Positions 1 through 64,000 of a DNA stretch of 64,000 bases are shown piece after piece. This DNA comes from Patescibacteria group bacterium (GTDB lineage Bacteria > Patescibacteriota > Microgenomatia > UBA1400 > PJMF01), in the NCBI GenBank assembly GCA_016861085.1, contig BOKR01000001.1:3271-67270 (forward strand), written 5' to 3'. Numbering within the stretch: position 1 is the first letter of the stretch; each line of letters opens with the position of its first letter. The notes below the pieces were generated by a model, which made no database searches, was not told the origin of the DNA, and worked only from the letters and a program-made list of their open reading frames with translations. Both the position numbers and the translations under genes were made by a program.

Positions 1-67
1 TAGGATACCGTTAAGTGTTCTACAATGTATTGTTCCTGAGCTGACGGCTGGAGGATTCCGGTCTCTT

Positions 68-685
68 TTGTTTACTCTCAAAAAGCAAGGCGTCATTTCA
101 ACCCAGAGAGTACAGGGAGTAACGACTGCAAGCATTACTCATTACGGAACGACACTATTAGAAAGCGAATTTCCGGCTTTATCCTCAAAATGGGATGATT
201 GGGATGGTAGTTGGGAATGTCTGCTCTTTATGGATTCTCCAGCTTTTGATAAGCAATTTCGATACTTACGAACCCTGTTGTTATCAGAAGGGGCATTAGT
301 AGTAAATCGAGGTGTGTATATTGCACCTGGGGGTTTCTCACAGATAGTCTTAAAAGAGTGTAGGAATGCCTATCATTCGAGTGTTCTTTTGTTTTCGGTT
401 GGAGACTGGAAGATAGCAACGGAATCTTCTTTTATCATAGAAAAATATGGGCTTTTAGATATCGCTGAAGGCTACTCTGGACTTAGCAGAGATGTTGGCC
501 GACTGATAGAAATATCAATAAGTGAAAAAGGATTGATTGAGGGCAATAAGTCAGGTATACATTTGGTATATGACCGAGTAGTAGATATCTTACTTGAAGA
601 TCCGGGTTTTTGTACATTTTATTTTAAAGAAGTAGAAAAAGTGAAAAATATACTTTCAAGGCTCAGTGACTCGTTAGCTATATGA
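68..685 (+). CDS. hypothetical protein (205 aa)
   Basis: Long ORF with coding-like composition. No recognisable motif, signal peptide or TM segment. Confidence 0.4.
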   Translation: MFTLKKQGVISTQRVQGVTTASITHYGTTLLESEFPALSSKWDDWDGSWECLLFMDSPAFDKQFRYLRTLLLSEGALVVNRGVYIAPGGFSQIVLKECRNAYHSSVLLFSVGDWKIATESSFIIEKYGLLDIAEGYSGLSRDVGRLIEISISEKGLIEGNKSGIHLVYDRVVDILLEDPGFCTFYFKEVEKVKNILSRLSDSLAI

Positions 686-1514
686 TTTATCCCAAAGTAG
701 AAGCCTTTTACCAAGATATAGATGGGCGAAAACAGCTACTTTTTATTGTTCACAATTTATCCACAAACATTGTGCTATGTATTCAAACATCATAACAGGA
801 GTTGTTTCGGGTATGAATATGTAATTAAAAAACTAGATCATTTTTATATAAATTTATGTACTTATAATATAAGTAGAGTCATTGCGTTAATGTATTGCCA
901 GGCTATGCGTTAATATATCGGTAATTATGCAATAAAAAATATTTTGACTGAAATTAGATATAAAATTATATGGATATCTTATAAATCAACAAATAAAGGG
1001 CGAATATTGACCAGTTATTGATATAGGATAAAAAATAAGGCTAAAAACGTCTTATGGTTTCGTTCTCGGACTACAAACCGTGTGTGAAATATCGTGCTTA
1101 AAATGGACATGCAGTTTAACAACTATAGGATCAAGCTATTAAGCGACTTAATGATATCAAAATAGTATGACCAATTGAAAGTAATCAGGATCTATGACAA
1201 CGGAATAGGAGAGAAAAACCGTTATTTTGGCTTTCAGAGGCGAGCTTGAGGGTAAGATGTTTGCGAAAAGTGAGATCAATTTTTTGTTAGCTAATAGAAC
1301 AGCTAGAAAAGAGTAAACTCTTGCTATATTTTTTTCTTATCTGGGACTATCAATCTGAGTGTTTGATTGCTAAGAAATAAATAAGGCTATGATGGTTGTC
1401 TAATCAGCCAAAAATGGTATTCTGTTCGTGCTTTTAAGGTGTGTGAGAATATGACTTAAAATCGGTCTAATTGAATTGACTTAAATAGATCAAAACTATG
1501 CAAGTATTATGCGT

Positions 1515-3557
1515 TTATTTTTGAGGTAGATCTCCAAATAACTCTTTATATATTTCACTGATATCTTTCATTATAGCGTTGAGTGTCTTTCTTTCCTGAG
1601 TTACATCAACTTCTTCAAAGCTTAGCTGTGAACCTTCACGATCCCAGAATAGCCCATTCTTAGTGACTTGAATTTGATACTTGTTTGGATCAAGGAATGA
1701 TTCATGGTACCCAAGCTTATTCGTGTTTACGATGGAAACAAGCTCGCCTTTTGAGGGATCACTAACTCTAATGATGGCATTTTGTATTGGTTCCTGGTTG
1801 ATTGTGGTAACAAAACCAGAAATAGCTGGTTTTTCAAATGAATGGACCAGTCGTTTGATGAGTAATATTCCGTAGAGCCCAAGCACTAAAAGATTAATCC
1901 AGGTAGGGTAGAAAAGTGTGATAATGACTGAGATAATAAATAATGGCCAAAATAAATCAGTAAATCTGATTTTTCTAATGATACTTCGCATCGTTTTTCC
2001 AAATGTCGGCTTATATTCGCCTTTTATTTTTTTGTCCATTGGAATCAAGAAGAGTTGTTGCCTTTTGCTCGATTTCACCTCAAATTCTTCACCTTTGTAG
2101 AATTCTTCAATTGTATAGTAGCTTGGTCTTTTCTTCTCTGTAGGGTAATTGTAGTCTTGATGGCTGACATGAATGACGTATTTACCAGTTGGTAGCTGAA
2201 TACCTTGATATATACCGTCAACATCTGTTACTGCAGTCTCAATCAGGCGTTCTGAAACGATATCTGTAGTTGAGGTAATAGTAAGTAAGGCAAATGAAAC
2301 AGGTTCATTTGTCTGTGAGTCAAAAACCATTCCTTGAGGCTCTTTTGGAGGAATAAGACCCAATGCCTGGAGAATCTTTAATATGATATCCCAAGAAAAC
2401 TGTTGACCAAGTTGTAGTAATAGTGTCAGGAAGCTAATAGCTGGAACGGCAGCAGTGGCCACAAGCACCCCAACAGGGGCAACCGCTTGTGTGGCTTGTT
2501 GCACTGCCTGACGAATCTCTTGAGGTATAGTGGCAATAATCTCAAGAATTGGTTCGGGTATGAAATCAGTAATTTGTTGTTTTACGATTTCAGCTATTTC
2601 TACAGGCGGTATGATTGGAATTTTTATGATAGGAGTTGGAATTGGTGTTCCGGGAGATGGGGTTTCTTCGGGTCCTGGGGTTATATCTGGGGTCGGAGGA
2701 ATAATAATAAACTCCTGAATAATCAAGATCTTTAAATTTGTAATAACACTTATATTCCCAGCTTCATCAGTCACAACAAAATTGAGTGTAATGACTTCGT
2801 CTCTTGGCAAGATTCCTAATTGAAAGGTCCAGCTGCCGTCAGGATTAATAGTAAAGTTAATGATTTGAGTACCTTGACCGGGTATTTGTATTGTAACTTG
2901 AACCGAAGCATTCGGTTCTCCAGTTCCTGTGAATACTGGTTCATTATCCTCGAGTTCAATTGGTTCTTCTGGTACAGAATTGATGTCCTGTGCAGAAATA
3001 TTTGTAGTATATGGTCCAATTGTTTGAATTACAAATTCTGGTGCAAGCGTATCTATGTAAAAATCCCAAACTGCGGACGTATTTGAATTGCCAGCTGCGT
3101 CATAAACCATGACATACCAGGTATGGTGGCCATCAGATAGTGGGTCGACTGGTACCAAGGTATATTGTCCAGACCCACTATCATAGGTTAGTGTGTATTC
3201 ACTATTACTTGTACTTGAGGTCGGGATTGGTCCGTACACTAGCAAACCGTTTATATAGAGTTCATAGTAATCGACTCCGACATTGTCGGTTGACTCCTGC
3301 CAAATAAAGCTGGGAGTAGAGTCGTTAATAATTGCTTCATCCTCTGGAGAAATCAAAAACGGGGCTGAGGGAGGCATTACGTCTGGGACGGTGGCAGTCA
3401 CAGTGCTATCTCTGGTCTTAGGATTTGTTGCGGCATCCTCACCAGGGCCAATACCGCCAGCTTGACCATAGATTTTTAAGGAAAAAGTTTGAAAGAAGGC
3501 AATAAAGAGAATGAATAGAACAATAACTCTAAAATTTTGAGTATATTTGTTTCTCAT
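1515..3557 (-). CDS. large surface/membrane protein (680 aa): N-terminal signal peptide, Ig/FN3-like beta-rich region, Pro-rich linker, two carboxypeptidase-regulatory-like (CarboxypepD_reg-type) beta-sandwich segments flanking TM helices
   Basis: N-terminal hydrophobic signal sequence. Pro/Thr/Ile-rich linker PPTPDITPGPEETPSPGTPIPTPI. Segments VTDVDGIYQGIQLPTGKYVIHVSHQDY and IRVSDPSKGELVSIVNTNKLGYHESFLDPNKYQIQV resemble carboxypeptidase regulatory-like domains. Internal TM helices. 1-nt overlap with the downstream gene indicates an operon. Confidence 0.55.
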   Translation of the reverse strand: MRNKYTQNFRVIVLFILFIAFFQTFSLKIYGQAGGIGPGEDAATNPKTRDSTVTATVPDVMPPSAPFLISPEDEAIINDSTPSFIWQESTDNVGVDYYELYINGLLVYGPIPTSSTSNSEYTLTYDSGSGQYTLVPVDPLSDGHHTWYVMVYDAAGNSNTSAVWDFYIDTLAPEFVIQTIGPYTTNISAQDINSVPEEPIELEDNEPVFTGTGEPNASVQVTIQIPGQGTQIINFTINPDGSWTFQLGILPRDEVITLNFVVTDEAGNISVITNLKILIIQEFIIIPPTPDITPGPEETPSPGTPIPTPIIKIPIIPPVEIAEIVKQQITDFIPEPILEIIATIPQEIRQAVQQATQAVAPVGVLVATAAVPAISFLTLLLQLGQQFSWDIILKILQALGLIPPKEPQGMVFDSQTNEPVSFALLTITSTTDIVSERLIETAVTDVDGIYQGIQLPTGKYVIHVSHQDYNYPTEKKRPSYYTIEEFYKGEEFEVKSSKRQQLFLIPMDKKIKGEYKPTFGKTMRSIIRKIRFTDLFWPLFIISVIITLFYPTWINLLVLGLYGILLIKRLVHSFEKPAISGFVTTINQEPIQNAIIRVSDPSKGELVSIVNTNKLGYHESFLDPNKYQIQVTKNGLFWDREGSQLSFEEVDVTQERKTLNAIMKDISEIYKELFGDLPQK

Positions 3558-4654
3558 TATTCATTTGATTGCATTTTTTCTATTTGTTCTTCTAATTCAG
3601 CAATTCTTTTTTCTTCTATGCTCTTTTTATGTTTCAAGTGTCTTTTCACAGCAAGTCCTGCAAGGAGCAGTCCAAGCAAAATAGTCATTACGGCGATTAT
3701 TACTTTGATCGGGAGTAACCAAAAACTCGTGTTGGTAACTACTATCGCGCCAGCAGAACCATAGCTCATTGTTAGTTTTGCTTTGTATAAACCCCAGCCC
3801 CAAACTCGATCCCACTGTCCGGTGAAATCTCTACTTGTAAGAGGGAAGATATTTTTTGGTTCTATTCCAATGGTTTCTACTTTTCTACCAAGGATGTCAT
3901 AGACTTCAACACTCATTTGAGGGGTAATATGAACGTCAGAGTTATTTTCTACAGTAAAGCCAAATGGAACTGGGCCATATTCACTAAACTTAGGGAACGA
4001 AAAATCACGAACATACGCTTCCTCATTTATTGGACCATCAACAATGACATAGAGTAGCGTGCCAACACGTTGGTTAATAGCGGTGTTAGAACCACCAGTA
4101 CTCGCTCTATTTCCTGGTTCGTGAAGCACCATTGCATAGTGGCCACCAGGGAGGGCGTCCTCAGGGATTTCTACTAAAACATTAATGCCCGCGGTGGATT
4201 TTGATCCAATTGTATGTTCAGTTGGGGTTATTGTGAGCCACGAAGCTAGACTCCAACGGTTTGAAGTAGCATCGTCTATTGGAACGGGAGTTTCACCATC
4301 ACTATCCAAGACAAAGTCTTGGGCTGAAGTAATCACTGAGATTGGTTGTTCCGAAATGTTCCTCACTCTGAGCTGAATTTGCAGTTTTTCTCCTGGAGCA
4401 GCTTTGAGTGACCCATCATCACCAAGTCTAGGAGGAATTGCGGTTAAGGCAATTTCTTTTTGAGGAGAATCTGCTGTCTCACTTATGAGTTCTGGTATTG
4501 GCTGAGATTCATCTGAGGTTACTGTATTTGGAATAAATGGATTACTTACTGATTGGGCAAAGGCTCCTGGATTAAGACTCAGAAAGACAGTGGAGATAGC
4601 AATAAAGCCAGTCGTAATAATAATTTTGTGTTTTTTGATTTGGGCAGTATTCAT
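3557..4654 (-). CDS. secreted, C-terminally membrane-anchored beta-sandwich protein (365 aa), DUF916/WxL-interacting-protein-like architecture
   Basis: Signal peptide, beta-rich ectodomain, C-terminal TM helix (VIIAVMTILLGLLLAGLAV), then a short charged coiled-coil tail. Same architecture as the 322-aa protein two genes upstream. Confidence 0.5.
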   Translation of the reverse strand: MNTAQIKKHKIIITTGFIAISTVFLSLNPGAFAQSVSNPFIPNTVTSDESQPIPELISETADSPQKEIALTAIPPRLGDDGSLKAAPGEKLQIQLRVRNISEQPISVITSAQDFVLDSDGETPVPIDDATSNRWSLASWLTITPTEHTIGSKSTAGINVLVEIPEDALPGGHYAMVLHEPGNRASTGGSNTAINQRVGTLLYVIVDGPINEEAYVRDFSFPKFSEYGPVPFGFTVENNSDVHITPQMSVEVYDILGRKVETIGIEPKNIFPLTSRDFTGQWDRVWGWGLYKAKLTMSYGSAGAIVVTNTSFWLLPIKVIIAVMTILLGLLLAGLAVKRHLKHKKSIEEKRIAELEEQIEKMQSNE

Positions 4655-4666
4655 GTAGATCCCTCT

Positions 4667-6151
4667 TTAAAAAGTTGCTGTTGCTGTATAAATTACGTGG
4701 TTTTCGTAGTCTCCGGCTGCTTGTGTTGCAGAGATAATCGCTCTATAGCAGACATATAAGTTGTGATCGCTGGCAACAGTAGTTGAAGAAAAGATTTGTT
4801 GGGCAGCTTGGCTATCTTCAGAGTCTGCAAATTGTCTTGCACAATATGTGCCACCAGAACAGTTTCCTGAAGTAGTGTCGTATTCAAAGACTGGTGTCAA
4901 TCCAGTTGCATTCACATTATCGAGTGAAAATCCAAACCCCTTAAATGTTGTCGAATCCCATCGGTCAGAAGCAGTATGACTCATTGCAGCATTGTTCCCT
5001 GTGGAGTCTGGGATACAATCAGCCCCAGTGTTGTCTCCAGTACAAACAGCAGCATTTCTTCCCAGTTGATCATTAGCTCTTACTGTAACTGCATAGCCAT
5101 TAGTAGCGTTTGTTGAAACTGCTAATGCCTGAGCTGCATCAGTGAAAGCAGAGATAGAAAGTTCTCCAAGTGGTACGCCAGCTGCGGTTGTAGTTACATC
5201 TGTGGTAACGCCACAAGCAGTGATGCCAGAAGCAATTCCACTAATTTGGAACGTAATTTGTGGTGCTACAGATGCTGTCACGCGAACAGCCTCGACTACA
5301 CCAATGGATGCCGTAGTTGAATCTTGAGCTGAATAGCTACTATTTAAATGCTGGACAATAATCCTGTATGTATCAGCAAGACCAGTGGTATGAGCAACTT
5401 TTGGTGCAGGGTTAATGAGGTCATTGATAACGATTGCGTCGTTTGTGGTTCCATCAAAAGGAGTGCCAATTGCACCGGCCCCCGAATAACGACATTCAAA
5501 CGCATGATAATCTTGTGAACCAATAGTTATTGCAGATGCTGAAGCGGTACCAGCTACAAAATCGTATCCAGTTAGATCGGTTGGGCAAGTAACTGTTGGA
5601 GCAGAGTTGCTGAAATCAAAATTGCCTGCATCTGGTAATCCGTCTTGAGAGTCGGCATCGTTGCTAACTGAAGGTACCAAAATTCTGATAGCTCCATTGG
5701 CAATAGCATTGGCTGTAGTGAAGCGGACAGTTTGTGTTGCTGATCGTGTCGCGATTACAATATCACCAGCTTCTGTATCTCCAGAAGCAAGTACGGGCGT
5801 AACATTGAATGTTGAAGCACTATCTATACTGGTAATTGAGTAGGTAGAGATTGTACTGCCATTACCGATACCAACGTCATCATCTGTTCCATCTGCACTG
5901 ACTAATTGTGCAGATGTAGTAGAAGGCCAATCGCCTGTGGTTGTGTCGATAATGACTTGAGAGGAGCCAACAGTGTTGCCGGCAGCAAGTGCACCACTAA
6001 AGGAGAGCTGAGAGTTTGAAAGAGTTACAGAAACGTTTGTTAAGCTTGCAGATTGGCTTTTTTGATAAGCTCCAGCCATTGCAATTCCTACGAATACAAA
6101 TGCAGCAGTAACTATTTTTTTTGTTGTGGTTTTAGAAAAAGATTCTCTCAT
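4667..6151 (-). CDS. secreted Thr/Ser/Gly/Ala-rich surface protein (494 aa), candidate major surface/S-layer- or fibre-like subunit
   Basis: N-terminal signal/TM segment. Low-complexity T/S/G/A-rich composition with scattered Cys pairs. C-terminus ends in alternating hydrophobic residues and a terminal Phe (…HVIYTATATF). Confidence 0.5.
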   Translation of the reverse strand: MRESFSKTTTKKIVTAAFVFVGIAMAGAYQKSQSASLTNVSVTLSNSQLSFSGALAAGNTVGSSQVIIDTTTGDWPSTTSAQLVSADGTDDDVGIGNGSTISTYSITSIDSASTFNVTPVLASGDTEAGDIVIATRSATQTVRFTTANAIANGAIRILVPSVSNDADSQDGLPDAGNFDFSNSAPTVTCPTDLTGYDFVAGTASASAITIGSQDYHAFECRYSGAGAIGTPFDGTTNDAIVINDLINPAPKVAHTTGLADTYRIIVQHLNSSYSAQDSTTASIGVVEAVRVTASVAPQITFQISGIASGITACGVTTDVTTTAAGVPLGELSISAFTDAAQALAVSTNATNGYAVTVRANDQLGRNAAVCTGDNTGADCIPDSTGNNAAMSHTASDRWDSTTFKGFGFSLDNVNATGLTPVFEYDTTSGNCSGGTYCARQFADSEDSQAAQQIFSSTTVASDHNLYVCYRAIISATQAAGDYENHVIYTATATF

Positions 6152-6276
6152 TTTTGGCTTTATAACAATCTTTTTTTTAGCCGTTTTTTCTCGTTTTAGA
6201 AATGATAAAAAACGGAAGATTTTCTCCTAAAATTAATAATATATACTTTATACGGCATATGCAATACGCAAAGAAG

Positions 6277-7245
6277 CTATAAGCTACTCATTTTTGGTTT
6301 TTGTTTGGATAAAAAGTAAAAAAGAGCGATTCCCAACAAGAGTGCAGCAAGAATTGCAATCGGAAGAGCATAGAAAACGTGAACTGATTGCGTAATTACA
6401 GTTCCATCTTGACCAGTCAGAGTCAAAACGATTTGGTACGGTCCGATGAGAAATTTTGGTTTGTAAGCAAGTGAACCCACTTCAGGCTTTTGTGGATCAG
6501 AATTTGAAAGTAAAGCGCGAATTTCTCTAGAGTTGTGCCCTAAAATAGTGTCGGGGTACACGTCAAACTCTACAATCGTTTGTTTGCGCCAATTCACAAT
6601 TTTGGCACTTCCTGAAGCTACAACAGCCCCCAAACTATTATTTTTAACCAAGGGTGAAAATTCGATTTGTTGAAAACTATCAACAAATTTTGGTGCGTTT
6701 ATGTTGAGCACTTCTAACGTTTTTGTGAAACTGTTTTGTTTTGACACCAGAACTATAAGATTACTACCAATTGCAGCATTGATTTGAGAGTTTGATTTTT
6801 GACTATTTTGCTGAAAATTTTGAGCTTTCTCTTGTTCTGATTTTGAAAAAAAGAGGACCGTAAGTGGATACTCTTTTTCTTGAGCTTCATGAGGAACAGA
6901 AATATACAGGGTGAGTTGTGCCTTTTTATTGGGTGGTATGGTTACTTCTTTGACAGAATTATCAACTCCCATAGAAACATAGGGGAAAGTGAGTTGGTTT
7001 GTGACAATAGCTCGACCGGTTTTGCCGTCAGTAGTAAAGTCTACTATGGTTGGCAAAACCGTTATTGGAGTTTCACCACTATTTTCAAGAATGATTGTAT
7101 GATTTGCTGAGGTTCCTGGGGCTACATGCAGGTAAGAAACAGGGGGTGAGACCGTCAAGTTAACTTCTGAAGCCTGCGCCAACACTTGGTTTAGACCAAG
7201 TGTGAGTAAAAATGTGCATGTAATAAGTAAGGGTAGTCGCTTCAT
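6277..7245 (-). CDS. secreted, C-terminally membrane-anchored protein (322 aa), DUF916/DUF3324-like (WxL-interacting-protein-like) architecture
   Basis: Signal peptide MKRLPLLITCTFLLTLGLNQVLAQA. Beta-sandwich-like ectodomain. C-terminal TM helix LPIAILAALLLGIALFYFL followed by a short basic tail. Confidence 0.5.
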   Translation of the reverse strand: MKRLPLLITCTFLLTLGLNQVLAQASEVNLTVSPPVSYLHVAPGTSANHTIILENSGETPITVLPTIVDFTTDGKTGRAIVTNQLTFPYVSMGVDNSVKEVTIPPNKKAQLTLYISVPHEAQEKEYPLTVLFFSKSEQEKAQNFQQNSQKSNSQINAAIGSNLIVLVSKQNSFTKTLEVLNINAPKFVDSFQQIEFSPLVKNNSLGAVVASGSAKIVNWRKQTIVEFDVYPDTILGHNSREIRALLSNSDPQKPEVGSLAYKPKFLIGPYQIVLTLTGQDGTVITQSVHVFYALPIAILAALLLGIALFYFLSKQKPKMSSL

Positions 7246-7248
7246 AGG

Positions 7249-7980
7249 TTAAAATCCTGGCACTGCTACATAAACAACTGCAGTCTCATAATTACCACTA
7301 GCTTGGCTACTCCCTATGCCTGCCTTGTAGGTAACTGTTGATTGGCGGGCATTGGCGATATTGCTTGAACTCATTACAACCTGCATTGCTTCTGCTGCCT
7401 CATTATTGGCAAAACTTTTGAAATAAGTGCTGTTGATAAAATGTGCAGGAATATCATTGCCAGTCATATTGTAGCCAAATCCGGCAACTGATTGATTTGT
7501 CCATATTCCTGCGGTTGTATGAGTACAAGTTCCAGCATCACAGGTAGTGTTTGGTATTTCTTCAGAACCTTCAAGTTGCCTGAGTGGATGTAATTCGTAT
7601 GCATATACAGAATATCCTCCAGCCCCTTGTGTAGTAATGGTAAGGGTATGAGAATCAGTTTCATGGGTTTGTTCAGCTAACTCACCAAAGTCGATGAGAG
7701 TTTTTGAGATTTGAAAACGAAAGGTATCTATCTGATAAATATACTGAAAACCAGATCCAACAAAATAGGTTGATCCGCCATATGAACCATAAGGACCAGA
7801 TCCGGTTTGTCCAACAGTATCTGTAACATTGTAGGATGTGCTGCTTTTTTCTCCTGAAGTCACATTGAAATTGCCAAAAGTAATAACATACGAATCAGAC
7901 TCCAGTCGTTCGGCATGCGCTAATTTGAAGCCCAAAAGAAAAAGGGAACAAGTGGTAAAAATGATCAGTGCTTTTCTCAC
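7249..7980 (-). CDS. secreted protein (243 aa), Gly/Ser/Thr-rich
   Basis: Signal peptide MRKALIIFTTCSLFLLGFKLAHA. C-terminus …VVYVAVPGF with terminal Phe. 4-bp overlap with the upstream membrane protein gene. Confidence 0.5.
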   Translation of the reverse strand: MRKALIIFTTCSLFLLGFKLAHAERLESDSYVITFGNFNVTSGEKSSTSYNVTDTVGQTGSGPYGSYGGSTYFVGSGFQYIYQIDTFRFQISKTLIDFGELAEQTHETDSHTLTITTQGAGGYSVYAYELHPLRQLEGSEEIPNTTCDAGTCTHTTAGIWTNQSVAGFGYNMTGNDIPAHFINSTYFKSFANNEAAEAMQVVMSSSNIANARQSTVTYKAGIGSSQASGNYETAVVYVAVPGF

Positions 7981-8705
7981 GATTCAAGTTTATTTTCAGT
8001 TTTTTTTGTACGAGGATCTATTTTTGATGATTCTATAACTTTTTGGCTTTCGGAACTAAGTAATGTAATTTGTGTTTCTAAAATGTGTGGGTCAATCGGT
8101 TCGCCACGATGAATCGATGTTTCAAGCAAATCTCTTAGTATGAGTAACTTTGGTTGCAGGAAATTGACGATAAAGCCCTCAATTGTTTGTTCTTTGTATT
8201 CAAGTGAATTTAATGCTTGCTCTTCAGTCTGTAAAACTTTTTGTTGTATTCGTGAATCGTCATATTGTCTTCTAGCGAAAAGAAAAAATAACAGCATCAT
8301 GGGGAGAGTCATAAATGCAGCTATACTGACTGAAGTTGGTATTGGTTCGATTGCATAGTGAACCAACATTGTGGCTAAGGTAGCAACCACAGCAGTACTT
8401 TGTCTGGTTGTCATGACCAAAAAAAATAAATGAATGTATGCGAATGGATAAAACAGAGACTGCGAATTTCCTGTTGAACCTATGAGTAGAACAACAGCAA
8501 AAGAGACAAACACAATTTCAATGGAATGTGCTTTGGGTAGGATGTGCCAAAGTTTACCACCATAGATTCGTTTTGTAATAAAAAATCCTAAAGTAGCCAC
8601 AGCAAAGGCTTGCAACGAATAATAGGAAAGGGCTGGAGTAGTAAGCCAGATATAGGCAAGGCAAATAGCTAATAAAACGGCAAGCGTGTGTTTGATTGAA
8701 GACAT
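7977..8705 (-). CDS. integral membrane protein (242 aa), about 4 TM helices plus C-terminal cytoplasmic coiled-coil domain; first gene of the surface-protein operon
   Basis: Multiple hydrophobic helices in the N-terminal 150 aa; charged C-terminal domain. A promoter region lies upstream (8706-8760). Confidence 0.5.
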   Translation of the reverse strand: MSSIKHTLAVLLAICLAYIWLTTPALSYYSLQAFAVATLGFFITKRIYGGKLWHILPKAHSIEIVFVSFAVVLLIGSTGNSQSLFYPFAYIHLFFLVMTTRQSTAVVATLATMLVHYAIEPIPTSVSIAAFMTLPMMLLFFLFARRQYDDSRIQQKVLQTEEQALNSLEYKEQTIEGFIVNFLQPKLLILRDLLETSIHRGEPIDPHILETQITLLSSESQKVIESSKIDPRTKKTENKLES

Positions 8706-8760
8706 ATGACTTTCTCTTTCCAGTATACCTCAATTTGTGATCGAAAATAATTATCTATGC

Positions 8761-8963
8761 TATAATGCCTCTATGTTGCAAAAAGTCTCAAACAAACTTC
8801 TTCTTACCTCTCAGGATTAAGGGGAGTTGTTTGCGTTTTAAAATCCCCTTACAAGAAGGGGTTTTTTTTCTTTCGGACCCGATCTTTTTCGTCAGAAAAA
8901 GTCGTAGGTACGAAAGAAGTAAGAGGTAACACTACATAGTAAAACAGGTACAATAGGGAGCAT
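8761..8963 (+). promoter_or_regulatory. leuS 5' leader: extended -10 promoter (TGcTATAAT at 8758-8766), terminator/antiterminator switch (hairpin 8844-8861 plus U-run; alternative pairing of 8817-8825 with 8844-8852), conserved about 50-nt downstream element (8868-8916) shared with the thrS leader
   Basis: Hairpin TCCCCTT-ACAAG-AAGGGG followed by 8 U. Upstream TTAAGGGGA is complementary to the hairpin's 5' arm. The 8868-8916 block is near-identical to 53694-53740. Confidence 0.5.
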
Positions 8964-11516
8964 ATGTTTAATCAAAACCAAATAGAAGAAAAGTGGCAGC
9001 AAATCTGGGAAAATAATCAACTGTTTCAGCAGAGTGCTGATTCAACTTCAGTCAAAGATAAGTTGTACTTGTTGTTTGCTTTTGCGTATCCTTCTGGGTC
9101 TGGATTACATGTTGGCCATGTTGAAAGCAAGACTGCTTTAGATATCTTAGCTAGATATTACAGAATGAAAGGGAAGGATGTTTTCTTTCCAGTTGGTTGG
9201 GATGCATTTGGGTTACCGGCGGAAAACTATGCTATTAAAACTGGAATTCACCCAAAAGTTACTACTAAAGATGCAATTATCACGTTTAGAAGACAAATTA
9301 AGCGAATTGGTATTTCATACGATTGGGCAAACGAGCTAGCAACCAATCATCCAGAATACTATAAATGGACACAATGGATTTTTATTCAGATGTTCAACAA
9401 AGGATTAGCATATCAAAAAAATGGTATGGTTAATTGGTGTCCGCAAGACCAAACCGTGCTCGCAAATGAACAGGTGGTTGAAGGCAGATGTGAGCGCTGT
9501 GATAGTCAAGTTGTTCAAAAAGAATTGAAGCAATGGTATTACAAAATTACTCAGTACCAAGAGGAGTTAATTACTGGACTAGATCAAGTTGATTGGCCTG
9601 AAGCCACCAAAGCGCAACAGTTAAATTGGATTGGTAAAAAGACCGGTATCGAAATAACATACAAAATTGCAGATACAGATAAAACGGTTACTTGTTTTAC
9701 TACAAGACCAGATACTAATTTTGGTGCCACATTCGTGGTGATTGCTCCAGAGCACCAGTTTGCCAAAGAAGTCGCGAAGAATAATACAACAGTTGCCGAC
9801 TATTTGGATGCAGCAAGCAAAAAAACAGAACTTGATAGACAGCAAGAGGGCAAAACAAAGACTGGAGCGTTTACTGGTTTTTATGCAATTAACCAGTTAA
9901 CTAACAAAAAAATGCCAATATGGGTGTCTGATTTTGTTTTGGGTGGTTTTGGAACTGGTGCTGTTGTTGGTGTTCCAGCCCATGATGTAAGAGATTTTGA
10001 ATTTTCTCAGTTCGTGAATTCACAAAGTGACAACAAAGCTGATGATGCAGAAAACGCAGATTCTCGAATCGAGGTAATCAGAGTCGTTGTTGGCAGTGAC
10101 GGTGACACTTCGGAAATTACCAAAGTGGAACAAGTGCAAGAAGAAACTGGTACGATGATTAATTCTGACTTCTTAAATGGCTTAGACATTCATGAAGCCA
10201 CACAAAAAATTATGGATTACTTGGAAGAGCAGGGCATGGGTAAACGGGTAACGACCTATCGACTACGTGATTGGCTGATTTCTAGACAGCGCTACTGGGG
10301 GACTCCAATTCCAATTGTGTACGATCCTGAAGGTAATCCACATCCTGTAAAACAGGAGTACTTACCTTGGGAGTTGCCAACGGATGTTGATTTTAAACCA
10401 ACCGGAGAATCACCACTGAAATCAAGCAAGGAATTTATTGAGAGAACACACAAGTATGTATCACAAGTTCATGCAGATTTAATTGCTGAAAAAGGATGGG
10501 ATTCCTCTGGAGAAGGTTGGACTCCAGAGTTTGATACAATGGATACTTTTGTTGATTCAAGTTGGTATTTTTTGCGTTACGTGGATTCAAGAAACAAAGA
10601 TGTTTTTGCCGATGTATCTCAATTGAAAGCGTGGCTGCCGGTCGATTTATACATGATTGGTCCAGAGCACATAGTGTTACATTTGTTGTACTCACGTTTC
10701 TTTACAAAGTTTTTGCGCGATGAAGGATACCTCCACTTTGATGAGCCGTTTATGAAGATGCGTCACCAAGGTATGATCTTGGGCCCAGACAACCGTAAAA
10801 TGAGTAAATCAAAAGGAAACGTCATCAATCCAGATGAAATTATTGAAAAGTTTGGTGCTGACACACTGCGAGTCTATGAAATGTTCATGGGTCCACTAGA
10901 AGCTGACAAGCCTTGGGATATTCGAGCGGTGATTGGAGTATATAAATTCTTACAACGTGTGTATAGCATGGTTAGTGAGAAAGATTTAGCAGAGTTTTCG
11001 CAGCAAGAAAAGACAAAAACAGAACAAAAACTACACCAACTGATTGCTAAGGCCACAGATGATATTCCAAAACTAAAATTCAATACTTCAATTGCCTTTA
11101 TGATGGAGTTTATGAATGTGTGGCAGGATGAGAGTAAAAAATATAGTAAAACACTTTCATCGGAAGACAAGATCAAGTTTATTAAGGTTCTAGCTCCGTT
11201 TGCTCCATTTATGGCTGAAGAGTTGTTTGAAATGGTAACTGGTCAGACCAGTGACAGTGACGACTACAACGGAGTTCACATCACTGTATGGCCTGAATTT
11301 GATCCAAATAAGGCTCAAAGTGACACTGTTATGATTCCCGTTCAGATAAATGGGAAGGTTCGCGCTCAGTTATCGGTTTCTGCAGAGACCGCAAGTGATC
11401 AACAAGTTGTTTTGAATCAAGCGATTGCACTCCCAGAGCTAAAAAAATATCTTGAAGGCAAAGAAATCAAAAAAAAGATTTATGTTGCTGGCAAGATTAT
11501 TTCGTTGGTTGTCTAA
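8964..11516 (+). CDS. leuS: leucyl-tRNA synthetase
   Basis: Class I aaRS motifs: P-S-G-x-LHVGH (HIGH) near the N-terminus, KMSKS (KMSKSKGN), CP1 editing motif TTRPDT. 850 aa. Confidence 0.95.
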   Translation: MFNQNQIEEKWQQIWENNQLFQQSADSTSVKDKLYLLFAFAYPSGSGLHVGHVESKTALDILARYYRMKGKDVFFPVGWDAFGLPAENYAIKTGIHPKVTTKDAIITFRRQIKRIGISYDWANELATNHPEYYKWTQWIFIQMFNKGLAYQKNGMVNWCPQDQTVLANEQVVEGRCERCDSQVVQKELKQWYYKITQYQEELITGLDQVDWPEATKAQQLNWIGKKTGIEITYKIADTDKTVTCFTTRPDTNFGATFVVIAPEHQFAKEVAKNNTTVADYLDAASKKTELDRQQEGKTKTGAFTGFYAINQLTNKKMPIWVSDFVLGGFGTGAVVGVPAHDVRDFEFSQFVNSQSDNKADDAENADSRIEVIRVVVGSDGDTSEITKVEQVQEETGTMINSDFLNGLDIHEATQKIMDYLEEQGMGKRVTTYRLRDWLISRQRYWGTPIPIVYDPEGNPHPVKQEYLPWELPTDVDFKPTGESPLKSSKEFIERTHKYVSQVHADLIAEKGWDSSGEGWTPEFDTMDTFVDSSWYFLRYVDSRNKDVFADVSQLKAWLPVDLYMIGPEHIVLHLLYSRFFTKFLRDEGYLHFDEPFMKMRHQGMILGPDNRKMSKSKGNVINPDEIIEKFGADTLRVYEMFMGPLEADKPWDIRAVIGVYKFLQRVYSMVSEKDLAEFSQQEKTKTEQKLHQLIAKATDDIPKLKFNTSIAFMMEFMNVWQDESKKYSKTLSSEDKIKFIKVLAPFAPFMAEELFEMVTGQTSDSDDYNGVHITVWPEFDPNKAQSDTVMIPVQINGKVRAQLSVSAETASDQQVVLNQAIALPELKKYLEGKEIKKKIYVAGKIISLVV

Positions 11517-11534
11517 AAATGCTAGAATGAGCAC

Positions 11535-11843
11535 ATGGCCGCCATTTCTGAAGAGTTTCAGCTCAAGATTTACAATGATAAAGGGTTGATTTTTGACGAC
11601 TTAGTTATTGCTGTGAGTGCTGAAAATGAAGTTGGACCTTTGAGTATTTTGTCTGGACATTCAAACTTTATTACTACGATTAATGGTTCGTTAGTAGAAG
11701 AAATGCTTTTTGCATATTTTAAAGATGGCACCACTAAAGGTTTTTTGCTTGAGTCTGGAGTGATAAAAGTATATGACAATATTGTTGAAGTCTATTTGGT
11801 TCTTGACCTAAATCTCGATATTCCAGAGGCTAAGCTCAGTTAG
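11535..11843 (+). CDS. atpC: F-type ATP synthase epsilon subunit, short form (102 aa, beta-sandwich domain only)
   Basis: LKIYNDKGLIFDDLVIAVSAENEVGPLSILSGHSNFITTINGSLVEE matches the epsilon N-terminal beta-sandwich (…GxxGILPGHAPLIT…). Lacks the usual C-terminal two-helix domain. Sits on the opposite strand to the rest of the atp operon, convergent with atpD (4-bp tail-to-tail overlap). Confidence 0.65.
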   Translation: MAAISEEFQLKIYNDKGLIFDDLVIAVSAENEVGPLSILSGHSNFITTINGSLVEEMLFAYFKDGTTKGFLLESGVIKVYDNIVEVYLVLDLNLDIPEAKLS

Positions 11844-13615
11844 GTTTTTTCATCTGTCATTTGGGTCGGGGAGTATGCTGCACCCATATTTTCTACTCTT
11901 TGAGGCTGGATGCCATGTTTTGTTTGTAATTCTGCCCCTTCAATTAGGAGAGCTTTGTATTTTTCCTCAATGTTCATGTCACGGTTTCTTGCCAACTCAA
12001 CTTCCTTTTGTTCTTCCTTTATCTTAGTAACTTCTTCTGGAGTTAACGTCATTGGTGGATGACTTGGATCAATTTCTATGTATGAGGTTCGTTTCTTTTT
12101 TTGAAATGGTAATTGGATTTTGAAGAGTGGTTTTTTTAAAGGAAAGGCTGGTTCAAGGTCTTGAGGTTTTACTGAAACAGGGGGTTCTTTGGGTTGTTCA
12201 GGCTGAACGACAGTCGTCTTAGTCGGTTCGGAAAGGATACTTTGGTCAATTTTTTCTATGTAGAGTAGTTTTTCGGGATCGATATTATCAAGTTTACCTG
12301 AAAGGATGATTTCAATATCATCAAGTGTTTGTCTATTTTGGGCGAACACCCCTTTTCTATTGGTTTGTGGTTCTGCCACAGTAAGGCTTTGAGTCATGTA
12401 GTTTTCAATCAAGATGGATCTTTTGTATACAGTCTGGTCTTCAATTGACAGCTCTGAAAGGCCAACGAGAGAAACAATTTTTTCGATATCTTTTGCTTGC
12501 TCCAAGATTTGCGTGCATTTTAAATAAAGTTCGAAATGTTTTTGACCAATCACCTCTGGATTAACTGCGGAGGAGTTTGATGCCAAAAGATCAATTGCAG
12601 GTAATCTCCCGGACTGGTAAATATCTCTAGAAAGCACTATATAACTGTCTAGATAATAAAGAGCGGAACGAACACTATAATCAAGTAAGTCATCTGAAGG
12701 TAAATAGATTGCTTCAATGCTAGTTATGTATGCTTCTGGAGTGGAAGTGAGCATTTCATGGAACGTACCAACTTCAGACGGGAGGGTAGGCTGATATCCA
12801 TCTTCAGAAGGGACAGCGTGCATCAAAGTTGAAAGTTCATATCCTGCCTGACTAAAACGATACATATTATCCATAAAAAACAGCACGTCAGTTCCATGAT
12901 CTCTGAAATCTTCGGCAACCGTAGCTGCAGCGTAAGCAGTCCTAAACCGCACAGCAGGATTTTCGCCCATTTGTCCAACAATCATGACTGTTTTATCAAG
13001 TACTTTTGATTCTGCAAGGTTTTCAAGCAGTTCATGGGCTTCTCTAGAACGCTCACCCACAGCGGCAAACACTGAGACACTTTCTTTATTTGCGTTACTG
13101 GCAACGACAACATTATGAATTAGTTCGGTAAGGAGAATTGTTTTTCCTAATCCAGCACCACCAACAAGTCCGATTTTGCTGCCTTTTAATACAGGTGTGA
13201 AGAAATCAATTGCTCTAATTCCAGTGGTCAAAATTTCTGAAGGAGTAATTGCTGAATCAACTTCAGTAGGTATGTGGGTATGTAACGATTTAAATCGTTT
13301 CGGTTTAAAATCTTTATTATCTTGGGCATTACCAAATACATCAATTGCTCGCCCGAGTACTTCTTTACCTACTGGAATCAGCAGATTTTGTTCAGTGTTT
13401 TCAACGATATCTCCTCTGGAAATTTCATTTTTTTTGTTCAAAATGAAACAGTAGTACGTTTGATTTTCTTGAGCAGAGGAGACGACTTCCAATTTGATTT
13501 CTGGGTTATTTTTAAGAACAAGAACATCAAAGATTGCTGGTTGTTGCAACAAGAACTCAACAATGGCAACATTGTCTTGGATAGCTATAATTTTACCTGT
13601 TTTTTTCATGACCAA
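11840..13615 (-). CDS. atpD: F-type ATP synthase beta subunit with about 120-aa C-terminal extension
   Basis: P-loop GLVGGAGLGKT, DELSEED-region-like acidic segment, strong F1-beta similarity throughout. 591 aa against about 470 typical. The extension has a Pro-rich linker then Lys/Glu-rich helices. Confidence 0.9.
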   Translation of the reverse strand: MVMKKTGKIIAIQDNVAIVEFLLQQPAIFDVLVLKNNPEIKLEVVSSAQENQTYYCFILNKKNEISRGDIVENTEQNLLIPVGKEVLGRAIDVFGNAQDNKDFKPKRFKSLHTHIPTEVDSAITPSEILTTGIRAIDFFTPVLKGSKIGLVGGAGLGKTILLTELIHNVVVASNANKESVSVFAAVGERSREAHELLENLAESKVLDKTVMIVGQMGENPAVRFRTAYAAATVAEDFRDHGTDVLFFMDNMYRFSQAGYELSTLMHAVPSEDGYQPTLPSEVGTFHEMLTSTPEAYITSIEAIYLPSDDLLDYSVRSALYYLDSYIVLSRDIYQSGRLPAIDLLASNSSAVNPEVIGQKHFELYLKCTQILEQAKDIEKIVSLVGLSELSIEDQTVYKRSILIENYMTQSLTVAEPQTNRKGVFAQNRQTLDDIEIILSGKLDNIDPEKLLYIEKIDQSILSEPTKTTVVQPEQPKEPPVSVKPQDLEPAFPLKKPLFKIQLPFQKKKRTSYIEIDPSHPPMTLTPEEVTKIKEEQKEVELARNRDMNIEEKYKALLIEGAELQTKHGIQPQRVENMGAAYSPTQMTDEKT

Positions 13616-14478
13616 AATCCCATTCCAGACAATCTGTTTCGCTGTTTTTTATTAGCTTTGTACTTCATTGTTTTTAGTTTTAATCTTTTAACTTTTTCCA
13701 TTTCGCTCTCAAGATTACTTTGCGTGTGTTGCAATGTTGCGATTCTTGAACCCAAATTTGCCAAGTGTGCTTCTTTGATTTTATGCTGAAACAAGTTTGA
13801 CATAATTTGCAGTTCAAAGAAATGAAGAATTTTTCTTTTATCTGGTTCAAAAAGGAAGTGTTTAGCTTCTTTTTTTTCAGTTTCTGTATCAAGAGTAAGT
13901 GAGAGATCACCCGAGATGGTTTCAATTTGAGGTTTTTGTTCCATTAAGGAGATATAGTATGGGTTATACACGTTGATCTGCTCGTAGTTAAGCAGATGCT
14001 TCATAAGGTCTATATTGCCTCGCAAGTCGGTGTTTTTTTCAGTTAAATTAAAATATGTATAGGTTTGACTTTCCGGAAAAAATTCTTTGAATAGCTTTTT
14101 TGCAGTTGCACCAACGACCACAAGGTCAGTTTCCCTGCCAGTTACACTTTGTTTGTAAAAACTAAGGGACTCTCTGTTTATGCTGGTTGAGAATTTTGTT
14201 TCAAAAGAAATAAAAACATCAACGGTTTTGCCATTTTTTGTGAGGGTAGAAAAGCTAATGACTTGCTTGTTGTTGGGATTAATCTTGATTAACCTTCTAA
14301 GATCTTGTTTGAGATCGACAAACGTATCAAGCAGTCCTTGGAAAAATTTGCGACTGTTGATGGTATTATCTCGGTTGAGTTTCATTTGATAGATTGTTAA
14401 CTTTTGATATGCAGAAAAAAAGTTACCAATGGTATCTAGTGAAGCTTCTTCTGATTGCAGTTGTTTTACACTTGGCAT
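13606..14478 (-). CDS. atpG: F-type ATP synthase gamma subunit (divergent)
   Basis: Sits between atpA and atpD with overlaps on both sides. 290 aa. N- and C-terminal helical segments resemble the gamma coiled coil (…RIATLQHTQSNLESEMEKVKRL…). Confidence 0.6.
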   Translation of the reverse strand: MPSVKQLQSEEASLDTIGNFFSAYQKLTIYQMKLNRDNTINSRKFFQGLLDTFVDLKQDLRRLIKINPNNKQVISFSTLTKNGKTVDVFISFETKFSTSINRESLSFYKQSVTGRETDLVVVGATAKKLFKEFFPESQTYTYFNLTEKNTDLRGNIDLMKHLLNYEQINVYNPYYISLMEQKPQIETISGDLSLTLDTETEKKEAKHFLFEPDKRKILHFFELQIMSNLFQHKIKEAHLANLGSRIATLQHTQSNLESEMEKVKRLKLKTMKYKANKKQRNRLSGMGFWS

Positions 14479-15944
14479 AGACCTAATAGGAATGGTTTAT
14501 TTTTTTCTACTGTAGCAAGCAAATCCTTGAGCGATTTCGAATTTTCAATGATTTGGTCTAAAGTTACCTGAACGTCTTTCTTACCGTAATTTTTGTTTAA
14601 CTCGAATTTACAGGTTGTAATTACATTTTTATGAGATCTTTCGAACCAATCTAGCCAGATCATTGCGAGCAGAATAATTTGAATATTGAGGGGAATACCG
14701 TTGCTTTGACTAAAAAAGTCGGTAAGAAATTCACCTTTTTGTAAGATTTTTTGACTCTGTTCACTAATTTCACTGCCTAAGTGAGTAAGATTTCTAGTTT
14801 TTTGATAGCTGGTAAGGAAACTCGTGATTCTGAGATTAATATCTCTTTGTAGAGGTGATTGTGTTTGTTTTCCCACACGAGTAACAGAGAGACTTGTGTT
14901 GATTGCTGGTCTAAATCCCTGGTTGAAGAGTCTTGGTTCAAAAAGTAGGTGACCATCAGTAATGGAGATCAGATTTGAGGCGACAAAGTCAGTTAAGTCG
15001 CTATTTACAGTCCTTACAACTGGTAAACAAGTCAATGAAATAACTTTTTTTGGGTCAGTTGGGTGAGCATATGTTCCGGCTCTTTCAAGTAGTTGGGCTT
15101 GAGTAAAGAAGATATCACCAGGGTAGGAGTCACGACCAGGAAATTTCTTTGCAAGCAAAGAAATTTCCCGATAAAACTCAGCTTGCGAAGTAAGATCGTC
15201 AATAACAAGCAATACATTTTCTCCTTGTGAAACAACGTATTCTGCGATAGTCATTGCAGAGAATGGAGTAATAACTATCGCACTAATAGAGTCCTTCGGA
15301 GTAGTTGCAACAATAACAACAGAATCTACTACTCCTTGTTTGATAAAAAACTCGTGGGCTTCTCTAATATCAGAAGTTTTTTTTGCTACCATTGCGTAGA
15401 CAACTTTATTTCCAAGTAATGCTTGTTTCACAGCGAGGTTTTTAGCAAACGCACTTTTTCCTGACTTTCTATCTCCAATGAGCAACTCGCGTTGACCCTC
15501 ACCAAGAGGAAGTAGCAAATCAGTGATGCTGAACCCTGTAATCAATTGTCTATTAACTCGCCTTCGTTGCGTTATACTAGCTGGTTCTTGGTAAATTTCG
15601 TTGTATATGAGTGCAGCAGTTGAAAGTTTTTTTCTGCTAGTCATAAGTAAATCTCCCATTGGAGAGAAGACTGAGCCAAAAATGTTTGGGCTAATAGGAA
15701 AAGAAAGCTGTTTTTTAGTTCGGTACAGTTTTAGACCAACCCTAACTGGTGTTTTTGAAAATACCATAAGTTTAATTTCATTAGCACTAAAAGAGAGGAT
15801 TTGCCCTAAACTTTGGTCCTCAAATACTACCATTTCTCCTGGATTTATATTTGAAAAACCTTGAGCTTTTACCAACGGATGTTGCACAGAGGTGACTTCT
15901 GCGTATTCGCTGGCATCAGTTTGGTATTGTTGTGTTTGTATCAT
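14466..15944 (-). CDS. atpA: F-type ATP synthase alpha subunit
   Basis: P-loop GDRKSGKS (alpha-type GDRQTGKT). 492 aa. Conserved F1-alpha core. Confidence 0.9.
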   Translation of the reverse strand: MIQTQQYQTDASEYAEVTSVQHPLVKAQGFSNINPGEMVVFEDQSLGQILSFSANEIKLMVFSKTPVRVGLKLYRTKKQLSFPISPNIFGSVFSPMGDLLMTSRKKLSTAALIYNEIYQEPASITQRRRVNRQLITGFSITDLLLPLGEGQRELLIGDRKSGKSAFAKNLAVKQALLGNKVVYAMVAKKTSDIREAHEFFIKQGVVDSVVIVATTPKDSISAIVITPFSAMTIAEYVVSQGENVLLVIDDLTSQAEFYREISLLAKKFPGRDSYPGDIFFTQAQLLERAGTYAHPTDPKKVISLTCLPVVRTVNSDLTDFVASNLISITDGHLLFEPRLFNQGFRPAINTSLSVTRVGKQTQSPLQRDINLRITSFLTSYQKTRNLTHLGSEISEQSQKILQKGEFLTDFFSQSNGIPLNIQIILLAMIWLDWFERSHKNVITTCKFELNKNYGKKDVQVTLDQIIENSKSLKDLLATVEKNKPFLLGLCQV

Positions 15945-16390
15945 TGTAGTACTGTGGTTTCTATAGATCGTTTATATGTTTTTCCTTGAAAATCAATTTG
16001 AACACTTAATGAGAGATCTTTGTTAAAGGCATATTCAATGATAGCTGTGGGATGTACTGTGGCACGGATTCTTGTAGCAAGTTGTTCGACCTGTTCTTGA
16101 GTGGGGGAATAGCAAAGCGTCAATTTTGCTATTGGTAGCTTCGTGATATAGTTTTGTAAATTTGTGATGGATGCTATAACTTCTGTGGGAGTTTTTATAT
16201 TTTGAAGTAAGGTTTCGAACAAAACAAAGAAACGTTCATGTAACTGTTTTTTAATTCTTTCTTGAATTTTTTTTGAGTCTTGAGTATATGCAAGTTCTTG
16301 CAGGACAGTAAGAGACTCAAGCAGGAGTGCTTTGTCTTCAACAGTGACAACTAGGTCACGCACTAATGATTCGAGTTCATTTTTGACCAT
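15941..16390 (-). CDS. atpH: F-type ATP synthase delta (OSCP) subunit, short
   Basis: Sits between atpF and atpA with 4-bp and 14-bp overlaps. Helical N-terminal domain; C-terminal …LSVQIDFQGKTYKRSIETTV resembles the delta C-terminus. 149 aa. Confidence 0.5.
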   Translation of the reverse strand: MVKNELESLVRDLVVTVEDKALLLESLTVLQELAYTQDSKKIQERIKKQLHERFFVLFETLLQNIKTPTEVIASITNLQNYITKLPIAKLTLCYSPTQEQVEQLATRIRATVHPTAIIEYAFNKDLSLSVQIDFQGKTYKRSIETTVLQ

Positions 16391-17021
16391 TTTTTGCCGT
16401 TTCTTCTTGCCAAAGCTCGTTGATTAATTCTAGCGTTAGCTCATGCTTATCTAGAGTATGTAAAACTTTGCCTAAATATCTCTTTGCGACTTTGTTTACA
16501 AGTTGTTCGCTTTCTTTTGCTATCTTCTCAATTTGATCCTTTTTAAATGATTCAATCTCCCTTTGGGCGGATTGAGATTCAATTACTAACACATTAGAAA
16601 CTTTCTGCTGTAGTTCTACTACAGTTTTTTGTAGTAAAGTGCCGAGGTTTTTGATTTCTACTTCTGTTGCCTTAATTAAATCTTCTGACGATTTTTTAGC
16701 ATGGTCTTGAAGGAGAGTTTTTTGTTGTTCAACGATTTCATCAGTGATATCGTCAATTCTTTGATGTAGCTTTAAAGTGAAGTTTTGCACTTCTGAGTGA
16801 ACGTCATGATATTGGTCAAGGGTTTTTGAGATAATTTCTTGGGATTCACTTCTAGTAGCTGAAACCACTCTATCAAGCTGTTGCTTAATGTGTTCAAACT
16901 CTTTTTTGTAGTCTTCATCCATTTTTTCTATTCTTTTTTTATCAGCGCGCAACTTGTAAGCAATGATGAGTTCAAGAACGAGTCCTAAGATGACTATAGC
17001 TAATAAGTTATACGTTTGCAT
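16377..17021 (-). CDS. atpF: F-type ATP synthase subunit b
   Basis: Single N-terminal TM helix (LLAIVILGLVLELIIAY) followed by a long charged coiled coil. Position immediately upstream of atpH. Confidence 0.6.
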   Translation of the reverse strand: MQTYNLLAIVILGLVLELIIAYKLRADKKRIEKMDEDYKKEFEHIKQQLDRVVSATRSESQEIISKTLDQYHDVHSEVQNFTLKLHQRIDDITDEIVEQQKTLLQDHAKKSSEDLIKATEVEIKNLGTLLQKTVVELQQKVSNVLVIESQSAQREIESFKKDQIEKIAKESEQLVNKVAKRYLGKVLHTLDKHELTLELINELWQEETAKNGQK

Positions 17022-17031
17022 ACTTCCTTTG

Positions 17032-17856
17032 TTACAGCGTTACCACAAAATATGAGCCAGCAATTCCTGCTCCAATAATTGTGATACTTATTAATATATT
17101 AACAAAAATTCCGGTCATAATACTGCTTCGCGCAAGTGGGTTTCTTCCCAGGGCCTCAATACCTTTTTGAGATGTTCTTGAAAAGCTGATGAAGGCAATT
17201 GTGACGGCGGTGATGAGGATTACTCCTGCTACAACATATTTAAGAACTTCTTTTGGGTCATCGATTGCTGCAATTGCACTCAAGCTGACAATGTCTCGAA
17301 GGCGATCTGAAATTGTTTCTGAGTCTGGGGTGTCTTGTGCAAATGTGAAGTCTTTTCCTATCTGGACTTTGATGAGGTTTTTGTCTTGAGCCGTTGAACC
17401 GTTAAAATCTTCTTGGGCAATTCCGAGCGTAAAACCTGACTTTGTCGCTTTCATGCCAACACCAGGTTCAGAGGATGCTGTGATAAAGTCACCTTTAACG
17501 ATTGGCCCACTTTCTCCGGAAACCAAAACTGGTGATACCCCAAAACTGATAATTGGGATTTCATCACCATTTGTTGCTGTGGTATTTCCAACAAACTCGA
17601 TAGCTGGAAACAAGCTGACTGCTCCAATAATGCTTCTATCGTATGCTTCGTCACTTAACTGGTAAGAACCATTCTTATGGGAAACGATCATACCGTTCTC
17701 AATTGGTATATCATCTGGGTGCAAAATATCAACGGGGTAGGCAATACCGAAGTTTTCTTCAGCAGCTTCTTGTGCTTTCGTTGGAGAGCTAGTGGCGGGC
17801 AGCAAAACAACAAGCAGAAATACTACTGCAATGAAGTTTTTGAGTATTTGTCTCAC
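17032..17856 (-). CDS. atypical first gene of the atp operon: signal peptide, about 190-aa extracytoplasmic domain, C-terminal two-helix hairpin resembling an ATP synthase c-subunit that lacks the conserved helix-2 carboxylate
   Basis: C-terminal …VVAGVILITAVTIAFISFSRTSQKGIEALGRNPLARSSIMTGIFVNILISITIIGAGIAGSYFV aligns with the c-subunit loop motif (…EGIARQPE…), but no Asp/Glu at the helix-2 position. Occupies the slot where atpB/atpE are normally found. The resemblance is limited. Confidence 0.35.
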   Translation of the reverse strand: MRQILKNFIAVVFLLVVLLPATSSPTKAQEAAEENFGIAYPVDILHPDDIPIENGMIVSHKNGSYQLSDEAYDRSIIGAVSLFPAIEFVGNTTATNGDEIPIISFGVSPVLVSGESGPIVKGDFITASSEPGVGMKATKSGFTLGIAQEDFNGSTAQDKNLIKVQIGKDFTFAQDTPDSETISDRLRDIVSLSAIAAIDDPKEVLKYVVAGVILITAVTIAFISFSRTSQKGIEALGRNPLARSSIMTGIFVNILISITIIGAGIAGSYFVVTL

Positions 17857-18079
17857 GTATTCATTCTACAACTATCTTTCACTCGATGTAAATATAGATT
17901 ATTCAGTAATTTTTTGACATAAAAACACATCAAAGGGCATCTGTAAGAATTGAGTACAAAAGTTTGTTTTTGTATTTCAATTACATTCAACTTGAGGAAA
18001 TTTTGAGTAATAATATTGTTCTTAAGCATATTTTTATGCATATAAAAATTGCTATACGACAGTATTTTTCGCATATTGT

Positions 18080-21000
18080 TTGTCTATTAAATTGTCCAAA
18101 AAATTTGTACTATATACGCTAGGTATGTTTATTAACCAAAAAGCTCCAGCTAGAGGCAGGGGGTTCCTGTTTTTTGTTGTCCTTATTGTGGTTTTTGGTG
18201 CAAGTATAGCGGCAGGCTTTTACAGTGTTAGTAAATGGTTATTCGGACGCGATGAATCAACACAAATAACGCAAACAAATCCTGTTCAAGGTCGGGTTAA
18301 AGGTGAGACGACTGAGCAACCCAGTAAACAGAATTTAGATGCTGGAAATCAGCCACAAGTGTTAGGCCAAGTCAAAGCAGCCGAAGATGAGATTACAGAG
18401 AACAGTTTGGTTTTCAGATTGAAGGTTTTCTTTCTAGACACAATTCATGGTATATCAGCAAAGTTTGATACCGATTTGGAGGTTGGAAATGATGTAATCG
18501 TTGGTAACGATACAGATATTGGAGGAGACCTTACTGTAGCTGGAACCTTAATCACAGCAGACGAATTAATAGCTCCAAATGTAGTGTACTCAATTCTTGC
18601 AGGAACGGGAATTACAGTTGCAGGAACACAGGATATAACTATAACTAATAGTGATCTCGGATCTTCTCAATTAATTTTCAAGAATTTCAAGATTGGAGAC
18701 AATACTATTTCTGCAGGAAGCAATGATGATACATTAACTTGGCAAGGAACAAACGGAGTTTCGTTAAGTAATGACGGCAAAACAATCACTATTTCTGCAA
18801 GCGGAAGTGAGTTAAATGTCTCTGGTTGGACAGATGACGGTTCAACAGTGAGGTTAATCAGTGCTACAGATAACGTTGGAATTGGAACAACAACTGCAAC
18901 AGAAAAACTAACAGTATCCGGGAACGGAACATTGTCAGGAAACTTAGAAGTTGGTGGAAACCTAAATGTTCTAGGAAACACCACAGTTCTTTCTGGCTTC
19001 AACAATTCAGGCGGGGGTATTACAAATGCAGGAGCAATCACTGGAGCAACAGGATTTACCAGTTCAGGCACAATTACACTCTCAGGATTAAGTACAGGTT
19101 TAGTACAGAGTAGCTTTACTGGTGTGCTGAGTAGTAGTGCTCTCAACTTGAGCACAGGTTCAGCTAATGGTTATCTCACAGGAGCCTTGCCAGTTGCCAA
19201 CGGAGGCACAGGTCTTTCTAGTTACACAATTGGGGACATTTTGTATGCATCTGCAACAAATACACTTGCAAGCTTGGGAATTGGAGCAACAAATGAAGTT
19301 CTCACAGTTGCTGGAGGAGTACCAGTTTGGGCATCAGTAACAGGAGGTGGTGGAATTTGTCCAAACTGTTTAGTCAATGATCCAGGAAGTACTCAGACAA
19401 TAACTCCAGGAAGTGCAACAGCAACAGGGTTGGTAGTAAAGCAAGCAAGTGGTGGTAGTGTAGATACATTTAGAGTGGAAAGCTTTGATGGGGCAAATGT
19501 ATATTTCAAAATAGATTCAACCGGAAATGTAACCCTTGGAAATCAAACCAGTAGTGGTGTATTTACCGTTTCACCTGCAAGTACTGATCCAATATCTCTT
19601 TCTCCAGTAGCCCAAGGAGCAGGACAATTTACAGGCACAATCACTAGTGAAGACTTAACAGCAAACAGAACATGGACATTCCCAAACAACTCAGGAATAG
19701 TTTGTTTAGCATCAGGCAACTGTAGTGGTACATCAGCAGGTGTAGGTGGATCAGGAACAACGAACTATATTACCAAGTGGGATGGAACGTTTTCAGTAAC
19801 TGATTCTCTGCTGTATGACAATGGAACAAATGTAGGAATTGGAACGACTTCGCCTGTGAGTAAACTGACAGTCGTTTCTTCTGGAAACCTGTACGCAACC
19901 ACAATTCATAGTACTCACCATGGTTTACTAATAAGTACTGATGATAATTCAAGTACTAGAAGGTTGTTATCTCTTAAAAATCTTGCTGGAGGAATTCCAG
20001 GAGGAGGTACAGAAGTGTTTGTAGTAACAGCGGGAGGAAACGTAGCTATCGGTACAACAGCTCCAACAGCAAAGCTACATGTTCAGGGTACTGCATTAGT
20101 GACTAGCACATTGAATGTATCTGGAGCAACTACACTTGCTTCAACTCTTGATGTGACAGGTGCAATTACCACAGGTGGAAATCTTTCTGTAAATGGAACT
20201 GGAAATAGTTATGTGATGGGTAATTTTGGGATTGGAACAAGTAACCCGAGTACAACAGCAGCTTCAGGAAGACGATTAGAAATAAGAGGTAGTAATCCAG
20301 GTCTATTGTTTGGTCATTCCACAGAAGCTAATACCAGTGGTGAGATTTGGTATGACCACGGTACTGCAGATCTGAATATTGATAACAGATACAATGGAGC
20401 ATTTGCAGATATACATTTTAGGACAACAACTTCGGGGACTGCAAATAGTGCAATGACAATAAAAGGGGATGGCAACGTCGGAATTAACACAACTGCACCA
20501 TCGGCACGATTACATTTAGTTGGAGTTGGAACAACAAACAGTACAGAAACACTCAGGGCAGTAAATTCAGCTGGAACGCTTGGGTTGATTGTCAATGACA
20601 ATGGTTCGATTTATACTCCAGATGCTACAACGCCAACAGGTACCTACAACTTTGTATTTGGACCAAACACAATTGGAGGAAGTAATAACATTGTTTTGGG
20701 TCAATCAAATGCTACTTCACAAAGTGGTGGTGGAAGTGTAAATGCCATCATTGGTCAGAATAACAGTATGACTAGCTCTGTGAGTTATGCTTTTGGTAGA
20801 GGGCTGATTAGTGGTTCTTCTTTCTCTAACTTTATTGGATATGGCACGAATAGTGGATATTTCACTTCAGCTCAAACTGCCCGTATACAAATTCATGCAA
20901 GCGTTGGCAATGTTCCAGCAATTAATTTCTTGACCAAAGAGACCAGTAGAATGCACATAAATGGTGATGGCAATGTTGGAATTGGCACAACTGTTTCTAC

Positions 21001-22231
21001 TGGAAAATTGAATGTTGAGGGTGCAGCAACAGGCAAAGCACTGGTAGTACTCAATGAAACGGGAGGTCAAGATATTTTTGTTGCATCTGCATCTGGTGTG
21101 AATAGATTTAGAATTCAAAATAATGGTAGTACTTTTGTTTCAAGTGACTCAACGAGTGCATTCTTAGTATCAGATATATCGGGAAATAATATTTTAAGAA
21201 TTGCTGGTTCTACTCGTAGAATTGGAATCAATGATCAAACATCAGATGCAACTTTGGAAGTTGTCAAAAATAGCACAGATAATATTTTTGCAGTAAGCAG
21301 TTCAGAAAATGCAGATGGTGATTATTTTATGGTTACGAATGGTGGGAATGTGGGTATTGGGTCGACGAGTCCACTTTTAGGATTAGAGATTGTAAATAAA
21401 GCTGCTGATTTTTATACAGGCTATGATGCTTCATTACTAATTAAAAATAGTACTTATAATCAGGAACCACGAATAGTGCTCTACAATTCATCTGGGGCGT
21501 CTCTTGGAACACCAACCGGAGAACTATATTTTGCATCAAATAGCAATTATCAAACTTTTGGATCTGGTGTGAGAGGTTATTCAGCAAGCTCTTTAGGAAG
21601 TGCTACTGGTCTTCAGTTCTTTACTACTGGAACAGCTCAAACACGTTTGACCATAAATGAAACTGGACTTGTAGGAATTGGTACTACTAGTCCAACATCA
21701 TTGCTTCATGTTTCAGATAATTCAGGCACTTGGCTTTCTTCTGAGTATCGATCTGCAAACTTATTAGTGAACCGAAGTTTTAGTACAGCAAGTAGTGATG
21801 TGACTTCGTACGGTCAGTATATAAATAACACATCATCTCGTGCAACTGGAGCGAATAATCTTACAAACATTGGTTTATATGTTAATGTGCAGGGTGCACA
21901 ATCCAATTATGCAGCTATTTTTAATGGCGGCAACGTTGGAATAGGCACCACGTCTCCAAGAGGTAATCTAGACATCGGTGGAGATAATGCAGAACTACAT
22001 ATTGGAACTGCAGCTAAGGGATATATTGGATTAGGGACACAGGCTGATTATAGCGCAAACTGGACAAACCAAGCAGCAATTGCCATAAATACAGTTGTTC
22101 TAGAAGGAACTGGAAGTAATGGTTTGAATATAAGAAATCATACAGACGGTGCCTGGGGATCGGTTTTTGCTAGTACCTACACAACATACGGGGGATCACT
22201 AACGACGCCTTCATTTGGGTCATCTAATTAA
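18080..22231 (+). CDS. giant membrane-anchored fibre protein, N-terminal 1383 codons; repetitive GNVGIGTT(S/T)P beta-helix/tail-fibre-like repeats; in frame with the next ORF across a single TAA
   Basis: N-terminal TM anchor (FLFFVVLIVVFGASIAAGFYSV). Dozens of degenerate repeats centred on NVGIGTTxP…KL.V.G. N-terminal 200 aa paralogous to the 23770 gene. Stop TAA at 22229-22231 is in the same frame (frame 2) as ORF 22235-23773. Confidence 0.8.
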   Translation: MSIKLSKKFVLYTLGMFINQKAPARGRGFLFFVVLIVVFGASIAAGFYSVSKWLFGRDESTQITQTNPVQGRVKGETTEQPSKQNLDAGNQPQVLGQVKAAEDEITENSLVFRLKVFFLDTIHGISAKFDTDLEVGNDVIVGNDTDIGGDLTVAGTLITADELIAPNVVYSILAGTGITVAGTQDITITNSDLGSSQLIFKNFKIGDNTISAGSNDDTLTWQGTNGVSLSNDGKTITISASGSELNVSGWTDDGSTVRLISATDNVGIGTTTATEKLTVSGNGTLSGNLEVGGNLNVLGNTTVLSGFNNSGGGITNAGAITGATGFTSSGTITLSGLSTGLVQSSFTGVLSSSALNLSTGSANGYLTGALPVANGGTGLSSYTIGDILYASATNTLASLGIGATNEVLTVAGGVPVWASVTGGGGICPNCLVNDPGSTQTITPGSATATGLVVKQASGGSVDTFRVESFDGANVYFKIDSTGNVTLGNQTSSGVFTVSPASTDPISLSPVAQGAGQFTGTITSEDLTANRTWTFPNNSGIVCLASGNCSGTSAGVGGSGTTNYITKWDGTFSVTDSLLYDNGTNVGIGTTSPVSKLTVVSSGNLYATTIHSTHHGLLISTDDNSSTRRLLSLKNLAGGIPGGGTEVFVVTAGGNVAIGTTAPTAKLHVQGTALVTSTLNVSGATTLASTLDVTGAITTGGNLSVNGTGNSYVMGNFGIGTSNPSTTAASGRRLEIRGSNPGLLFGHSTEANTSGEIWYDHGTADLNIDNRYNGAFADIHFRTTTSGTANSAMTIKGDGNVGINTTAPSARLHLVGVGTTNSTETLRAVNSAGTLGLIVNDNGSIYTPDATTPTGTYNFVFGPNTIGGSNNIVLGQSNATSQSGGGSVNAIIGQNNSMTSSVSYAFGRGLISGSSFSNFIGYGTNSGYFTSAQTARIQIHASVGNVPAINFLTKETSRMHINGDGNVGIGTTVSTGKLNVEGAATGKALVVLNETGGQDIFVASASGVNRFRIQNNGSTFVSSDSTSAFLVSDISGNNILRIAGSTRRIGINDQTSDATLEVVKNSTDNIFAVSSSENADGDYFMVTNGGNVGIGSTSPLLGLEIVNKAADFYTGYDASLLIKNSTYNQEPRIVLYNSSGASLGTPTGELYFASNSNYQTFGSGVRGYSASSLGSATGLQFFTTGTAQTRLTINETGLVGIGTTSPTSLLHVSDNSGTWLSSEYRSANLLVNRSFSTASSDVTSYGQYINNTSSRATGANNLTNIGLYVNVQGAQSNYAAIFNGGNVGIGTTSPRGNLDIGGDNAELHIGTAAKGYIGLGTQADYSANWTNQAAIAINTVVLEGTGSNGLNIRNHTDGAWGSVFASTYTTYGGSLTTPSFGSSN

Positions 22232-22234
22232 CAA

Positions 22235-23773
22235 GTGGGCATGTATTTCCCAGGCTCAACGGGAGTTGGACTTGTTACAAGCCAATTGGAACGACTTACT
22301 GTTAACTCTGTTGGTAATGTCGGTATAGGTACCACAACACCTGTGGGTAAACTAAATGTCGAAGGTGCAGTTACAGGTAAGGCGTTGGCAATATTTAACG
22401 AAACTGGAAACCAAGATATTTTAACAGCTAGTGCAAGTGGTTCAACAAAATTTGCAGTTACTAACGGTGGAAACATATTGTTACGAGGAACGTCCCCTTC
22501 TATTGATACTGGTAACTTGGCAACGCTAACTTTTAGTGTTGCAAATGCAAATAGAGTGCAGATAGATGGTGCCTATCTTGAAACAAATTTTTTGAGATCA
22601 CATTCTGGTGCAGGTACTTCATTAATTGTTAGAGGTAATAATTTACAAACTGCCAATATTTTTGAGGTAGAGGATAGTAATGGTACTGATTTTTTCACAA
22701 TTGACACTAGTGGCAACGTCGGCATCGGCTCCACAACTCCAGGTCAAAAACTAGATGTAGTCGGCAACGCCCGTTTCTCTGCTGTTGGTTCTGATGCATA
22801 TGCCTCAGATTTACATCTCACTGCAGATGGAACTCTCACAACCGCTGCATCTGATATTAGACTGAAGAAAGATTTTGTTGAGCTCAATGACAGTGCAACA
22901 TTAGACAAAATTCTACAACTTAAAACCTACAACTTCAATTGGAAGAGTAACAACTCTGCTGATATTGGTATGGTTGCCCAAGAAGTAGCTACTATCTTCC
23001 CAGAACTTACCTTCACCAACCAAGTTGATGGATACATGGGTATCAATTATTCAAGATTCTCTTCATTACTCATTAGTGGAATGCAGGCTCAACAAGCACA
23101 GATTTCATTATTACAAAATGCCTTAACATTTAATTCAGACGGTTCTGTAGTTGTTGCAACCACATCGGCTCAAGAAAACAATTCAGAGGAAAACACGGCT
23201 CAACAATTACTTGGCAGTTACGCTTCTCTTTCTGAAAATATTTGGAAGTTCCTTGTTGAAGTGAGATTCTCAGCTTTGGCAGTCTTTGAAAACTCTGTGC
23301 AATTTTTGAGTGCCGTTGTCTTCAAAAATGACGTTATTGTTGATGGCAATTTGATTCTGAATCACAATCAGGCTGGAACAGTAACCATTCCTACTGGCAA
23401 GGCAGGAGCTCGAGTTACGTTTAGCCAAGCATTTGAGCAAATGCCAATCATTACACTAACATCAACTCAAAAAGTTGCTGGCGAATACTGGATTTCTCAG
23501 ACAAGTAACTCTGGTTTTACTATTGAGTTTTCTCAAGCTCAAACACAAGATATCGCTATTAACTGGCAAGTCTCAGTTACCAATAGCGGTGAAGGTGTAG
23601 CAGTTGAAGCATTTGATTTTGGTACAAATAGTGAACAGGCACAAGAAACGCAAGATGTCTCACAGACAAACCCAGAGCCAATTACTGAAGATTTAGCAGA
23701 AGTTGTAGAGGAAGCCACCCAAGAGTCGGCGATTCTTGGCGCAACTGATTCTGGAGAGGTGGTTGCAGAATGA
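22235..23773 (+). CDS. C-terminal portion of the fibre protein, containing a peptidase S74-like intramolecular chaperone auto-processing domain
   Basis: Starts with the same GNVGIGTTTPVGKLNVEGAVTGKALAIFNETG repeat as the upstream ORF. SDIRLKKDFVELNDSATLDKILQLKTYNFNWK…GMVAQEVATIFPELT…GYMGINYSRFSSLLISGMQAQQAQISLLQ matches the tailspike/endosialidase C-terminal chaperone domain. Same frame as 18080-22231, separated by one TAA. Confidence 0.75.
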   Translation: MGMYFPGSTGVGLVTSQLERLTVNSVGNVGIGTTTPVGKLNVEGAVTGKALAIFNETGNQDILTASASGSTKFAVTNGGNILLRGTSPSIDTGNLATLTFSVANANRVQIDGAYLETNFLRSHSGAGTSLIVRGNNLQTANIFEVEDSNGTDFFTIDTSGNVGIGSTTPGQKLDVVGNARFSAVGSDAYASDLHLTADGTLTTAASDIRLKKDFVELNDSATLDKILQLKTYNFNWKSNNSADIGMVAQEVATIFPELTFTNQVDGYMGINYSRFSSLLISGMQAQQAQISLLQNALTFNSDGSVVVATTSAQENNSEENTAQQLLGSYASLSENIWKFLVEVRFSALAVFENSVQFLSAVVFKNDVIVDGNLILNHNQAGTVTIPTGKAGARVTFSQAFEQMPIITLTSTQKVAGEYWISQTSNSGFTIEFSQAQTQDIAINWQVSVTNSGEGVAVEAFDFGTNSEQAQETQDVSQTNPEPITEDLAEVVEEATQESAILGATDSGEVVAE

Positions 23774-26700
23774 AAAAACGCACAATCTTTCTTCTAGCTT
23801 TCATTCTAACCTCTGCATATTTTGGTGTGGGATCTGTAAATTCTTGGCTGAGAGGAACTGATACAACAGGAACAGTTCTTGGAGAGTCTGACCAGCCAAC
23901 TAGTAACGGATTAGTTGCTCAAAATGGAGTTAGTTCAGGTTTTGGAACTAGTGTGGGAAGTGATTTACCAACTGCCCCAGTTTCAACTGGAGTAGTCAAA
24001 GCAGTAGAGGATGAGATTAGTGAGAATAGTTTAGTATTTAGACTTAAAATTTACTTTTTGGAAGCAATTCATGGAATATCAGCAAAGTTTGATACTGATG
24101 TAGAGGTTGGTAATGATCTAACAGTTGGTAATGATGTAATAGTTAACAATGATCTTGAAGTTGGTGGTGATTTAATTATTGGTGACACTATTATCACTCC
24201 TGATGGAATCACTGCAGAGAATATCATTTATAGTCTTACTGCGGGAACAGGGGTATCACTGAGTGGTACTCAAGATGTTACGATAACAAATACAGATCTT
24301 GGGTCATCACAGAATATTTTCAAAAACTTTAAGATTGGTTCAAACACAATTTCCGCAAGTTCCAACGATGATACGTTAACTTGGACATCTGGTACTGGGA
24401 TTTCTTTATCCAATTCTGGTAAGACGATCACGATTTCTGCTAGTGGCAGTGACCTTAACGTTTCTGGTTGGACAGACGATGGAACAGCGGTGCGCTTGAC
24501 TACTTCGACTGATAACGTGGGGATTGGAACAGCAACCCCAGGATACAAACTGCATGTCGTTGGGACAAGCTATTTTAGTGGCCAGGCAACATTTGCAGGC
24601 GGAACTGTGATCTCCTCAGGGATTGACAATTCTTCTGGTGGAATTACAAATGCTGGTCCAATCACTGGGGCAACAGGGTTAACTTCGTCTGGAACGATTA
24701 CGTTTTCAGGTCTATCAACAGGGATTGTGCACTCAAACGGGAGTGGAGTTTTGTCATCTTCTGCTTTGAATCTCGCTGGAGGTGCAACAGAAATTACCGG
24801 TACACTTCCCACCACAAACGGTGGCACAGGCATAACTTCATATGCGACTGGTGATATTATTTATTCTTCGGCTACGAACACACTCACAACTCTTGGAATT
24901 GGCTCAACCAATGAAGTTCTCACGGTGGCAGGTGGGGTACCAACTTGGGCCACTATTACTGGTGGAGGTGGACTCTGTAGCAACTGTTTGGTGAATAATC
25001 CGGGGAGTACGCAGACAATCACACCAGCAGCGGCTACAGCAATTGGCTTGGTTATCAAGCAGGCGTCATCGGGAAGCGTGGACACTTTCAGAGTTGAAAG
25101 CAACGATGGTTCAAGTGTGTATTTCAAGATCGATTCTTCAGGTAATGTCACGTTAGGAAATCAAACCAGTAGTGGAGTATTCACTGTTTCACCCTCAAAC
25201 ACTGATCCGATTTCAATATCACCAGTTGCACAAGGGGCAGGGCAGTTTACAGGAACAATCACTTCTGAAGACCTCACGGCGGCTCGAACATGGACATTCC
25301 CGGATGCAACAGGATCCGTATGTTTAACTACGGGGAACTGTGCTGGTGTTGGAGGACAAATTGGAGGTTCTGGAACGACTAACTACATTGCCAAGTTCTC
25401 AAACTCTTCAAATATTACAACTTCTCTCTTATACGATGACGGTAACAATGTTGGACTAGGAACATCGAGTCCAGTTCATCTATTCCAGATAATGGGCGCA
25501 AAAATAGGTAAGGCGCTTACAGTGCTTAACGAAACCGGAGACCAGGCAATTTTTGTAGCATCATCTTCTGGGACAAATAGATTTATTATTCAAAATGATG
25601 GAAATGTAGGTATTGGAACAAGCACTCCAACCTCGCTGTTCCATGTGAATGGGGCAGTAGACTTTGATTCAACTTTTGGGGTAAATGGAGCAACTACACT
25701 TGGTTCAACATTGGATGTGACGGGACTAGCTACTTTTGGTGGGAATGTAGGGATTGGAACAACTACTCCGACTTCTGCTTTACAAGTGTACGGGACTGAT
25801 CCTCAAATCAGACTCACAAGAAATGGAGGATACACTTTAACTTTTGATGCTTTCGATGGTGGTGGTAGTCCGAACATTGTGAGTAGTGGTCCTTCATTAA
25901 AATTTTTGACGAGTACTTCAAATAATTTTCTTACTACTGCTGACAACGCATTTGGAACACTTAATGGTCATTTAGGTGTAGCTGTTACAGGACTTTACGT
26001 TACTGGTAAAGGAGTTAATTCATATGTTACTTCGGCGTTTAGATCTGCAAACAGCAATCAAACAGGTGATTTAATAAGAATGTACGATAGTTCAAACGAT
26101 ATTCTTGGCCAATTTGTGCCTATTTCGACCACTGACCAGCGGTTACGATTTGTTCTATATAACACTTTGGAAACAACTGTCACTAACTATGAACGGTTAA
26201 CAATTTATCCTGATACAACGAATAGTATTTTTAGAATTGAAGCAGAGAGTGGTGGGACAGGAACCTTGCGAAATCTTGTATTACAAGGTGGTGGGGGAAA
26301 CGTTGGAATCGCTTCTATTGCACCTGGTAGAACATTAGATGTCGTAGGTACTGGTCGTATTACCGATACTGGTTCAACTACGCCAGTTTTAACTATTGAT
26401 CAAAATGACTCAAGTAATAATGCAACTACCTTAAGACTAGAACATGGGGGTGGTGGTGAAAATAGTCGTAGAATTATTGAAGCAATAAGTGGTGGGAGTG
26501 AAGTATTCAGATTGTTTCCAACAGGAAAGATAGAAACAATCGTTAATGGAGGTTCCACTGACTATGATGCTGCTATCTTTAATCAAACTGACACATCAAC
26601 TGCTCATGCTGGCGCTGCACTCCAACTCAATCATTATGGTACTGGAGCAGGTTCTAGCAGAGTGTTAACAGCTTTTAACGCTGCTGGGGGTAGTCCTAGT

Positions 26701-29700
26701 GAGATCATGTTTTTACAACCTGATGGGACATTTTATGTAAGAGGTAACGCTGGAGTTGGGACAACTGCTCCAATTGGGAAACTCAATGTTGAAGGCGCTG
26801 CCATTGGCAAAGCCCTCGCTATCCTTAATGAAACTGGTGACCAAGCGATTTTTGTTGCTTCTGCTTCTGGTACGAATAGATTTATTATTCAAAATGGCGG
26901 AAATGTTGGAATTGGATCTATCACGCCAGCTGCAAATCTACATGTTTATCAGGAAAGTCCAACACCTAACCAAATCATGTTTCAAGTTGGCACGGGTGCA
27001 GTAGCAACGAGGTTCACAGTAGATGAGGATGGAGATGGTCATTTTGGTGGGGATGTTGATTTTAGAACTCTACTAACCGGAAACGGTACAGTCACGGGGC
27101 CATCACATAGTTTTGTGAATGACACTAATCTAGGCATGTATCGCTATGGCACTGACACTTTAAGTTTGGCAACAGCAGATGCAGATAGGTTGATAATTGA
27201 TGCCTCAGGAAATATTGGAATTGGAACTACTGCTCCTGGAACCCAGCTAGAACTTTATGGCAACAAAATTCACATTCGATTATTTGACACCTTTGGTTCT
27301 GGAGCGATTATTAGAGAGACTTCAGATAATCTAATATTGCAATCACAGGCAGGAAGCATTGTTGGAATAAGTGGTGCTGCTGACGGAACGACTTCCTTTC
27401 AATTTCAAAATTCATCAAATGTGAGTAGGTTTAATGTAAACGATCTTGGCTATGTGGGAATTGGTGTGAACGCTACGGCTAGTGTTGGTTCTGATACTGC
27501 GGCAGTGAACATCAACGGAGCCAAGACAGGAAAAGCATTATTTGGACTTAACGAAACAGGTAATCAAGCAATCTTTGCGGCTTCTGCTTCTGGTACTAAT
27601 CGCTTCCTTATTCAAAATGACGGAAATGTCGGGATTGGAACAACAACAGTTTCTTCACTTTTCACTATATCTGAAAGTAACTCAGCAACAAGTTTAACTA
27701 CTTTTGATTCAACAGTAAGGTTGCAGAATTTGAATAGTGGTGACAGCACTTTCTCAAGAATAGGATTTTATGACACCACTTATCTTGGTGGTATAACTTT
27801 TGTGAACAGAGGGCAATACAGCAGTGACATTCGCTTTGAAACAAGAGGAGGGAGTGTAAGTAATTGGCCTGTAACAAGGATGATTGTTACAGATGGGGGT
27901 GCTATTGGTGTTAACCATGCAAATCCTTTGAGTCAGCTTCAAGTCAATGCTCAGTCTAATACTGGGAATTATATTTTGTCAGATTGGAATAGCACTGGAA
28001 ACAAAATACCTGCGGCAATTTTTTCCGCAACGAATAATGGAGGAAGTACTCCAGCCGCTGCAGAACCGACTTTGGTTTTGGGTAGAAAAGGCGTTGGTGG
28101 GCAGTCATTTGACAACATAGTTGACTTCAAACTCCGAAGATATGAAGTTAGTAGTACAGAGCCTCGAACAGCATTAGATATAGGTTTACAACACACAAAC
28201 TCTGCAACAACTACGGATGTATTGACTTTGCTTAGTAACGGGAATGTTGGTATAGGAACTTCTGCTCCTGCCCATGCCCTTGAGGTCAATGGCAATATTG
28301 CGGTTGAACAATTTTTATATCATAGAGGTGATACAGATACTTTTTTTAGATTTGGTACCAATCAGTGGCAAGTAGTTGCTGGAGGAGTACAATTTTTTGA
28401 ATTTGATGGGGGTGCAACAAATGTTGGTGCCTTTAACTATAACAACCTTGACGTTGACTTTCGCATTGATGGTGACACCAATGATGGAGTCTTTTTTGTG
28501 GATGGTGCTCTAGAAAATATTGGTATTGGTACGACTGTCCCAGGGGCAAAATTGCATCTTATCACTGATGCTGCAGACTATGCCGCTGAAATTTACAACG
28601 ACGGAAACGCTACTACTCGGGCAGGTTTGTTAATCCAGGCAGGACTTGATGACCAGACAGCAGTAGGCCCCTCAACTTTAATTCAGTTCAATGACGGTGA
28701 TGGTGGTGCAGTTGGTTCAATTACTTTTGGTAACTCGCTAACAGCGTACAATACCAGTTCTGACGTACGACTCAAAGACGTCTCTGGTGTTTCTAGTAAA
28801 GGATTATCAGATTTGATGAATATCAACGTGTATGACTATAGTTTCAAAGCAGACTCAAATAAGAGACTGCATACTGGGTTTTTAGCACAGGAGCTATACC
28901 AAATCTATCCAGATGCAGTTACAGCGTATCTTGATGATACCAATAAGTATTGGCAAGTTGACTATGGCAAACTTACTCCGCTGATTATTAAGTCAATTCA
29001 AGATCAACAAAAACAAATTGAGAGTTTGGCCTTAGAAATAGATGCAACTGGTAAAGTTATTTCACACGGTTCTAAAGAGGTAACTCCTGATGAGTCAGAG
29101 GCTACAGAAGCTCTTGAGAGTTCAACTATCCAAGATTTAAGTTCACATGCAACGATCTCAGATCTTGTTTGGACGTTTATTCAAGAGGTAATCTTTACAG
29201 TTAAAACCACTTTCTTGGCTAGTGTTGAATTTGTAAAAGACGTTACTTTCAGGGGATCAATCAAATTTTCTGGTGACACAGTTGGTAAATTCGTAGTTCC
29301 TGCTGGTGCTTTGAGAGTTGAGGTTCCATTTGATTTTGCTTTTAGCCAAGCACCAACAGTTTATTTGTCAGCCCAAAGTCAGATTATTGGTGGATATAGC
29401 TTAGAATCTGTCAGCACATCAGGGTTTGTTTTGAAGTTTGAAGTAGCTCAAACTTCTGAGAAAGTATTTGATTGGCTGGCAGTGTTAAGTTCAGATGAAA
29501 ACACAGCCACCATTAAAGTACTAGAAGAATCGAGTACAAGTTTACAGTCCATTGACAATGTAGATCAAGACGGGGAGGTTGGTGGGGCAACAACAGAAGG
29601 TTCAACTGACACACAAGAGGCTGTAGAAGAGACTCCAAATCCAGAACCAGAAGAGACAACTTCTCAAGCTAGCTCTGAGGCTGAGGCATCTGTGAGTGCC

Positions 29701-29718
29701 ACCAATTCAAGTAATTAA
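23770..29718 (+). CDS. giant membrane-anchored fibre protein (1982 aa) with GIGTT repeats and C-terminal peptidase S74-like intramolecular chaperone domain; paralogue of 18080-23773
   Basis: ATGA start overlap with the previous ORF. N-terminal signal/TM. VEDEISENSLVFRLKIYFLEAIHGISAKFDTDVEVGND… paralogous to the 18080 gene. SDVRLKDVSGVSSKGLSDLMNINVYDYSFKADSNKRLHTGFLAQELYQIYPDAVT…QVDYGKLTPLIIKSIQDQQKQIESL is the S74 chaperone domain. Acidic C-terminal tail. Confidence 0.85.
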   Translation: MKKRTIFLLAFILTSAYFGVGSVNSWLRGTDTTGTVLGESDQPTSNGLVAQNGVSSGFGTSVGSDLPTAPVSTGVVKAVEDEISENSLVFRLKIYFLEAIHGISAKFDTDVEVGNDLTVGNDVIVNNDLEVGGDLIIGDTIITPDGITAENIIYSLTAGTGVSLSGTQDVTITNTDLGSSQNIFKNFKIGSNTISASSNDDTLTWTSGTGISLSNSGKTITISASGSDLNVSGWTDDGTAVRLTTSTDNVGIGTATPGYKLHVVGTSYFSGQATFAGGTVISSGIDNSSGGITNAGPITGATGLTSSGTITFSGLSTGIVHSNGSGVLSSSALNLAGGATEITGTLPTTNGGTGITSYATGDIIYSSATNTLTTLGIGSTNEVLTVAGGVPTWATITGGGGLCSNCLVNNPGSTQTITPAAATAIGLVIKQASSGSVDTFRVESNDGSSVYFKIDSSGNVTLGNQTSSGVFTVSPSNTDPISISPVAQGAGQFTGTITSEDLTAARTWTFPDATGSVCLTTGNCAGVGGQIGGSGTTNYIAKFSNSSNITTSLLYDDGNNVGLGTSSPVHLFQIMGAKIGKALTVLNETGDQAIFVASSSGTNRFIIQNDGNVGIGTSTPTSLFHVNGAVDFDSTFGVNGATTLGSTLDVTGLATFGGNVGIGTTTPTSALQVYGTDPQIRLTRNGGYTLTFDAFDGGGSPNIVSSGPSLKFLTSTSNNFLTTADNAFGTLNGHLGVAVTGLYVTGKGVNSYVTSAFRSANSNQTGDLIRMYDSSNDILGQFVPISTTDQRLRFVLYNTLETTVTNYERLTIYPDTTNSIFRIEAESGGTGTLRNLVLQGGGGNVGIASIAPGRTLDVVGTGRITDTGSTTPVLTIDQNDSSNNATTLRLEHGGGGENSRRIIEAISGGSEVFRLFPTGKIETIVNGGSTDYDAAIFNQTDTSTAHAGAALQLNHYGTGAGSSRVLTAFNAAGGSPSEIMFLQPDGTFYVRGNAGVGTTAPIGKLNVEGAAIGKALAILNETGDQAIFVASASGTNRFIIQNGGNVGIGSITPAANLHVYQESPTPNQIMFQVGTGAVATRFTVDEDGDGHFGGDVDFRTLLTGNGTVTGPSHSFVNDTNLGMYRYGTDTLSLATADADRLIIDASGNIGIGTTAPGTQLELYGNKIHIRLFDTFGSGAIIRETSDNLILQSQAGSIVGISGAADGTTSFQFQNSSNVSRFNVNDLGYVGIGVNATASVGSDTAAVNINGAKTGKALFGLNETGNQAIFAASASGTNRFLIQNDGNVGIGTTTVSSLFTISESNSATSLTTFDSTVRLQNLNSGDSTFSRIGFYDTTYLGGITFVNRGQYSSDIRFETRGGSVSNWPVTRMIVTDGGAIGVNHANPLSQLQVNAQSNTGNYILSDWNSTGNKIPAAIFSATNNGGSTPAAAEPTLVLGRKGVGGQSFDNIVDFKLRRYEVSSTEPRTALDIGLQHTNSATTTDVLTLLSNGNVGIGTSAPAHALEVNGNIAVEQFLYHRGDTDTFFRFGTNQWQVVAGGVQFFEFDGGATNVGAFNYNNLDVDFRIDGDTNDGVFFVDGALENIGIGTTVPGAKLHLITDAADYAAEIYNDGNATTRAGLLIQAGLDDQTAVGPSTLIQFNDGDGGAVGSITFGNSLTAYNTSSDVRLKDVSGVSSKGLSDLMNINVYDYSFKADSNKRLHTGFLAQELYQIYPDAVTAYLDDTNKYWQVDYGKLTPLIIKSIQDQQKQIESLALEIDATGKVISHGSKEVTPDESEATEALESSTIQDLSSHATISDLVWTFIQEVIFTVKTTFLASVEFVKDVTFRGSIKFSGDTVGKFVVPAGALRVEVPFDFAFSQAPTVYLSAQSQIIGGYSLESVSTSGFVLKFEVAQTSEKVFDWLAVLSSDENTATIKVLEESSTSLQSIDNVDQDGEVGGATTEGSTDTQEAVEETPNPEPEETTSQASSEAEASVSATNSSN

Positions 29719-29769
29719 ATTTCTCTTAACGTCACACTTTGTGTAAGGTTTCTAAAGTAAACTCTCGGT

Positions 29770-30435
29770 ATGTTTTACGGAAATGAGGAGCCTGTATCTA
29801 TAAGAGAATTTTTATCTCAGAAACCACTATGGATGTGGATTGTAATTTTTTTGCTAGTACTTTTTGGGTTATCTTTTGGTTGTTTTGGAATTTATCAGCT
29901 AGTAACCACAAACGAACAAGAAATTATCACAAGCAATGACATTCAATCTCAGGTATGTGAGCAATCAGCCGATTTTGGGCAGATCACGGTTTATATATCT
30001 GGTGCAGTTACTAATCCAGGAGTTTATATTCTGGAAACCGGTGACAGAATAGCTGATTTACTGAAAACAGCAGGTGGCATAAGTAAGGCAGCCGACACTG
30101 TATTTGTTAACAAACAATTTAATTTGGCCAAACGTTTGGAGGACGGCGAGCAAGTGTACATACCAACACGAGAAGAAGCAGAGGCACAGCTGTCAGCACA
30201 AAGTAGTTTCAGAAGCGAGGATAAAAAAACTGAAACAATCTCTACTGAAATAAATTATCCTATATCTATTAATTCTAGTCCTAAGAGTGTTTTAATGCAG
30301 TTATCGGGTATTGGTGAAGTTAGAGCAACAAAGATCATTGAGAATAGACCGTATAGTTCGGTGGATGAATTGGTTGAAAAAATGATTATTTCCCAATCGA
30401 TATTTGACGATAATAAAGAGAAAATTGCTTTATAA
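29770..30435 (+). CDS. comEA: competence protein ComEA (DNA receptor; SLBB plus helix-hairpin-helix)
   Basis: N-terminal TM. SLBB-like ITVYISGAVTNPGVYILETGDRIADLLKTAGG. C-terminal HhH …LMQLSGIGEVRATKIIENRPYSSVDEL. Confidence 0.85.
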   Translation: MFYGNEEPVSIREFLSQKPLWMWIVIFLLVLFGLSFGCFGIYQLVTTNEQEIITSNDIQSQVCEQSADFGQITVYISGAVTNPGVYILETGDRIADLLKTAGGISKAADTVFVNKQFNLAKRLEDGEQVYIPTREEAEAQLSAQSSFRSEDKKTETISTEINYPISINSSPKSVLMQLSGIGEVRATKIIENRPYSSVDELVEKMIISQSIFDDNKEKIAL

Positions 30436-30568
30436 ATTTTTCTTTACTAGCTAATAATTATGAGGACCTAACTATAGGACAATAAATCACAATGATTGTT
30501 GGTTGTGAGACTTCATAAACTTACTTGAAAAACCAAAAGATAGGCGAAAATACTATTTTAAGTTCAAA

Positions 30569-31942
30569 ATGTATCAAAATTACACGAATACTTATAATCT
30601 TAATCTTTGTATAAAAAGATTTCTTCTGATATCTTTATTTATAATAATATCGTTAAGAATTTTGCAACAATTATATTTTCGTACAAATTTTGATGAAGTG
30701 AGAAGTAATGGTCAGCTTGTTGAACAAGATGTTCTTGTCAAAGAGAATCAGAGTTTTAATGGTCATTGCATCGCCTGTGCTTCAGGTGTTGGCAATTATA
30801 GTGATATTGTAGTCAAAGTTTTTGAGAACGATGACCTGGGTTCTATTAGCGGTAAAACCAAAGTCTATGACAAAGATTTTTTTTTAAAAAAAAGGTTGAT
30901 ATATACAATTAATAATCAAAGATTAAAGGATTTTGTTTCGCTAGATGTTTGGAAAGCCAATTTTACCTCTTTTAAGAGGTGGTTGGTGGAGGCGATTGTA
31001 ACGCGTTTTAGAGTTGTTTATTACTCAAGTATATCAGATGTAGTCCTTGGCATGTTGCTTGGTGTTGAGGGGTCGGGCAACAGTAATGTTAGGCACTTAT
31101 TTAATGTTACAGGGACGCAGCATCTATTGGCAATATCAGGATTTAATCTCTCTTTTTTAGTTGCGGTTACTGGTAGGTTATACGCAAAATTTTTTTCGAA
31201 ATCAAGCATAATTTTTCTCAATCTTGTGATTATTAGCTTTTATGTTAGCCTGGTGGGGTTCTCTCCAGGCATATTTAGGGCATTTTGTATGTTTTTTATT
31301 TCATATCTAGCCTGGAGTCTTTGCCGTCAGAGAAGGGCTTTGTTTATTCTATTCTTAACTTTAATGTGTGCAATATTACTTGATTTATCAATACTTAGTT
31401 CCATTAGTTTTCAGCTTTCTTTTGTAGCTACAGCTGGTATTATTATGTTCTCGCGCATTTTTTCACTATCTCAATCTGCCATTGATAATTTTATTCTTTG
31501 TTTTCCTCGAGGAATGAGTTCAATTTTGAGGTATTTTTATGTTACTTTTATTGTTGGACTAGCAGCCCAGATTGCTGTTTTCCCTCTGGTAGTGCACTAT
31601 TTTGGTAAATTTAGTGTTATTGGAATTCTAGCTTCAGCTTTGGTTGGTTGGATGATACCAATTATTTTACAATTTGGAATTATTTTAGCGGTTGTGCAAT
31701 TTGTGCTCCCTTTTCAAATCTTTGTCGTTGCTTCAATTCCACTTTTTGTAATTGTCTCTTTTTTTCTTTTTCTACTTGGATTACTGAGTTTTGAACAATT
31801 TCTGATCCAAGTTCCCCAAATGAGTTCTTTCTTTGTTTTCATTGCTTATATCATAATTTTATTGATCTATGGCTCTATATTAATGATCAAAAGTATAAAT
31901 AATATAAAACAACATGACCAAATACATCATTTTTTCTTTTAG
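30569..31942 (+). CDS. comEC: ComEC/Rec2 DNA-uptake channel, N-terminal membrane (Competence) domain; split from the MBL domain
   Basis: Polytopic membrane protein. Competence-domain motif …FNVTGTQHLLAISGFNLSFLVAV… Ends 29 bp after the start of the next ORF, in a different frame. Confidence 0.75.
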   Translation: MYQNYTNTYNLNLCIKRFLLISLFIIISLRILQQLYFRTNFDEVRSNGQLVEQDVLVKENQSFNGHCIACASGVGNYSDIVVKVFENDDLGSISGKTKVYDKDFFLKKRLIYTINNQRLKDFVSLDVWKANFTSFKRWLVEAIVTRFRVVYYSSISDVVLGMLLGVEGSGNSNVRHLFNVTGTQHLLAISGFNLSFLVAVTGRLYAKFFSKSSIIFLNLVIISFYVSLVGFSPGIFRAFCMFFISYLAWSLCRQRRALFILFLTLMCAILLDLSILSSISFQLSFVATAGIIMFSRIFSLSQSAIDNFILCFPRGMSSILRYFYVTFIVGLAAQIAVFPLVVHYFGKFSVIGILASALVGWMIPIILQFGIILAVVQFVLPFQIFVVASIPLFVIVSFFLFLLGLLSFEQFLIQVPQMSSFFVFIAYIIILLIYGSILMIKSINNIKQHDQIHHFFF

Positions 31943-32843
31943 TATAGTGTTTTTTTTTGTAACTATCTCAAGTTGGTGGGAAAAACAGCTAAAAATAACG
32001 TTTTGTGATGTTGGACAAGGTGATGCAACACTAATTTCTGTGGGTAGTACGCAACTTTTAATAGATGCTGGTCCAAATCAAAAAGTTTTAACTTGTTTAG
32101 AAAACCAATTACCGTTTTGGGACAGAAAAATTGAGTTTTTCATACTAACGCACATGGATGCTGACCACATAGGGGGTGCACCTGAGGTGTTGTCATATTA
32201 TCAGGTTGATTATGTTTTTATGAACCCGTCTAATAAAAAAACGTCCGATTTTGCCCTCTTAGAAGAAGCCGTCTCGAGAAAAATGATGTCTGGAACTCGA
32301 AGACTTTACTCCTTTATAGGTCAAAGTATTGTTTTAGATAGTTTAGTTTCACTTACAGTGATCAACCCAAACTATGATTTTCCTCAAGTTATACAGCCAA
32401 TTTTTAGCCAGACCGAAGCAATGTTATCGGACGCAAATAGCCAAATTATTGAGGAAAAACTTGCAAAAATATCAGAAAATAACCTATCTATCGCACTATT
32501 ATTAACTTATAAAAAGGTGCGTATTATTCTGCCTGGAGACCTCGAGAAAGATGGTGAATTAGCAGTTATGCCAATAGGTCTGCCAGAGCAGATAAGTATT
32601 CTAAAAGCAGGGCATCACGGGTCAAAATCAAGTTCTACGCCTGGTTTTATTTCCTTGTTACGACCCGAAATTACAGTCATTAGTAGCGGTAAAAATAACG
32701 CATATGGTCATCCAAATCCTCAAGTGATCAATACTTTTAGAGATTTTGGTGTCAGTATTTACCAGACGAGTAACTCAGGAGATGTTACTTTCGTCTCAGA
32801 TGGATACCATTTTTGGGAAATAAAAAGGCATATCTTTTGGTAG
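31914..32843 (+). CDS. comEC: ComEC C-terminal metallo-beta-lactamase domain protein (separate ORF)
   Basis: N-terminal TM helix, then MBL motifs …FCDVGQGDATLI…LLIDAGP…ILTHMDADHIGG… and …GHHGS…. Confidence 0.75.
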   Translation: MTKYIIFSFSIVFFFVTISSWWEKQLKITFCDVGQGDATLISVGSTQLLIDAGPNQKVLTCLENQLPFWDRKIEFFILTHMDADHIGGAPEVLSYYQVDYVFMNPSNKKTSDFALLEEAVSRKMMSGTRRLYSFIGQSIVLDSLVSLTVINPNYDFPQVIQPIFSQTEAMLSDANSQIIEEKLAKISENNLSIALLLTYKKVRIILPGDLEKDGELAVMPIGLPEQISILKAGHHGSKSSSTPGFISLLRPEITVISSGKNNAYGHPNPQVINTFRDFGVSIYQTSNSGDVTFVSDGYHFWEIKRHIFW

Positions 32844-33357
32844 GTGCGTTGTTAAGTTGCGTATTACAGACTTTTTCATATTTTAAACTATTTTGCAAGT
32901 ACCAATCTTAGTTTCTAAGGCTTTTTTTACAATTTTTAACCTCAACTTTCTTCTTTTGATGTCGTGACACTCACCAAGTGACAAGACATGAAGTATGGGT
33001 TAACAGGTATGACCCGATTTTTGTATTTTGGCGATGGAAATCTTAAATCTCTGCTAAGATTCTAATGCCTAAGACCCTTATTTTTGCTGTTTATATTTAA
33101 GCCTTTTTCTGTATTTCCTATTAGTGGATCAAAAAATAGCTATTTACTCACAACCAAAATTAACACGAAACAGATTTGGCCATTTTTTATATTTGAGTAT
33201 AAAATAATAGTCATATTATACTATATTTTTAAGAAAAACTGAAGTCAAATTAGAACAAAAAAATTGTTCAAAAACATTCGTGCAATTTTCGTATTCTAGA
33301 TTTACGTTTTTTTATTGATCACAAGGAGGATGAAGTTGCTATTTAAGGAGAAAAAGC

Positions 33358-33386
33358 TTGCATCAAAACAAATTTTGGAATACAAT
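33358..33386 (+). promoter_or_regulatory. sigma70-like promoter of the argS leader (TTGCAT-17 nt-TACAAT)
   Basis: -35 TTGCAT (33358-33363), 17-nt spacer, -10 TACAAT (33381-33386); about 400 nt upstream of argS. Confidence 0.55.
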
Positions 33387-33392
33387 ACATGC

Positions 33393-33722
33393 TAAGCAAG
33401 CGTCACACCTAACTCGCAATTAGGAATCCTGGGTTGCATAATGTGAGTATCAAAATTGCGATACTGAACACAATTTGCATATTCAGAACGCCTTTGTCGG
33501 AAATGGCAAACGTATTGGTGAATCGTTATTTCACTAGACTTACTTTCAGGTTTATTATCACGATCTTTTGTGAAAAAAACAGGAAAGAGTTGCAAAGGTA
33601 TGAGTTAGAAATAATTCTTACACCAGAGGGTGGTACCGCTTTTTATTTTGATAACCATAGATTAAAAAGCCCCTTTTGTCTCTTGAGCACAAGTGTGCCT
33701 GAGGATAAAGGGGGCTTTTTTG
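33393..33722 (+). promoter_or_regulatory. T-box riboswitch leader of argS
   Basis: Conserved T-box sequence AGAGGGTGGTACCGC (33625-33640), followed by intrinsic terminator AAAGCCCC…GGGGGCTTTTTT (33666-33722). Long structured leader with a Stem-I-like hairpin 33440-33500. Downstream gene is an aaRS. Confidence 0.65.
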
Positions 33723-33781
33723 GAGTATTTGAGGCAAATGGGGTAGTATTAAATTAGTAAATCAAAATTAAGATAACCAGT

Positions 33782-35617
33782 ATGGAAATTACCAACATTT
33801 TAAAACAATCAATACTAGCAGCTCTCAAAGATATGAATATCTCTGCTACGGAATCAGAAGTCCTCATAGAATACCCAGCAGATCCTACCCATGGTGACTT
33901 TGCTTCAAATGTTGCGATGACACTCTTTGGAAGGCTGAAAAGAGAATCTGGTGCTGGTTTTCAATTCACCACACCCAGAGAATTCGCTCTTACAGTTACA
34001 GATAACTTGAACAACCAGAAAATTAGAGAAGTAAGCACCATAGCTGTGGCGGGTCCAGGATTCATTAACTTTACTATTTCTGACGCGTTTTTGCTGTCCA
34101 AAATGGGCTTGATTATCCAAAATCGGGGTAACGTCGTCGAACAGTTCGGAAACGGCAAAAAGATCGTTGCAGAGTACTCATCGCCAAACATTGCAAAACC
34201 ATTTACCGTTGGACATTTGCGATCCACAATTATCGGTGATTCGCTTGCAAATATTTTTGAGAGTTGTGGCTATACAGTGTTTAGAGATAACCACCTTGGG
34301 GACTGGGGAACACAGTTCGGCAAGCAAATTTATGCAATCAAGACTTGGGGTGACGAGGCTCAGATTGAAGCAGCTGAAAATCCGGTTAAAGAGTTGGTTA
34401 AATTGTATGTCAAATTCCATGAGGAAGCAGAGAAAGACCCAAGTATAGAAGATCAAGGCAGAGCTTGGTTTAAGAAACTTGAAAAAGGTGATGCTGAAGC
34501 CAGAAGACTTTGGGAGAAATGCATCAACTGGTCATGGAAAGAGTTTGAAAAAATTTATACAGTTCTCAATGTTTCTTTCACCGAAAATAACGGCCGTGGA
34601 TACGGAGAATCGTTCTTTGAAGACAAAATGGGCGCAGTTATTGCCGAGCTGAAAGACAAAGGCATTTTGCAGGAAAGCAAAGGCGCACAACTTGTGTTTT
34701 TTCCAGAAGATAAGTACCCGCCATTGATGATATTGAAAAATGATGGGTCAACACTTTACAGTACCAGAGATTTAGCAACAGATAAATTCAGGCTAGAAAA
34801 ATACGGCTCGGACATTGTGATTTTCAACGAGGTTGGATCCGAGCAAAGTTTGTATTTTCAGCAGTTGTTTGAGATCGAAAATATGCTGGGATGGTACAAG
34901 GATGGCCAAAGAGTGCATGTTGGACATGGCTTGATCAGATTTGCTGATAAGAAAATGTCTACTAGAAAAGGGAACGTTATCTGGCTAGAGGACGTTTTAA
35001 GCGAAGCATACAGCCGTGTTGAGACTATGAGCAAGGAGCTTGAAACAGACTCAATTTGGAAAATTGCTGTTGGGGCACTCAAGTGGAACGATTTAAAAAG
35101 AAAAATGAACTTACCAATGGTGTTTGACTGGGATGAATTGACAAACATTAAGGGTAATTCAGGTCCGTATATGCAGTACACCTTTGTTCGATGCCTCAGT
35201 GTGCTCAACAAAGCTCAAAATGAGGTGTTTCAATCGTTTTCAGCCGAGGAAAAATCTTTGAAAAGTGAGTTAGAGAATGACAATATCTTAAATACTATTA
35301 TTTTACATTATGATACATTGCTTAATAGTAAATCATATTTAAACCATAAATTAAACAAAGATGAAAAAGATGTATTGCGAAACCTTAATAAATATTCTGA
35401 TATAGTTAAGTCATCAGCGCTTGAATTTGCTCCACACCACATCGCAAACTATCTGTATGAGCTTGCACAAAGCTTTAATACGTTCTATGCGAATCATAAA
35501 ATTATTACTGAAGATTCAAAGGCCACAGATCTGCGATTGCTGTTAGTGGTGGCTGTAGCATATACAATTCAGCACGGTTTGGGGCTACTTGGAATTCGAA
35601 CTGTTGAAAAAATGTAG
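33782..35617 (+). CDS. argS: arginyl-tRNA synthetase
   Basis: N-terminal Arg-tRNA-binding domain. Class I HIGH-like SSPNIAKPFTVGHLRSTIIGD. DALK-type anticodon-binding C-terminus. 611 aa. Confidence 0.9.
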   Translation: MEITNILKQSILAALKDMNISATESEVLIEYPADPTHGDFASNVAMTLFGRLKRESGAGFQFTTPREFALTVTDNLNNQKIREVSTIAVAGPGFINFTISDAFLLSKMGLIIQNRGNVVEQFGNGKKIVAEYSSPNIAKPFTVGHLRSTIIGDSLANIFESCGYTVFRDNHLGDWGTQFGKQIYAIKTWGDEAQIEAAENPVKELVKLYVKFHEEAEKDPSIEDQGRAWFKKLEKGDAEARRLWEKCINWSWKEFEKIYTVLNVSFTENNGRGYGESFFEDKMGAVIAELKDKGILQESKGAQLVFFPEDKYPPLMILKNDGSTLYSTRDLATDKFRLEKYGSDIVIFNEVGSEQSLYFQQLFEIENMLGWYKDGQRVHVGHGLIRFADKKMSTRKGNVIWLEDVLSEAYSRVETMSKELETDSIWKIAVGALKWNDLKRKMNLPMVFDWDELTNIKGNSGPYMQYTFVRCLSVLNKAQNEVFQSFSAEEKSLKSELENDNILNTIILHYDTLLNSKSYLNHKLNKDEKDVLRNLNKYSDIVKSSALEFAPHHIANYLYELAQSFNTFYANHKIITEDSKATDLRLLLVVAVAYTIQHGLGLLGIRTVEKM

Positions 35618-35634
35618 GTAAAGCAACATTAGTG

Positions 35635-36270
35635 CTAAAGTTGCTTTAATTTACCTCGATACTCTTGAATTCTTTCCAAGTCTTTGGAAAAGAGACCGCT
35701 GTTTTTGGAAATAACTTTCCGTTGTCTTTTTAGGATTATATCGATAAATGTGACGAGTTGTTCAGAGTCTTTCTTTCTTTGAAGGTAGACTGAATGATGA
35801 GTATCAGCATTTGGTTTATCAAACTGTCCGAAGTTTTTTGCCATTTGAGATGCTCCAATGTTATTTTTTAATTGCTCAACTAAAACATGAATTGCTCTGG
35901 CAAATGTTGCTGCATTTTTGGCCAGAGGCATAATGTCAGAAATAGAAATCTTAAGCCAAGGAAGAATAATGCCATTAGTTTCTACAAAAATAAACTGTTT
36001 ACCAGTGACATTGGAGAGATTAGTCCAATCTTTTGTATGACCTCCGTTAATCCAGATTTGATTGTTATCTAAGCGAGGAATGGTGCTTGATGTGTAAACT
36101 TTTTGATCTGCTCCCTGGAGCATGGCATCAGCGGCTTCATTTGTTACATTCAGATTTGATACGAGTGACCGGCTTAGTGATTCTTTGCTTGAGCCCACAC
36201 TTTTTATCATATGTTCACTTTCCCAACGAGTGTCGCTGAAGTAAATAGTAAGAAGAACTATTATACACAT
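35635..36270 (-). CDS. hypothetical protein (211 aa; true start may be the internal Met at MIKSVG…)
   Basis: ORF only; no recognisable motif. Confidence 0.35.
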   Translation of the reverse strand: MCIIVLLTIYFSDTRWESEHMIKSVGSSKESLSRSLVSNLNVTNEAADAMLQGADQKVYTSSTIPRLDNNQIWINGGHTKDWTNLSNVTGKQFIFVETNGIILPWLKISISDIMPLAKNAATFARAIHVLVEQLKNNIGASQMAKNFGQFDKPNADTHHSVYLQRKKDSEQLVTFIDIILKRQRKVISKNSGLFSKDLERIQEYRGKLKQL

Positions 36271-36311
36271 TTATTACATATATCAAGAGCAGATTTTGAC
36301 TATGATTACTG

Positions 36312-37643
36312 TTGTTTTCGAGGTATAATGCCCCTATGCTGAATCACCTATACACGAAGCTTTCCTCAGGACTACAAGTTATTCGCGTGCCAATGCCCGA
36401 AGTCAAATCCGTCACAGTCCTTGCACTTGCAAATACTGGTTCAAGGTATGAAACCTCCAAAGAGCAGGGGATTGCACATTTTTTTGAGCACATCGTTTTT
36501 AAGGGAACAAAAAATTACCCAGACCCTCAAATTTTGGCTGGTACAATCGACGCAATTGGTGCAGACTTCAACGCATTTACGAGCAAAGAGTACACCGGGT
36601 ATTACGTCAAATCGGCTTCTGATCATTTAAAAACTTCTTTAGATGTCGTCTCTGACATGCTATTAGCTCCAAACATTCTCCAAGAAGATGTAGATCGTGA
36701 AAAAGGGGTGATCATTGAGGAAATTAATATGTATGAAGATACTCCAATGCGCCAGATTGGAAATATTTTTGAAGCATTGGTTTTTGATGGTTCCGGACTT
36801 GCACACGATATTATTGGTACAAAAGAAACAGTGAGTAATATTACAAGTGAGGATTTCAGAAGATTCTTAAAAAAGTGGTATGGATTAGGGAATTTAGTTC
36901 TGGTCATCTCCGGTGATGCAAGTGTTGTCAAATCAGATAAAACACTTGAATTGATCAAAAAATATTTTGGCAAAGATGCGGGGCAAAGAGATACCGAAAG
37001 AATAAACACTCAAGCCGCTTCACAAAAAGAACCAAAAATTTCATCAAAAAAGCTCTCAGTTACATACAAAAAAACAGAACAGGCACACCTTTGTATGGGT
37101 TGGCCTGGAATTGATCGAGAAGACAAGCGCCGTTATGCGTTATCTCTGTTAAGTACGGTACTTGGAGCAAACATGAGTTCAAGACTTTTTACTGAAGTCA
37201 GAGAAAAGCGAGGACTGTGTTACTACGTTCACTCAGACACTGATTTTTATCATAATACTGGTATTTTTGGGGCATCAGCTGGAGTTGATCCCAGTAGGAT
37301 AGAAGAGGCAATAGCAGTTATTCTTTCTGAATTTTACGGTGTAGTAGATGGTACAAAGCCAATCACACAAGAAGAGTTAAAGAAAGCTAAAGATTACATT
37401 TCTGGTTCGATGGTGTTAGATCTTGAAGATTCCAGAAGTGTTGCGCAATTTTTTGGGATGAAGAAGTTACTTTCAGATGAGATTAAATCTCCAACAGAGG
37501 TGTTAGAGAGATTTGAAAAAGTTACTTTAGAAGAGGTGCAAGCGGTTGCAAAAGACTTAATCAAACAAGGCGAATGCCGATTGGCAGTCATTGGCCCATA
37601 TAAATCTAAGGCCAAATTTAAAAAGTTACTTGGGTTAAAATAG
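36312..37643 (+). CDS. M16-family zinc peptidase (insulinase/pitrilysin-like)
   Basis: Inverted zinc-binding motif HFFEHIVFKGT (HxxEH) near the N-terminus. Two-domain M16 architecture. 443 aa. Confidence 0.8.
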   Translation: MFSRYNAPMLNHLYTKLSSGLQVIRVPMPEVKSVTVLALANTGSRYETSKEQGIAHFFEHIVFKGTKNYPDPQILAGTIDAIGADFNAFTSKEYTGYYVKSASDHLKTSLDVVSDMLLAPNILQEDVDREKGVIIEEINMYEDTPMRQIGNIFEALVFDGSGLAHDIIGTKETVSNITSEDFRRFLKKWYGLGNLVLVISGDASVVKSDKTLELIKKYFGKDAGQRDTERINTQAASQKEPKISSKKLSVTYKKTEQAHLCMGWPGIDREDKRRYALSLLSTVLGANMSSRLFTEVREKRGLCYYVHSDTDFYHNTGIFGASAGVDPSRIEEAIAVILSEFYGVVDGTKPITQEELKKAKDYISGSMVLDLEDSRSVAQFFGMKKLLSDEIKSPTEVLERFEKVTLEEVQAVAKDLIKQGECRLAVIGPYKSKAKFKKLLGLK

Positions 37644-37694
37644 TAGTTAGTTTGTACATATAATAGCAGTATTAGAAATAACGAAGGGAAACGT

Positions 37695-38177
37695 ATGAAT
37701 ACATCTCGTACAGCAGTATTAGTTAAGCCAGATGGCTTGCAACGAGGTTTGATTGGTGAGATTATTTCGAGATTTGAGAGAAAAGGTCTAAAATTAGTTG
37801 GACTCAAAATGGTCAACCTTACTGATGAGCAGCTTTCAGATTGGTATGCAGAACACAAAGATAAAAGTTTTTTTGGTGAATTAAAGTCATTTATGGGTTC
37901 TATGCCTATCGTTTGTATGGTTTGGGAAGGAATTGACGCTGTCCCAGTTGTAAGAAAACTCGTTGGAACTACTTTGGGTAGAGAAGCAGAAGCAGGATCA
38001 ATTCGCGGTGATTTTGGTATGAGTCAACAGTTTAACTTAATTCACGCTTCGGCAAATGGTGATGACGCGGCTCGTGAAATCAAAATTGTTTTTAGCGATG
38101 ATGAACTCTTTAATTATGCGGGTGCCAGAGAATGTGTTATTTATGCAGACTTTGAGCTTGCTAAGTTGAAGGAATAA
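37695..38177 (+). CDS. ndk: nucleoside diphosphate kinase
   Basis: …AVLVKPDGLQRGLIGEIISRFERKGLKLVGLKM… and the active-site region NLIHASAN (NxxHgSD). 160 aa. Confidence 0.9.
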   Translation: MNTSRTAVLVKPDGLQRGLIGEIISRFERKGLKLVGLKMVNLTDEQLSDWYAEHKDKSFFGELKSFMGSMPIVCMVWEGIDAVPVVRKLVGTTLGREAEAGSIRGDFGMSQQFNLIHASANGDDAAREIKIVFSDDELFNYAGARECVIYADFELAKLKE

Positions 38178-38195
38178 TTTTTTTAAGGAAACTAT

Positions 38196-38232
38196 GAGCC
38201 GCCTGGGCCTTCGCCCAAGCGGCTCTTTTTTT
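38196..38232 (+). terminator. intrinsic terminator downstream of ndk
   Basis: GAGCCGCCTGGGCCTTCGCCCAAGCGGCTC hairpin followed by TTTTTTT. Confidence 0.7.
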
Positions 38233-38233
38233 G

Positions 38234-38305
38234 TGCCCCCGCCGGGAATCGAACCTGGAGTTGCCGCTTAGGAGGCAGCCGTTTTATCCATTGAACTACA
38301 GGGGC
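38234..38305 (-). tRNA. tRNA-Arg (anticodon CCU); CCA not encoded
   Basis: Manual cloverleaf fold. Acceptor GCCCCUG/CGGGGGC (one G-U), U8, D-arm GUUC/AAAC with A14 and G18G19, anticodon stem GCUGC/GCGGC with loop CUCCUAA, 4-nt variable loop, T-loop UUCGAUU, T-stem with one A-C mismatch, discriminator A. Confidence 0.7.
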
Positions 38306-38401
38306 GCACAGTTGCGATTTGTATTCTCTACAGTTGTTATTTTACCAGACTCTCCAGGCATATTAAATACATATAGGTAATTTTGCTATATACTGGTACT
38401 A

Positions 38402-39559
38402 TTGCCCATGATGGAACAGAAAAAAACAAAAAAAGCACCGGCAAACAAACGACTTAAGGCAAAAAAGCCAAAAGATCGAACAGAGCTAAACTCAATTTTT
38501 TTAGCTACACACTTTGTGCGCCCTGATGAAGTTCCATTTTGGGAATTTCTTAAACAGAATAATATTCAATATAATAAAAAACATTTTCCATTCTTAACAC
38601 ACAACACTGTACCGAAAATAAAGCCAGTTTTTGATTTTGAAGAGTACGTGCAGATTGGATCCCGTGGTGAGGCGCTTTCATACCTATACAATGGCTTTGG
38701 GAAAGCATTAAATTATGTGGGCCCAGTGCTCGATCTTGAACTTGAGCACGGGTTCAATGATCACACTGATAGACATACTTTGTGGGTGACCCAAACTGGT
38801 GTTGAACTGCTGCAGCGTGCCGGTATTTCATACGATGGTTTTGGTCATTATGATCCGCTGACAGAAACAATGATGACTTTAGTCGGAATGACACACGATT
38901 TAGGCAATTTTTTCTCAAGAAAAGAGCATTCAACATACAGCGCCTGGTTGCTAACAAGACTTTTTACCAATACAAAAAGAAAACCAAAAGAATTTGAGAC
39001 AGCCTTACACGCAATTTTGTTCCATGAAGAGCCAACCTTACTTGATTTGAATATGAATATTGCAGAGGGAACACCACTACAGTGGGCATTGGTTGCAGCA
39101 GACAAGATGCATGTTGGTAGAGACAGGGTAGGGGGTCGTTCGTTTGAAAATGGTATCGCTAAAGGTGCGCTTGAAGACGATATTCATATTGTACTCAATG
39201 CACTGATTGTTCGCTCGAGTTGGCACTTGGGTGTTAGAAAGTTTGTTTGGAATTTGGATTTTAGTGTAGACCAGCTAGAGGAAAAATTTGAGAGCTTTAC
39301 TACTGGGAACCAGCGATTGTATTTGCCAAAGTTCTTTCAAAACATGTTTATTGGGAAAGGTACGCTATATCGTGAGTCGTTTGCAAAACTATTTAATGAT
39401 ATTTATGCAAATCGTATGAAAATGGCAGCAAAGTGCGTTTTTTTGCTATTTCCTCATATCTCTGAATTTATTGTTGAGTTGTCTGACAATGATACGCGGG
39501 CAAAAGTTGGTAGTGGAAGAATGACAGTATTGCAACTAACTAGAAAACAAGTAGGTTAG
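38402..39559 (+). CDS. HD-domain phosphohydrolase family protein with Lys-rich N-terminus
   Basis: H…HD…H…H…D pattern: HTDRHTLWV, GMTHDLGN, ILFHEE, AADKMHVGRD. 385 aa. Confidence 0.5.
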   Translation: MPMMEQKKTKKAPANKRLKAKKPKDRTELNSIFLATHFVRPDEVPFWEFLKQNNIQYNKKHFPFLTHNTVPKIKPVFDFEEYVQIGSRGEALSYLYNGFGKALNYVGPVLDLELEHGFNDHTDRHTLWVTQTGVELLQRAGISYDGFGHYDPLTETMMTLVGMTHDLGNFFSRKEHSTYSAWLLTRLFTNTKRKPKEFETALHAILFHEEPTLLDLNMNIAEGTPLQWALVAADKMHVGRDRVGGRSFENGIAKGALEDDIHIVLNALIVRSSWHLGVRKFVWNLDFSVDQLEEKFESFTTGNQRLYLPKFFQNMFIGKGTLYRESFAKLFNDIYANRMKMAAKCVFLLFPHISEFIVELSDNDTRAKVGSGRMTVLQLTRKQVG

Positions 39560-41436
39560 CTAATCTGCAAAATACCGTGTAAGACAGTAGCAGCGCTGGC
39601 TAAGGTAGCAAAACTTCCTCTTTCTCCAAGCGATGTAACCAATGTTTCGCCGTGAGATTGCTCTACTTTAGTTGGAGGAACTTTTGTATTGTCAGAGGTG
39701 TAGTAACAGACTATTGGTATTATGCCAATATCTTTGCAGGCAAGGTGTAAATGATGAGATTCCATATCTAAAAGGATTCTTATCTTCTTGGGATTGATAA
39801 CTTCTCCACGATCGTTTCGTACAAGGATTTCACGATTTGCTAATTTTTCTCTAATAAACTTGATATCTTCTATTGATTGTAAGAGAACACCGTTTACTTG
39901 TAGGATGACTTCAGTTTCATCTCCAGCTGGAATGATAGCTACATCCTCTGGAATTAAGCGATTTAAAAATGTTTCACCTTTCGCGTCTGGACTATTGGCT
40001 ACAGTATTTTCTGGGAGTACAATTCTTCCAACTTTGACACCACTACGAGCACCATCATCAAGATAGTCGATAGTCGCACCAACTTTTCCAAAAAAACCAA
40101 TTGATTCAGTGCCCATAACGGCTTTAAGAGACTTTACTAAGCCATATGTATTGTCACCAAGTGGATAACAAAAGTTCAACATTGTAAAATTTCGATTTTT
40201 AGCGTCTTGGAGTATGTTTCTAATTGACTCTTCTGGTATATGATCAATATTTGCTTGGTCAAGGTTGCCAAAGTTGTAATGGTCAATCGGATCTGCAAGT
40301 GTTGTTTCGTCTGCAGAAAATAACGGGGTCTTCAAACTATTGATAACGCGCGCAAGTTCTTCTTTAAGTGCCAAATACAGTTTATTTTCACCAGAGTAGC
40401 GATTAAGGTATTGTAAATATCCAAATCTCCTGACTAACTCTTGTTGCTCGGGTGTTAACTTTTCGGGTTTAATAGTTCCATTGAGTGCTTCAAGTGGATC
40501 TTTAATGTTTTTATCTGATTGTAGAATATCCATTTCTTCTTGTGAGAAAATACCAATAGCAGCTAGAATTGGCAATGCGAATTCATTTCCCAATATTGCT
40601 GCTTGTGGTGTAGAGAGTCTCTTTTCTGCCAATCTTTCTTTTATTTGTTCAACAACTTTATAGTGAGTGGTTGTTTCTAGTTTAGGAGCAGTTTGGTAAT
40701 CTCTGAGTCCATATTGACTGGAACGTATAGTAATTCCCTTTTGTGATGCCCATTGTTTTATTTCTTTTAGATCCCAAGCTTTTTTTGTAGTTTTTTCTAG
40801 GGCTCTACGATATACCATGGCATTTTTGTCTTGCTTCTTGGTTGACTTCATTCGTTTTCTTGCCAGTTCTATGACACAAATCAATGACAAAATTTCTAAG
40901 GCATCAGTTGATGGTTGCAAGGTATCTGTTCTTCGAACAAAGAACGTGAATTTACTCAAGCCATTTGGTAATTCCTCGATTGAATAGAGCCGTCCTCTTG
41001 CATCAGCACGTTTTACCTTGTTATTTGGTAAATTCATGAAATATTCTTCATCATCGGTAAAGAAAACATCTGCATTTGACAGTTTGATTACATCTTCTTT
41101 ACTTACCAAACGTAACACTGCGTATGAAAATTCACCAGCAAGGTCTTCATTTGTTCTTTTTAGATTCGTCCATTCTTCTGAGTGAAGAGCATGATGTTGG
41201 GCATCTATATCATGCAGCAGAAGGCTATTGGCATAGTGTCTATAAATAAGTGCTAGTTGTCTTGCGTCAAAGGATGCGTCAGGGTTTTGGGCCAACTTTT
41301 CAAGCATGGCCTTGAAGATTAGTTCTCTTCGATGTGTTTGTGTTATTTCAGGGCTCGCTAATCCTTCCTCGAGTTCTTTGCCAAGTCCTTCAGGGATGTA
41401 TGGAGCTGGAGTTTCGTGAAGGTGTTTTTGAATCAT
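39556..41436 (-). CDS. two-domain protein: unknown N-terminal about 400 aa plus C-terminal nucleoside phosphorylase (PNP_UDP_1/MTA-nucleosidase-like) domain
   Basis: C-terminal …IRILLDMESHHLHLACKDIGIIPIVCYYTSD… resembles the MTAN/PNP family-1 catalytic region (DMEsaa…ISD). N-terminal region has no recognisable motif. 626 aa. Confidence 0.45.
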   Translation of the reverse strand: MIQKHLHETPAPYIPEGLGKELEEGLASPEITQTHRRELIFKAMLEKLAQNPDASFDARQLALIYRHYANSLLLHDIDAQHHALHSEEWTNLKRTNEDLAGEFSYAVLRLVSKEDVIKLSNADVFFTDDEEYFMNLPNNKVKRADARGRLYSIEELPNGLSKFTFFVRRTDTLQPSTDALEILSLICVIELARKRMKSTKKQDKNAMVYRRALEKTTKKAWDLKEIKQWASQKGITIRSSQYGLRDYQTAPKLETTTHYKVVEQIKERLAEKRLSTPQAAILGNEFALPILAAIGIFSQEEMDILQSDKNIKDPLEALNGTIKPEKLTPEQQELVRRFGYLQYLNRYSGENKLYLALKEELARVINSLKTPLFSADETTLADPIDHYNFGNLDQANIDHIPEESIRNILQDAKNRNFTMLNFCYPLGDNTYGLVKSLKAVMGTESIGFFGKVGATIDYLDDGARSGVKVGRIVLPENTVANSPDAKGETFLNRLIPEDVAIIPAGDETEVILQVNGVLLQSIEDIKFIREKLANREILVRNDRGEVINPKKIRILLDMESHHLHLACKDIGIIPIVCYYTSDNTKVPPTKVEQSHGETLVTSLGERGSFATLASAATVLHGILQIS

Positions 41437-41479
41437 GTATTTAATACATATTTAATGTGTATTAATGTATTATATAACA

Positions 41480-42829
41480 TCATTTTTTCAATTCAAGTGC
41501 ATAGAGATTTTGCGGTGTTTCTGGACTAAAGGTAGTTAAGATGACGAGCCTATCTCCATTTGGCCAAGGGTACACGAAGTTTTCAGCAAATGGTCCAGAA
41601 TAGAGAGTTGTTTGATTTGTAGTGTCATATTCCATGATTTTAATAGAGTTATTTTCAACGAAAATCAAATGTTTTGAGTCCGGAAACCACTGCAGTGTAT
41701 CTGTGAAGGCACTAGAATGGTAAATGTTAAAGTTACTTGCTGTTTGAGCACTTGCTGTGGCTTGCAAAGTTTGAAAGGCGCTTGGTGAAGCAGAGATTAA
41801 TGGAGAGTTTTTATCTAATATGTCTTGTGCTAAAAGCCTCTTACTCCCAACTTGCGCACTTCCTGTTGCCTCTGTTCCAACTCTAAAGTTGCGGTCTTCT
41901 TCGCCATCATAAACGTATATTCCTCCAACAGAGAGCTGTCTTTCTTCTGGTTGTGTATTACTAGCTGGGATAGGGGGTATCAAACCTTCTGGAATAGTAA
42001 CTGCAGCAGTGGCTGTGTAGAGAATTCTTTTTTTGTCTGGGGAGATATACACATTTTTGGCGCTGTTTGTAGCAATCTCAATGATTTCTGGTGGAAATTT
42101 GGAGTAATTTTCTCGTTCTCTTAGATACATTTCTTGTTCCCATTCAGATAAAATTTGCTTTTTCCTGAAGGAAATATCTGTAAGTGAGTCAAGAGAATTG
42201 AGCTTTTTAATGTCGAGAAGAATCTCTCTATCTTCAGCGATGAGTATTACTTCACTACTATCTGGTGCCCAGATAAATCTTGCAGTATTTAAGTCAAAAT
42301 TGAGTGATTCATCACTAATCTGAATCGGCTCCCTTTGAAACGAAAATGCATTGTTAAACAGTTCAAGCAGATATAAACCGTTTTTTCTTTCACTGGTATT
42401 TGAATCTGAGTAGAAAATAATTTTTTGACCGTCTGGTGATGGGGATAAGTTACGGGCTCCATTAAATGTAAGCGTTGTCAAGCTTGGAGCCTTCGGGAAG
42501 AGTGTAGCGTTTGTTTGTACTACGAGTTCTTTCTCGATTTTAATTCTTTTTTTCCATGGGTTGTAGCCATTTTTGATAATTTCAATTTCGTATTCTCCGG
42601 GCTCAAGATACATGGTATCATCAGTAACCGTAATAAGTTTGCCATCAATTAGCACTTCGGCAGCAGTTGGGAAGGAGTTGGCTGATAGTAGTCCAGTTCC
42701 CTGAACAAAACCCTTGTCAGTTAACCTGAAATTTCCCTTGGCATACTGAATAGCGATTGCTGTTCCAATGAGAATGAAAAAAGCCGAGATAAATGTATAC
42801 AAAAACCGTTTGTTGACCTTAGTCTTCAT
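41480..42829 (-). CDS. membrane-anchored extracytoplasmic protein with PEGA-like domain and TolB-like (PD40) beta-propeller repeats
   Basis: N-terminal TM anchor. LEPGEYEIEIIKNGYNPW resembles a PEGA domain. Repeated WAPDSSEVILIA and WFPDSKHLIFV motifs are typical of PD40/TolB propeller blades. 449 aa. Confidence 0.5.
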   Translation of the reverse strand: MKTKVNKRFLYTFISAFFILIGTAIAIQYAKGNFRLTDKGFVQGTGLLSANSFPTAAEVLIDGKLITVTDDTMYLEPGEYEIEIIKNGYNPWKKRIKIEKELVVQTNATLFPKAPSLTTLTFNGARNLSPSPDGQKIIFYSDSNTSERKNGLYLLELFNNAFSFQREPIQISDESLNFDLNTARFIWAPDSSEVILIAEDREILLDIKKLNSLDSLTDISFRKKQILSEWEQEMYLRERENYSKFPPEIIEIATNSAKNVYISPDKKRILYTATAAVTIPEGLIPPIPASNTQPEERQLSVGGIYVYDGEEDRNFRVGTEATGSAQVGSKRLLAQDILDKNSPLISASPSAFQTLQATASAQTASNFNIYHSSAFTDTLQWFPDSKHLIFVENNSIKIMEYDTTNQTTLYSGPFAENFVYPWPNGDRLVILTTFSPETPQNLYALELKK

Positions 42830-42851
42830 ACAGGTATTATAGACTCAGAAG

Positions 42852-43877
42852 ATGAAAATTCCTATCGTAGAAAAACTCAATAAGAAAATAGGTATAGACA
42901 TAGGAAGTTCTCGTACCAGAATTTGGGTTTCTGGTGCTGGAATTTTGATCAATGAAGCAACTTGCATCGCGTTTGATAAAACGAATAAGAGTGTCTTGGC
43001 AGTTGGTGATGAAGCCTATCAAATGGACGGAAGAGTAGGGAGTAACATCGTTGTAGCATATCCAGTTAAAGATGGAAAAGTGTACGACATGGTAGCTCTG
43101 ACCGCACTGCTTAAAATCCTCATTCACCAAGCAGCAGGTTCAATTACATTTTACAACCCAATTATCATGGCTAGTGTCCCTGCACGAGCTACACAGGCCG
43201 ACAAAGAAATTGTAACGCAGGTTTTATCTTCACTTGGTGCTGGTGAAACATACACAATTTCTCAGCCCTTGGCAGCGAGTATTGGTGCGGGAGTGCCAAT
43301 TGCTGATGCCTCTGGTAGTTTTTTGTTGCATATGGGGGCAGGGGTTGTCGAGGGTGTCGTTATTTCACTTGGCAGTATTATTGTTTCACAGTCAAATGAA
43401 TATGCAGGAGAATACTTTAGCAATAGCATTCGTACTTTTGCTCTTAAAAATTTAGATCTTAAAATTAGTAAAAGGACGGCTAGCAGTCTAAAAAAAGAAG
43501 TAGTCTCTGTTGAGTTTAACTCAGAACGAGAAAAACTGGTTGCAGGACAAGATACTATTAACGAGAATCCAAAAGAGTTGTTAATAAGAAGCAAAGAGCT
43601 TTCAAATCATACGCTAGCTTATTTAGAAAAGGTAGAAAATCTAGTAGTGAAGCTGCTATCTCAAGTTCCTCCAGAATTAGCAGTTGATGTCATTGATAAA
43701 GGACTATTGCTTACTGGTGGCTCAGCCAAGTTGCATGGTATTGAGATATTTTTTGTTGAGAAATTGGGAATTCCGGTTTGTGTCGTAGATAACTCAGAGA
43801 CAGCTGTAGTTGAGGGTATTGGCCAGGCTTTGGAAAACTTGGATTTGTTTAGAAGGAGTCTGGGGCATCAGGAGTAG
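42852..43877 (+). CDS. mreB: rod-shape determining actin homologue MreB/Mbl
   Basis: IGIDIGSSRTRIWVSG (phosphate-1), …DGKVYDMVALTALLK…, ISQPLAASIGAGVPIADASGSFLLHMGAGVVEGVVISLGSI (phosphate-2/adenosine motifs). 341 aa. Confidence 0.9.
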   Translation: MKIPIVEKLNKKIGIDIGSSRTRIWVSGAGILINEATCIAFDKTNKSVLAVGDEAYQMDGRVGSNIVVAYPVKDGKVYDMVALTALLKILIHQAAGSITFYNPIIMASVPARATQADKEIVTQVLSSLGAGETYTISQPLAASIGAGVPIADASGSFLLHMGAGVVEGVVISLGSIIVSQSNEYAGEYFSNSIRTFALKNLDLKISKRTASSLKKEVVSVEFNSEREKLVAGQDTINENPKELLIRSKELSNHTLAYLEKVENLVVKLLSQVPPELAVDVIDKGLLLTGGSAKLHGIEIFFVEKLGIPVCVVDNSETAVVEGIGQALENLDLFRRSLGHQE

Positions 43878-43887
43878 CTTTTTAAGC

Positions 43888-45330
43888 TTAAGCAAGACTA
43901 ACAAATTTTTTAAATTGGTTCCCACGATCTTGATAATTTTCAAACAAATTAAAACTGGCGCTTGCCGGACTCATTAATACGATGTCTCCAGGCTCTGCAG
44001 CTTCTTTCGCAATTCTAACTGCCTGTTGCATAGAAGTTACTTGAGTATAGGTGAGCTCGCCCATGTTATTTTCGAGTCTTTTTTTAACTTCATCAAGAAT
44101 AATCTCCCCCGTGTCTGGAAGTAAGATGAGGTGTTTGATCTGGTGATCAATGATTGTTTGGGCAAGGTCAGAGTAATCAAGACCTCTATCAAAACCTCCT
44201 GCAATTAAAATTATTGGGTTATTTTTAAAACTTTCGATAGCAGCAATCGTAGCAACTGGCGTAGTTGAGAGTGAGTCATTGTAGTAGGAAACCCCTTTTA
44301 TTTGTTCGACAAGTTCAAGGCGATGCGGCAAGGTTTTAAATGTTTGTAAGGCGTCTGCAATTACTTGATTTGGAATTGAGAAGTGTTTTGCGATGATAAC
44401 TGCAGGGAGCGCATTTGTGATGGTGTGGTGGCCAATGAGAAAAATTGTGTCTAGATCAACGATTTGTTCATTTTTATATGTAATCCAGTTGTTATTGACA
44501 TTGCGTTTATAACTAAAGGTAAGTTGATTGGCATCGGAGAGGTGAGCAATTTTTTTAGGTAAATATAATTCCGAATCAAAAATTGCAAAATCATTTTCAG
44601 ACTGAAACATACAAATTCGTGATTTTGCTTGAACATATTGATTAAAGCTTTCGTAGTAATCTAAGTGCTCTGGAGTTATGTCGAGAATAACAGCGTAGTT
44701 TGGGCTATGAGACATATCATTAAGTTGATGGCAAGATAATTCCAGAACTACAAATACTGGGTATTCAGTTGCATTATTCTCAGCTGCGTCAGAAATGGAT
44801 CCGACTAAAGAAAGGGGAGCAACCCCAATATTTCCGCCGAGAAAACTATGTGCTTTAGCTGATGAGAGAACATGGTGAATGATTGCTGTTGTTGTGCTTT
44901 TTCCTTTTGTCCCAGTCACTCCGATTGTGGTAATTTTTTTGTTTTCGTTATTGAGGTTGGCGTTTATAACATCTATTAAAGCGAAGAATAAGTCTGTATT
45001 TGAGGTAAAGTTGGCCTTTAATTTTTTTGCCTGTTTGATAAGTTTGTTATGAGGGGGGATTCCGGGAGTTTTAAAAATTATTATCCCAGATGTACTCAGT
45101 AATTCTTCGTGCTCAAGGTGTGTCGAAAATTCTACAGCGTGGTCGGAATTCTCAACTTTCTGCCAGGACTCACCAAGATCACTCAAGCTTTTTTCATCAA
45201 TAAGCCATAGTTTTGTGTCTGGTAAATAGGTACGCAGAAATTCATACGTAGAAATTCCTTCGCGTCCAAGTCCAAGGATAACGATGTGTTTGTCTGCTAG
45301 CTGGTTGATATAGTCATACAGTTGATGCAT
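43888..45330 (-). CDS. murD: UDP-N-acetylmuramoyl-L-alanine--glutamate ligase (MurD family)
   Basis: N-terminal Rossmann HIVILGLGREGIS. Mur-ligase P-loop IGVTGTKGKSTTTAII. C-terminal Mur ligase domain. 480 aa. Confidence 0.85.
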   Translation of the reverse strand: MHQLYDYINQLADKHIVILGLGREGISTYEFLRTYLPDTKLWLIDEKSLSDLGESWQKVENSDHAVEFSTHLEHEELLSTSGIIIFKTPGIPPHNKLIKQAKKLKANFTSNTDLFFALIDVINANLNNENKKITTIGVTGTKGKSTTTAIIHHVLSSAKAHSFLGGNIGVAPLSLVGSISDAAENNATEYPVFVVLELSCHQLNDMSHSPNYAVILDITPEHLDYYESFNQYVQAKSRICMFQSENDFAIFDSELYLPKKIAHLSDANQLTFSYKRNVNNNWITYKNEQIVDLDTIFLIGHHTITNALPAVIIAKHFSIPNQVIADALQTFKTLPHRLELVEQIKGVSYYNDSLSTTPVATIAAIESFKNNPIILIAGGFDRGLDYSDLAQTIIDHQIKHLILLPDTGEIILDEVKKRLENNMGELTYTQVTSMQQAVRIAKEAAEPGDIVLMSPASASFNLFENYQDRGNQFKKFVSLA

Positions 45331-46753
45331 ATGTTGTGACTGCTTGTTTTAATATAGTTGCAAAGGCTTCTGGTAGTGAATTTTCTGAGTTCCAGTCGCT
45401 GAGGATAACTTGTGCTCTTTCTTTGTAATCCGTCATTCCATCTGGACCTGTTTTTAATTTTACATTGGTCTCAAGTTCATGGGAAACTTTTTCAAGCAAA
45501 ACTGGCATCTTTAGAGAGTGTTTGGTACAGTGATTCACACTCAAGTGAAAGGCAGCAATGGTTTCTTCGTGGGTTCCAACACAATCAAATGGTTTGGCAC
45601 TACTGAGTCCAAGTAGTTCTTGAGCAATAGGCCAAAGGTGTTCATTTTCAAACAGATTGCTACCAAAATATGCTGTTAACTTTTCTGGTCCTAAGAATGG
45701 AAAGAGTATTGTCCAGGCAAAGAGGCATTTGGAACAATTGCCACACCAAATATTTCGTTTTTGCCCACGATTACAACTTCTAAAGACTGGATGATGATCT
45801 GGAAATTGAGCAAATATTCGCGCGATTTGCAGCTCATAGAGTGGGCGCATGAAGGAAAAATAGAGGGGAGCACTGTTGGGCAAAAAGTGGGTGACATACT
45901 CCTGTAAATCGCGTTCAAACTCATAGCTTTTTGAGTATTGATGATTAACTTCTTGATCACAATACCAGACGTTCCCTTCGTTTGAACTTCGTTCATTGCT
46001 AATGGCAACGTAACCATAGCCAAATAAGTCAGCAGTTAGAAGACTTAAAAAAGCTAGGTAGGCGCTAATTGGCACATGTCCATTAAGGTAGCCACTCTCG
46101 TTTAACTCAAATATTTTAGGGTCTAGAACGCGTGTTATCGCAATCTGTCTCTCTTGAGGAATTCTACTTACTTGAATGATATTTTGTGCGGCTTTTGGCG
46201 CGCTGACGGTAAATGTTCCAACTTCAAAGTGGTTTTTTAATAATTCAAGAGTAACTGATGAATCTTTTCCTCCACCAACTGGGACGAGGACTTTTCGTTT
46301 GATTTCAAGATCTGGCGATTGTATTTGGCTTGTACTGTGTTCTTTCTTTGATTCGGCTGTAAAGGTGACAAAGTTTTCGACGGAGAAATCGATGTTATTC
46401 AGATAGAAGAATTCACCCATACCCTTAAAAAGAAGCTTCTGCCAGAACTTAATTGCCTCTGGAGAAAGATTGCCTGCTGCGACGATAATCTTTGGTGAAG
46501 CAGTAGCTTTCCAGTAGCTGTACAACTCTGACATGCCAAGGTTGAAAGCGTATGTATCTACGGCATCCTTTCCAAGGCGGTCGATCATTTCTTGAGAAAC
46601 GTTATGAATTGTGACACTTGGGTCAAATGTAATATCGGGGCTAATGTGGTACTGAAACGTAATTTTCAAGTCACGGCCGTCTAGTAGCTCCCATGAATAA
46701 CCATGGTAAGTAAAGGTTGTATGTGTGGCTCGTAGTTGATTTGCGTCTGCCAT
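45314..46753 (-). CDS. PP-loop (N-type ATP pyrophosphatase) superfamily protein with QueC-like Cys motif; overlaps murD; possible MurL-type function (speculative)
   Basis: PP-loop VPVGGGKDSS (SGGxDS-type). Cys cluster C-x12-CGNCSKC. Extra N-terminal 150-aa domain. 17-bp overlap with murD start implies co-translation. Confidence 0.45.
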   Translation of the reverse strand: MADANQLRATHTTFTYHGYSWELLDGRDLKITFQYHISPDITFDPSVTIHNVSQEMIDRLGKDAVDTYAFNLGMSELYSYWKATASPKIIVAAGNLSPEAIKFWQKLLFKGMGEFFYLNNIDFSVENFVTFTAESKKEHSTSQIQSPDLEIKRKVLVPVGGGKDSSVTLELLKNHFEVGTFTVSAPKAAQNIIQVSRIPQERQIAITRVLDPKIFELNESGYLNGHVPISAYLAFLSLLTADLFGYGYVAISNERSSNEGNVWYCDQEVNHQYSKSYEFERDLQEYVTHFLPNSAPLYFSFMRPLYELQIARIFAQFPDHHPVFRSCNRGQKRNIWCGNCSKCLFAWTILFPFLGPEKLTAYFGSNLFENEHLWPIAQELLGLSSAKPFDCVGTHEETIAAFHLSVNHCTKHSLKMPVLLEKVSHELETNVKLKTGPDGMTDYKERAQVILSDWNSENSLPEAFATILKQAVTTYASTV

Positions 46754-47102
46754 GATATACCAAGTAGTGTATCGTATTTTTTGTCAATTTGATAGATTTG
46801 CTCTATTCTGAGTATTTGTTCGGGTGATAAGTACAGAAGTACAACAAAAAATAATATTTCTGCTGATTGTAGATAAAAATATGTTATTGCTCTAGACAAA
46901 AGGTACTCAAAGTGCCGTTTTTTACGATGTATGTTTGGTAATTGAAGTATAAATGTGTCATTTTATGGCTGAATTGCTTCGGAAAATTGAGCAATAAATT
47001 TTGGATTGAGTAAAAATGCGAATTAATCACAAATATTTTTCAGGAATATTTTAAAGATATATTTTTGATTTTTTTTGCTGTAGTTTTATAAAGGGCAGAA
47101 TT

Positions 47103-48026
47103 GTGTTGAAAATTGCAAAAAAAATAGTCTGCATGACATGTCGTTATAATTTTGATACACTATATCATAATAGTGGCAGTATTCGGGACTATGCCTGGAT
47201 AAGAAATCAGAACTATTTTAACGCAAAAAATATGAAAAAGACCGATGGTGTAACAAATTTTCTAGGGTATAAAATTACAAGCATTCCGAAGGATCAACTG
47301 CTAAAAAATCTATTTTCTCAAGTAGACTCCGGTGAGAAGTTGAAAACTGTCTTTACACCCAACCCCGAGCAGTTAGTTTTGGCAAAGTCCTATAGTTGGT
47401 TCGAAAAATTTTTGGGTAAATCTGACATTTTACTTCCAGATGGCATGGGAATCGTTATAGGTTCTCAAATTTTATCTGCTTTTGGCAAAGGAGAACCGAT
47501 TTTACAGCGAATTGCAGGAGTTGATGTTGTGAGTGAATTGTTGGCAAACATGCCAAGGAAAACAATTCTTATCATTGGCGGAAGAAATTATTCTGGATGT
47601 GAGTATATGGATTGGAAGGTTGTTGGCCCTGGTAGTTCAAAGAAAACTAACAAGAAAAATAAAGTACTTTACTGGAATGAGGCATTTTTAAATGCTGTTC
47701 AACCAACTACCCAAGAAAAGAAACAGTTGGAATCGTATTGTGCTGCCATAAAGCCTGATATAGTTTTTGTGGCTCTTGGGGCTCCACAACAGGAAAAGTG
47801 GGTAATAGAAAATAAGGCATTTTTACAGTCGATCGGAGTTAAGTTGGTAATGGCTGTTGGTGGCTCGTTTGATATATTGTTCGGTAAAATTTCTAGAGCC
47901 CCAAAATGGATGCAGCAAATTGGTCTAGAGTGGTTATTCCGGCTTTATAAGGAGCCTTGGCGCTGGAGAAGACAAGTTAATTTACTCGTCTTTTTGAAAA
48001 TGGTTGTTCAGGAAGCGCTTACTTAA
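47103..48026 (+). CDS. WecB/TagA/CpsF-family (GT26) glycosyltransferase
   Basis: …FTPNPEQLVLA…LLPDGMGIV…ILIIGG…VALGAPQQEKWV…MAVGGSFDILFGKISRAPKWMQQIGLEWLFRLYKEPWRWRRQ matches the GT26 C-terminal signature. Confidence 0.8.
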   Translation: MLKIAKKIVCMTCRYNFDTLYHNSGSIRDYAWIRNQNYFNAKNMKKTDGVTNFLGYKITSIPKDQLLKNLFSQVDSGEKLKTVFTPNPEQLVLAKSYSWFEKFLGKSDILLPDGMGIVIGSQILSAFGKGEPILQRIAGVDVVSELLANMPRKTILIIGGRNYSGCEYMDWKVVGPGSSKKTNKKNKVLYWNEAFLNAVQPTTQEKKQLESYCAAIKPDIVFVALGAPQQEKWVIENKAFLQSIGVKLVMAVGGSFDILFGKISRAPKWMQQIGLEWLFRLYKEPWRWRRQVNLLVFLKMVVQEALT

Positions 48027-48078
48027 GTACTCTGCATATTTTGTATCTATGACTTTTTTCAAAAAAGACTGGTCATAA

Positions 48079-48107
48079 GAAAAAAAATGGCCCTCAAGGA
48101 GGGCCAT
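48079..48107 (-). terminator. intrinsic terminator for the HTH gene (minus strand), possibly bidirectional
   Basis: ATGGCCCTC-AAG-GAGGGCCAT hairpin preceded on the plus strand by A8, which is U8 on the minus strand. Confidence 0.65.
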
Positions 48108-48131
48108 TCTGAGTCAATTTTCTAAGAAGAT

Positions 48132-48401
48132 CTACATTTCTTCGCCTGTTACTCCAAGTAACCAGAGTACTGCTTCTTTTTTATATCTTCTATCACCGCG
48201 AGAATTAATTCTAATCGCCGGGAGCTTGCCTCGTTTTCCCCATCTCTTAATGGTGAGGGGAGAAACGCGCAGTAAATCTGCAACTTCACGAACAGTGAGC
48301 AGGTCTGGCAAGTTCTTAATATCTAATCTACTTGCGTCATCAGCTCTGCCGGTTTTTTTATCTTCTTCTTGTACTGCAGTGGGCTGAACTTGATCGTTCA
48401 T
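48132..48401 (-). CDS. small helix-turn-helix DNA-binding protein (excisionase/MerR-like HTH)
   Basis: …LLTVREVADLLRVSPLTIKRWGKRGKLPAIRIN… is a classic excisionase-family HTH. 89 aa. Confidence 0.7.
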   Translation of the reverse strand: MNDQVQPTAVQEEDKKTGRADDASRLDIKNLPDLLTVREVADLLRVSPLTIKRWGKRGKLPAIRINSRGDRRYKKEAVLWLLGVTGEEM

Positions 48402-48676
48402 ATGTGCTGTCCTTTATTCTCCTGTTTCCAGGAATAGTTTTTATACTGTTTTGTGCAGTTTGCTGGACTTAGTTAGTATAGTAATAAGCCAATAAAATGC
48501 AGTCTCACTAATAGTAAGTACAACTTACTGCTTAGCACATACCGGTGAAAAGTAGCTCAAAAGTAAGCTTTGCTATATACACAGTAGCAGAGTATTCTTA
48601 ATTGGGTCAATAGGGAATTTGAAAGCACTGTATTTAATGTGGTAAATACCCAAATTCACGATATACTTTGTGATAT

Positions 48677-49627
48677 ATGCAACTTGTAATCTCTGGTTCA
48701 ATGTCTGTTGATCAAATTATGATTTTTGGTGGTACGTTTGAAAGTCTAATACAACCAGAAAAACTACATGTATTATCGATTGCGCCATTAGTTGATAAAC
48801 TCAAGCGAACTAGAGGGGGAACTGCAGGGAACATTGCATACTCGTTGGCTCTATTGGGTGAAAAACCAGTACTTTTAGCCTCTGTTGGTTCAGAGTCACA
48901 GGAGTACATTGATGATTTGCAAAAAATTGGAGTTGATACAACTTACGTACATTTTTCGAAATTACATACAGCTACATTCAGTGTATTAACAGACAAAAAT
49001 AATTGCCAGGTTGGTGGTTTCTACCCTGGAGCAATGAGTGATGCTACCACATTGACCCTAAAGAAATTTGAGAATAGAGATATTTTGATGGTTATTTCAG
49101 CGCATGATCCACAAGGAATGGCTACTCAAATTTCAGAATGCAAAAGACTGCATAAAAGATTTTTATTTGATCCTGGACAACAATCGCTTATTTTGTCAAA
49201 GGCAGTGTTGCAAGAGGGGATTAAGAGAGCAGAAATAGTAATTGTGAATGACTATGAGATGGGTTTACTCGTCAAGAGAACAGGGTGGAGTCAGAAAGAA
49301 ATTGTAGGTAAGCTAAAGGTTTGTATAGTGACACTCGGTGAGAAGGGCTCAAAGATTTGGGTTGAAGGAAAACTAAAACGAGTACCTGCAGTTATACTTC
49401 CTGCTGAAGAAGTTGTGGATCCAACAGGAGCAGGCGATGCCTTCAGAGCAGGGTTTTTGTATGGATACGTCAGGGATTGGGAGGTTGCAACATGCGCAAA
49501 ACTCGGGTCAGTCATTGCTTCATTTGTAGTTGCTTGTCACGGCACTCAGGAACACTCTATAAATTGGGAGCAAATAAAAAAAAGATATGAGGAAACGTAT
49601 AAAGAGTCATTAGAAGGAGTGGTATGA
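48677..49627 (+). CDS. PfkB-family carbohydrate/nucleoside kinase (candidate adenosine kinase)
   Basis: PfkB signature [16 protein letters not shown]. 4-bp overlap with ahcY suggests an adenosine-salvage operon. Confidence 0.75.
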
Positions 49628-50928
49628 AGAATGATTATAAAGTTAAGGATATTTCACTTGCTGGTTGGGGAAGAACTGAAATTAAACTAGCTGAAAAAGA
49701 AATGCCCGGGTTAATGGCACTCAGAAGTGAATATGCAGGTAAAAAGCCGCTGAAAGGTGCAAGAATTGCAGGGTCATTACATATGACCATTCAAACTGCT
49801 GTTTTGATCGAAACACTGATTGATTTGGGGGCACAAGTTCGTTGGGCTTCTTGTAATATTTTTTCGACTCAAGATCATGCTGCTGCTGCGATTGCTAAGG
49901 CTGGAATTCCAGTTTTTGCCTGGAAAGGCGAAACGGAAAAGGAGTATTGGTGGTGTACTGATCAAACACTTGAATTCAAAGATAAAAAAGGGAACGTTAT
50001 TGGTCCAAATATGTTACTTGATGATGGTGGAGATTTAACTCAAAGAGTGCATGCTCAATTTCCACAGTATCTTGAACAAATAAAAGGTGTTTCTGAAGAG
50101 ACTACTACAGGAGTGCATCACTTGTACAAAATGTTAAAAGATGGCGAGCTTAAGATTCCGGCCATTAACGTGAATGATTCGGTGACAAAATCAAAATTCG
50201 ATAATTTATATGGGTGTCGTGAATCATTGGTTGACGGAATTAGAAGAGCAACAGATGTTATGCTTGCCGGTAAAGTTGCTTTTGTGGCAGGATTTGGTGA
50301 TGTTGGCAAGGGCAGTGCTCAGTCGTTGCGAAATAACGGAGCTCGGGTAATAATCGGAGAAATTGATCCAATTTGTGCTTTGCAAGCAGCAATGGAAGGC
50401 TACGAAGTCAAGAGAATCGAGGATGTCATCAAAGAAGTTGATGTTTTTGTAACCGCAACAGGATGTAAAGACATTATCACAATTCAACACATGGAGAAAA
50501 TGAAGGACACTGCTATTGTTTGTAATATTGGTCACTTTGATGTGGAAATTCAGGTTGCTCAGCTGAATGCATATAAAGGGATTAAAAAAGAACAGGTTAA
50601 GCCACAAGTTGATCTGTACACATTCCCAGATGGGCACAGAATTATTCTGTTGGCTGAAGGCAGATTGGTGAACCTTGGGTGTGCTATGGGGCACCCTTCA
50701 TTTGTGATGTCTAACTCATTTACTAATCAGGTTTTAGCCCAAATTGAGTTGTTTACCAAGCAGTACGAGATTGGTGTGTATTTCTTGCCAAAGCACCTCG
50801 ATGAAAAGGTAGCATCGCTGCACCTGGAGCAAATTGGTGTCAAATTAACCAAACTGACCAAAGATCAGGCAGAATATCTGGGAGTGAATAAATCTGGACC
50901 GTTTAAGTCAGACCATTACAGATATTAA
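49624..50928 (+). CDS. ahcY: adenosylhomocysteinase
   Basis: …[26 protein letters not shown]… plus the NAD-binding domain. 434 aa. Confidence 0.9.
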
Positions 50929-50949
50929 TCTTTGTTTTTTTTGATAAAT

Positions 50950-50978
50950 AAAAGACCCCGCCAAGGCGGGGTCTTTCT
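50950..50978 (+). terminator. bidirectional intrinsic terminator between ahcY (+) and rplL (-)
   Basis: GACCCCGCC-AA-GGCGGGGTC hairpin flanked by an A-run 5' and a T-run 3'. Confidence 0.7.
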
Positions 50979-51062
50979 AAATCAATCGAAAATTTGATTG
51001 TGTGCCTTACGGCATATTTCGTACCAGCAGAATTTTTTAACAAAAATTCTGGGTCCGAAAGA

Positions 51063-51464
51063 TTATTTTAATTCAACAACACAACCTGCTGCTTCGAGAT
51101 CTTTCTTTGCTTGTTCAGCAACTTCTTTCTTAGCACCTTCCAAAACTGTTTTTGGAGCTGATTCTACGAAAGTTTTAGCTTCACCTAAACCAAGTTCTGG
51201 TTTGAGGGTTCTAACAGCCTTAATAGCACCGATTTTGTTTGAACCTGCATCTTTGAGGATGACATCAAACTCAGTTTGCTCTTCAGCTGGAGCTGCTGCT
51301 GCGGCTGCTGGCATAGCACCCATCATCATAGGAGCTGCTGCGGTAACACCGAATTCTGATTCGAGTGCTTTTACTAATTCTGAGACTTCCATTAAAGAGA
51401 GTTCTTTAATTGCGTCTACCAATTTTTGCACTTTTGGAGAAAGTGCTTTGTTTTCATCTGACAT
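51063..51464 (-). CDS. rplL: 50S ribosomal protein L7/L12
   Basis: Ala/Met-rich hinge [22 protein letters not shown]-terminal domain …[35 protein letters not shown]…. Confidence 0.95.
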
Positions 51465-51535
51465 GTGAGTCCTTTCTTATTATTAAACTGTTGTCAAATT
51501 TATACTATGCCAATTGCATGGCGGCTGGTTTATTT

Positions 51536-52045
51536 TTAGGCTGCCTGTTTGTCGGCGATAGCCTTAAGAGCATAAACCAAGTCTCTTTGATTTGCTTTAA
51601 GAACGTTGACCATTCCTGTAGCAGGAGCTTGAAGGGTTCTGATAAGCATAGCGATAAGTTCGTTTTTGCCTGGAAGTTTGCTGAGAGCCTCAACTTGTGC
51701 AGGTGAGAGAACAGCATCATCCATGAATCCTTCTTTAATTGTTAACTTTTCTGAATCCTTTTGAAAAGCGAATAAAGCCTTAATGGCTGCAACTTCGTCT
51801 TGATTTGAAAAGACGACTGCGTTCATTCCCTCTAGAGATTGAGAAAGTTTGCCTTTACCAATAGCAATGTCGATTAATGTATTTTTGGTAACAAGAACTT
51901 CACCGCCAGCATCAGCAACTGCTTGTCTGAATTTGACTTGGTCATTTGCACTTGTTCCGGAATAATCAACGATTGCCAATGATTTAGCCTGGGCGATTTT
52001 GTCTTTTAAGACTTCGACCATTTTTTGATTTTTTTGGTTTGGCAT
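51536..52045 (-). CDS. rplJ: 50S ribosomal protein L10
   Basis: …[37 protein letters not shown]… Sits upstream of rplL. 169 aa. Confidence 0.9.
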
Positions 52046-52308
52046 AGTCTTTCCTGAAGAACTACTACTTAATACAATTTTCTTTTTTTGTATCAGCCAA
52101 AGTTTTGTGAGGGGGGAGAATGCTTAAATTTTTTTTGCACTATGCGGAGCGAATAATCACAAAATCCGCGCTTAAAAAATTTAGTTTTGTATCTCAGCCT
52201 CGGCGTGACTTACTGTTGCTTACGCAACGTGCGCGCTGTCTTTGGTTGACAAGAAACTATTATAACATGGAAATGCTTATTTGCAATATATCAGGGGTAG
52301 TTCGAGAT

Positions 52309-52968
52309 CTATGCAGGTGAGAGTGCGACACCAAACTGTGTTTGAGGAAAACGAACCGGTCTTTGCTGTGTTTTTTTGCTATTAGTACTAATAATAGAGA
52401 AAACTAAACTCTGGGGAATTGCGTCTTTAGTTGTGCCAAGTACGTAGAGAGAAATGTCAGTATCTACATATGTTGGGATTTTTTGGTTGTTCGGTAAATT
52501 ATACAAGCGCGTAAGGTAATTTAAAAGGGCGCTGGGTGATACCTTAATTGCTTTATTAAAGACTTCGCCTCTATATTTCATGTGATTCACAAAATTATGT
52601 GGTCCATCGTATCCAATATACCGTATTGGTGAAGCATCTGAACCAATTAAGTCTATCGGAAGGTATTCGCGCATGTTTGATAGTAGTTGAGTATCAGTAT
52701 TACTAAGCCTGAGTTCAACTCTGAGTTCTCCAGAACCTGTTGTTGTAGCCACAGAGCGTATCAGTTGCAGTAGTTTATTAACAACACCGACATTTTTGAG
52801 TGAAACTTCAGCTGCCCGTTTGAGTTTTTTACCTCTTGAAGTTTTGTCAACTTTTGAGAGGTCCAATTTTCTAAACAAGTGTTGTAACAAAATGCTTTGA
52901 GTTTGATTTACCTCTATGTCATGAGTGCGGATTGGCTGTTCTTCTTTCCCAAGTTTTCTTTTTAGCAT
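52309..52968 (-). CDS. hypothetical protein (219 aa)
   Basis: ORF with coding-like composition. No motif recognised. Confidence 0.4.
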   Translation of the reverse strand: MLKRKLGKEEQPIRTHDIEVNQTQSILLQHLFRKLDLSKVDKTSRGKKLKRAAEVSLKNVGVVNKLLQLIRSVATTTGSGELRVELRLSNTDTQLLSNMREYLPIDLIGSDASPIRYIGYDGPHNFVNHMKYRGEVFNKAIKVSPSALLNYLTRLYNLPNNQKIPTYVDTDISLYVLGTTKDAIPQSLVFSIISTNSKKTQQRPVRFPQTQFGVALSPA

Positions 52969-53162
52969 GATATGGTTATTTTAACAGAAATTTTTGTAAG
53001 TAATTATTAAGTATTGCATTCTGTTTTAGTTTGAGTTAGAGTATATCTCTAATGTTAAGTAATTATTGGCTTACCAGCAATCATACTTGCCACTTCCAAA
53101 TTAAGATGGGAGAGGTTTGTGTAGTCGCAAGGTAAAACAATAAAATTACATAACAGCGCGCA

Positions 53163-53196
53163 CAACCTCTCAAGCACACGAGAGGTTTTTTAACAT
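53163..53196 (+). terminator. intrinsic terminator-like hairpin with upstream competing (antiterminator-like) sequence; possible small RNA or attenuator
   Basis: AACCTCTC-AAGCACAC-GAGAGGTT followed by TTTTTT. Upstream GAGAGGTTTGTG (about 53105-53116) is complementary to the hairpin's 5' arm. Confidence 0.4.
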
Positions 53197-53384
53197 CTTA
53201 AAGAGTGTTTTTTTGTAAGTGTCTTTGTCACTTTAGAGTGAATAGATGCGTAATGGTTCTAGGCCAGAGCCCAAAAGAAAAAAGCTAAGGTATTAAAAGC
53301 TATAGTTTTCTGAAACGGAAAAGCACTCATACGGATGAAAATAATAGTAATAAGTGTGCAAGAAAGCAAACAGGAGGTGTTTGT

Positions 53385-53564
53385 ATGAAATTAGAAGAAA
53401 CTTCTGCCCCCTATAGCAGAGAAACCTTAGCACGATTGGCAAAGATGCTTGAGAAGTACGAGGTTCTTCCTTGGCTTAATCCAGCTACTAATGCCATTAG
53501 CATTAAGGATTTTAGTTTTATGCAACATCGTCCCTTTATGCAAGTATTTTTTCCTCAAGAATAG
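53385..53564 (+). CDS. small ORF (59 aa) with strong Shine-Dalgarno
   Basis: AGGAGG sits 7 nt upstream of the ATG. 59 codons, below the 60-aa cut-off of the ORF track. Ends just before the thrS promoter. Confidence 0.3.
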   Translation: MKLEETSAPYSRETLARLAKMLEKYEVLPWLNPATNAISIKDFSFMQHRPFMQVFFPQE

Positions 53565-53806
53565 GTCATGGTATAATCCACGTGATGCATAAAGTATTGA
53601 TCGTAACCACCACTACAACTACAATCCCTGTTTAGGGTGTGGTTAGTAGTGTTTAAAGTAAATCACGAAAGCTCCCCTAAACGGGGAGCTTTTTCTTTCG
53701 GAGCCGACCTTTTTCGTTAGAAAAAGTCGTAGCTACGAAATATGCAAAGCAACGCTATGCTTAGGACGATATACTATATAATAAGTACACAAGATTAAGG
53801 AAACAC
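53563..53806 (+). promoter_or_regulatory. thrS 5' leader: extended -10 promoter (TGgTATAAT 53569-53577), terminator/antiterminator switch (hairpin 53670-53690 plus U-run; GTTTAGGG 53630-53637 complementary to CCCTAAAC 53675-53682), conserved about 47-nt element 53694-53740
   Basis: Hairpin AGCTCCCC-TAAAC-GGGGAGCT followed by TTTTT. The downstream block TTCTTTCGGAGCCGACCTTTTTCGTTAGAAAAAGTCGTAGCTACGAAA is about 94% identical to 8868-8916. Contains ACCACC (Thr codons) and UGGU upstream of the hairpin. Confidence 0.5.
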
Positions 53807-55573
53807 ATGAACGAACAACACAGTCAAGAAGAACTAGAAAAATTGAGACACTCAGCTGCTCATTTATTGGCAGCAGCAGTAATGGAATTGTACCCAGAGG
53901 CAAAACCAACAATTGGCCCAGCCACAGATGAAGGCTTTTATTATGACTTTGATTTTGGTTCAGCACCAATTAACGAGGATAGTTTAGTCGAAATCGAAAA
54001 GAAAATGCGTTTTTTGGTTAAAAACTGGGGAGCATTTGAGCGCCAAGAAGTCAGCGCTGAGGTGGCATTACAAAACTACAGATACAACTCATACAAGACA
54101 GAGCTTATTGATGAGATTGTCCAATCTGGTGAAGTCCTTACTTTGTACAAGTCAGGGAATTTTGTTGATTTATGTCGTGGAGGTCATATAGAAAAACCAT
54201 CTGTGAATCTCAAATATTTTAAATTACTTTCACTAGCGGGTGCATATTGGCGTGGAAGTGAACGAAATAAGATGCTTACTCGCATTTATGGCACAGCATT
54301 TTTCTCTCAACAAGAACTTGATGAGTACCTAAAAATGAAAGCTGAAGCCAAAGAGCGAGATCATAGAAAACTTGGAAAAGAATTGGGCTTGTTTGTCTTT
54401 TCTGACACTGTTGGTAAGGGTCTACCACTGTGGACTGCAAAAGGGGCAACAATTCGTCGTGAGTTAGAACGATTTGTAGTTGATGAAGAAATCAAGCGAG
54501 GGTACCAACATGTCTATACGCCAGATATCGCAAACTTAGATTTATACAAAAAGTCTGGTCACTACCCATACTATAAAGAAAGTATGTATGCGCCAATTCA
54601 GATTGAGGAAGAAGAATATATGCTTCGGCCAATGACGTGTCCGCATCATTTTGAGCTCTATAACGCGCATCCTCATTCATATAAAGAGCTACCTATGCGT
54701 ATTGCCGAACTTGCGAAGTTGTATCGATTTGAAAAGTCAGGAGAACTCACTGGTTTAATTCGAGTACGCAGTTTTTGTTTGGCAGACTCACACATCGTCT
54801 GTATGAAATCACAAGCAAAGTCAGAAATTAACGGCGTTTTGGATTTGATAGAGTACATGGCCCAAACATTTGGATTACAGCCAGGAGTTGATTTATCTTA
54901 TCGCTTATCGCTTGGTGATAGGGCAGACGATAAAAAATATTTCAAAGATGATGCCTCTTGGGATTTCGCAGAAGATGCATTGCGCCAAGTGTTGCAGGAG
55001 AGAGGCTCAAAATTTGTTGAAGCAGAAAAAGAGGCAGCTTTTTATGGTCCAAAGATTGATGTGCAAATGCGAAATGTGAATGGTAAAGAGGATACTGCTT
55101 TCACGGTTCAGTATGATTTTGTGATGCCACAGCGATTTGATTTGCAGTATGTAAATGAGAATGGTGCAGTTGAGCAACCAGTTGTTATTCATCGCTCATC
55201 TATTGGTGCAATTGAAAGGACAATAGCATTTTTGATCGAAACATTTTCTGGAAAATTCCCAGTTTGGCTCGCTCCTGTCCAGGTTAAAATACTTCCTATA
55301 TCAGATAAATATCTTGATTATGCACAAGAAGTATATTCACAACTGCTTCGGGAAAATATTAGGGTAGAGTTAGACAATCGCTCAGAGCGCTTACAAGCAA
55401 AGATTCGTGATGCTCAAATGGAAAAAGTGCCATACATGTTAGTTGTCGGGGAACAAGAAGTTGCCGATAAGACTGTCGCGGTTAGAAGTAGAGATACTAA
55501 AGAACAAAACGTTGTGTCGATCACTGATTTTCTTGCAAACATAAAGTCTGAGATTCAAGAACGAAAGCTATAG
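53807..55573 (+). CDS. thrS: threonyl-tRNA synthetase (lacks N-terminal TGS domain)
   Basis: Second additional domain, class II catalytic core (…MTCPHHFELYNAHPHSYKELPMRIAELAKLYRFEKSGELTGLIRVRSFCLADSHIV…), anticodon-binding domain. 588 aa. Confidence 0.9.
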   Translation: MNEQHSQEELEKLRHSAAHLLAAAVMELYPEAKPTIGPATDEGFYYDFDFGSAPINEDSLVEIEKKMRFLVKNWGAFERQEVSAEVALQNYRYNSYKTELIDEIVQSGEVLTLYKSGNFVDLCRGGHIEKPSVNLKYFKLLSLAGAYWRGSERNKMLTRIYGTAFFSQQELDEYLKMKAEAKERDHRKLGKELGLFVFSDTVGKGLPLWTAKGATIRRELERFVVDEEIKRGYQHVYTPDIANLDLYKKSGHYPYYKESMYAPIQIEEEEYMLRPMTCPHHFELYNAHPHSYKELPMRIAELAKLYRFEKSGELTGLIRVRSFCLADSHIVCMKSQAKSEINGVLDLIEYMAQTFGLQPGVDLSYRLSLGDRADDKKYFKDDASWDFAEDALRQVLQERGSKFVEAEKEAAFYGPKIDVQMRNVNGKEDTAFTVQYDFVMPQRFDLQYVNENGAVEQPVVIHRSSIGAIERTIAFLIETFSGKFPVWLAPVQVKILPISDKYLDYAQEVYSQLLRENIRVELDNRSERLQAKIRDAQMEKVPYMLVVGEQEVADKTVAVRSRDTKEQNVVSITDFLANIKSEIQERKL

Positions 55574-55601
55574 TAATCTTCATTATCGCTTTCCCAAAAA
55601 A

Positions 55602-57554
55602 TTAAGAAGAAAATGATTTAGGAATCTCTACATGGAATGTATTGCCAACAGTAGGATTGGGCTCGTACCAAATCTTGCCTTTTAGCTGTTCTAGTAGTAA
55701 TTTAGTGAGGTATAAAGAAAGTCCTAATCCTTCTGGATTCATTTTAATTGCTTCTTTTCCTCTGTATAAGTTGGTAAATAGTTTGCCTTGAACCTCGTCA
55801 GGGATTTTTTTGGCAGAATCCGAAACACTCACGATGACACTATTTGGCTGATCTGAAGCAGTTATTGTGATTTTTCCGCCTTGCTCAGAATACTGTACCG
55901 CATTTGAGATTAAAGCATGAAGGATAATTCCAACAGCATTCTTATCATGTTTAAGAGTTTTAGGTTCTGAATACTTTTTTAGTACACTCAATTTTTTTAC
56001 CTCAATTTTATTAATAAATTCTTTTGAGATTGTTTCGATGAGTTCAGGGAGCGAAAATTCTTCAGGATTGATTGGAAATAGCCCTGTCTCTATTTCAGAG
56101 ACATCTGAAAGGGTATTGGCAAGGGTAATCATTCTTTTGATTTGAGATTCAAAGATATTCCAAATCTCTCTTTCTTGGGTAGTGAGAATTTTGGTAACTT
56201 TGGGGGAGAGAAGTTCAACTGCCCAACGCATTGCCCCAGGGGGGGTGCGAAGCTGATGCTGGACTAGGGCGATAAACTCTTTTTTTGCTTTTTGAAGTTG
56301 GTGTTCTTCAGTGATATCTATAGCGAGCACAACAACTTTCTCAACGAGAGTATCACGCTTAATTGGAGTGGCAATCATTCTAAAAATATGGCTGCCAATT
56401 GAAGCTTCATATTTGACTTCTTGGCCTTGAATTGCAAGCCTTATATTTTTGGTGATCTCTTGGTTGTCTTTATAGAGTTCAAAAATTGAGGAGCCAGTGA
56501 GTTTATTTGGATCATCAATGACATCTCTAACTGATTTTCCTGCCGCGAACAATACTATACCATTTGTATCGATCTCAGAGAGAATTACAGGAACATTATC
56601 AATTACTTTGCTAAAATATCGCTCTTTTTCAGCTAGTTGTCCAAGGGCTGTTCTGCGAGCGGTACGTAAGGATAGTATTAAGATCCAAGAAATTAGAATG
56701 AAGAGAATACCGCCAATAATTGTTGGAAGTACCCAAGGTGGTACAACTTCAATTCTTGTTACAAGTGAGGATAACCCATACTTTCGTAGCATCCCTTCGA
56801 ATGTTTTTTCTTGGTCATTTTTCATTATTCTTATCCAAGTATCAATTTTTTCTCTGAGGTAACTACTGTTTACAGCATTCCTTGTAAAGGCAAATCGTAA
56901 CTCAGTCGGACTGAAAATAACGTCTGATGCCTTAATATTTTTGTATTTTTTTTCTGCTTCAAGCCCGCTAATTCTGCTCACAATTGCTGCATCAACTTCT
57001 CCATTCTCGAGGAGAGTAAAGACTTCATCATACTGCTCTTTTTCTACAAAGCGTATGTCTAGCTCAAAGGCACCAATATATTGGTTGATACCGGCAGGTC
57101 CTTCCATATAAACACTAGACCTTAAAATTGCGACATCTTTTCCGCTTAAATCTTTAAATGAATCTAAAGTCATATTTTTGTTTGTATATACGACACCCCA
57201 ACTGCTCAGAATTGTTTCATTTGAAAAGTCAAAAAGCAGTTCACGATCACCTGTTACGGCCACATCAACGGCGATATCAATTTCTCCAGATTCAAGTTGT
57301 TGTAAATTTTGTTCGAAAGTGCCAGGTACAAATACTAATTCCCAGTTTTCTTTTTCAGCAATATAGATAAGGACGTCGGCAAACAGACCGGAAACTTGGC
57401 CGTCAGAGGTGACAGAAATTTTGGGGGGATTATGATAAACACCAACTTTGACAATTCTTTTTTCTTGAGCAAATGTGGGTTTCACACATATAAAAAGGGC
57501 AGTAATCAGGATAAATATGCTGAAAAAAAGACGGTGAGTTAAAAAATTGCGCAT
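55602..57554 (-). CDS. sensor histidine kinase with periplasmic solute-binding (SBP family 3) sensor domain
   Basis: Signal peptide. SBP3-like domain (…KVGVYHNPPKISVTSDGQVSGLFADV…IDIAVDVAVTGDRE…). TM helix, PAS-like region, HisKA H-box LVQHQLRTPPGAM, and HATPase_c (N, G1, G2 boxes). 650 aa. Confidence 0.75.
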   Translation of the reverse strand: MRNFLTHRLFFSIFILITALFICVKPTFAQEKRIVKVGVYHNPPKISVTSDGQVSGLFADVLIYIAEKENWELVFVPGTFEQNLQQLESGEIDIAVDVAVTGDRELLFDFSNETILSSWGVVYTNKNMTLDSFKDLSGKDVAILRSSVYMEGPAGINQYIGAFELDIRFVEKEQYDEVFTLLENGEVDAAIVSRISGLEAEKKYKNIKASDVIFSPTELRFAFTRNAVNSSYLREKIDTWIRIMKNDQEKTFEGMLRKYGLSSLVTRIEVVPPWVLPTIIGGILFILISWILILSLRTARRTALGQLAEKERYFSKVIDNVPVILSEIDTNGIVLFAAGKSVRDVIDDPNKLTGSSIFELYKDNQEITKNIRLAIQGQEVKYEASIGSHIFRMIATPIKRDTLVEKVVVLAIDITEEHQLQKAKKEFIALVQHQLRTPPGAMRWAVELLSPKVTKILTTQEREIWNIFESQIKRMITLANTLSDVSEIETGLFPINPEEFSLPELIETISKEFINKIEVKKLSVLKKYSEPKTLKHDKNAVGIILHALISNAVQYSEQGGKITITASDQPNSVIVSVSDSAKKIPDEVQGKLFTNLYRGKEAIKMNPEGLGLSLYLTKLLLEQLKGKIWYEPNPTVGNTFHVEIPKSFSS

Positions 57555-57606
57555 AACACCAAACTTTTGTTAATAAAGTAATAATAGCAGAAATTACTTA
57601 TTTAGT

Positions 57607-58743
57607 TTAGGTGTGAAGTATATTTTCGGGGACTTTTATCTTAGTAACTTGCTCGAATGCCAGAAGTAAGAGGTGAATTTCTGATCTGGAATTGGCTACT
57701 TTGACAAGATATGGTCCTTCTAAGCCTCTATCAAACATCAGCTTATAACCAAGAATATTTGCTATTTCTTCATATTGAGAAGACTGAACTCTATTTTGGA
57801 CGCTTAATTCTCTCAGGTATTTTTGAAGTCTGCTGGCATGTTCTTGCGATACTGTATTTGGATAACCAGTGTTTTCCTTATTTTTTAGTTTTTTGACTTT
57901 ATTAGGGTGACGAATGACTGGTTTCAAACCAAACTCAGAAAAATCTATGTTTGGAAAAATGTGGTGAATAGCTGTGATTAGTCTGGGAATGGTATTTGTT
58001 TTTGTGGCGTATTCATAGATAAGAAAAACTTGCTGAGCTACTGTTACATTTCTAGCCCCGCAACAGCGAAAGTCATATTGAGCAATTATTAAATCTAAAT
58101 CAAAGCTAGACAAAGTCCTAAGCATGTTCATGACCTTATTTTGGGTTTTAGCATTTAGCTGCTCAGGAATTCTTCGGTTAATAGCCATTGGTTCTGGTTG
58201 AAATATTTTTAGAGCACGTTTCTTTCTTTGAAGTGTGCCGATGACTTTTTGTACTTGTCTACTCTTAGTGAGGTTATGCCTTTCTATCGCATCTAAAACC
58301 TCTAATACGCGTTCATAGTAATACCCCAGTGTATTAAGTTCATCCGTGAGATTTAACTCATCACATAGTGTTTCAAGATTGTGATTTTTGAAAAACAGGA
58401 ATTCCGCAGTGAAGACCTCAGCTATCTGTATTTTTAATTCTGGCTGAAATAATGTGGGATATTCATTTCGTTTTAAATATGGTCGTTCTTGGTAAACATA
58501 TTGGAGTAGAGGTGTTAATTTTTTTTCTGAAGCGACCCAAAAAACTACTTGTGAAGCCAACATAGTTTGGTCACTGGTAGCATCATATGGGACTTCAAAA
58601 TCTGAGGCTATAGCCTCCAGTTCATCTATAGAAAAAATGTGTGGGTCACCCAACCAATGTATAAGCTTCTGATACTTAGATTCTGGTTTTTGTGCATCAA
58701 CACGTTGAGCAGTCTCAATCTCTGTTGTAAGTGTTTTTTTCAT
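57607..58743 (-). CDS. hypothetical cytoplasmic protein (378 aa)
   Basis: ORF with coding-like composition downstream of the histidine kinase. No motif recognised. Confidence 0.4.
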   Translation of the reverse strand: MKKTLTTEIETAQRVDAQKPESKYQKLIHWLGDPHIFSIDELEAIASDFEVPYDATSDQTMLASQVVFWVASEKKLTPLLQYVYQERPYLKRNEYPTLFQPELKIQIAEVFTAEFLFFKNHNLETLCDELNLTDELNTLGYYYERVLEVLDAIERHNLTKSRQVQKVIGTLQRKKRALKIFQPEPMAINRRIPEQLNAKTQNKVMNMLRTLSSFDLDLIIAQYDFRCCGARNVTVAQQVFLIYEYATKTNTIPRLITAIHHIFPNIDFSEFGLKPVIRHPNKVKKLKNKENTGYPNTVSQEHASRLQKYLRELSVQNRVQSSQYEEIANILGYKLMFDRGLEGPYLVKVANSRSEIHLLLLAFEQVTKIKVPENILHT

Positions 58744-58785
58744 ATAATTCCATTATCGGTGCTATTATAGCAGGTAGCCTCAAAC

Positions 58786-58818
58786 ACAAAAAAATCGTCC
58801 GTTTTTGAGGCGGACGAT
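58786..58818 (-). terminator. intrinsic terminator downstream of rplA (minus strand)
   Basis: ATCGTCCG-TTTTTGAGG-CGGACGAT hairpin. An A7 run on the plus strand gives a U7 tract after the hairpin on the minus strand. Confidence 0.6.
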
Positions 58819-58845
58819 TTTCAATTTACGATACTTTGAGTGAAA

Positions 58846-59586
58846 TTATTTAGTAATTTCAAGTTTCACACTTGGACTCATTGTTGCAGATATTGAAGCT
58901 GAGAGCAGTCTGCCTTTTGCAGCTGTTAAAATAGCATCAATATTTTCAACTAGAGCTTTTTCATCCATTGAAGTTTTACCGATTGAAACGTGAATTACTG
59001 GTGTTTTTTTCTCTGATTTAAGATCAAAAGCACCTTTTTCAAGTTCAGCTTTTTTGATTTCTGGTTTTGGAGTAACGGTACCATTCTTTGGGTTTGGCAT
59101 TAAGCCTTTTGGTCCCAAAACTCGGGCAAACTTTGCTAATTTTGGCATGTATTGTGGGGCAGTGATCAAAACATCAAAGTTGATATTCCCAGCTTCAATC
59201 TCAGCTAAAAGAGCATCATCTACTATAGCAACACGTACAGTTTTACCTGTTGAGTGAGGTAATGTAATAGTCGCGACTTTACCTACTTCTTTTACAACAC
59301 CATCCAAGGTAATTGTGCCATCGAATTTTGTGTAAGAGAGTTTTTTGATAGTAGCAACTGCTTCAGTCACAGAATATTTTCTGGTTTTATCAACTTTTGC
59401 TCTAGTGCTAACGTATTTTTTGCTTCTGGATCTTTTTGGAGTAGTAGTTTTTACAACTTTCTCAACTCCTTCTTCTGATTTTGATGCTTCAGATTCGACA
59501 ACCTGCTGGGTAGCTGGTGTTTCTGCTTGCACTACTTTAATTGTATCTTCTGTCGAACTCATGTCGACATTTTTCTTTTTAGCCAT
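58846..59586 (-). CDS. rplA: 50S ribosomal protein L1 with about 50-aa Lys/Glu-rich N-terminal extension
   Basis: …KYSVTEAVATIKKL…, …RVLGPKGLMPNPKNGTVT…, …IHVSIGKTSM… 246 aa. Confidence 0.9.
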   Translation of the reverse strand: MAKKKNVDMSSTEDTIKVVQAETPATQQVVESEASKSEEGVEKVVKTTTPKRSRSKKYVSTRAKVDKTRKYSVTEAVATIKKLSYTKFDGTITLDGVVKEVGKVATITLPHSTGKTVRVAIVDDALLAEIEAGNINFDVLITAPQYMPKLAKFARVLGPKGLMPNPKNGTVTPKPEIKKAELEKGAFDLKSEKKTPVIHVSIGKTSMDEKALVENIDAILTAAKGRLLSASISATMSPSVKLEITK

Positions 59587-59685
59587 ATGGCCTCCTTATC
59601 TTCCTCTGTCGTTTTTGTGCGGGTTCTCACTTTTTGAAATCCCGTTTATTGCAATGCAATCTGTACGAAAGGGGTATTATTGATA

Positions 59686-60111
59686 TTACTCTGCGATTTT
59701 GACACCCATGCTTCTTGCTGCACCAATGACGGTATTCATTGCTGATTCAAGATTTTTGGTGTTCATGTCTGCCATTTTTTCTTGAGCGATTTCTTTTACT
59801 TGCTCTTTGGTTAGAGTGCCAACAAACTCTCTGCCGGCAGTTTTACTGCCACTCTTAAGTTTAAGTGCATGTTTAATCATTGCTGAAGTTGGTGGTAACT
59901 TTAAAACAAAAGTAAAAGATCTGTCTTGGTAAACTGTGATTTCTGCAGGAATGACTTGGCCTCTTTTGTCTGAGGTTTTATCGTTATATTGTTTCAAGAA
60001 ATCCATCATGTTGATACCAGCTTGACCTAAGATAGGTCCTACTGGAGGAGCTGGAGTAGCACTCCCTGCTGGAAGGTTTAACTTAAGGACGTTAAGGATT
60101 TTTTTTGCCAT
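59686..60111 (-). CDS. rplK: 50S ribosomal protein L11
   Basis: …LNLPAGSATPAPPVGPILGQAGINMMDFLKQYN… 141 aa. Confidence 0.95.
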   Translation of the reverse strand: MAKKILNVLKLNLPAGSATPAPPVGPILGQAGINMMDFLKQYNDKTSDKRGQVIPAEITVYQDRSFTFVLKLPPTSAMIKHALKLKSGSKTAGREFVGTLTKEQVKEIAQEKMADMNTKNLESAMNTVIGAARSMGVKIAE

Positions 60112-60135
60112 ATGTTTTTTTCGCGCGCGCTTTCT

Positions 60136-60756
60136 TTAGACTTTCTTTACTTGTAAGAAGTCGAGGGTAACCGGAGTTTCTCGACCAAAAATATTTACTA
60201 ATACTTCAACTTGACCTTTTTCTTCATCAATAGAGTTAACGGTACCCAAAAAGTCATTAAACGGACCATCAACGATTCTAATAGCTTCACCTTCTGTGTA
60301 ATCTGCTTTGTATTGTGGTGCAGCTTGAGTCATGTATTTCTTGATTGCATCAACTTCATGTTTTGGAAGTGGGGTGGGTTTATTACCAACACCAACGAAT
60401 CCAGTGACTCCTTGGGTGGTTCGCACAGCCAACCATGAGTTGTCAGTGAGTTCCATTTGAACGAGCATATAGCCTGGGAAGATTTTTTCAACAACATTTT
60501 TTCTTTGACCACGCTTAATCTGAATTTTTTCTTGAGTTGGGATCAAAACTGCAATAATTTTTTCAGTCAGGTCAAGTGTTTCAGCCCGTTGCTTGAGTGC
60601 TTCAGCGACCTTATTTTCATGACCAGAGTAGGTGTGAACCACATACCAGCGAGCTTTTTTATTTTCAGCTTCAGAAATGATCACGAGGTTTGGGGTCTGC
60701 ACCTTAACTTCTTGAACTTCTGGAGCTTGTAATGGTTGTTGTGTTTGATCCGTCAT
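60136..60756 (-). CDS. nusG: transcription termination/antitermination factor NusG
   Basis: NGN domain (WYVVHTYSGHENKV…). C-terminal KOW (GEAIRIVDGPFNDFLGTVNSIDEEKGQVEVLVNIFGRETPV). 206 aa. Confidence 0.9.
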   Translation of the reverse strand: MTDQTQQPLQAPEVQEVKVQTPNLVIISEAENKKARWYVVHTYSGHENKVAEALKQRAETLDLTEKIIAVLIPTQEKIQIKRGQRKNVVEKIFPGYMLVQMELTDNSWLAVRTTQGVTGFVGVGNKPTPLPKHEVDAIKKYMTQAAPQYKADYTEGEAIRIVDGPFNDFLGTVNSIDEEKGQVEVLVNIFGRETPVTLDFLQVKKV

Positions 60757-60774
60757 ATATAGTTTCTTTTTTCC

Positions 60775-60954
60775 TTACAAAATTGCTGAGAGCAGTTTTT
60801 GAAAAATTCCGTCTAACAGCGCTATGTACAATCCAATTCCAACGCTGACCCCAATGACAAGCAGTGTCATATCCTGAGTTTGCTTTCTGGTTGGCCAGGT
60901 TACTTTTTTTGTTTCTCGGACAACTTCTCTAATGAAAGTGACTGGACTTAGCAT
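60775..60954 (-). CDS. secE: preprotein translocase subunit SecE (59 aa)
   Basis: Translated manually: MLSPVTFIREVVRETKKVTWPTRKQTQDMTLLVIGVSVGIGLYIALLDGIFQKLLSAIL. SecE-like (…EL.KV.WP.r.e…) with a single TM. Canonical position upstream of nusG. Confidence 0.7.
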   Translation of the reverse strand: MLSPVTFIREVVRETKKVTWPTRKQTQDMTLLVIGVSVGIGLYIALLDGIFQKLLSAIL

Positions 60955-60968
60955 AGGGAGGTATTGTA

Positions 60969-62780
60969 TCAGTCTTTTTGTTGATTTTCAAGATTCGGCT
61001 TGACATCAAATGTTTTAACGTCAATTTTAGTAGGATCTACCTTAGTCGGGTGGTACATTCCAGTTGTTTTTGGCTTGCGAAGTCTGTGTAAGACGCTTGC
61101 AAAAATTGAAACGACCAGCAATAAGACCCCAAGTATCATCACAAAGAACGGTAGTTTTGACTCTGAGTTAGTAATAAGATTTCTGAGAAGTCCAAGCAAT
61201 GTTTCATCACCATCAAAACTGGTATCTGGCTGGATTCTGTCGGCAGCTGTTGCTGTTTTGGCTCTGAAATCAAGGTCATCATCTGGAATCAAATTGTCGC
61301 CTTTTTTAAGTGGAGTATCGCTGTTTGCTAGTTCAGCGGAGTTGGTTGCACTCCCAGCCTTATTAGCATACGTGTTAGAAACGGTTTGTTTTGTTACTGG
61401 ACTGCAGCTAGTACTACTTGGGTTGGTTGCTAGGCGACATTCACCTTCATAACAGCGTAAGTTTACGGCACAATCTCTATTAGAACTACAATCTTGACCA
61501 CACTGTTGAACAGTAGTTGCAGTTTGTTGTGTTGTTGGGGCTGTACAGCGATTATCTTGTGGGTTCTCAGGATTTCTACAGAAGCTGTTGTAGCAGGTAA
61601 GTCCTGTTTTACATTCGCTATTACTAACACAATATTCATTACAGTTTCTTACAACGGTCTGAGTATCATCATCACCGTCATTATTTGCAACTTGGCATGA
61701 AGAACTTGTTGGGTTGACTGCTAGGCGGCAGCGATTAACCCCATTTACTGGATAACAGAACATGTTCACTTCACAGTCACTATTATTGCTACAAGTCTCA
61801 TTACAACCTTGTACTGGTCGAGGTGGACAGACAGTTTGAGTTGGAGTACCTCGTGGATGACATTCAGAAGCACAAGAATACCAAGCACAATAGCTTAATG
61901 TGTGAGAGGAACAGGTTGCAGAGGTTTTAAAGGTACTACAATCTACAGGAGGTGTAGGAGTAGGGGTTGGTGTTGGCGTAGGTGTGGGTGTAGGCGTAGA
62001 CCCTGGATTTGGAGTACAAGTGGCACCGTCCCAGCACTTTGTAGCACCACAATCACAGCCCATGGTTAGGACATCTAAACATGCAAAGGATTCGCCACAG
62101 TGATCAGCACAGCTGTTAGGAAACTCTATCCATTTACCACCAGCTTGGGTACATTGTTTTTCTTGATTTGGATCAGTCCCTGTGCCGGTAATACTATATT
62201 TTAATGTTCCAGGTACTTTAACTAAAACTTCTAAGTTCAAAGTACTTGCATACGTTCTATCTTGGTCAAAGGTAATAACAATCTCTCCAGGCTGATGGGG
62301 AACGAGTTTCATTCTGATGAGTGACTTATCCTGTGGTTCAACAAACCAAGTTAAGTTGTTAGGAACGGCTACTACACTTACTAAATACCCACCAGTAATT
62401 TGTTCAACCTCAATTTTTTCAGCACTAAAGCCAGATCCTTCATTGACAATAATTTCTGGGGTATCAAGTGAATTGTTAAGAATGCTAAACACTGCATAGA
62501 CATGAGTAAATTTATAACCAGCGTTGTCTAGATAAAAAGCTGCTTCTCCAGTTTTATTAACAACAAAGGGAACTCTCAACTCTGGTTTGAGAGAAGGTTG
62601 GGTAGCTGTCAGCTTGTCTGAGCTGACTGCCTCACCTCGCAGGTCTTGGGGTTTTTCTAATGGATTTTGAACAAAAATGAGACCGATAATTCCGGCTGCA
62701 ACTAATAATGCACCAATATACGGGACCAAATTTCTGAAATTTTTTTGTAATGTATCAAGAACAAAACCTGTTTTTTGCAT
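60969..62780 (-). CDS. bitopic membrane protein with beta-rich ectodomain, (TP)n linker and four Cys-rich modules of about 35 aa
   Basis: N-terminal TM. PGSTPTPTPTPTPTPTPTPP linker. Repeated C-x3-C-x4-5-(D/E)C-x5-C(Y)-x3-4-C-R modules (CNETCSNNSDCEVNMFCY…, CNEYCVSNSECKTGLTCY…, CGQDCSSNRDCAVNLRCY…). C-terminal TM FFVMILGVLLLVVSIFASVL. 603 aa. Confidence 0.55.
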   Translation of the reverse strand: MQKTGFVLDTLQKNFRNLVPYIGALLVAAGIIGLIFVQNPLEKPQDLRGEAVSSDKLTATQPSLKPELRVPFVVNKTGEAAFYLDNAGYKFTHVYAVFSILNNSLDTPEIIVNEGSGFSAEKIEVEQITGGYLVSVVAVPNNLTWFVEPQDKSLIRMKLVPHQPGEIVITFDQDRTYASTLNLEVLVKVPGTLKYSITGTGTDPNQEKQCTQAGGKWIEFPNSCADHCGESFACLDVLTMGCDCGATKCWDGATCTPNPGSTPTPTPTPTPTPTPTPPVDCSTFKTSATCSSHTLSYCAWYSCASECHPRGTPTQTVCPPRPVQGCNETCSNNSDCEVNMFCYPVNGVNRCRLAVNPTSSSCQVANNDGDDDTQTVVRNCNEYCVSNSECKTGLTCYNSFCRNPENPQDNRCTAPTTQQTATTVQQCGQDCSSNRDCAVNLRCYEGECRLATNPSSTSCSPVTKQTVSNTYANKAGSATNSAELANSDTPLKKGDNLIPDDDLDFRAKTATAADRIQPDTSFDGDETLLGLLRNLITNSESKLPFFVMILGVLLLVVSIFASVLHRLRKPKTTGMYHPTKVDPTKIDVKTFDVKPNLENQQKD

Positions 62781-62866
62781 CGGTATCTTCAGTATAACCA
62801 GATTTTTTTAAGACTGCAACTAAATGAATGCAAAGTACTTGTGATACACTAAGGATACCTTAGTAA

Positions 62867-63784
62867 GTGAAAGTAGTAAGGAGACATATGTCTGAAATGC
62901 AAAAAAGAGTGAGAAAGGCAATCGTCACAGATGCTGGGTTTGCCAGTAGATATTTGCCGATCACTAAAACTGTCCCAAAGGGTATGCTACCACTTGGAAA
63001 TAGACCAATTATGCAGTTCATGGTTGAAGAATGTGCTCAAGCCGGAATTGAAGAAATAATCATTGTTGCAACTCCGGAAGGAAAGCCAGTGTATGAAGAC
63101 TATTTCAACAATGGAGTTAATAGAATCAGAAAGCAACTAGCGGCACAAGGTAAGGAAGATCGCTACGAACCTGTTCAGCATGTGCTAGATTTTCCAAAAA
63201 TTGTCGTAATTACCCAAGATGAGAGTTTGCCATATGGAAATGGTTCTCCGGTTGTTTCTGCCGCAAAATTTGTTGAAGGTGAGGAGGCATTTGTCGTTAT
63301 ATATAGTGATGACGTTGTTTTTGGTGAGCAAGGAGATGTAAAGACAATGGTTGATCTGTATGAAGAGAACCCAGAGGTCTCTGGAGTCATTATGTCTCAG
63401 GAAGTTTCGGCTGAAGTTGTTGATAAATACGGTATTATCAAATTTAAGAAAGACTCGGATACTGACCTTGATTATATCGTTGAGAAACCAGATAAGGGTA
63501 CTGAGCCTTCAAGATTAGCTTCTTACGGTCGTTATTTGTTAACACCAGAAGTTCTCAGCCATCTAACAAATGCTAACACTGGAAAAGATAACGAATTATG
63601 GACAGTTGACGCAATTACTAAAGTAGCCAAGACTGGAACAGTGTTAGTGGGTAAAACTAAGGGAGAGTGGATGACTACTGGTGATCCAGAGAACTACTTT
63701 AAGGCTCATCTAAAATTTGTGATAGACAACGAGAAATATGGCTCCAATGTTGAGGAGTGGATCAAAGAGATCAAGGGAGAGTAA
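62867..63784 (+). CDS. galU: UTP--glucose-1-phosphate uridylyltransferase-like sugar nucleotidyltransferase
   Basis: KAIVTDAGFASRYLPITKTVPKGMLPLGNRPIMQFMVEECAQAGIEEIIIV matches the GalU N-terminal nucleotide-binding motif. 305 aa. Confidence 0.75.
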   Translation: MKVVRRHMSEMQKRVRKAIVTDAGFASRYLPITKTVPKGMLPLGNRPIMQFMVEECAQAGIEEIIIVATPEGKPVYEDYFNNGVNRIRKQLAAQGKEDRYEPVQHVLDFPKIVVITQDESLPYGNGSPVVSAAKFVEGEEAFVVIYSDDVVFGEQGDVKTMVDLYEENPEVSGVIMSQEVSAEVVDKYGIIKFKKDSDTDLDYIVEKPDKGTEPSRLASYGRYLLTPEVLSHLTNANTGKDNELWTVDAITKVAKTGTVLVGKTKGEWMTTGDPENYFKAHLKFVIDNEKYGSNVEEWIKEIKGE

Positions 63785-64000
63785 TTTTTATTCGTAACAC
63801 GGTCTTTTTTGACTCTTCAGTATCTACTAAAGAGCTCATATACTAAACAGAGGCATGAAAACTGAGCACTTTAACAGTCGAGCGTGAAGGGACTACGAAT
63901 TTATTTTTCCTGAACACTTTTTTGAGGGTTCATGGAATATTCTGCATCACCGTGGTGGTGTAGATTTCCTACCCACCTGCTTTTTTGCGGGAAAATGGTA

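Follow-up and report, generated by a model that had tools for sequence, protein, structure and literature searches.

A probable leader-peptide attenuator upstream of thrS and a separate dispersed hairpin repeat in a Patescibacteria genome

The DNA analysed here (the window) is a 64,000-nt stretch of contig BOKR01000001.1 from a Patescibacteria group bacterium, an uncultured organism with a reduced genome represented by a metagenome-assembled genome (MAG). The region upstream of its thrS gene consists of a promoter element, a short ORF, an intrinsic terminator with two alternative pairings, a conserved block, a candidate second promoter and a Shine-Dalgarno sequence. A leader of parallel arrangement precedes leuS, and two further copies of the block are found on the other strand (Table 1). 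The leaders were compared in a set of 12 (seven thrS and five leuS), which is a small sample of phylogenetically related sequences.

Table 1 Features of the thrS and leuS leaders and copies of the conserved block in the window
Feature	Positions	Strand	Basis
leuS leader, overall	8758-8924	+	
leuS leader promoter element TGCTATAAT	8758-8766	+	
leuS leader ORF MLQKVSNKLLLTSQD, then stop; CTT x3 at 8797-8805	8773-8820	+	
leuS leader terminator	8845-8869	+	
leuS leader block copy	8870-8924	+	
leuS gene	8964-11516	+	
Degenerate fourth block copy, immediately 3' of a small HTH gene's terminator (48084-48110, - strand)	48030-48079	-	CM 21.6 bits, E 0.005-0.013
Third strong block copy, between the rplL stop (2 nt away) and the rplL terminator	51008-51061	-	CM 63 bits, E ~1e-13
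P1, extended -10 element TGGTATAAT	53569-53577	+	read in sequence
thrS leader ORF, 16 codons, MHKVLIVTTTTTTIPV, stop TAG at 53633-53635	53585-53635	+	read in sequence, orthologue comparison
Six consecutive Thr codons ACC ACC ACT ACA ACT ACA, proposed sensing site	53606-53623	+	
Protector (1:2) hairpin, 53611-53623 with 53638-53651, enclosing a small CCCU/AGGG hairpin	53611-53651	+	untranslated-leader MFE
Antiterminator 5' strand UCCCUGUUUAGGG, 13 nt, includes the leader stop codon	53625-53637	+	complementarity
Intrinsic terminator AAAGCUCCCC-UAAAC-GGGGAGCUUU, then UUCUUUC	53668-53699	+	sequence reading, folding
Core of terminator: AGCTCCCC (53670-53677), loop TAAAC (53678-53682), GGGGAGCT (53683-53690), then TTTTTCTTT			
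Antiterminator 3' strand CCCUAAACGGGGA: end of terminator left arm, loop, most of right arm	53675-53687	+	
Conserved block at thrS	53695-53749	+	CM R1, 70.8 bits
Candidate second promoter P2, -10 hexamer TATAAT, 30 nt before the thrS ATG	53777-53782	+	inference
Shine-Dalgarno AAGGA of thrS	53797-53801	+	
thrS, threonine--tRNA ligase, 588 aa	53807-55573	+	TIGR00418, 667.6 bits (cutoff 383.65)

A promoter upstream of thrS had been proposed in an earlier sequence-only reading of this DNA, and an extended -10 box of the form TGnTATAAT (P1) is found there. When the 12 thrS and leuS leaders were compared, the motif TGnTAnAnT was observed 6-11 nt 5' of the leader ATG in 11 of them, the exception being the degenerate leader L005. 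The thrS leader ORF is probably leaderless, with transcription starting at or beside the AUG, because its ATG lies only 7 nt past the -10 box of P1. In addition, a TATAAT or TATACT hexamer occurs 25-39 nt 5' of the thrS ATG in eight of nine orthologues, one of them lacking the attenuator. This hexamer (P2) may represent a second, unregulated promoter for basal thrS expression; if P2 is real, the attenuator controls just part of thrS transcription.

The run of six Thr codons in the leader ORF is the sole Thr run of at least five codons in any frame of the window, and the number of six-codon runs expected from base composition is 0.007 per window. The orthologous thrS leader ORFs (MHKKYNATTTTTTIPV, MHKKLIATTTTTTIPA, MNQILVQTTTTTTSIPM, MYKLELITTSTTIIPV and MYRRNRTTTTSTISPM) are kept in genomes whose ThrRS is 74-87 % identical. 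Five further orthologue leaders carry four to six Thr codons, and a degenerate sixth carries three. Of the orthologues with the ORF, four show the full six Thr codons and two show four to five; in the four with six, the differences are confined to third codon positions. Since some relatives have lost the leader (L004 and L025) or show an eroded U-tract (L024 and L005), the leader is dispensable.

Ribosome-mediated attenuation calls for a short ORF rich in cognate codons upstream of the gene, an intrinsic terminator between the ORF and the gene, and a mutually exclusive antiterminator gated by ribosome position. The first is the Thr-codon ORF described above. As for the second, the hairpin with a TAAAC loop and a U-run that had been read at 53670-53695 is present: the core hairpin has about -16 kcal/mol, is followed by UUUUUCUUU, and appears in the minimum free energy (MFE) fold of the whole leader (z = -5.7 compared with shuffles). 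A simple terminator scan did not list this hairpin; our guess is that the scan's stem ran into the T-run. The third is supported computationally by shuffles, loop covariation and masked folding, as detailed in the following.

The proposal of an antiterminator/terminator switch upstream of thrS gains support from a 13-bp alternative pairing between the two antiterminator strands of Table 1. In seven of seven thrS orthologues, the terminator finds its best upstream complement, scored as a 16-mer, in the segment that spans the stop codon of the leader ORF. Antiterminator free energies range from -19 to -24 kcal/mol, versus -8 to -11 kcal/mol for shuffles, and only 0-1 of 200 shuffles were as good. 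The terminator loop co-varies with the upstream strand (UAAAC/GUUUA in the window, ACAUG/CAUGU in L010 and L026). Covariation was judged by duplex folding and direct reading, without alignment column counts, because MAFFT had misplaced the terminator region of the distant orthologues when aligning the thrS leaders.

Five thrS leaders were folded with a mask representing the ribosome, for which a footprint of A-site +13 nt was assumed; the outcomes depend on this footprint. In the window, L002 and L026, a mask for a ribosome in the early or middle part of the Thr run flips the MFE structure from terminator to antiterminator, and a mask at the late codons or the stop codon restores the terminator. 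In the window sequence, a ribosome stalled at codon 1 or at codons 4-6 of the Thr run still leaves the terminator in place. For L001 and L010, folding without a ribosome already gives the antiterminator as the MFE structure, and the terminator forms only with a mask at the late codons or the stop.

The terminator could be thought to belong to the upstream 59-codon ORF, with an ACN run arising fortuitously nearby. A terminator after that ORF would be ordinary and the region is A/C-rich, but the expected frequency of such runs given above, the parallel at leuS, and the conservation in six other genomes of the ORF, the Thr run, the position of the stop codon within the antiterminator and the promoter spacing all speak against chance. 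Its probability is negligible, and this reading is effectively refuted by conservation. It is also improbable, though somewhat less so, that the short ORF and terminator form an independent transcription unit (a small ORF or sRNA gene) and that thrS is transcribed solely from P2, with no regulated read-through. The strength of the terminator and the conserved P2-like hexamer, which also occurs in an orthologue without the leader, agree with such a unit. However, it accounts neither for the match between the six-codon run and the very amino acid charged by the downstream synthetase, nor for the Leu codons at leuS. It is equally silent on the covarying complementarity between the terminator, loop included, and a 13-nt strand in which the stop codon lies.

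We therefore consider the thrS leader to be a ribosome-mediated (leader-peptide) transcription attenuator that senses charged tRNA-Thr, with a probability of roughly 0.8, and an amino-acid-responsive function of the leader to be very likely. The case is a computational one, built on sequence features, conservation, covariation and thermodynamic alternatives. From these we infer the transcription start, the translation of the ORF, the stalling and the regulated read-through of the following scheme. Transcription would start at or beside the AUG at 53585, and translation of the 16-codon ORF would begin on a leaderless 5' end. With ample Thr-tRNA, the ribosome would pass the six Thr codons to the UAG and, as this codon sits inside the antiterminator 5' strand, would cover that strand; the terminator would then form and transcription would end after about 110 nt. 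When Thr-tRNA is scarce, the ribosome would stall early in the Thr run, the protector would melt and the 5' strand would stay free. Its pairing with the 3' strand would consume the terminator, and RNA polymerase would continue into thrS. If the ORF is not translated at all, the protector would sequester the antiterminator and termination would be expected.

Known RNA families were searched with Rfam. At gathering score, only a single tRNA was detected in the whole window, with no T-box (RF00230, 93 bits) or other family at the thrS leader. When E-value mode was applied to both leaders, only sub-threshold leader-peptide families and noise were obtained. Thr_leader (RF00506) reached 24.2 bits and Phe_leader (RF01859) 31.3 bits, against a gathering score of 55 bits, which does not place the leader in either family; the resemblance reflects analogous features, namely ACN codons and a terminator.

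Known controls of thrS are the T-box in Firmicutes and operator mimicry in E. coli. A T-box riboswitch, or autoregulation by ThrRS through mimicry of the tRNA-Thr anticodon arm as in the E. coli thrS operator, would thus have precedents, and a divergent T-box seems to precede argS in the window itself. Nevertheless, no T-box match was found in 53000-54000 even at E-values up to 10, and the leader, which is just ~110 nt long up to the terminator, has neither T-box sequence nor a specifier-loop candidate. Hairpins mimicking the anticodon arm beside the ribosome-binding site, as in the E. coli operator, were not recognised by reading. The hairpin loops near the Shine-Dalgarno sequence vary (GUUA, GUCA, GAA and others), unlike the tRNA-Thr anticodon loop, and the sole conserved hairpin (the block) also occurs at the non-thrS genes leuS, rplL and rplT. 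Either mechanism is thus extremely unlikely here. The attenuator proposed for thrS shares with T-box leaders of aaRS genes the direction of the response (more synthetase at low charging) and the read-out by terminator versus antiterminator. It differs in that the T-box pairs directly with uncharged tRNA, whereas the sensor in the window is proposed to be a translating ribosome.

The design resembles E. coli pheST (pheM) and the trp, thr, his and leu operon attenuators in its run of regulatory codons, a stop codon at which the ribosome blocks pairing, and a set of three mutually exclusive hairpins; in pheST, too, it is a synthetase gene that is controlled. Unlike the E. coli attenuators, which have SD-led leader ORFs, the leader ORF here is apparently leaderless and the host is a Patescibacterium with a reduced genome. 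The mycobacterial polycysteine uORF system is said to work without a canonical terminator/antiterminator switch and to control Cys-related operons rather than aaRS genes. Leaderless polycysteine uORF attenuators are described for mycobacteria (bioRxiv 10.1101/834739), and the thrS leader resembles them in that a leaderless, short ORF rich in one amino acid would act as an amino-acid-responsive cis regulator of the downstream gene.

Closer parallels exist in Streptomyces. In S. lividans TK24, leaderless leader peptides were reported for leuL2-leuS, thrL-thrS, trpL2-trpS and alaL-alaS (PMC8079986), and classical attenuators were predicted before Streptomyces leuS and trpS (PMC1262725). As in those cases, a short, probably leaderless ORF with cognate codons lies directly 5' of a monocistronic aaRS gene in the window. 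In Streptomyces leuL2 (MRAVRLLLSEPR), a hairpin and U-run come after three Leu codons (PMC8079986), as in the leuS leader here. In contrast, Streptomyces thrL has only two Thr codons and no clear terminator (PMC8079986), while the thrS leader of the window combines six Thr codons in a row with a canonical terminator and a covarying 13-bp antiterminator. The two sets of leaders come from different phyla and share no sequence similarity. Because the Streptomyces leuS and thrS examples were already reported, ours would not be the first leaderless aaRS leader peptides; what would be new is their occurrence in Patescibacteria.

Bacteria of the candidate phyla radiation are uncultured, have tiny genomes and are mostly unable to make their own amino acids. 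To our knowledge, almost nothing is known about their gene regulation. If the attenuator works as proposed, transcription and translation would be tightly coupled and leaderless mRNAs efficiently translated in these bacteria. They would also monitor tRNA charging and adjust synthetase levels, with a ribosome as sensor for thrS and leuS, in a genome in which argS seems to keep a T-box. The thrS element, at ~110 nt, is small and portable and lends itself to assays in heterologous hosts or cell-free systems. For annotation, such 16-codon ORFs should not be taken as protein genes.

When the window was scanned for the same architecture, the thrS and leuS leaders were recovered together with one spurious match. 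An analogous design with Leu codons at leuS is found in five genomes (the window and four orthologues). The leuS antiterminators are weak: in three of the five genomes they could not be shown to outperform shuffles, and three of five retain the terminator in the MFE structure under every mask.

The thrS leader had been regarded as a second copy of an element shared with leuS. The arrangement is indeed parallel and the block is shared, but the sensing halves are not homologous, with a Thr-codon ORF in one and a Leu-codon ORF in the other and separate terminator sequences. The sole homologous portion is the block 3' of the terminator. That block, placed earlier at 53694-53740, is real: positions 8858-8922 and 53683-53747 (repeat family D13) are 85 % identical over 65 nt, far beyond chance, and the pattern TTTCGGASCC-N-AGSTACGAAA has two matches in the window versus 0 expected. 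Its architecture consists of a stem P1 (UUUCG/CGAAA), a G.A mismatch, a stem P2 of 3 bp, a 2-nt 3' bulge (YA), a variable stem P3 and the tail AAAUAUGCA. Among 12 copies, 93 % of cells are paired and seven pairs changed on both sides, compared with 40-57.5 % paired in slid controls.

It could be argued that thrS and leuS share one riboregulatory leader element in which the block takes part in aaRS-specific regulation or sensing. The block has the same place in both leaders, directly after the terminator U-tract, its hairpin covaries, and thrS leaders still carry it in lineages with as little as 74.5 % ThrRS identity. Two occurrences before different aaRS genes were likewise taken as an argument for function, which is not supported, as strong copies also follow rplL in the window, the rplT terminator in a related MAG and a pilin-like gene in a metagenome contig. 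The block is also missing from thrS leaders L024 and L026 and from leuS leaders L027, L028 and L030, despite the ORF and terminator being kept. The number of copies per locus varies from 0 to 3, with tandem arrays in L001, L020 and L029, and P3 subtypes are common to different loci and genomes without following orthology. Together with the non-homologous 5' halves of the leaders, this makes a common aaRS-specific element very unlikely. Because the block is not aaRS-specific and is absent from several orthologous leaders, the case for function does not depend on it and rests on the leader ORFs, with their cognate codons, and on the conservation of these ORFs. The block itself, a dispersed, transcription-oriented hairpin repeat, lies outside the sensor as a separate module and should not be annotated as an aaRS-specific riboswitch.

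In total, the window has three strong block copies and one weak copy in 64 kb. The six-Thr ORF, the strong rplL copy and the degenerate fourth copy had gone unmentioned in the sequence-only reading of the thrS copy. When the strict block pattern was searched in 185,579 species genomes, seven loci were obtained, of which three (in two genomes) are real and four are chance matches in ORFs of unrelated phyla; related genomes carry 1-2 strict-pattern copies each. Metagenome contigs gave 11 loci (three real), and viral contigs gave one match, a chance one in a coding region. As these searches gave so few real loci, there is no sign of a phage-borne or abundant element.

Like REP/BIME sequences and 'mobile terminators', the block is a short imperfect palindrome in transcribed intergenic DNA beside stops or terminators, dispersed, single or tandem, with presence/absence polymorphism between relatives and with subfamilies common to several loci. 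Unlike them, it has a low copy number, a conserved basal G.A mismatch and 2-nt bulge, and a transcription-sense orientation in all copies seen. Neither a RAYT nor a transposase domain was found among the ~45 window ORFs scanned (genome 1.17 Mb). A section of PMC2965389 is headed 'A harvest of mobile terminators'. We conclude that the block is most likely a REP-like element, tolerated or mildly useful (in RNA stability or insulation) in transcribed intergenic regions.

Other roles for the block were assessed by reading the sequences. A K-turn was rejected, as no tandem G.A pairs lie beside the bulge, and a minus-strand terminator was rejected, as there is no U-run on that strand. The AUG-containing tail is not a conserved ORF start (frames and lengths differ between copies). 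Nor is the block always placed after a terminator, since the rplL copy precedes its own. A tRNA-like sequence after the block array of L020 was not confirmed by ARAGORN or Rfam.

A more speculative possibility, which we hold to be unlikely, is that the block is not a selfish repeat and represents a new structured RNA motif marking translation-apparatus transcripts in Microgenomates-group Patescibacteria, where a dedicated protein or RNase would recognise it and co-ordinate processing or stability. The contexts found without prior bias all adjoin translation genes (thrS, leuS and rplL in the window, thrS and rplT in one MAG, and thrS in a Pacebacterium), with the pilin-like gene locus as the exception.

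A short ORF containing six consecutive Thr codons was found upstream of thrS (see table); the sequence-only reading of the thrS copy mentioned neither. The Thr run is the only one of at least five codons in the six frames of the whole window; about 0.007 runs of six per window are expected from base composition. The proposed promoter was recovered as an extended -10 box, and the proposed hairpin with its TAAAC loop and U-run were all present. We consider it probable (about 80%), on computational grounds, that thrS is controlled by a Thr-codon leader-peptide transcription attenuator whose ORF is probably leaderless. When the whole window was scanned for this leader architecture, the leuS and thrS leaders and one spurious match within a gene were obtained.

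Features of the thrS and leuS leaders and further copies of the hairpin repeat (block), in window positions; R1 is the covariance model of the block
Feature	Position	Strand	Details
thrS	53807-55573	+	TIGR00418, 667.6 bits
Extended -10 box TGGTATAAT	53569-77	+	read in sequence
thrS leader ORF MHKVLIVTTTTTTIPV	ATG at 53585; TAG stop 53633-35	+	16 codons; ATG 7 nt 3' of -10 box
Six consecutive Thr codons	53606-23	+	in leader ORF
Antiterminator 5' strand UCCCUGUUUAGGG	53625-37	+	holds leader stop codon
Antiterminator 3' strand CCCUAAACGGGGA	53675-87	+	end of terminator left arm, entire loop, most of right arm
Terminator hairpin AGCTCCCC, loop TAAAC, GGGGAGCT, then TTTTTCTTT	53670-77 and 53683-90 (arms)	+	read in sequence
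leuS	8964-11516		TIGR00396, 920 bits
leuS leader promoter element TGCTATAAT			followed by 6 nt, then ATG
leuS leader ORF MLQKVSNKLLLTSQD			CTT x3; ends at stop codon
leuS leader stop codon			within UUAAGGGGA, complementary to terminator arm UCCCCUUA
Third strong block copy	51008-51061	-	R1, 63 bits; 2 nt 3' of rplL stop codon, upstream of rplL terminator
Degenerate block copy	48030-48079	-	R1; directly 3' of terminator of small HTH gene
89-aa HTH_17/MerR-like gene	48132-48401	-	adjoins degenerate block copy

The whole thrS leader folds far better than shuffled sequences (z = -5.7), and the two antiterminator strands are complementary over 13 bp. Masked folding was carried out with the ribosome covering the 5' end through 13 nt beyond the A-site. 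In the ribosome-free fold of the window leader, a protector hairpin (53611-23 with 53638-51, CCCU/AGGG inside) and the terminator both formed. An A-site at codons 2-3 of the Thr run gave the antiterminator without the terminator, and an A-site at late Thr codons or the stop gave the terminator, the codons that switch the fold being dependent on the assumed ribosome footprint. This three-state logic is the classical one of the trp, thr and pheST attenuators. A simple terminator scan missed the thrS leader terminator (53668-53699, +) yet listed the weaker leuS one; our guess is that it extends the thrS stem into the T-run, and its negatives are not to be relied upon.

The thrS loci of relatives (L-numbers denote loci from related genomes or metagenome contigs) were collected, and two more were added via the block pattern. 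Leader ORFs closed by a stop codon were found with six Thr in L001 (MHKKYNATTTTTTIPV; ThrRS identity 87%), L002 (MHKKLIATTTTTTIPA; 86%) and L010/L016 of Ca. Pacebacteria (MNQILVQTTTTTTSIPM; 74.5%), with five in L026 (MYRRNRTTTTSTISPM; 74%), with four in L024 (MYKLELITTSTTIIPV; 83%) and in degenerate form in L005 (MYYKILTTILTMNPV; 76%). No thrS leader was found in L004 (76%) or L025 (78%). Differences within the Thr run are confined to third codon positions in all four six-Thr leaders. The best terminator-complementary upstream 16-mer spans the stop codon in 7/7 thrS leaders, with a dG of -19 to -24 kcal/mol versus -8 to -11 when the upstream region was shuffled (equalled in 0-1 of 200 shuffles). 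The loop and 5' strand pair as UAAAC/GUUUA in the window clade and as ACAUG/CAUGU in L010 and L026; the terminator itself puts no constraint on its loop sequence. Because two loop positions change on both sides, the predicted antiterminator pairing is specifically supported. Both L002 and L026 fully reproduced the masked-folding switch. For L001 and L010, the MFE structure was the antiterminator even ribosome-free, and the terminator appeared only once the mask reached late codons or the stop. The Thr run is cut down to TTSTT or TT..T in the leaders of L024 (738-850) and L005 (2747-2860), and their terminator U-tracts are eroded (GCTTTAGTTTATAAT, GCTTTATAATTG) with antiterminator complementarity kept; both look like decaying attenuators.

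Among 12 leaders compared, 11 (6/7 thrS, 5/5 leuS) carry TGnTA(T/C)A(A/C)T 6-11 nt 5' of the leader ATG, nine of them at a spacing of 6-8 nt; the degenerate L005 thrS leader is without it. Since this gap is too short to hold a Shine-Dalgarno sequence, we infer that the leader ORF is leaderless or nearly so. In 8/9 orthologues, including the attenuator-less L025, the thrS ATG is preceded at 25-39 nt by a TATAAT or TATACT hexamer, which may be a second promoter (P2). If P2 is active, basal thrS expression would come from it and Thr-limitation-inducible expression from the other candidate promoter (P1) via the attenuator.

A 59-codon ORF (MKLEETSAPYSRETLARLAKMLEKYEVLPWLNP...; 53385-53564, +) ends 5 nt 5' of the thrS leader promoter and has no match in Pfam or NCBIfam. 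A like-positioned small ORF of similar sequence lies upstream of thrS in L003 and L024, and small ORFs were also called at this position in L001 and L005. The ThrRS of the window has 588 aa; its Pfam matches and those of its relatives are tRNA_SAD, tRNA-synt_2b and HGTP_anticodon only, and the unlisted N-terminal TGS domain suggests that ThrRS is shortened in this clade.

No Rfam family was matched at gathering score and no T-box was found for the thrS leader. The best sub-threshold matches over it were Phe_leader (31.3 bits) and Thr_leader (24.2 bits; gathering 55), proteobacterial leader-peptide attenuators which it resembles in design without being a member. In E. coli, pheST, to which PMC1262725 also refers, is an established case of ribosome-mediated attenuation of a synthetase gene. 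Such attenuation was predicted for Streptomyces leuS and trpS (PMC1262725) and for hisS paralogues of bacilli (PMC2965389). RNA-seq of S. lividans reported leaderless leader peptides upstream of leuS, thrS, alaS and trpS; that of leuS (MRAVRLLLSEPR) has a hairpin and U-run, and that of thrS has two Thr codons only, with termination unclear (PMC8079986). Leaderless Cys-rich uORF attenuators are known from mycobacteria (bioRxiv 10.1101/834739). Our literature search returned no paper joining threonyl-tRNA synthetase, leader peptide and threonine codons, and none tying Patescibacteria to leader peptides or attenuators. Given these known synthetase attenuators and literature negatives, the thrS element is an unusually clean example of a known mechanism, not a new one, and such regulation is undescribed for this phylum within the searchable literature.

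The leuS leader terminator is followed by U8. Leader ORFs of leuS orthologues (67-81% LeuRS identity) read MLQKNNNLLLLNL, MLYRNSNELLLTL, MLQRKSVKLLLTL and MQKEALFLPLLLELH, each closed by a stop codon and followed by a terminator. The leuS antiterminators are short, and only those of the window and of the related locus L027 switched in masked folds and were clearly above shuffles, so the main support for the leuS leader comes from the conserved design. The sequence-only interpretation is partly supported: a promoter, an antiterminator/terminator switch and a conserved block lie upstream of thrS, in parallel with leuS. One leader element common to both genes is not supported, as the leaders outside the block are analogous, not homologous, and the block is an independent repeat.

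The conserved block 3' of both terminators was borne out, with 85% identity over 65 nt between 8858-8922 (leuS) and 53683-53747 (thrS) and two pattern matches in the window versus 0 expected. One common fold fits all 12 block copies examined: helix P1 (UUUCG/CGAAA), a conserved G.A mismatch, helix P2 of 3 bp, two bulged nucleotides (UA or CA) in the 3' strand, a P3 stem-loop that varies between copies, and a tail AAAUAUGCA. In the alignment of block copies (A2), 93% of cells were paired and 7/17 pairs were altered on both sides; when the partner was slid by 1-3 columns, 40-57.5% were paired. The pairs flanking the G.A mismatch change from G-C/A-U to A-U/G-C in two copies. R1 was built from the same 12 copies.

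Two occurrences upstream of aaRS genes had been taken as an argument for function. This argument is not supported, as the block is also found at rplL, at rplT (3' of its terminator at L007, in the same MAG as L002) and at a pilin-like gene (3' of its terminator at L020, as two full copies and a split third), and is absent from some orthologous leaders. The copy number per orthologous leader is 0, 1 or 3 for thrS and 0, 1 or 2 for leuS; P3 subtypes (GAUCUUUUU..., GCUAUUUUGG..., AGAAUUUUU...) are common to different loci and genomes and do not track orthology; and the rplL copy has no counterpart near rplL in L002, L005 and L025. Such variation points to turnover more than to a fixed regulatory role. 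The block is rare by its strict pattern: among 185,579 species genomes, two contain a total of three true loci, the metagenome collection contains another three, and viral contigs gave no true locus. All copies seen are oriented along local transcription, and the window yielded no transposase. A specific RNA motif with a function, which we regard as unlikely, would fit the conserved mismatch and bulge as well as copies that are sense-only and often close to translation genes. Our conclusion is that the block can be separated from the Thr or Leu sensor, as a dispersed hairpin repeat; we favour a putative REP-like element that transcripts would tolerate or that would mildly stabilise or insulate them.

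The block array of L020 (metagenome contig Ga0100403_1018469) lies on the minus strand at ~2030-2170, and the halves of its third copy flank the second (nested or rearranged). A tRNA-like sequence 3' of the array (7-bp acceptor stem, GTTCAATTCC T-loop) was not called as tRNA by ARAGORN or Rfam.

The region upstream of argS (33452-33722, +; argS 33782-35617) is a candidate T-box-like leader, in which AGAGGGTGGTACCGC (~33626-40) precedes a long hairpin resembling a terminator (AAAAAGCCCCTTT...AAAGGGGGCTTTTTT); the flanks could pair into the typical antiterminator, with UGGUACC as its bulge. It seems to be a divergent T-box, with an Rfam T-box score of only 18.2 bits (E 0.096) versus a gathering score of 93. 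If so, one genome would use a T-box for argS beside leader peptides for thrS and leuS.

Together with a histidine kinase gene (55602-57554, -), thrS interrupts the otherwise conserved nusG / rplA ... rplJ-rplL neighbourhood (51063-52045, -; 58846-60756, -), and its position beside rplJL/rplKA is the same in relatives. Three adjoining very large ORFs (1383, 512 and 1982 aa) at 18080-29718 (+) are rich in diverged internal repeats, with a recurring AATGTTGGAATTGGAACAAC (NVGIGTT-like) unit and 100-280-nt segments 70-80% identical at a distance of ~5.6 kb; their products resemble giant, repeat-rich surface proteins.
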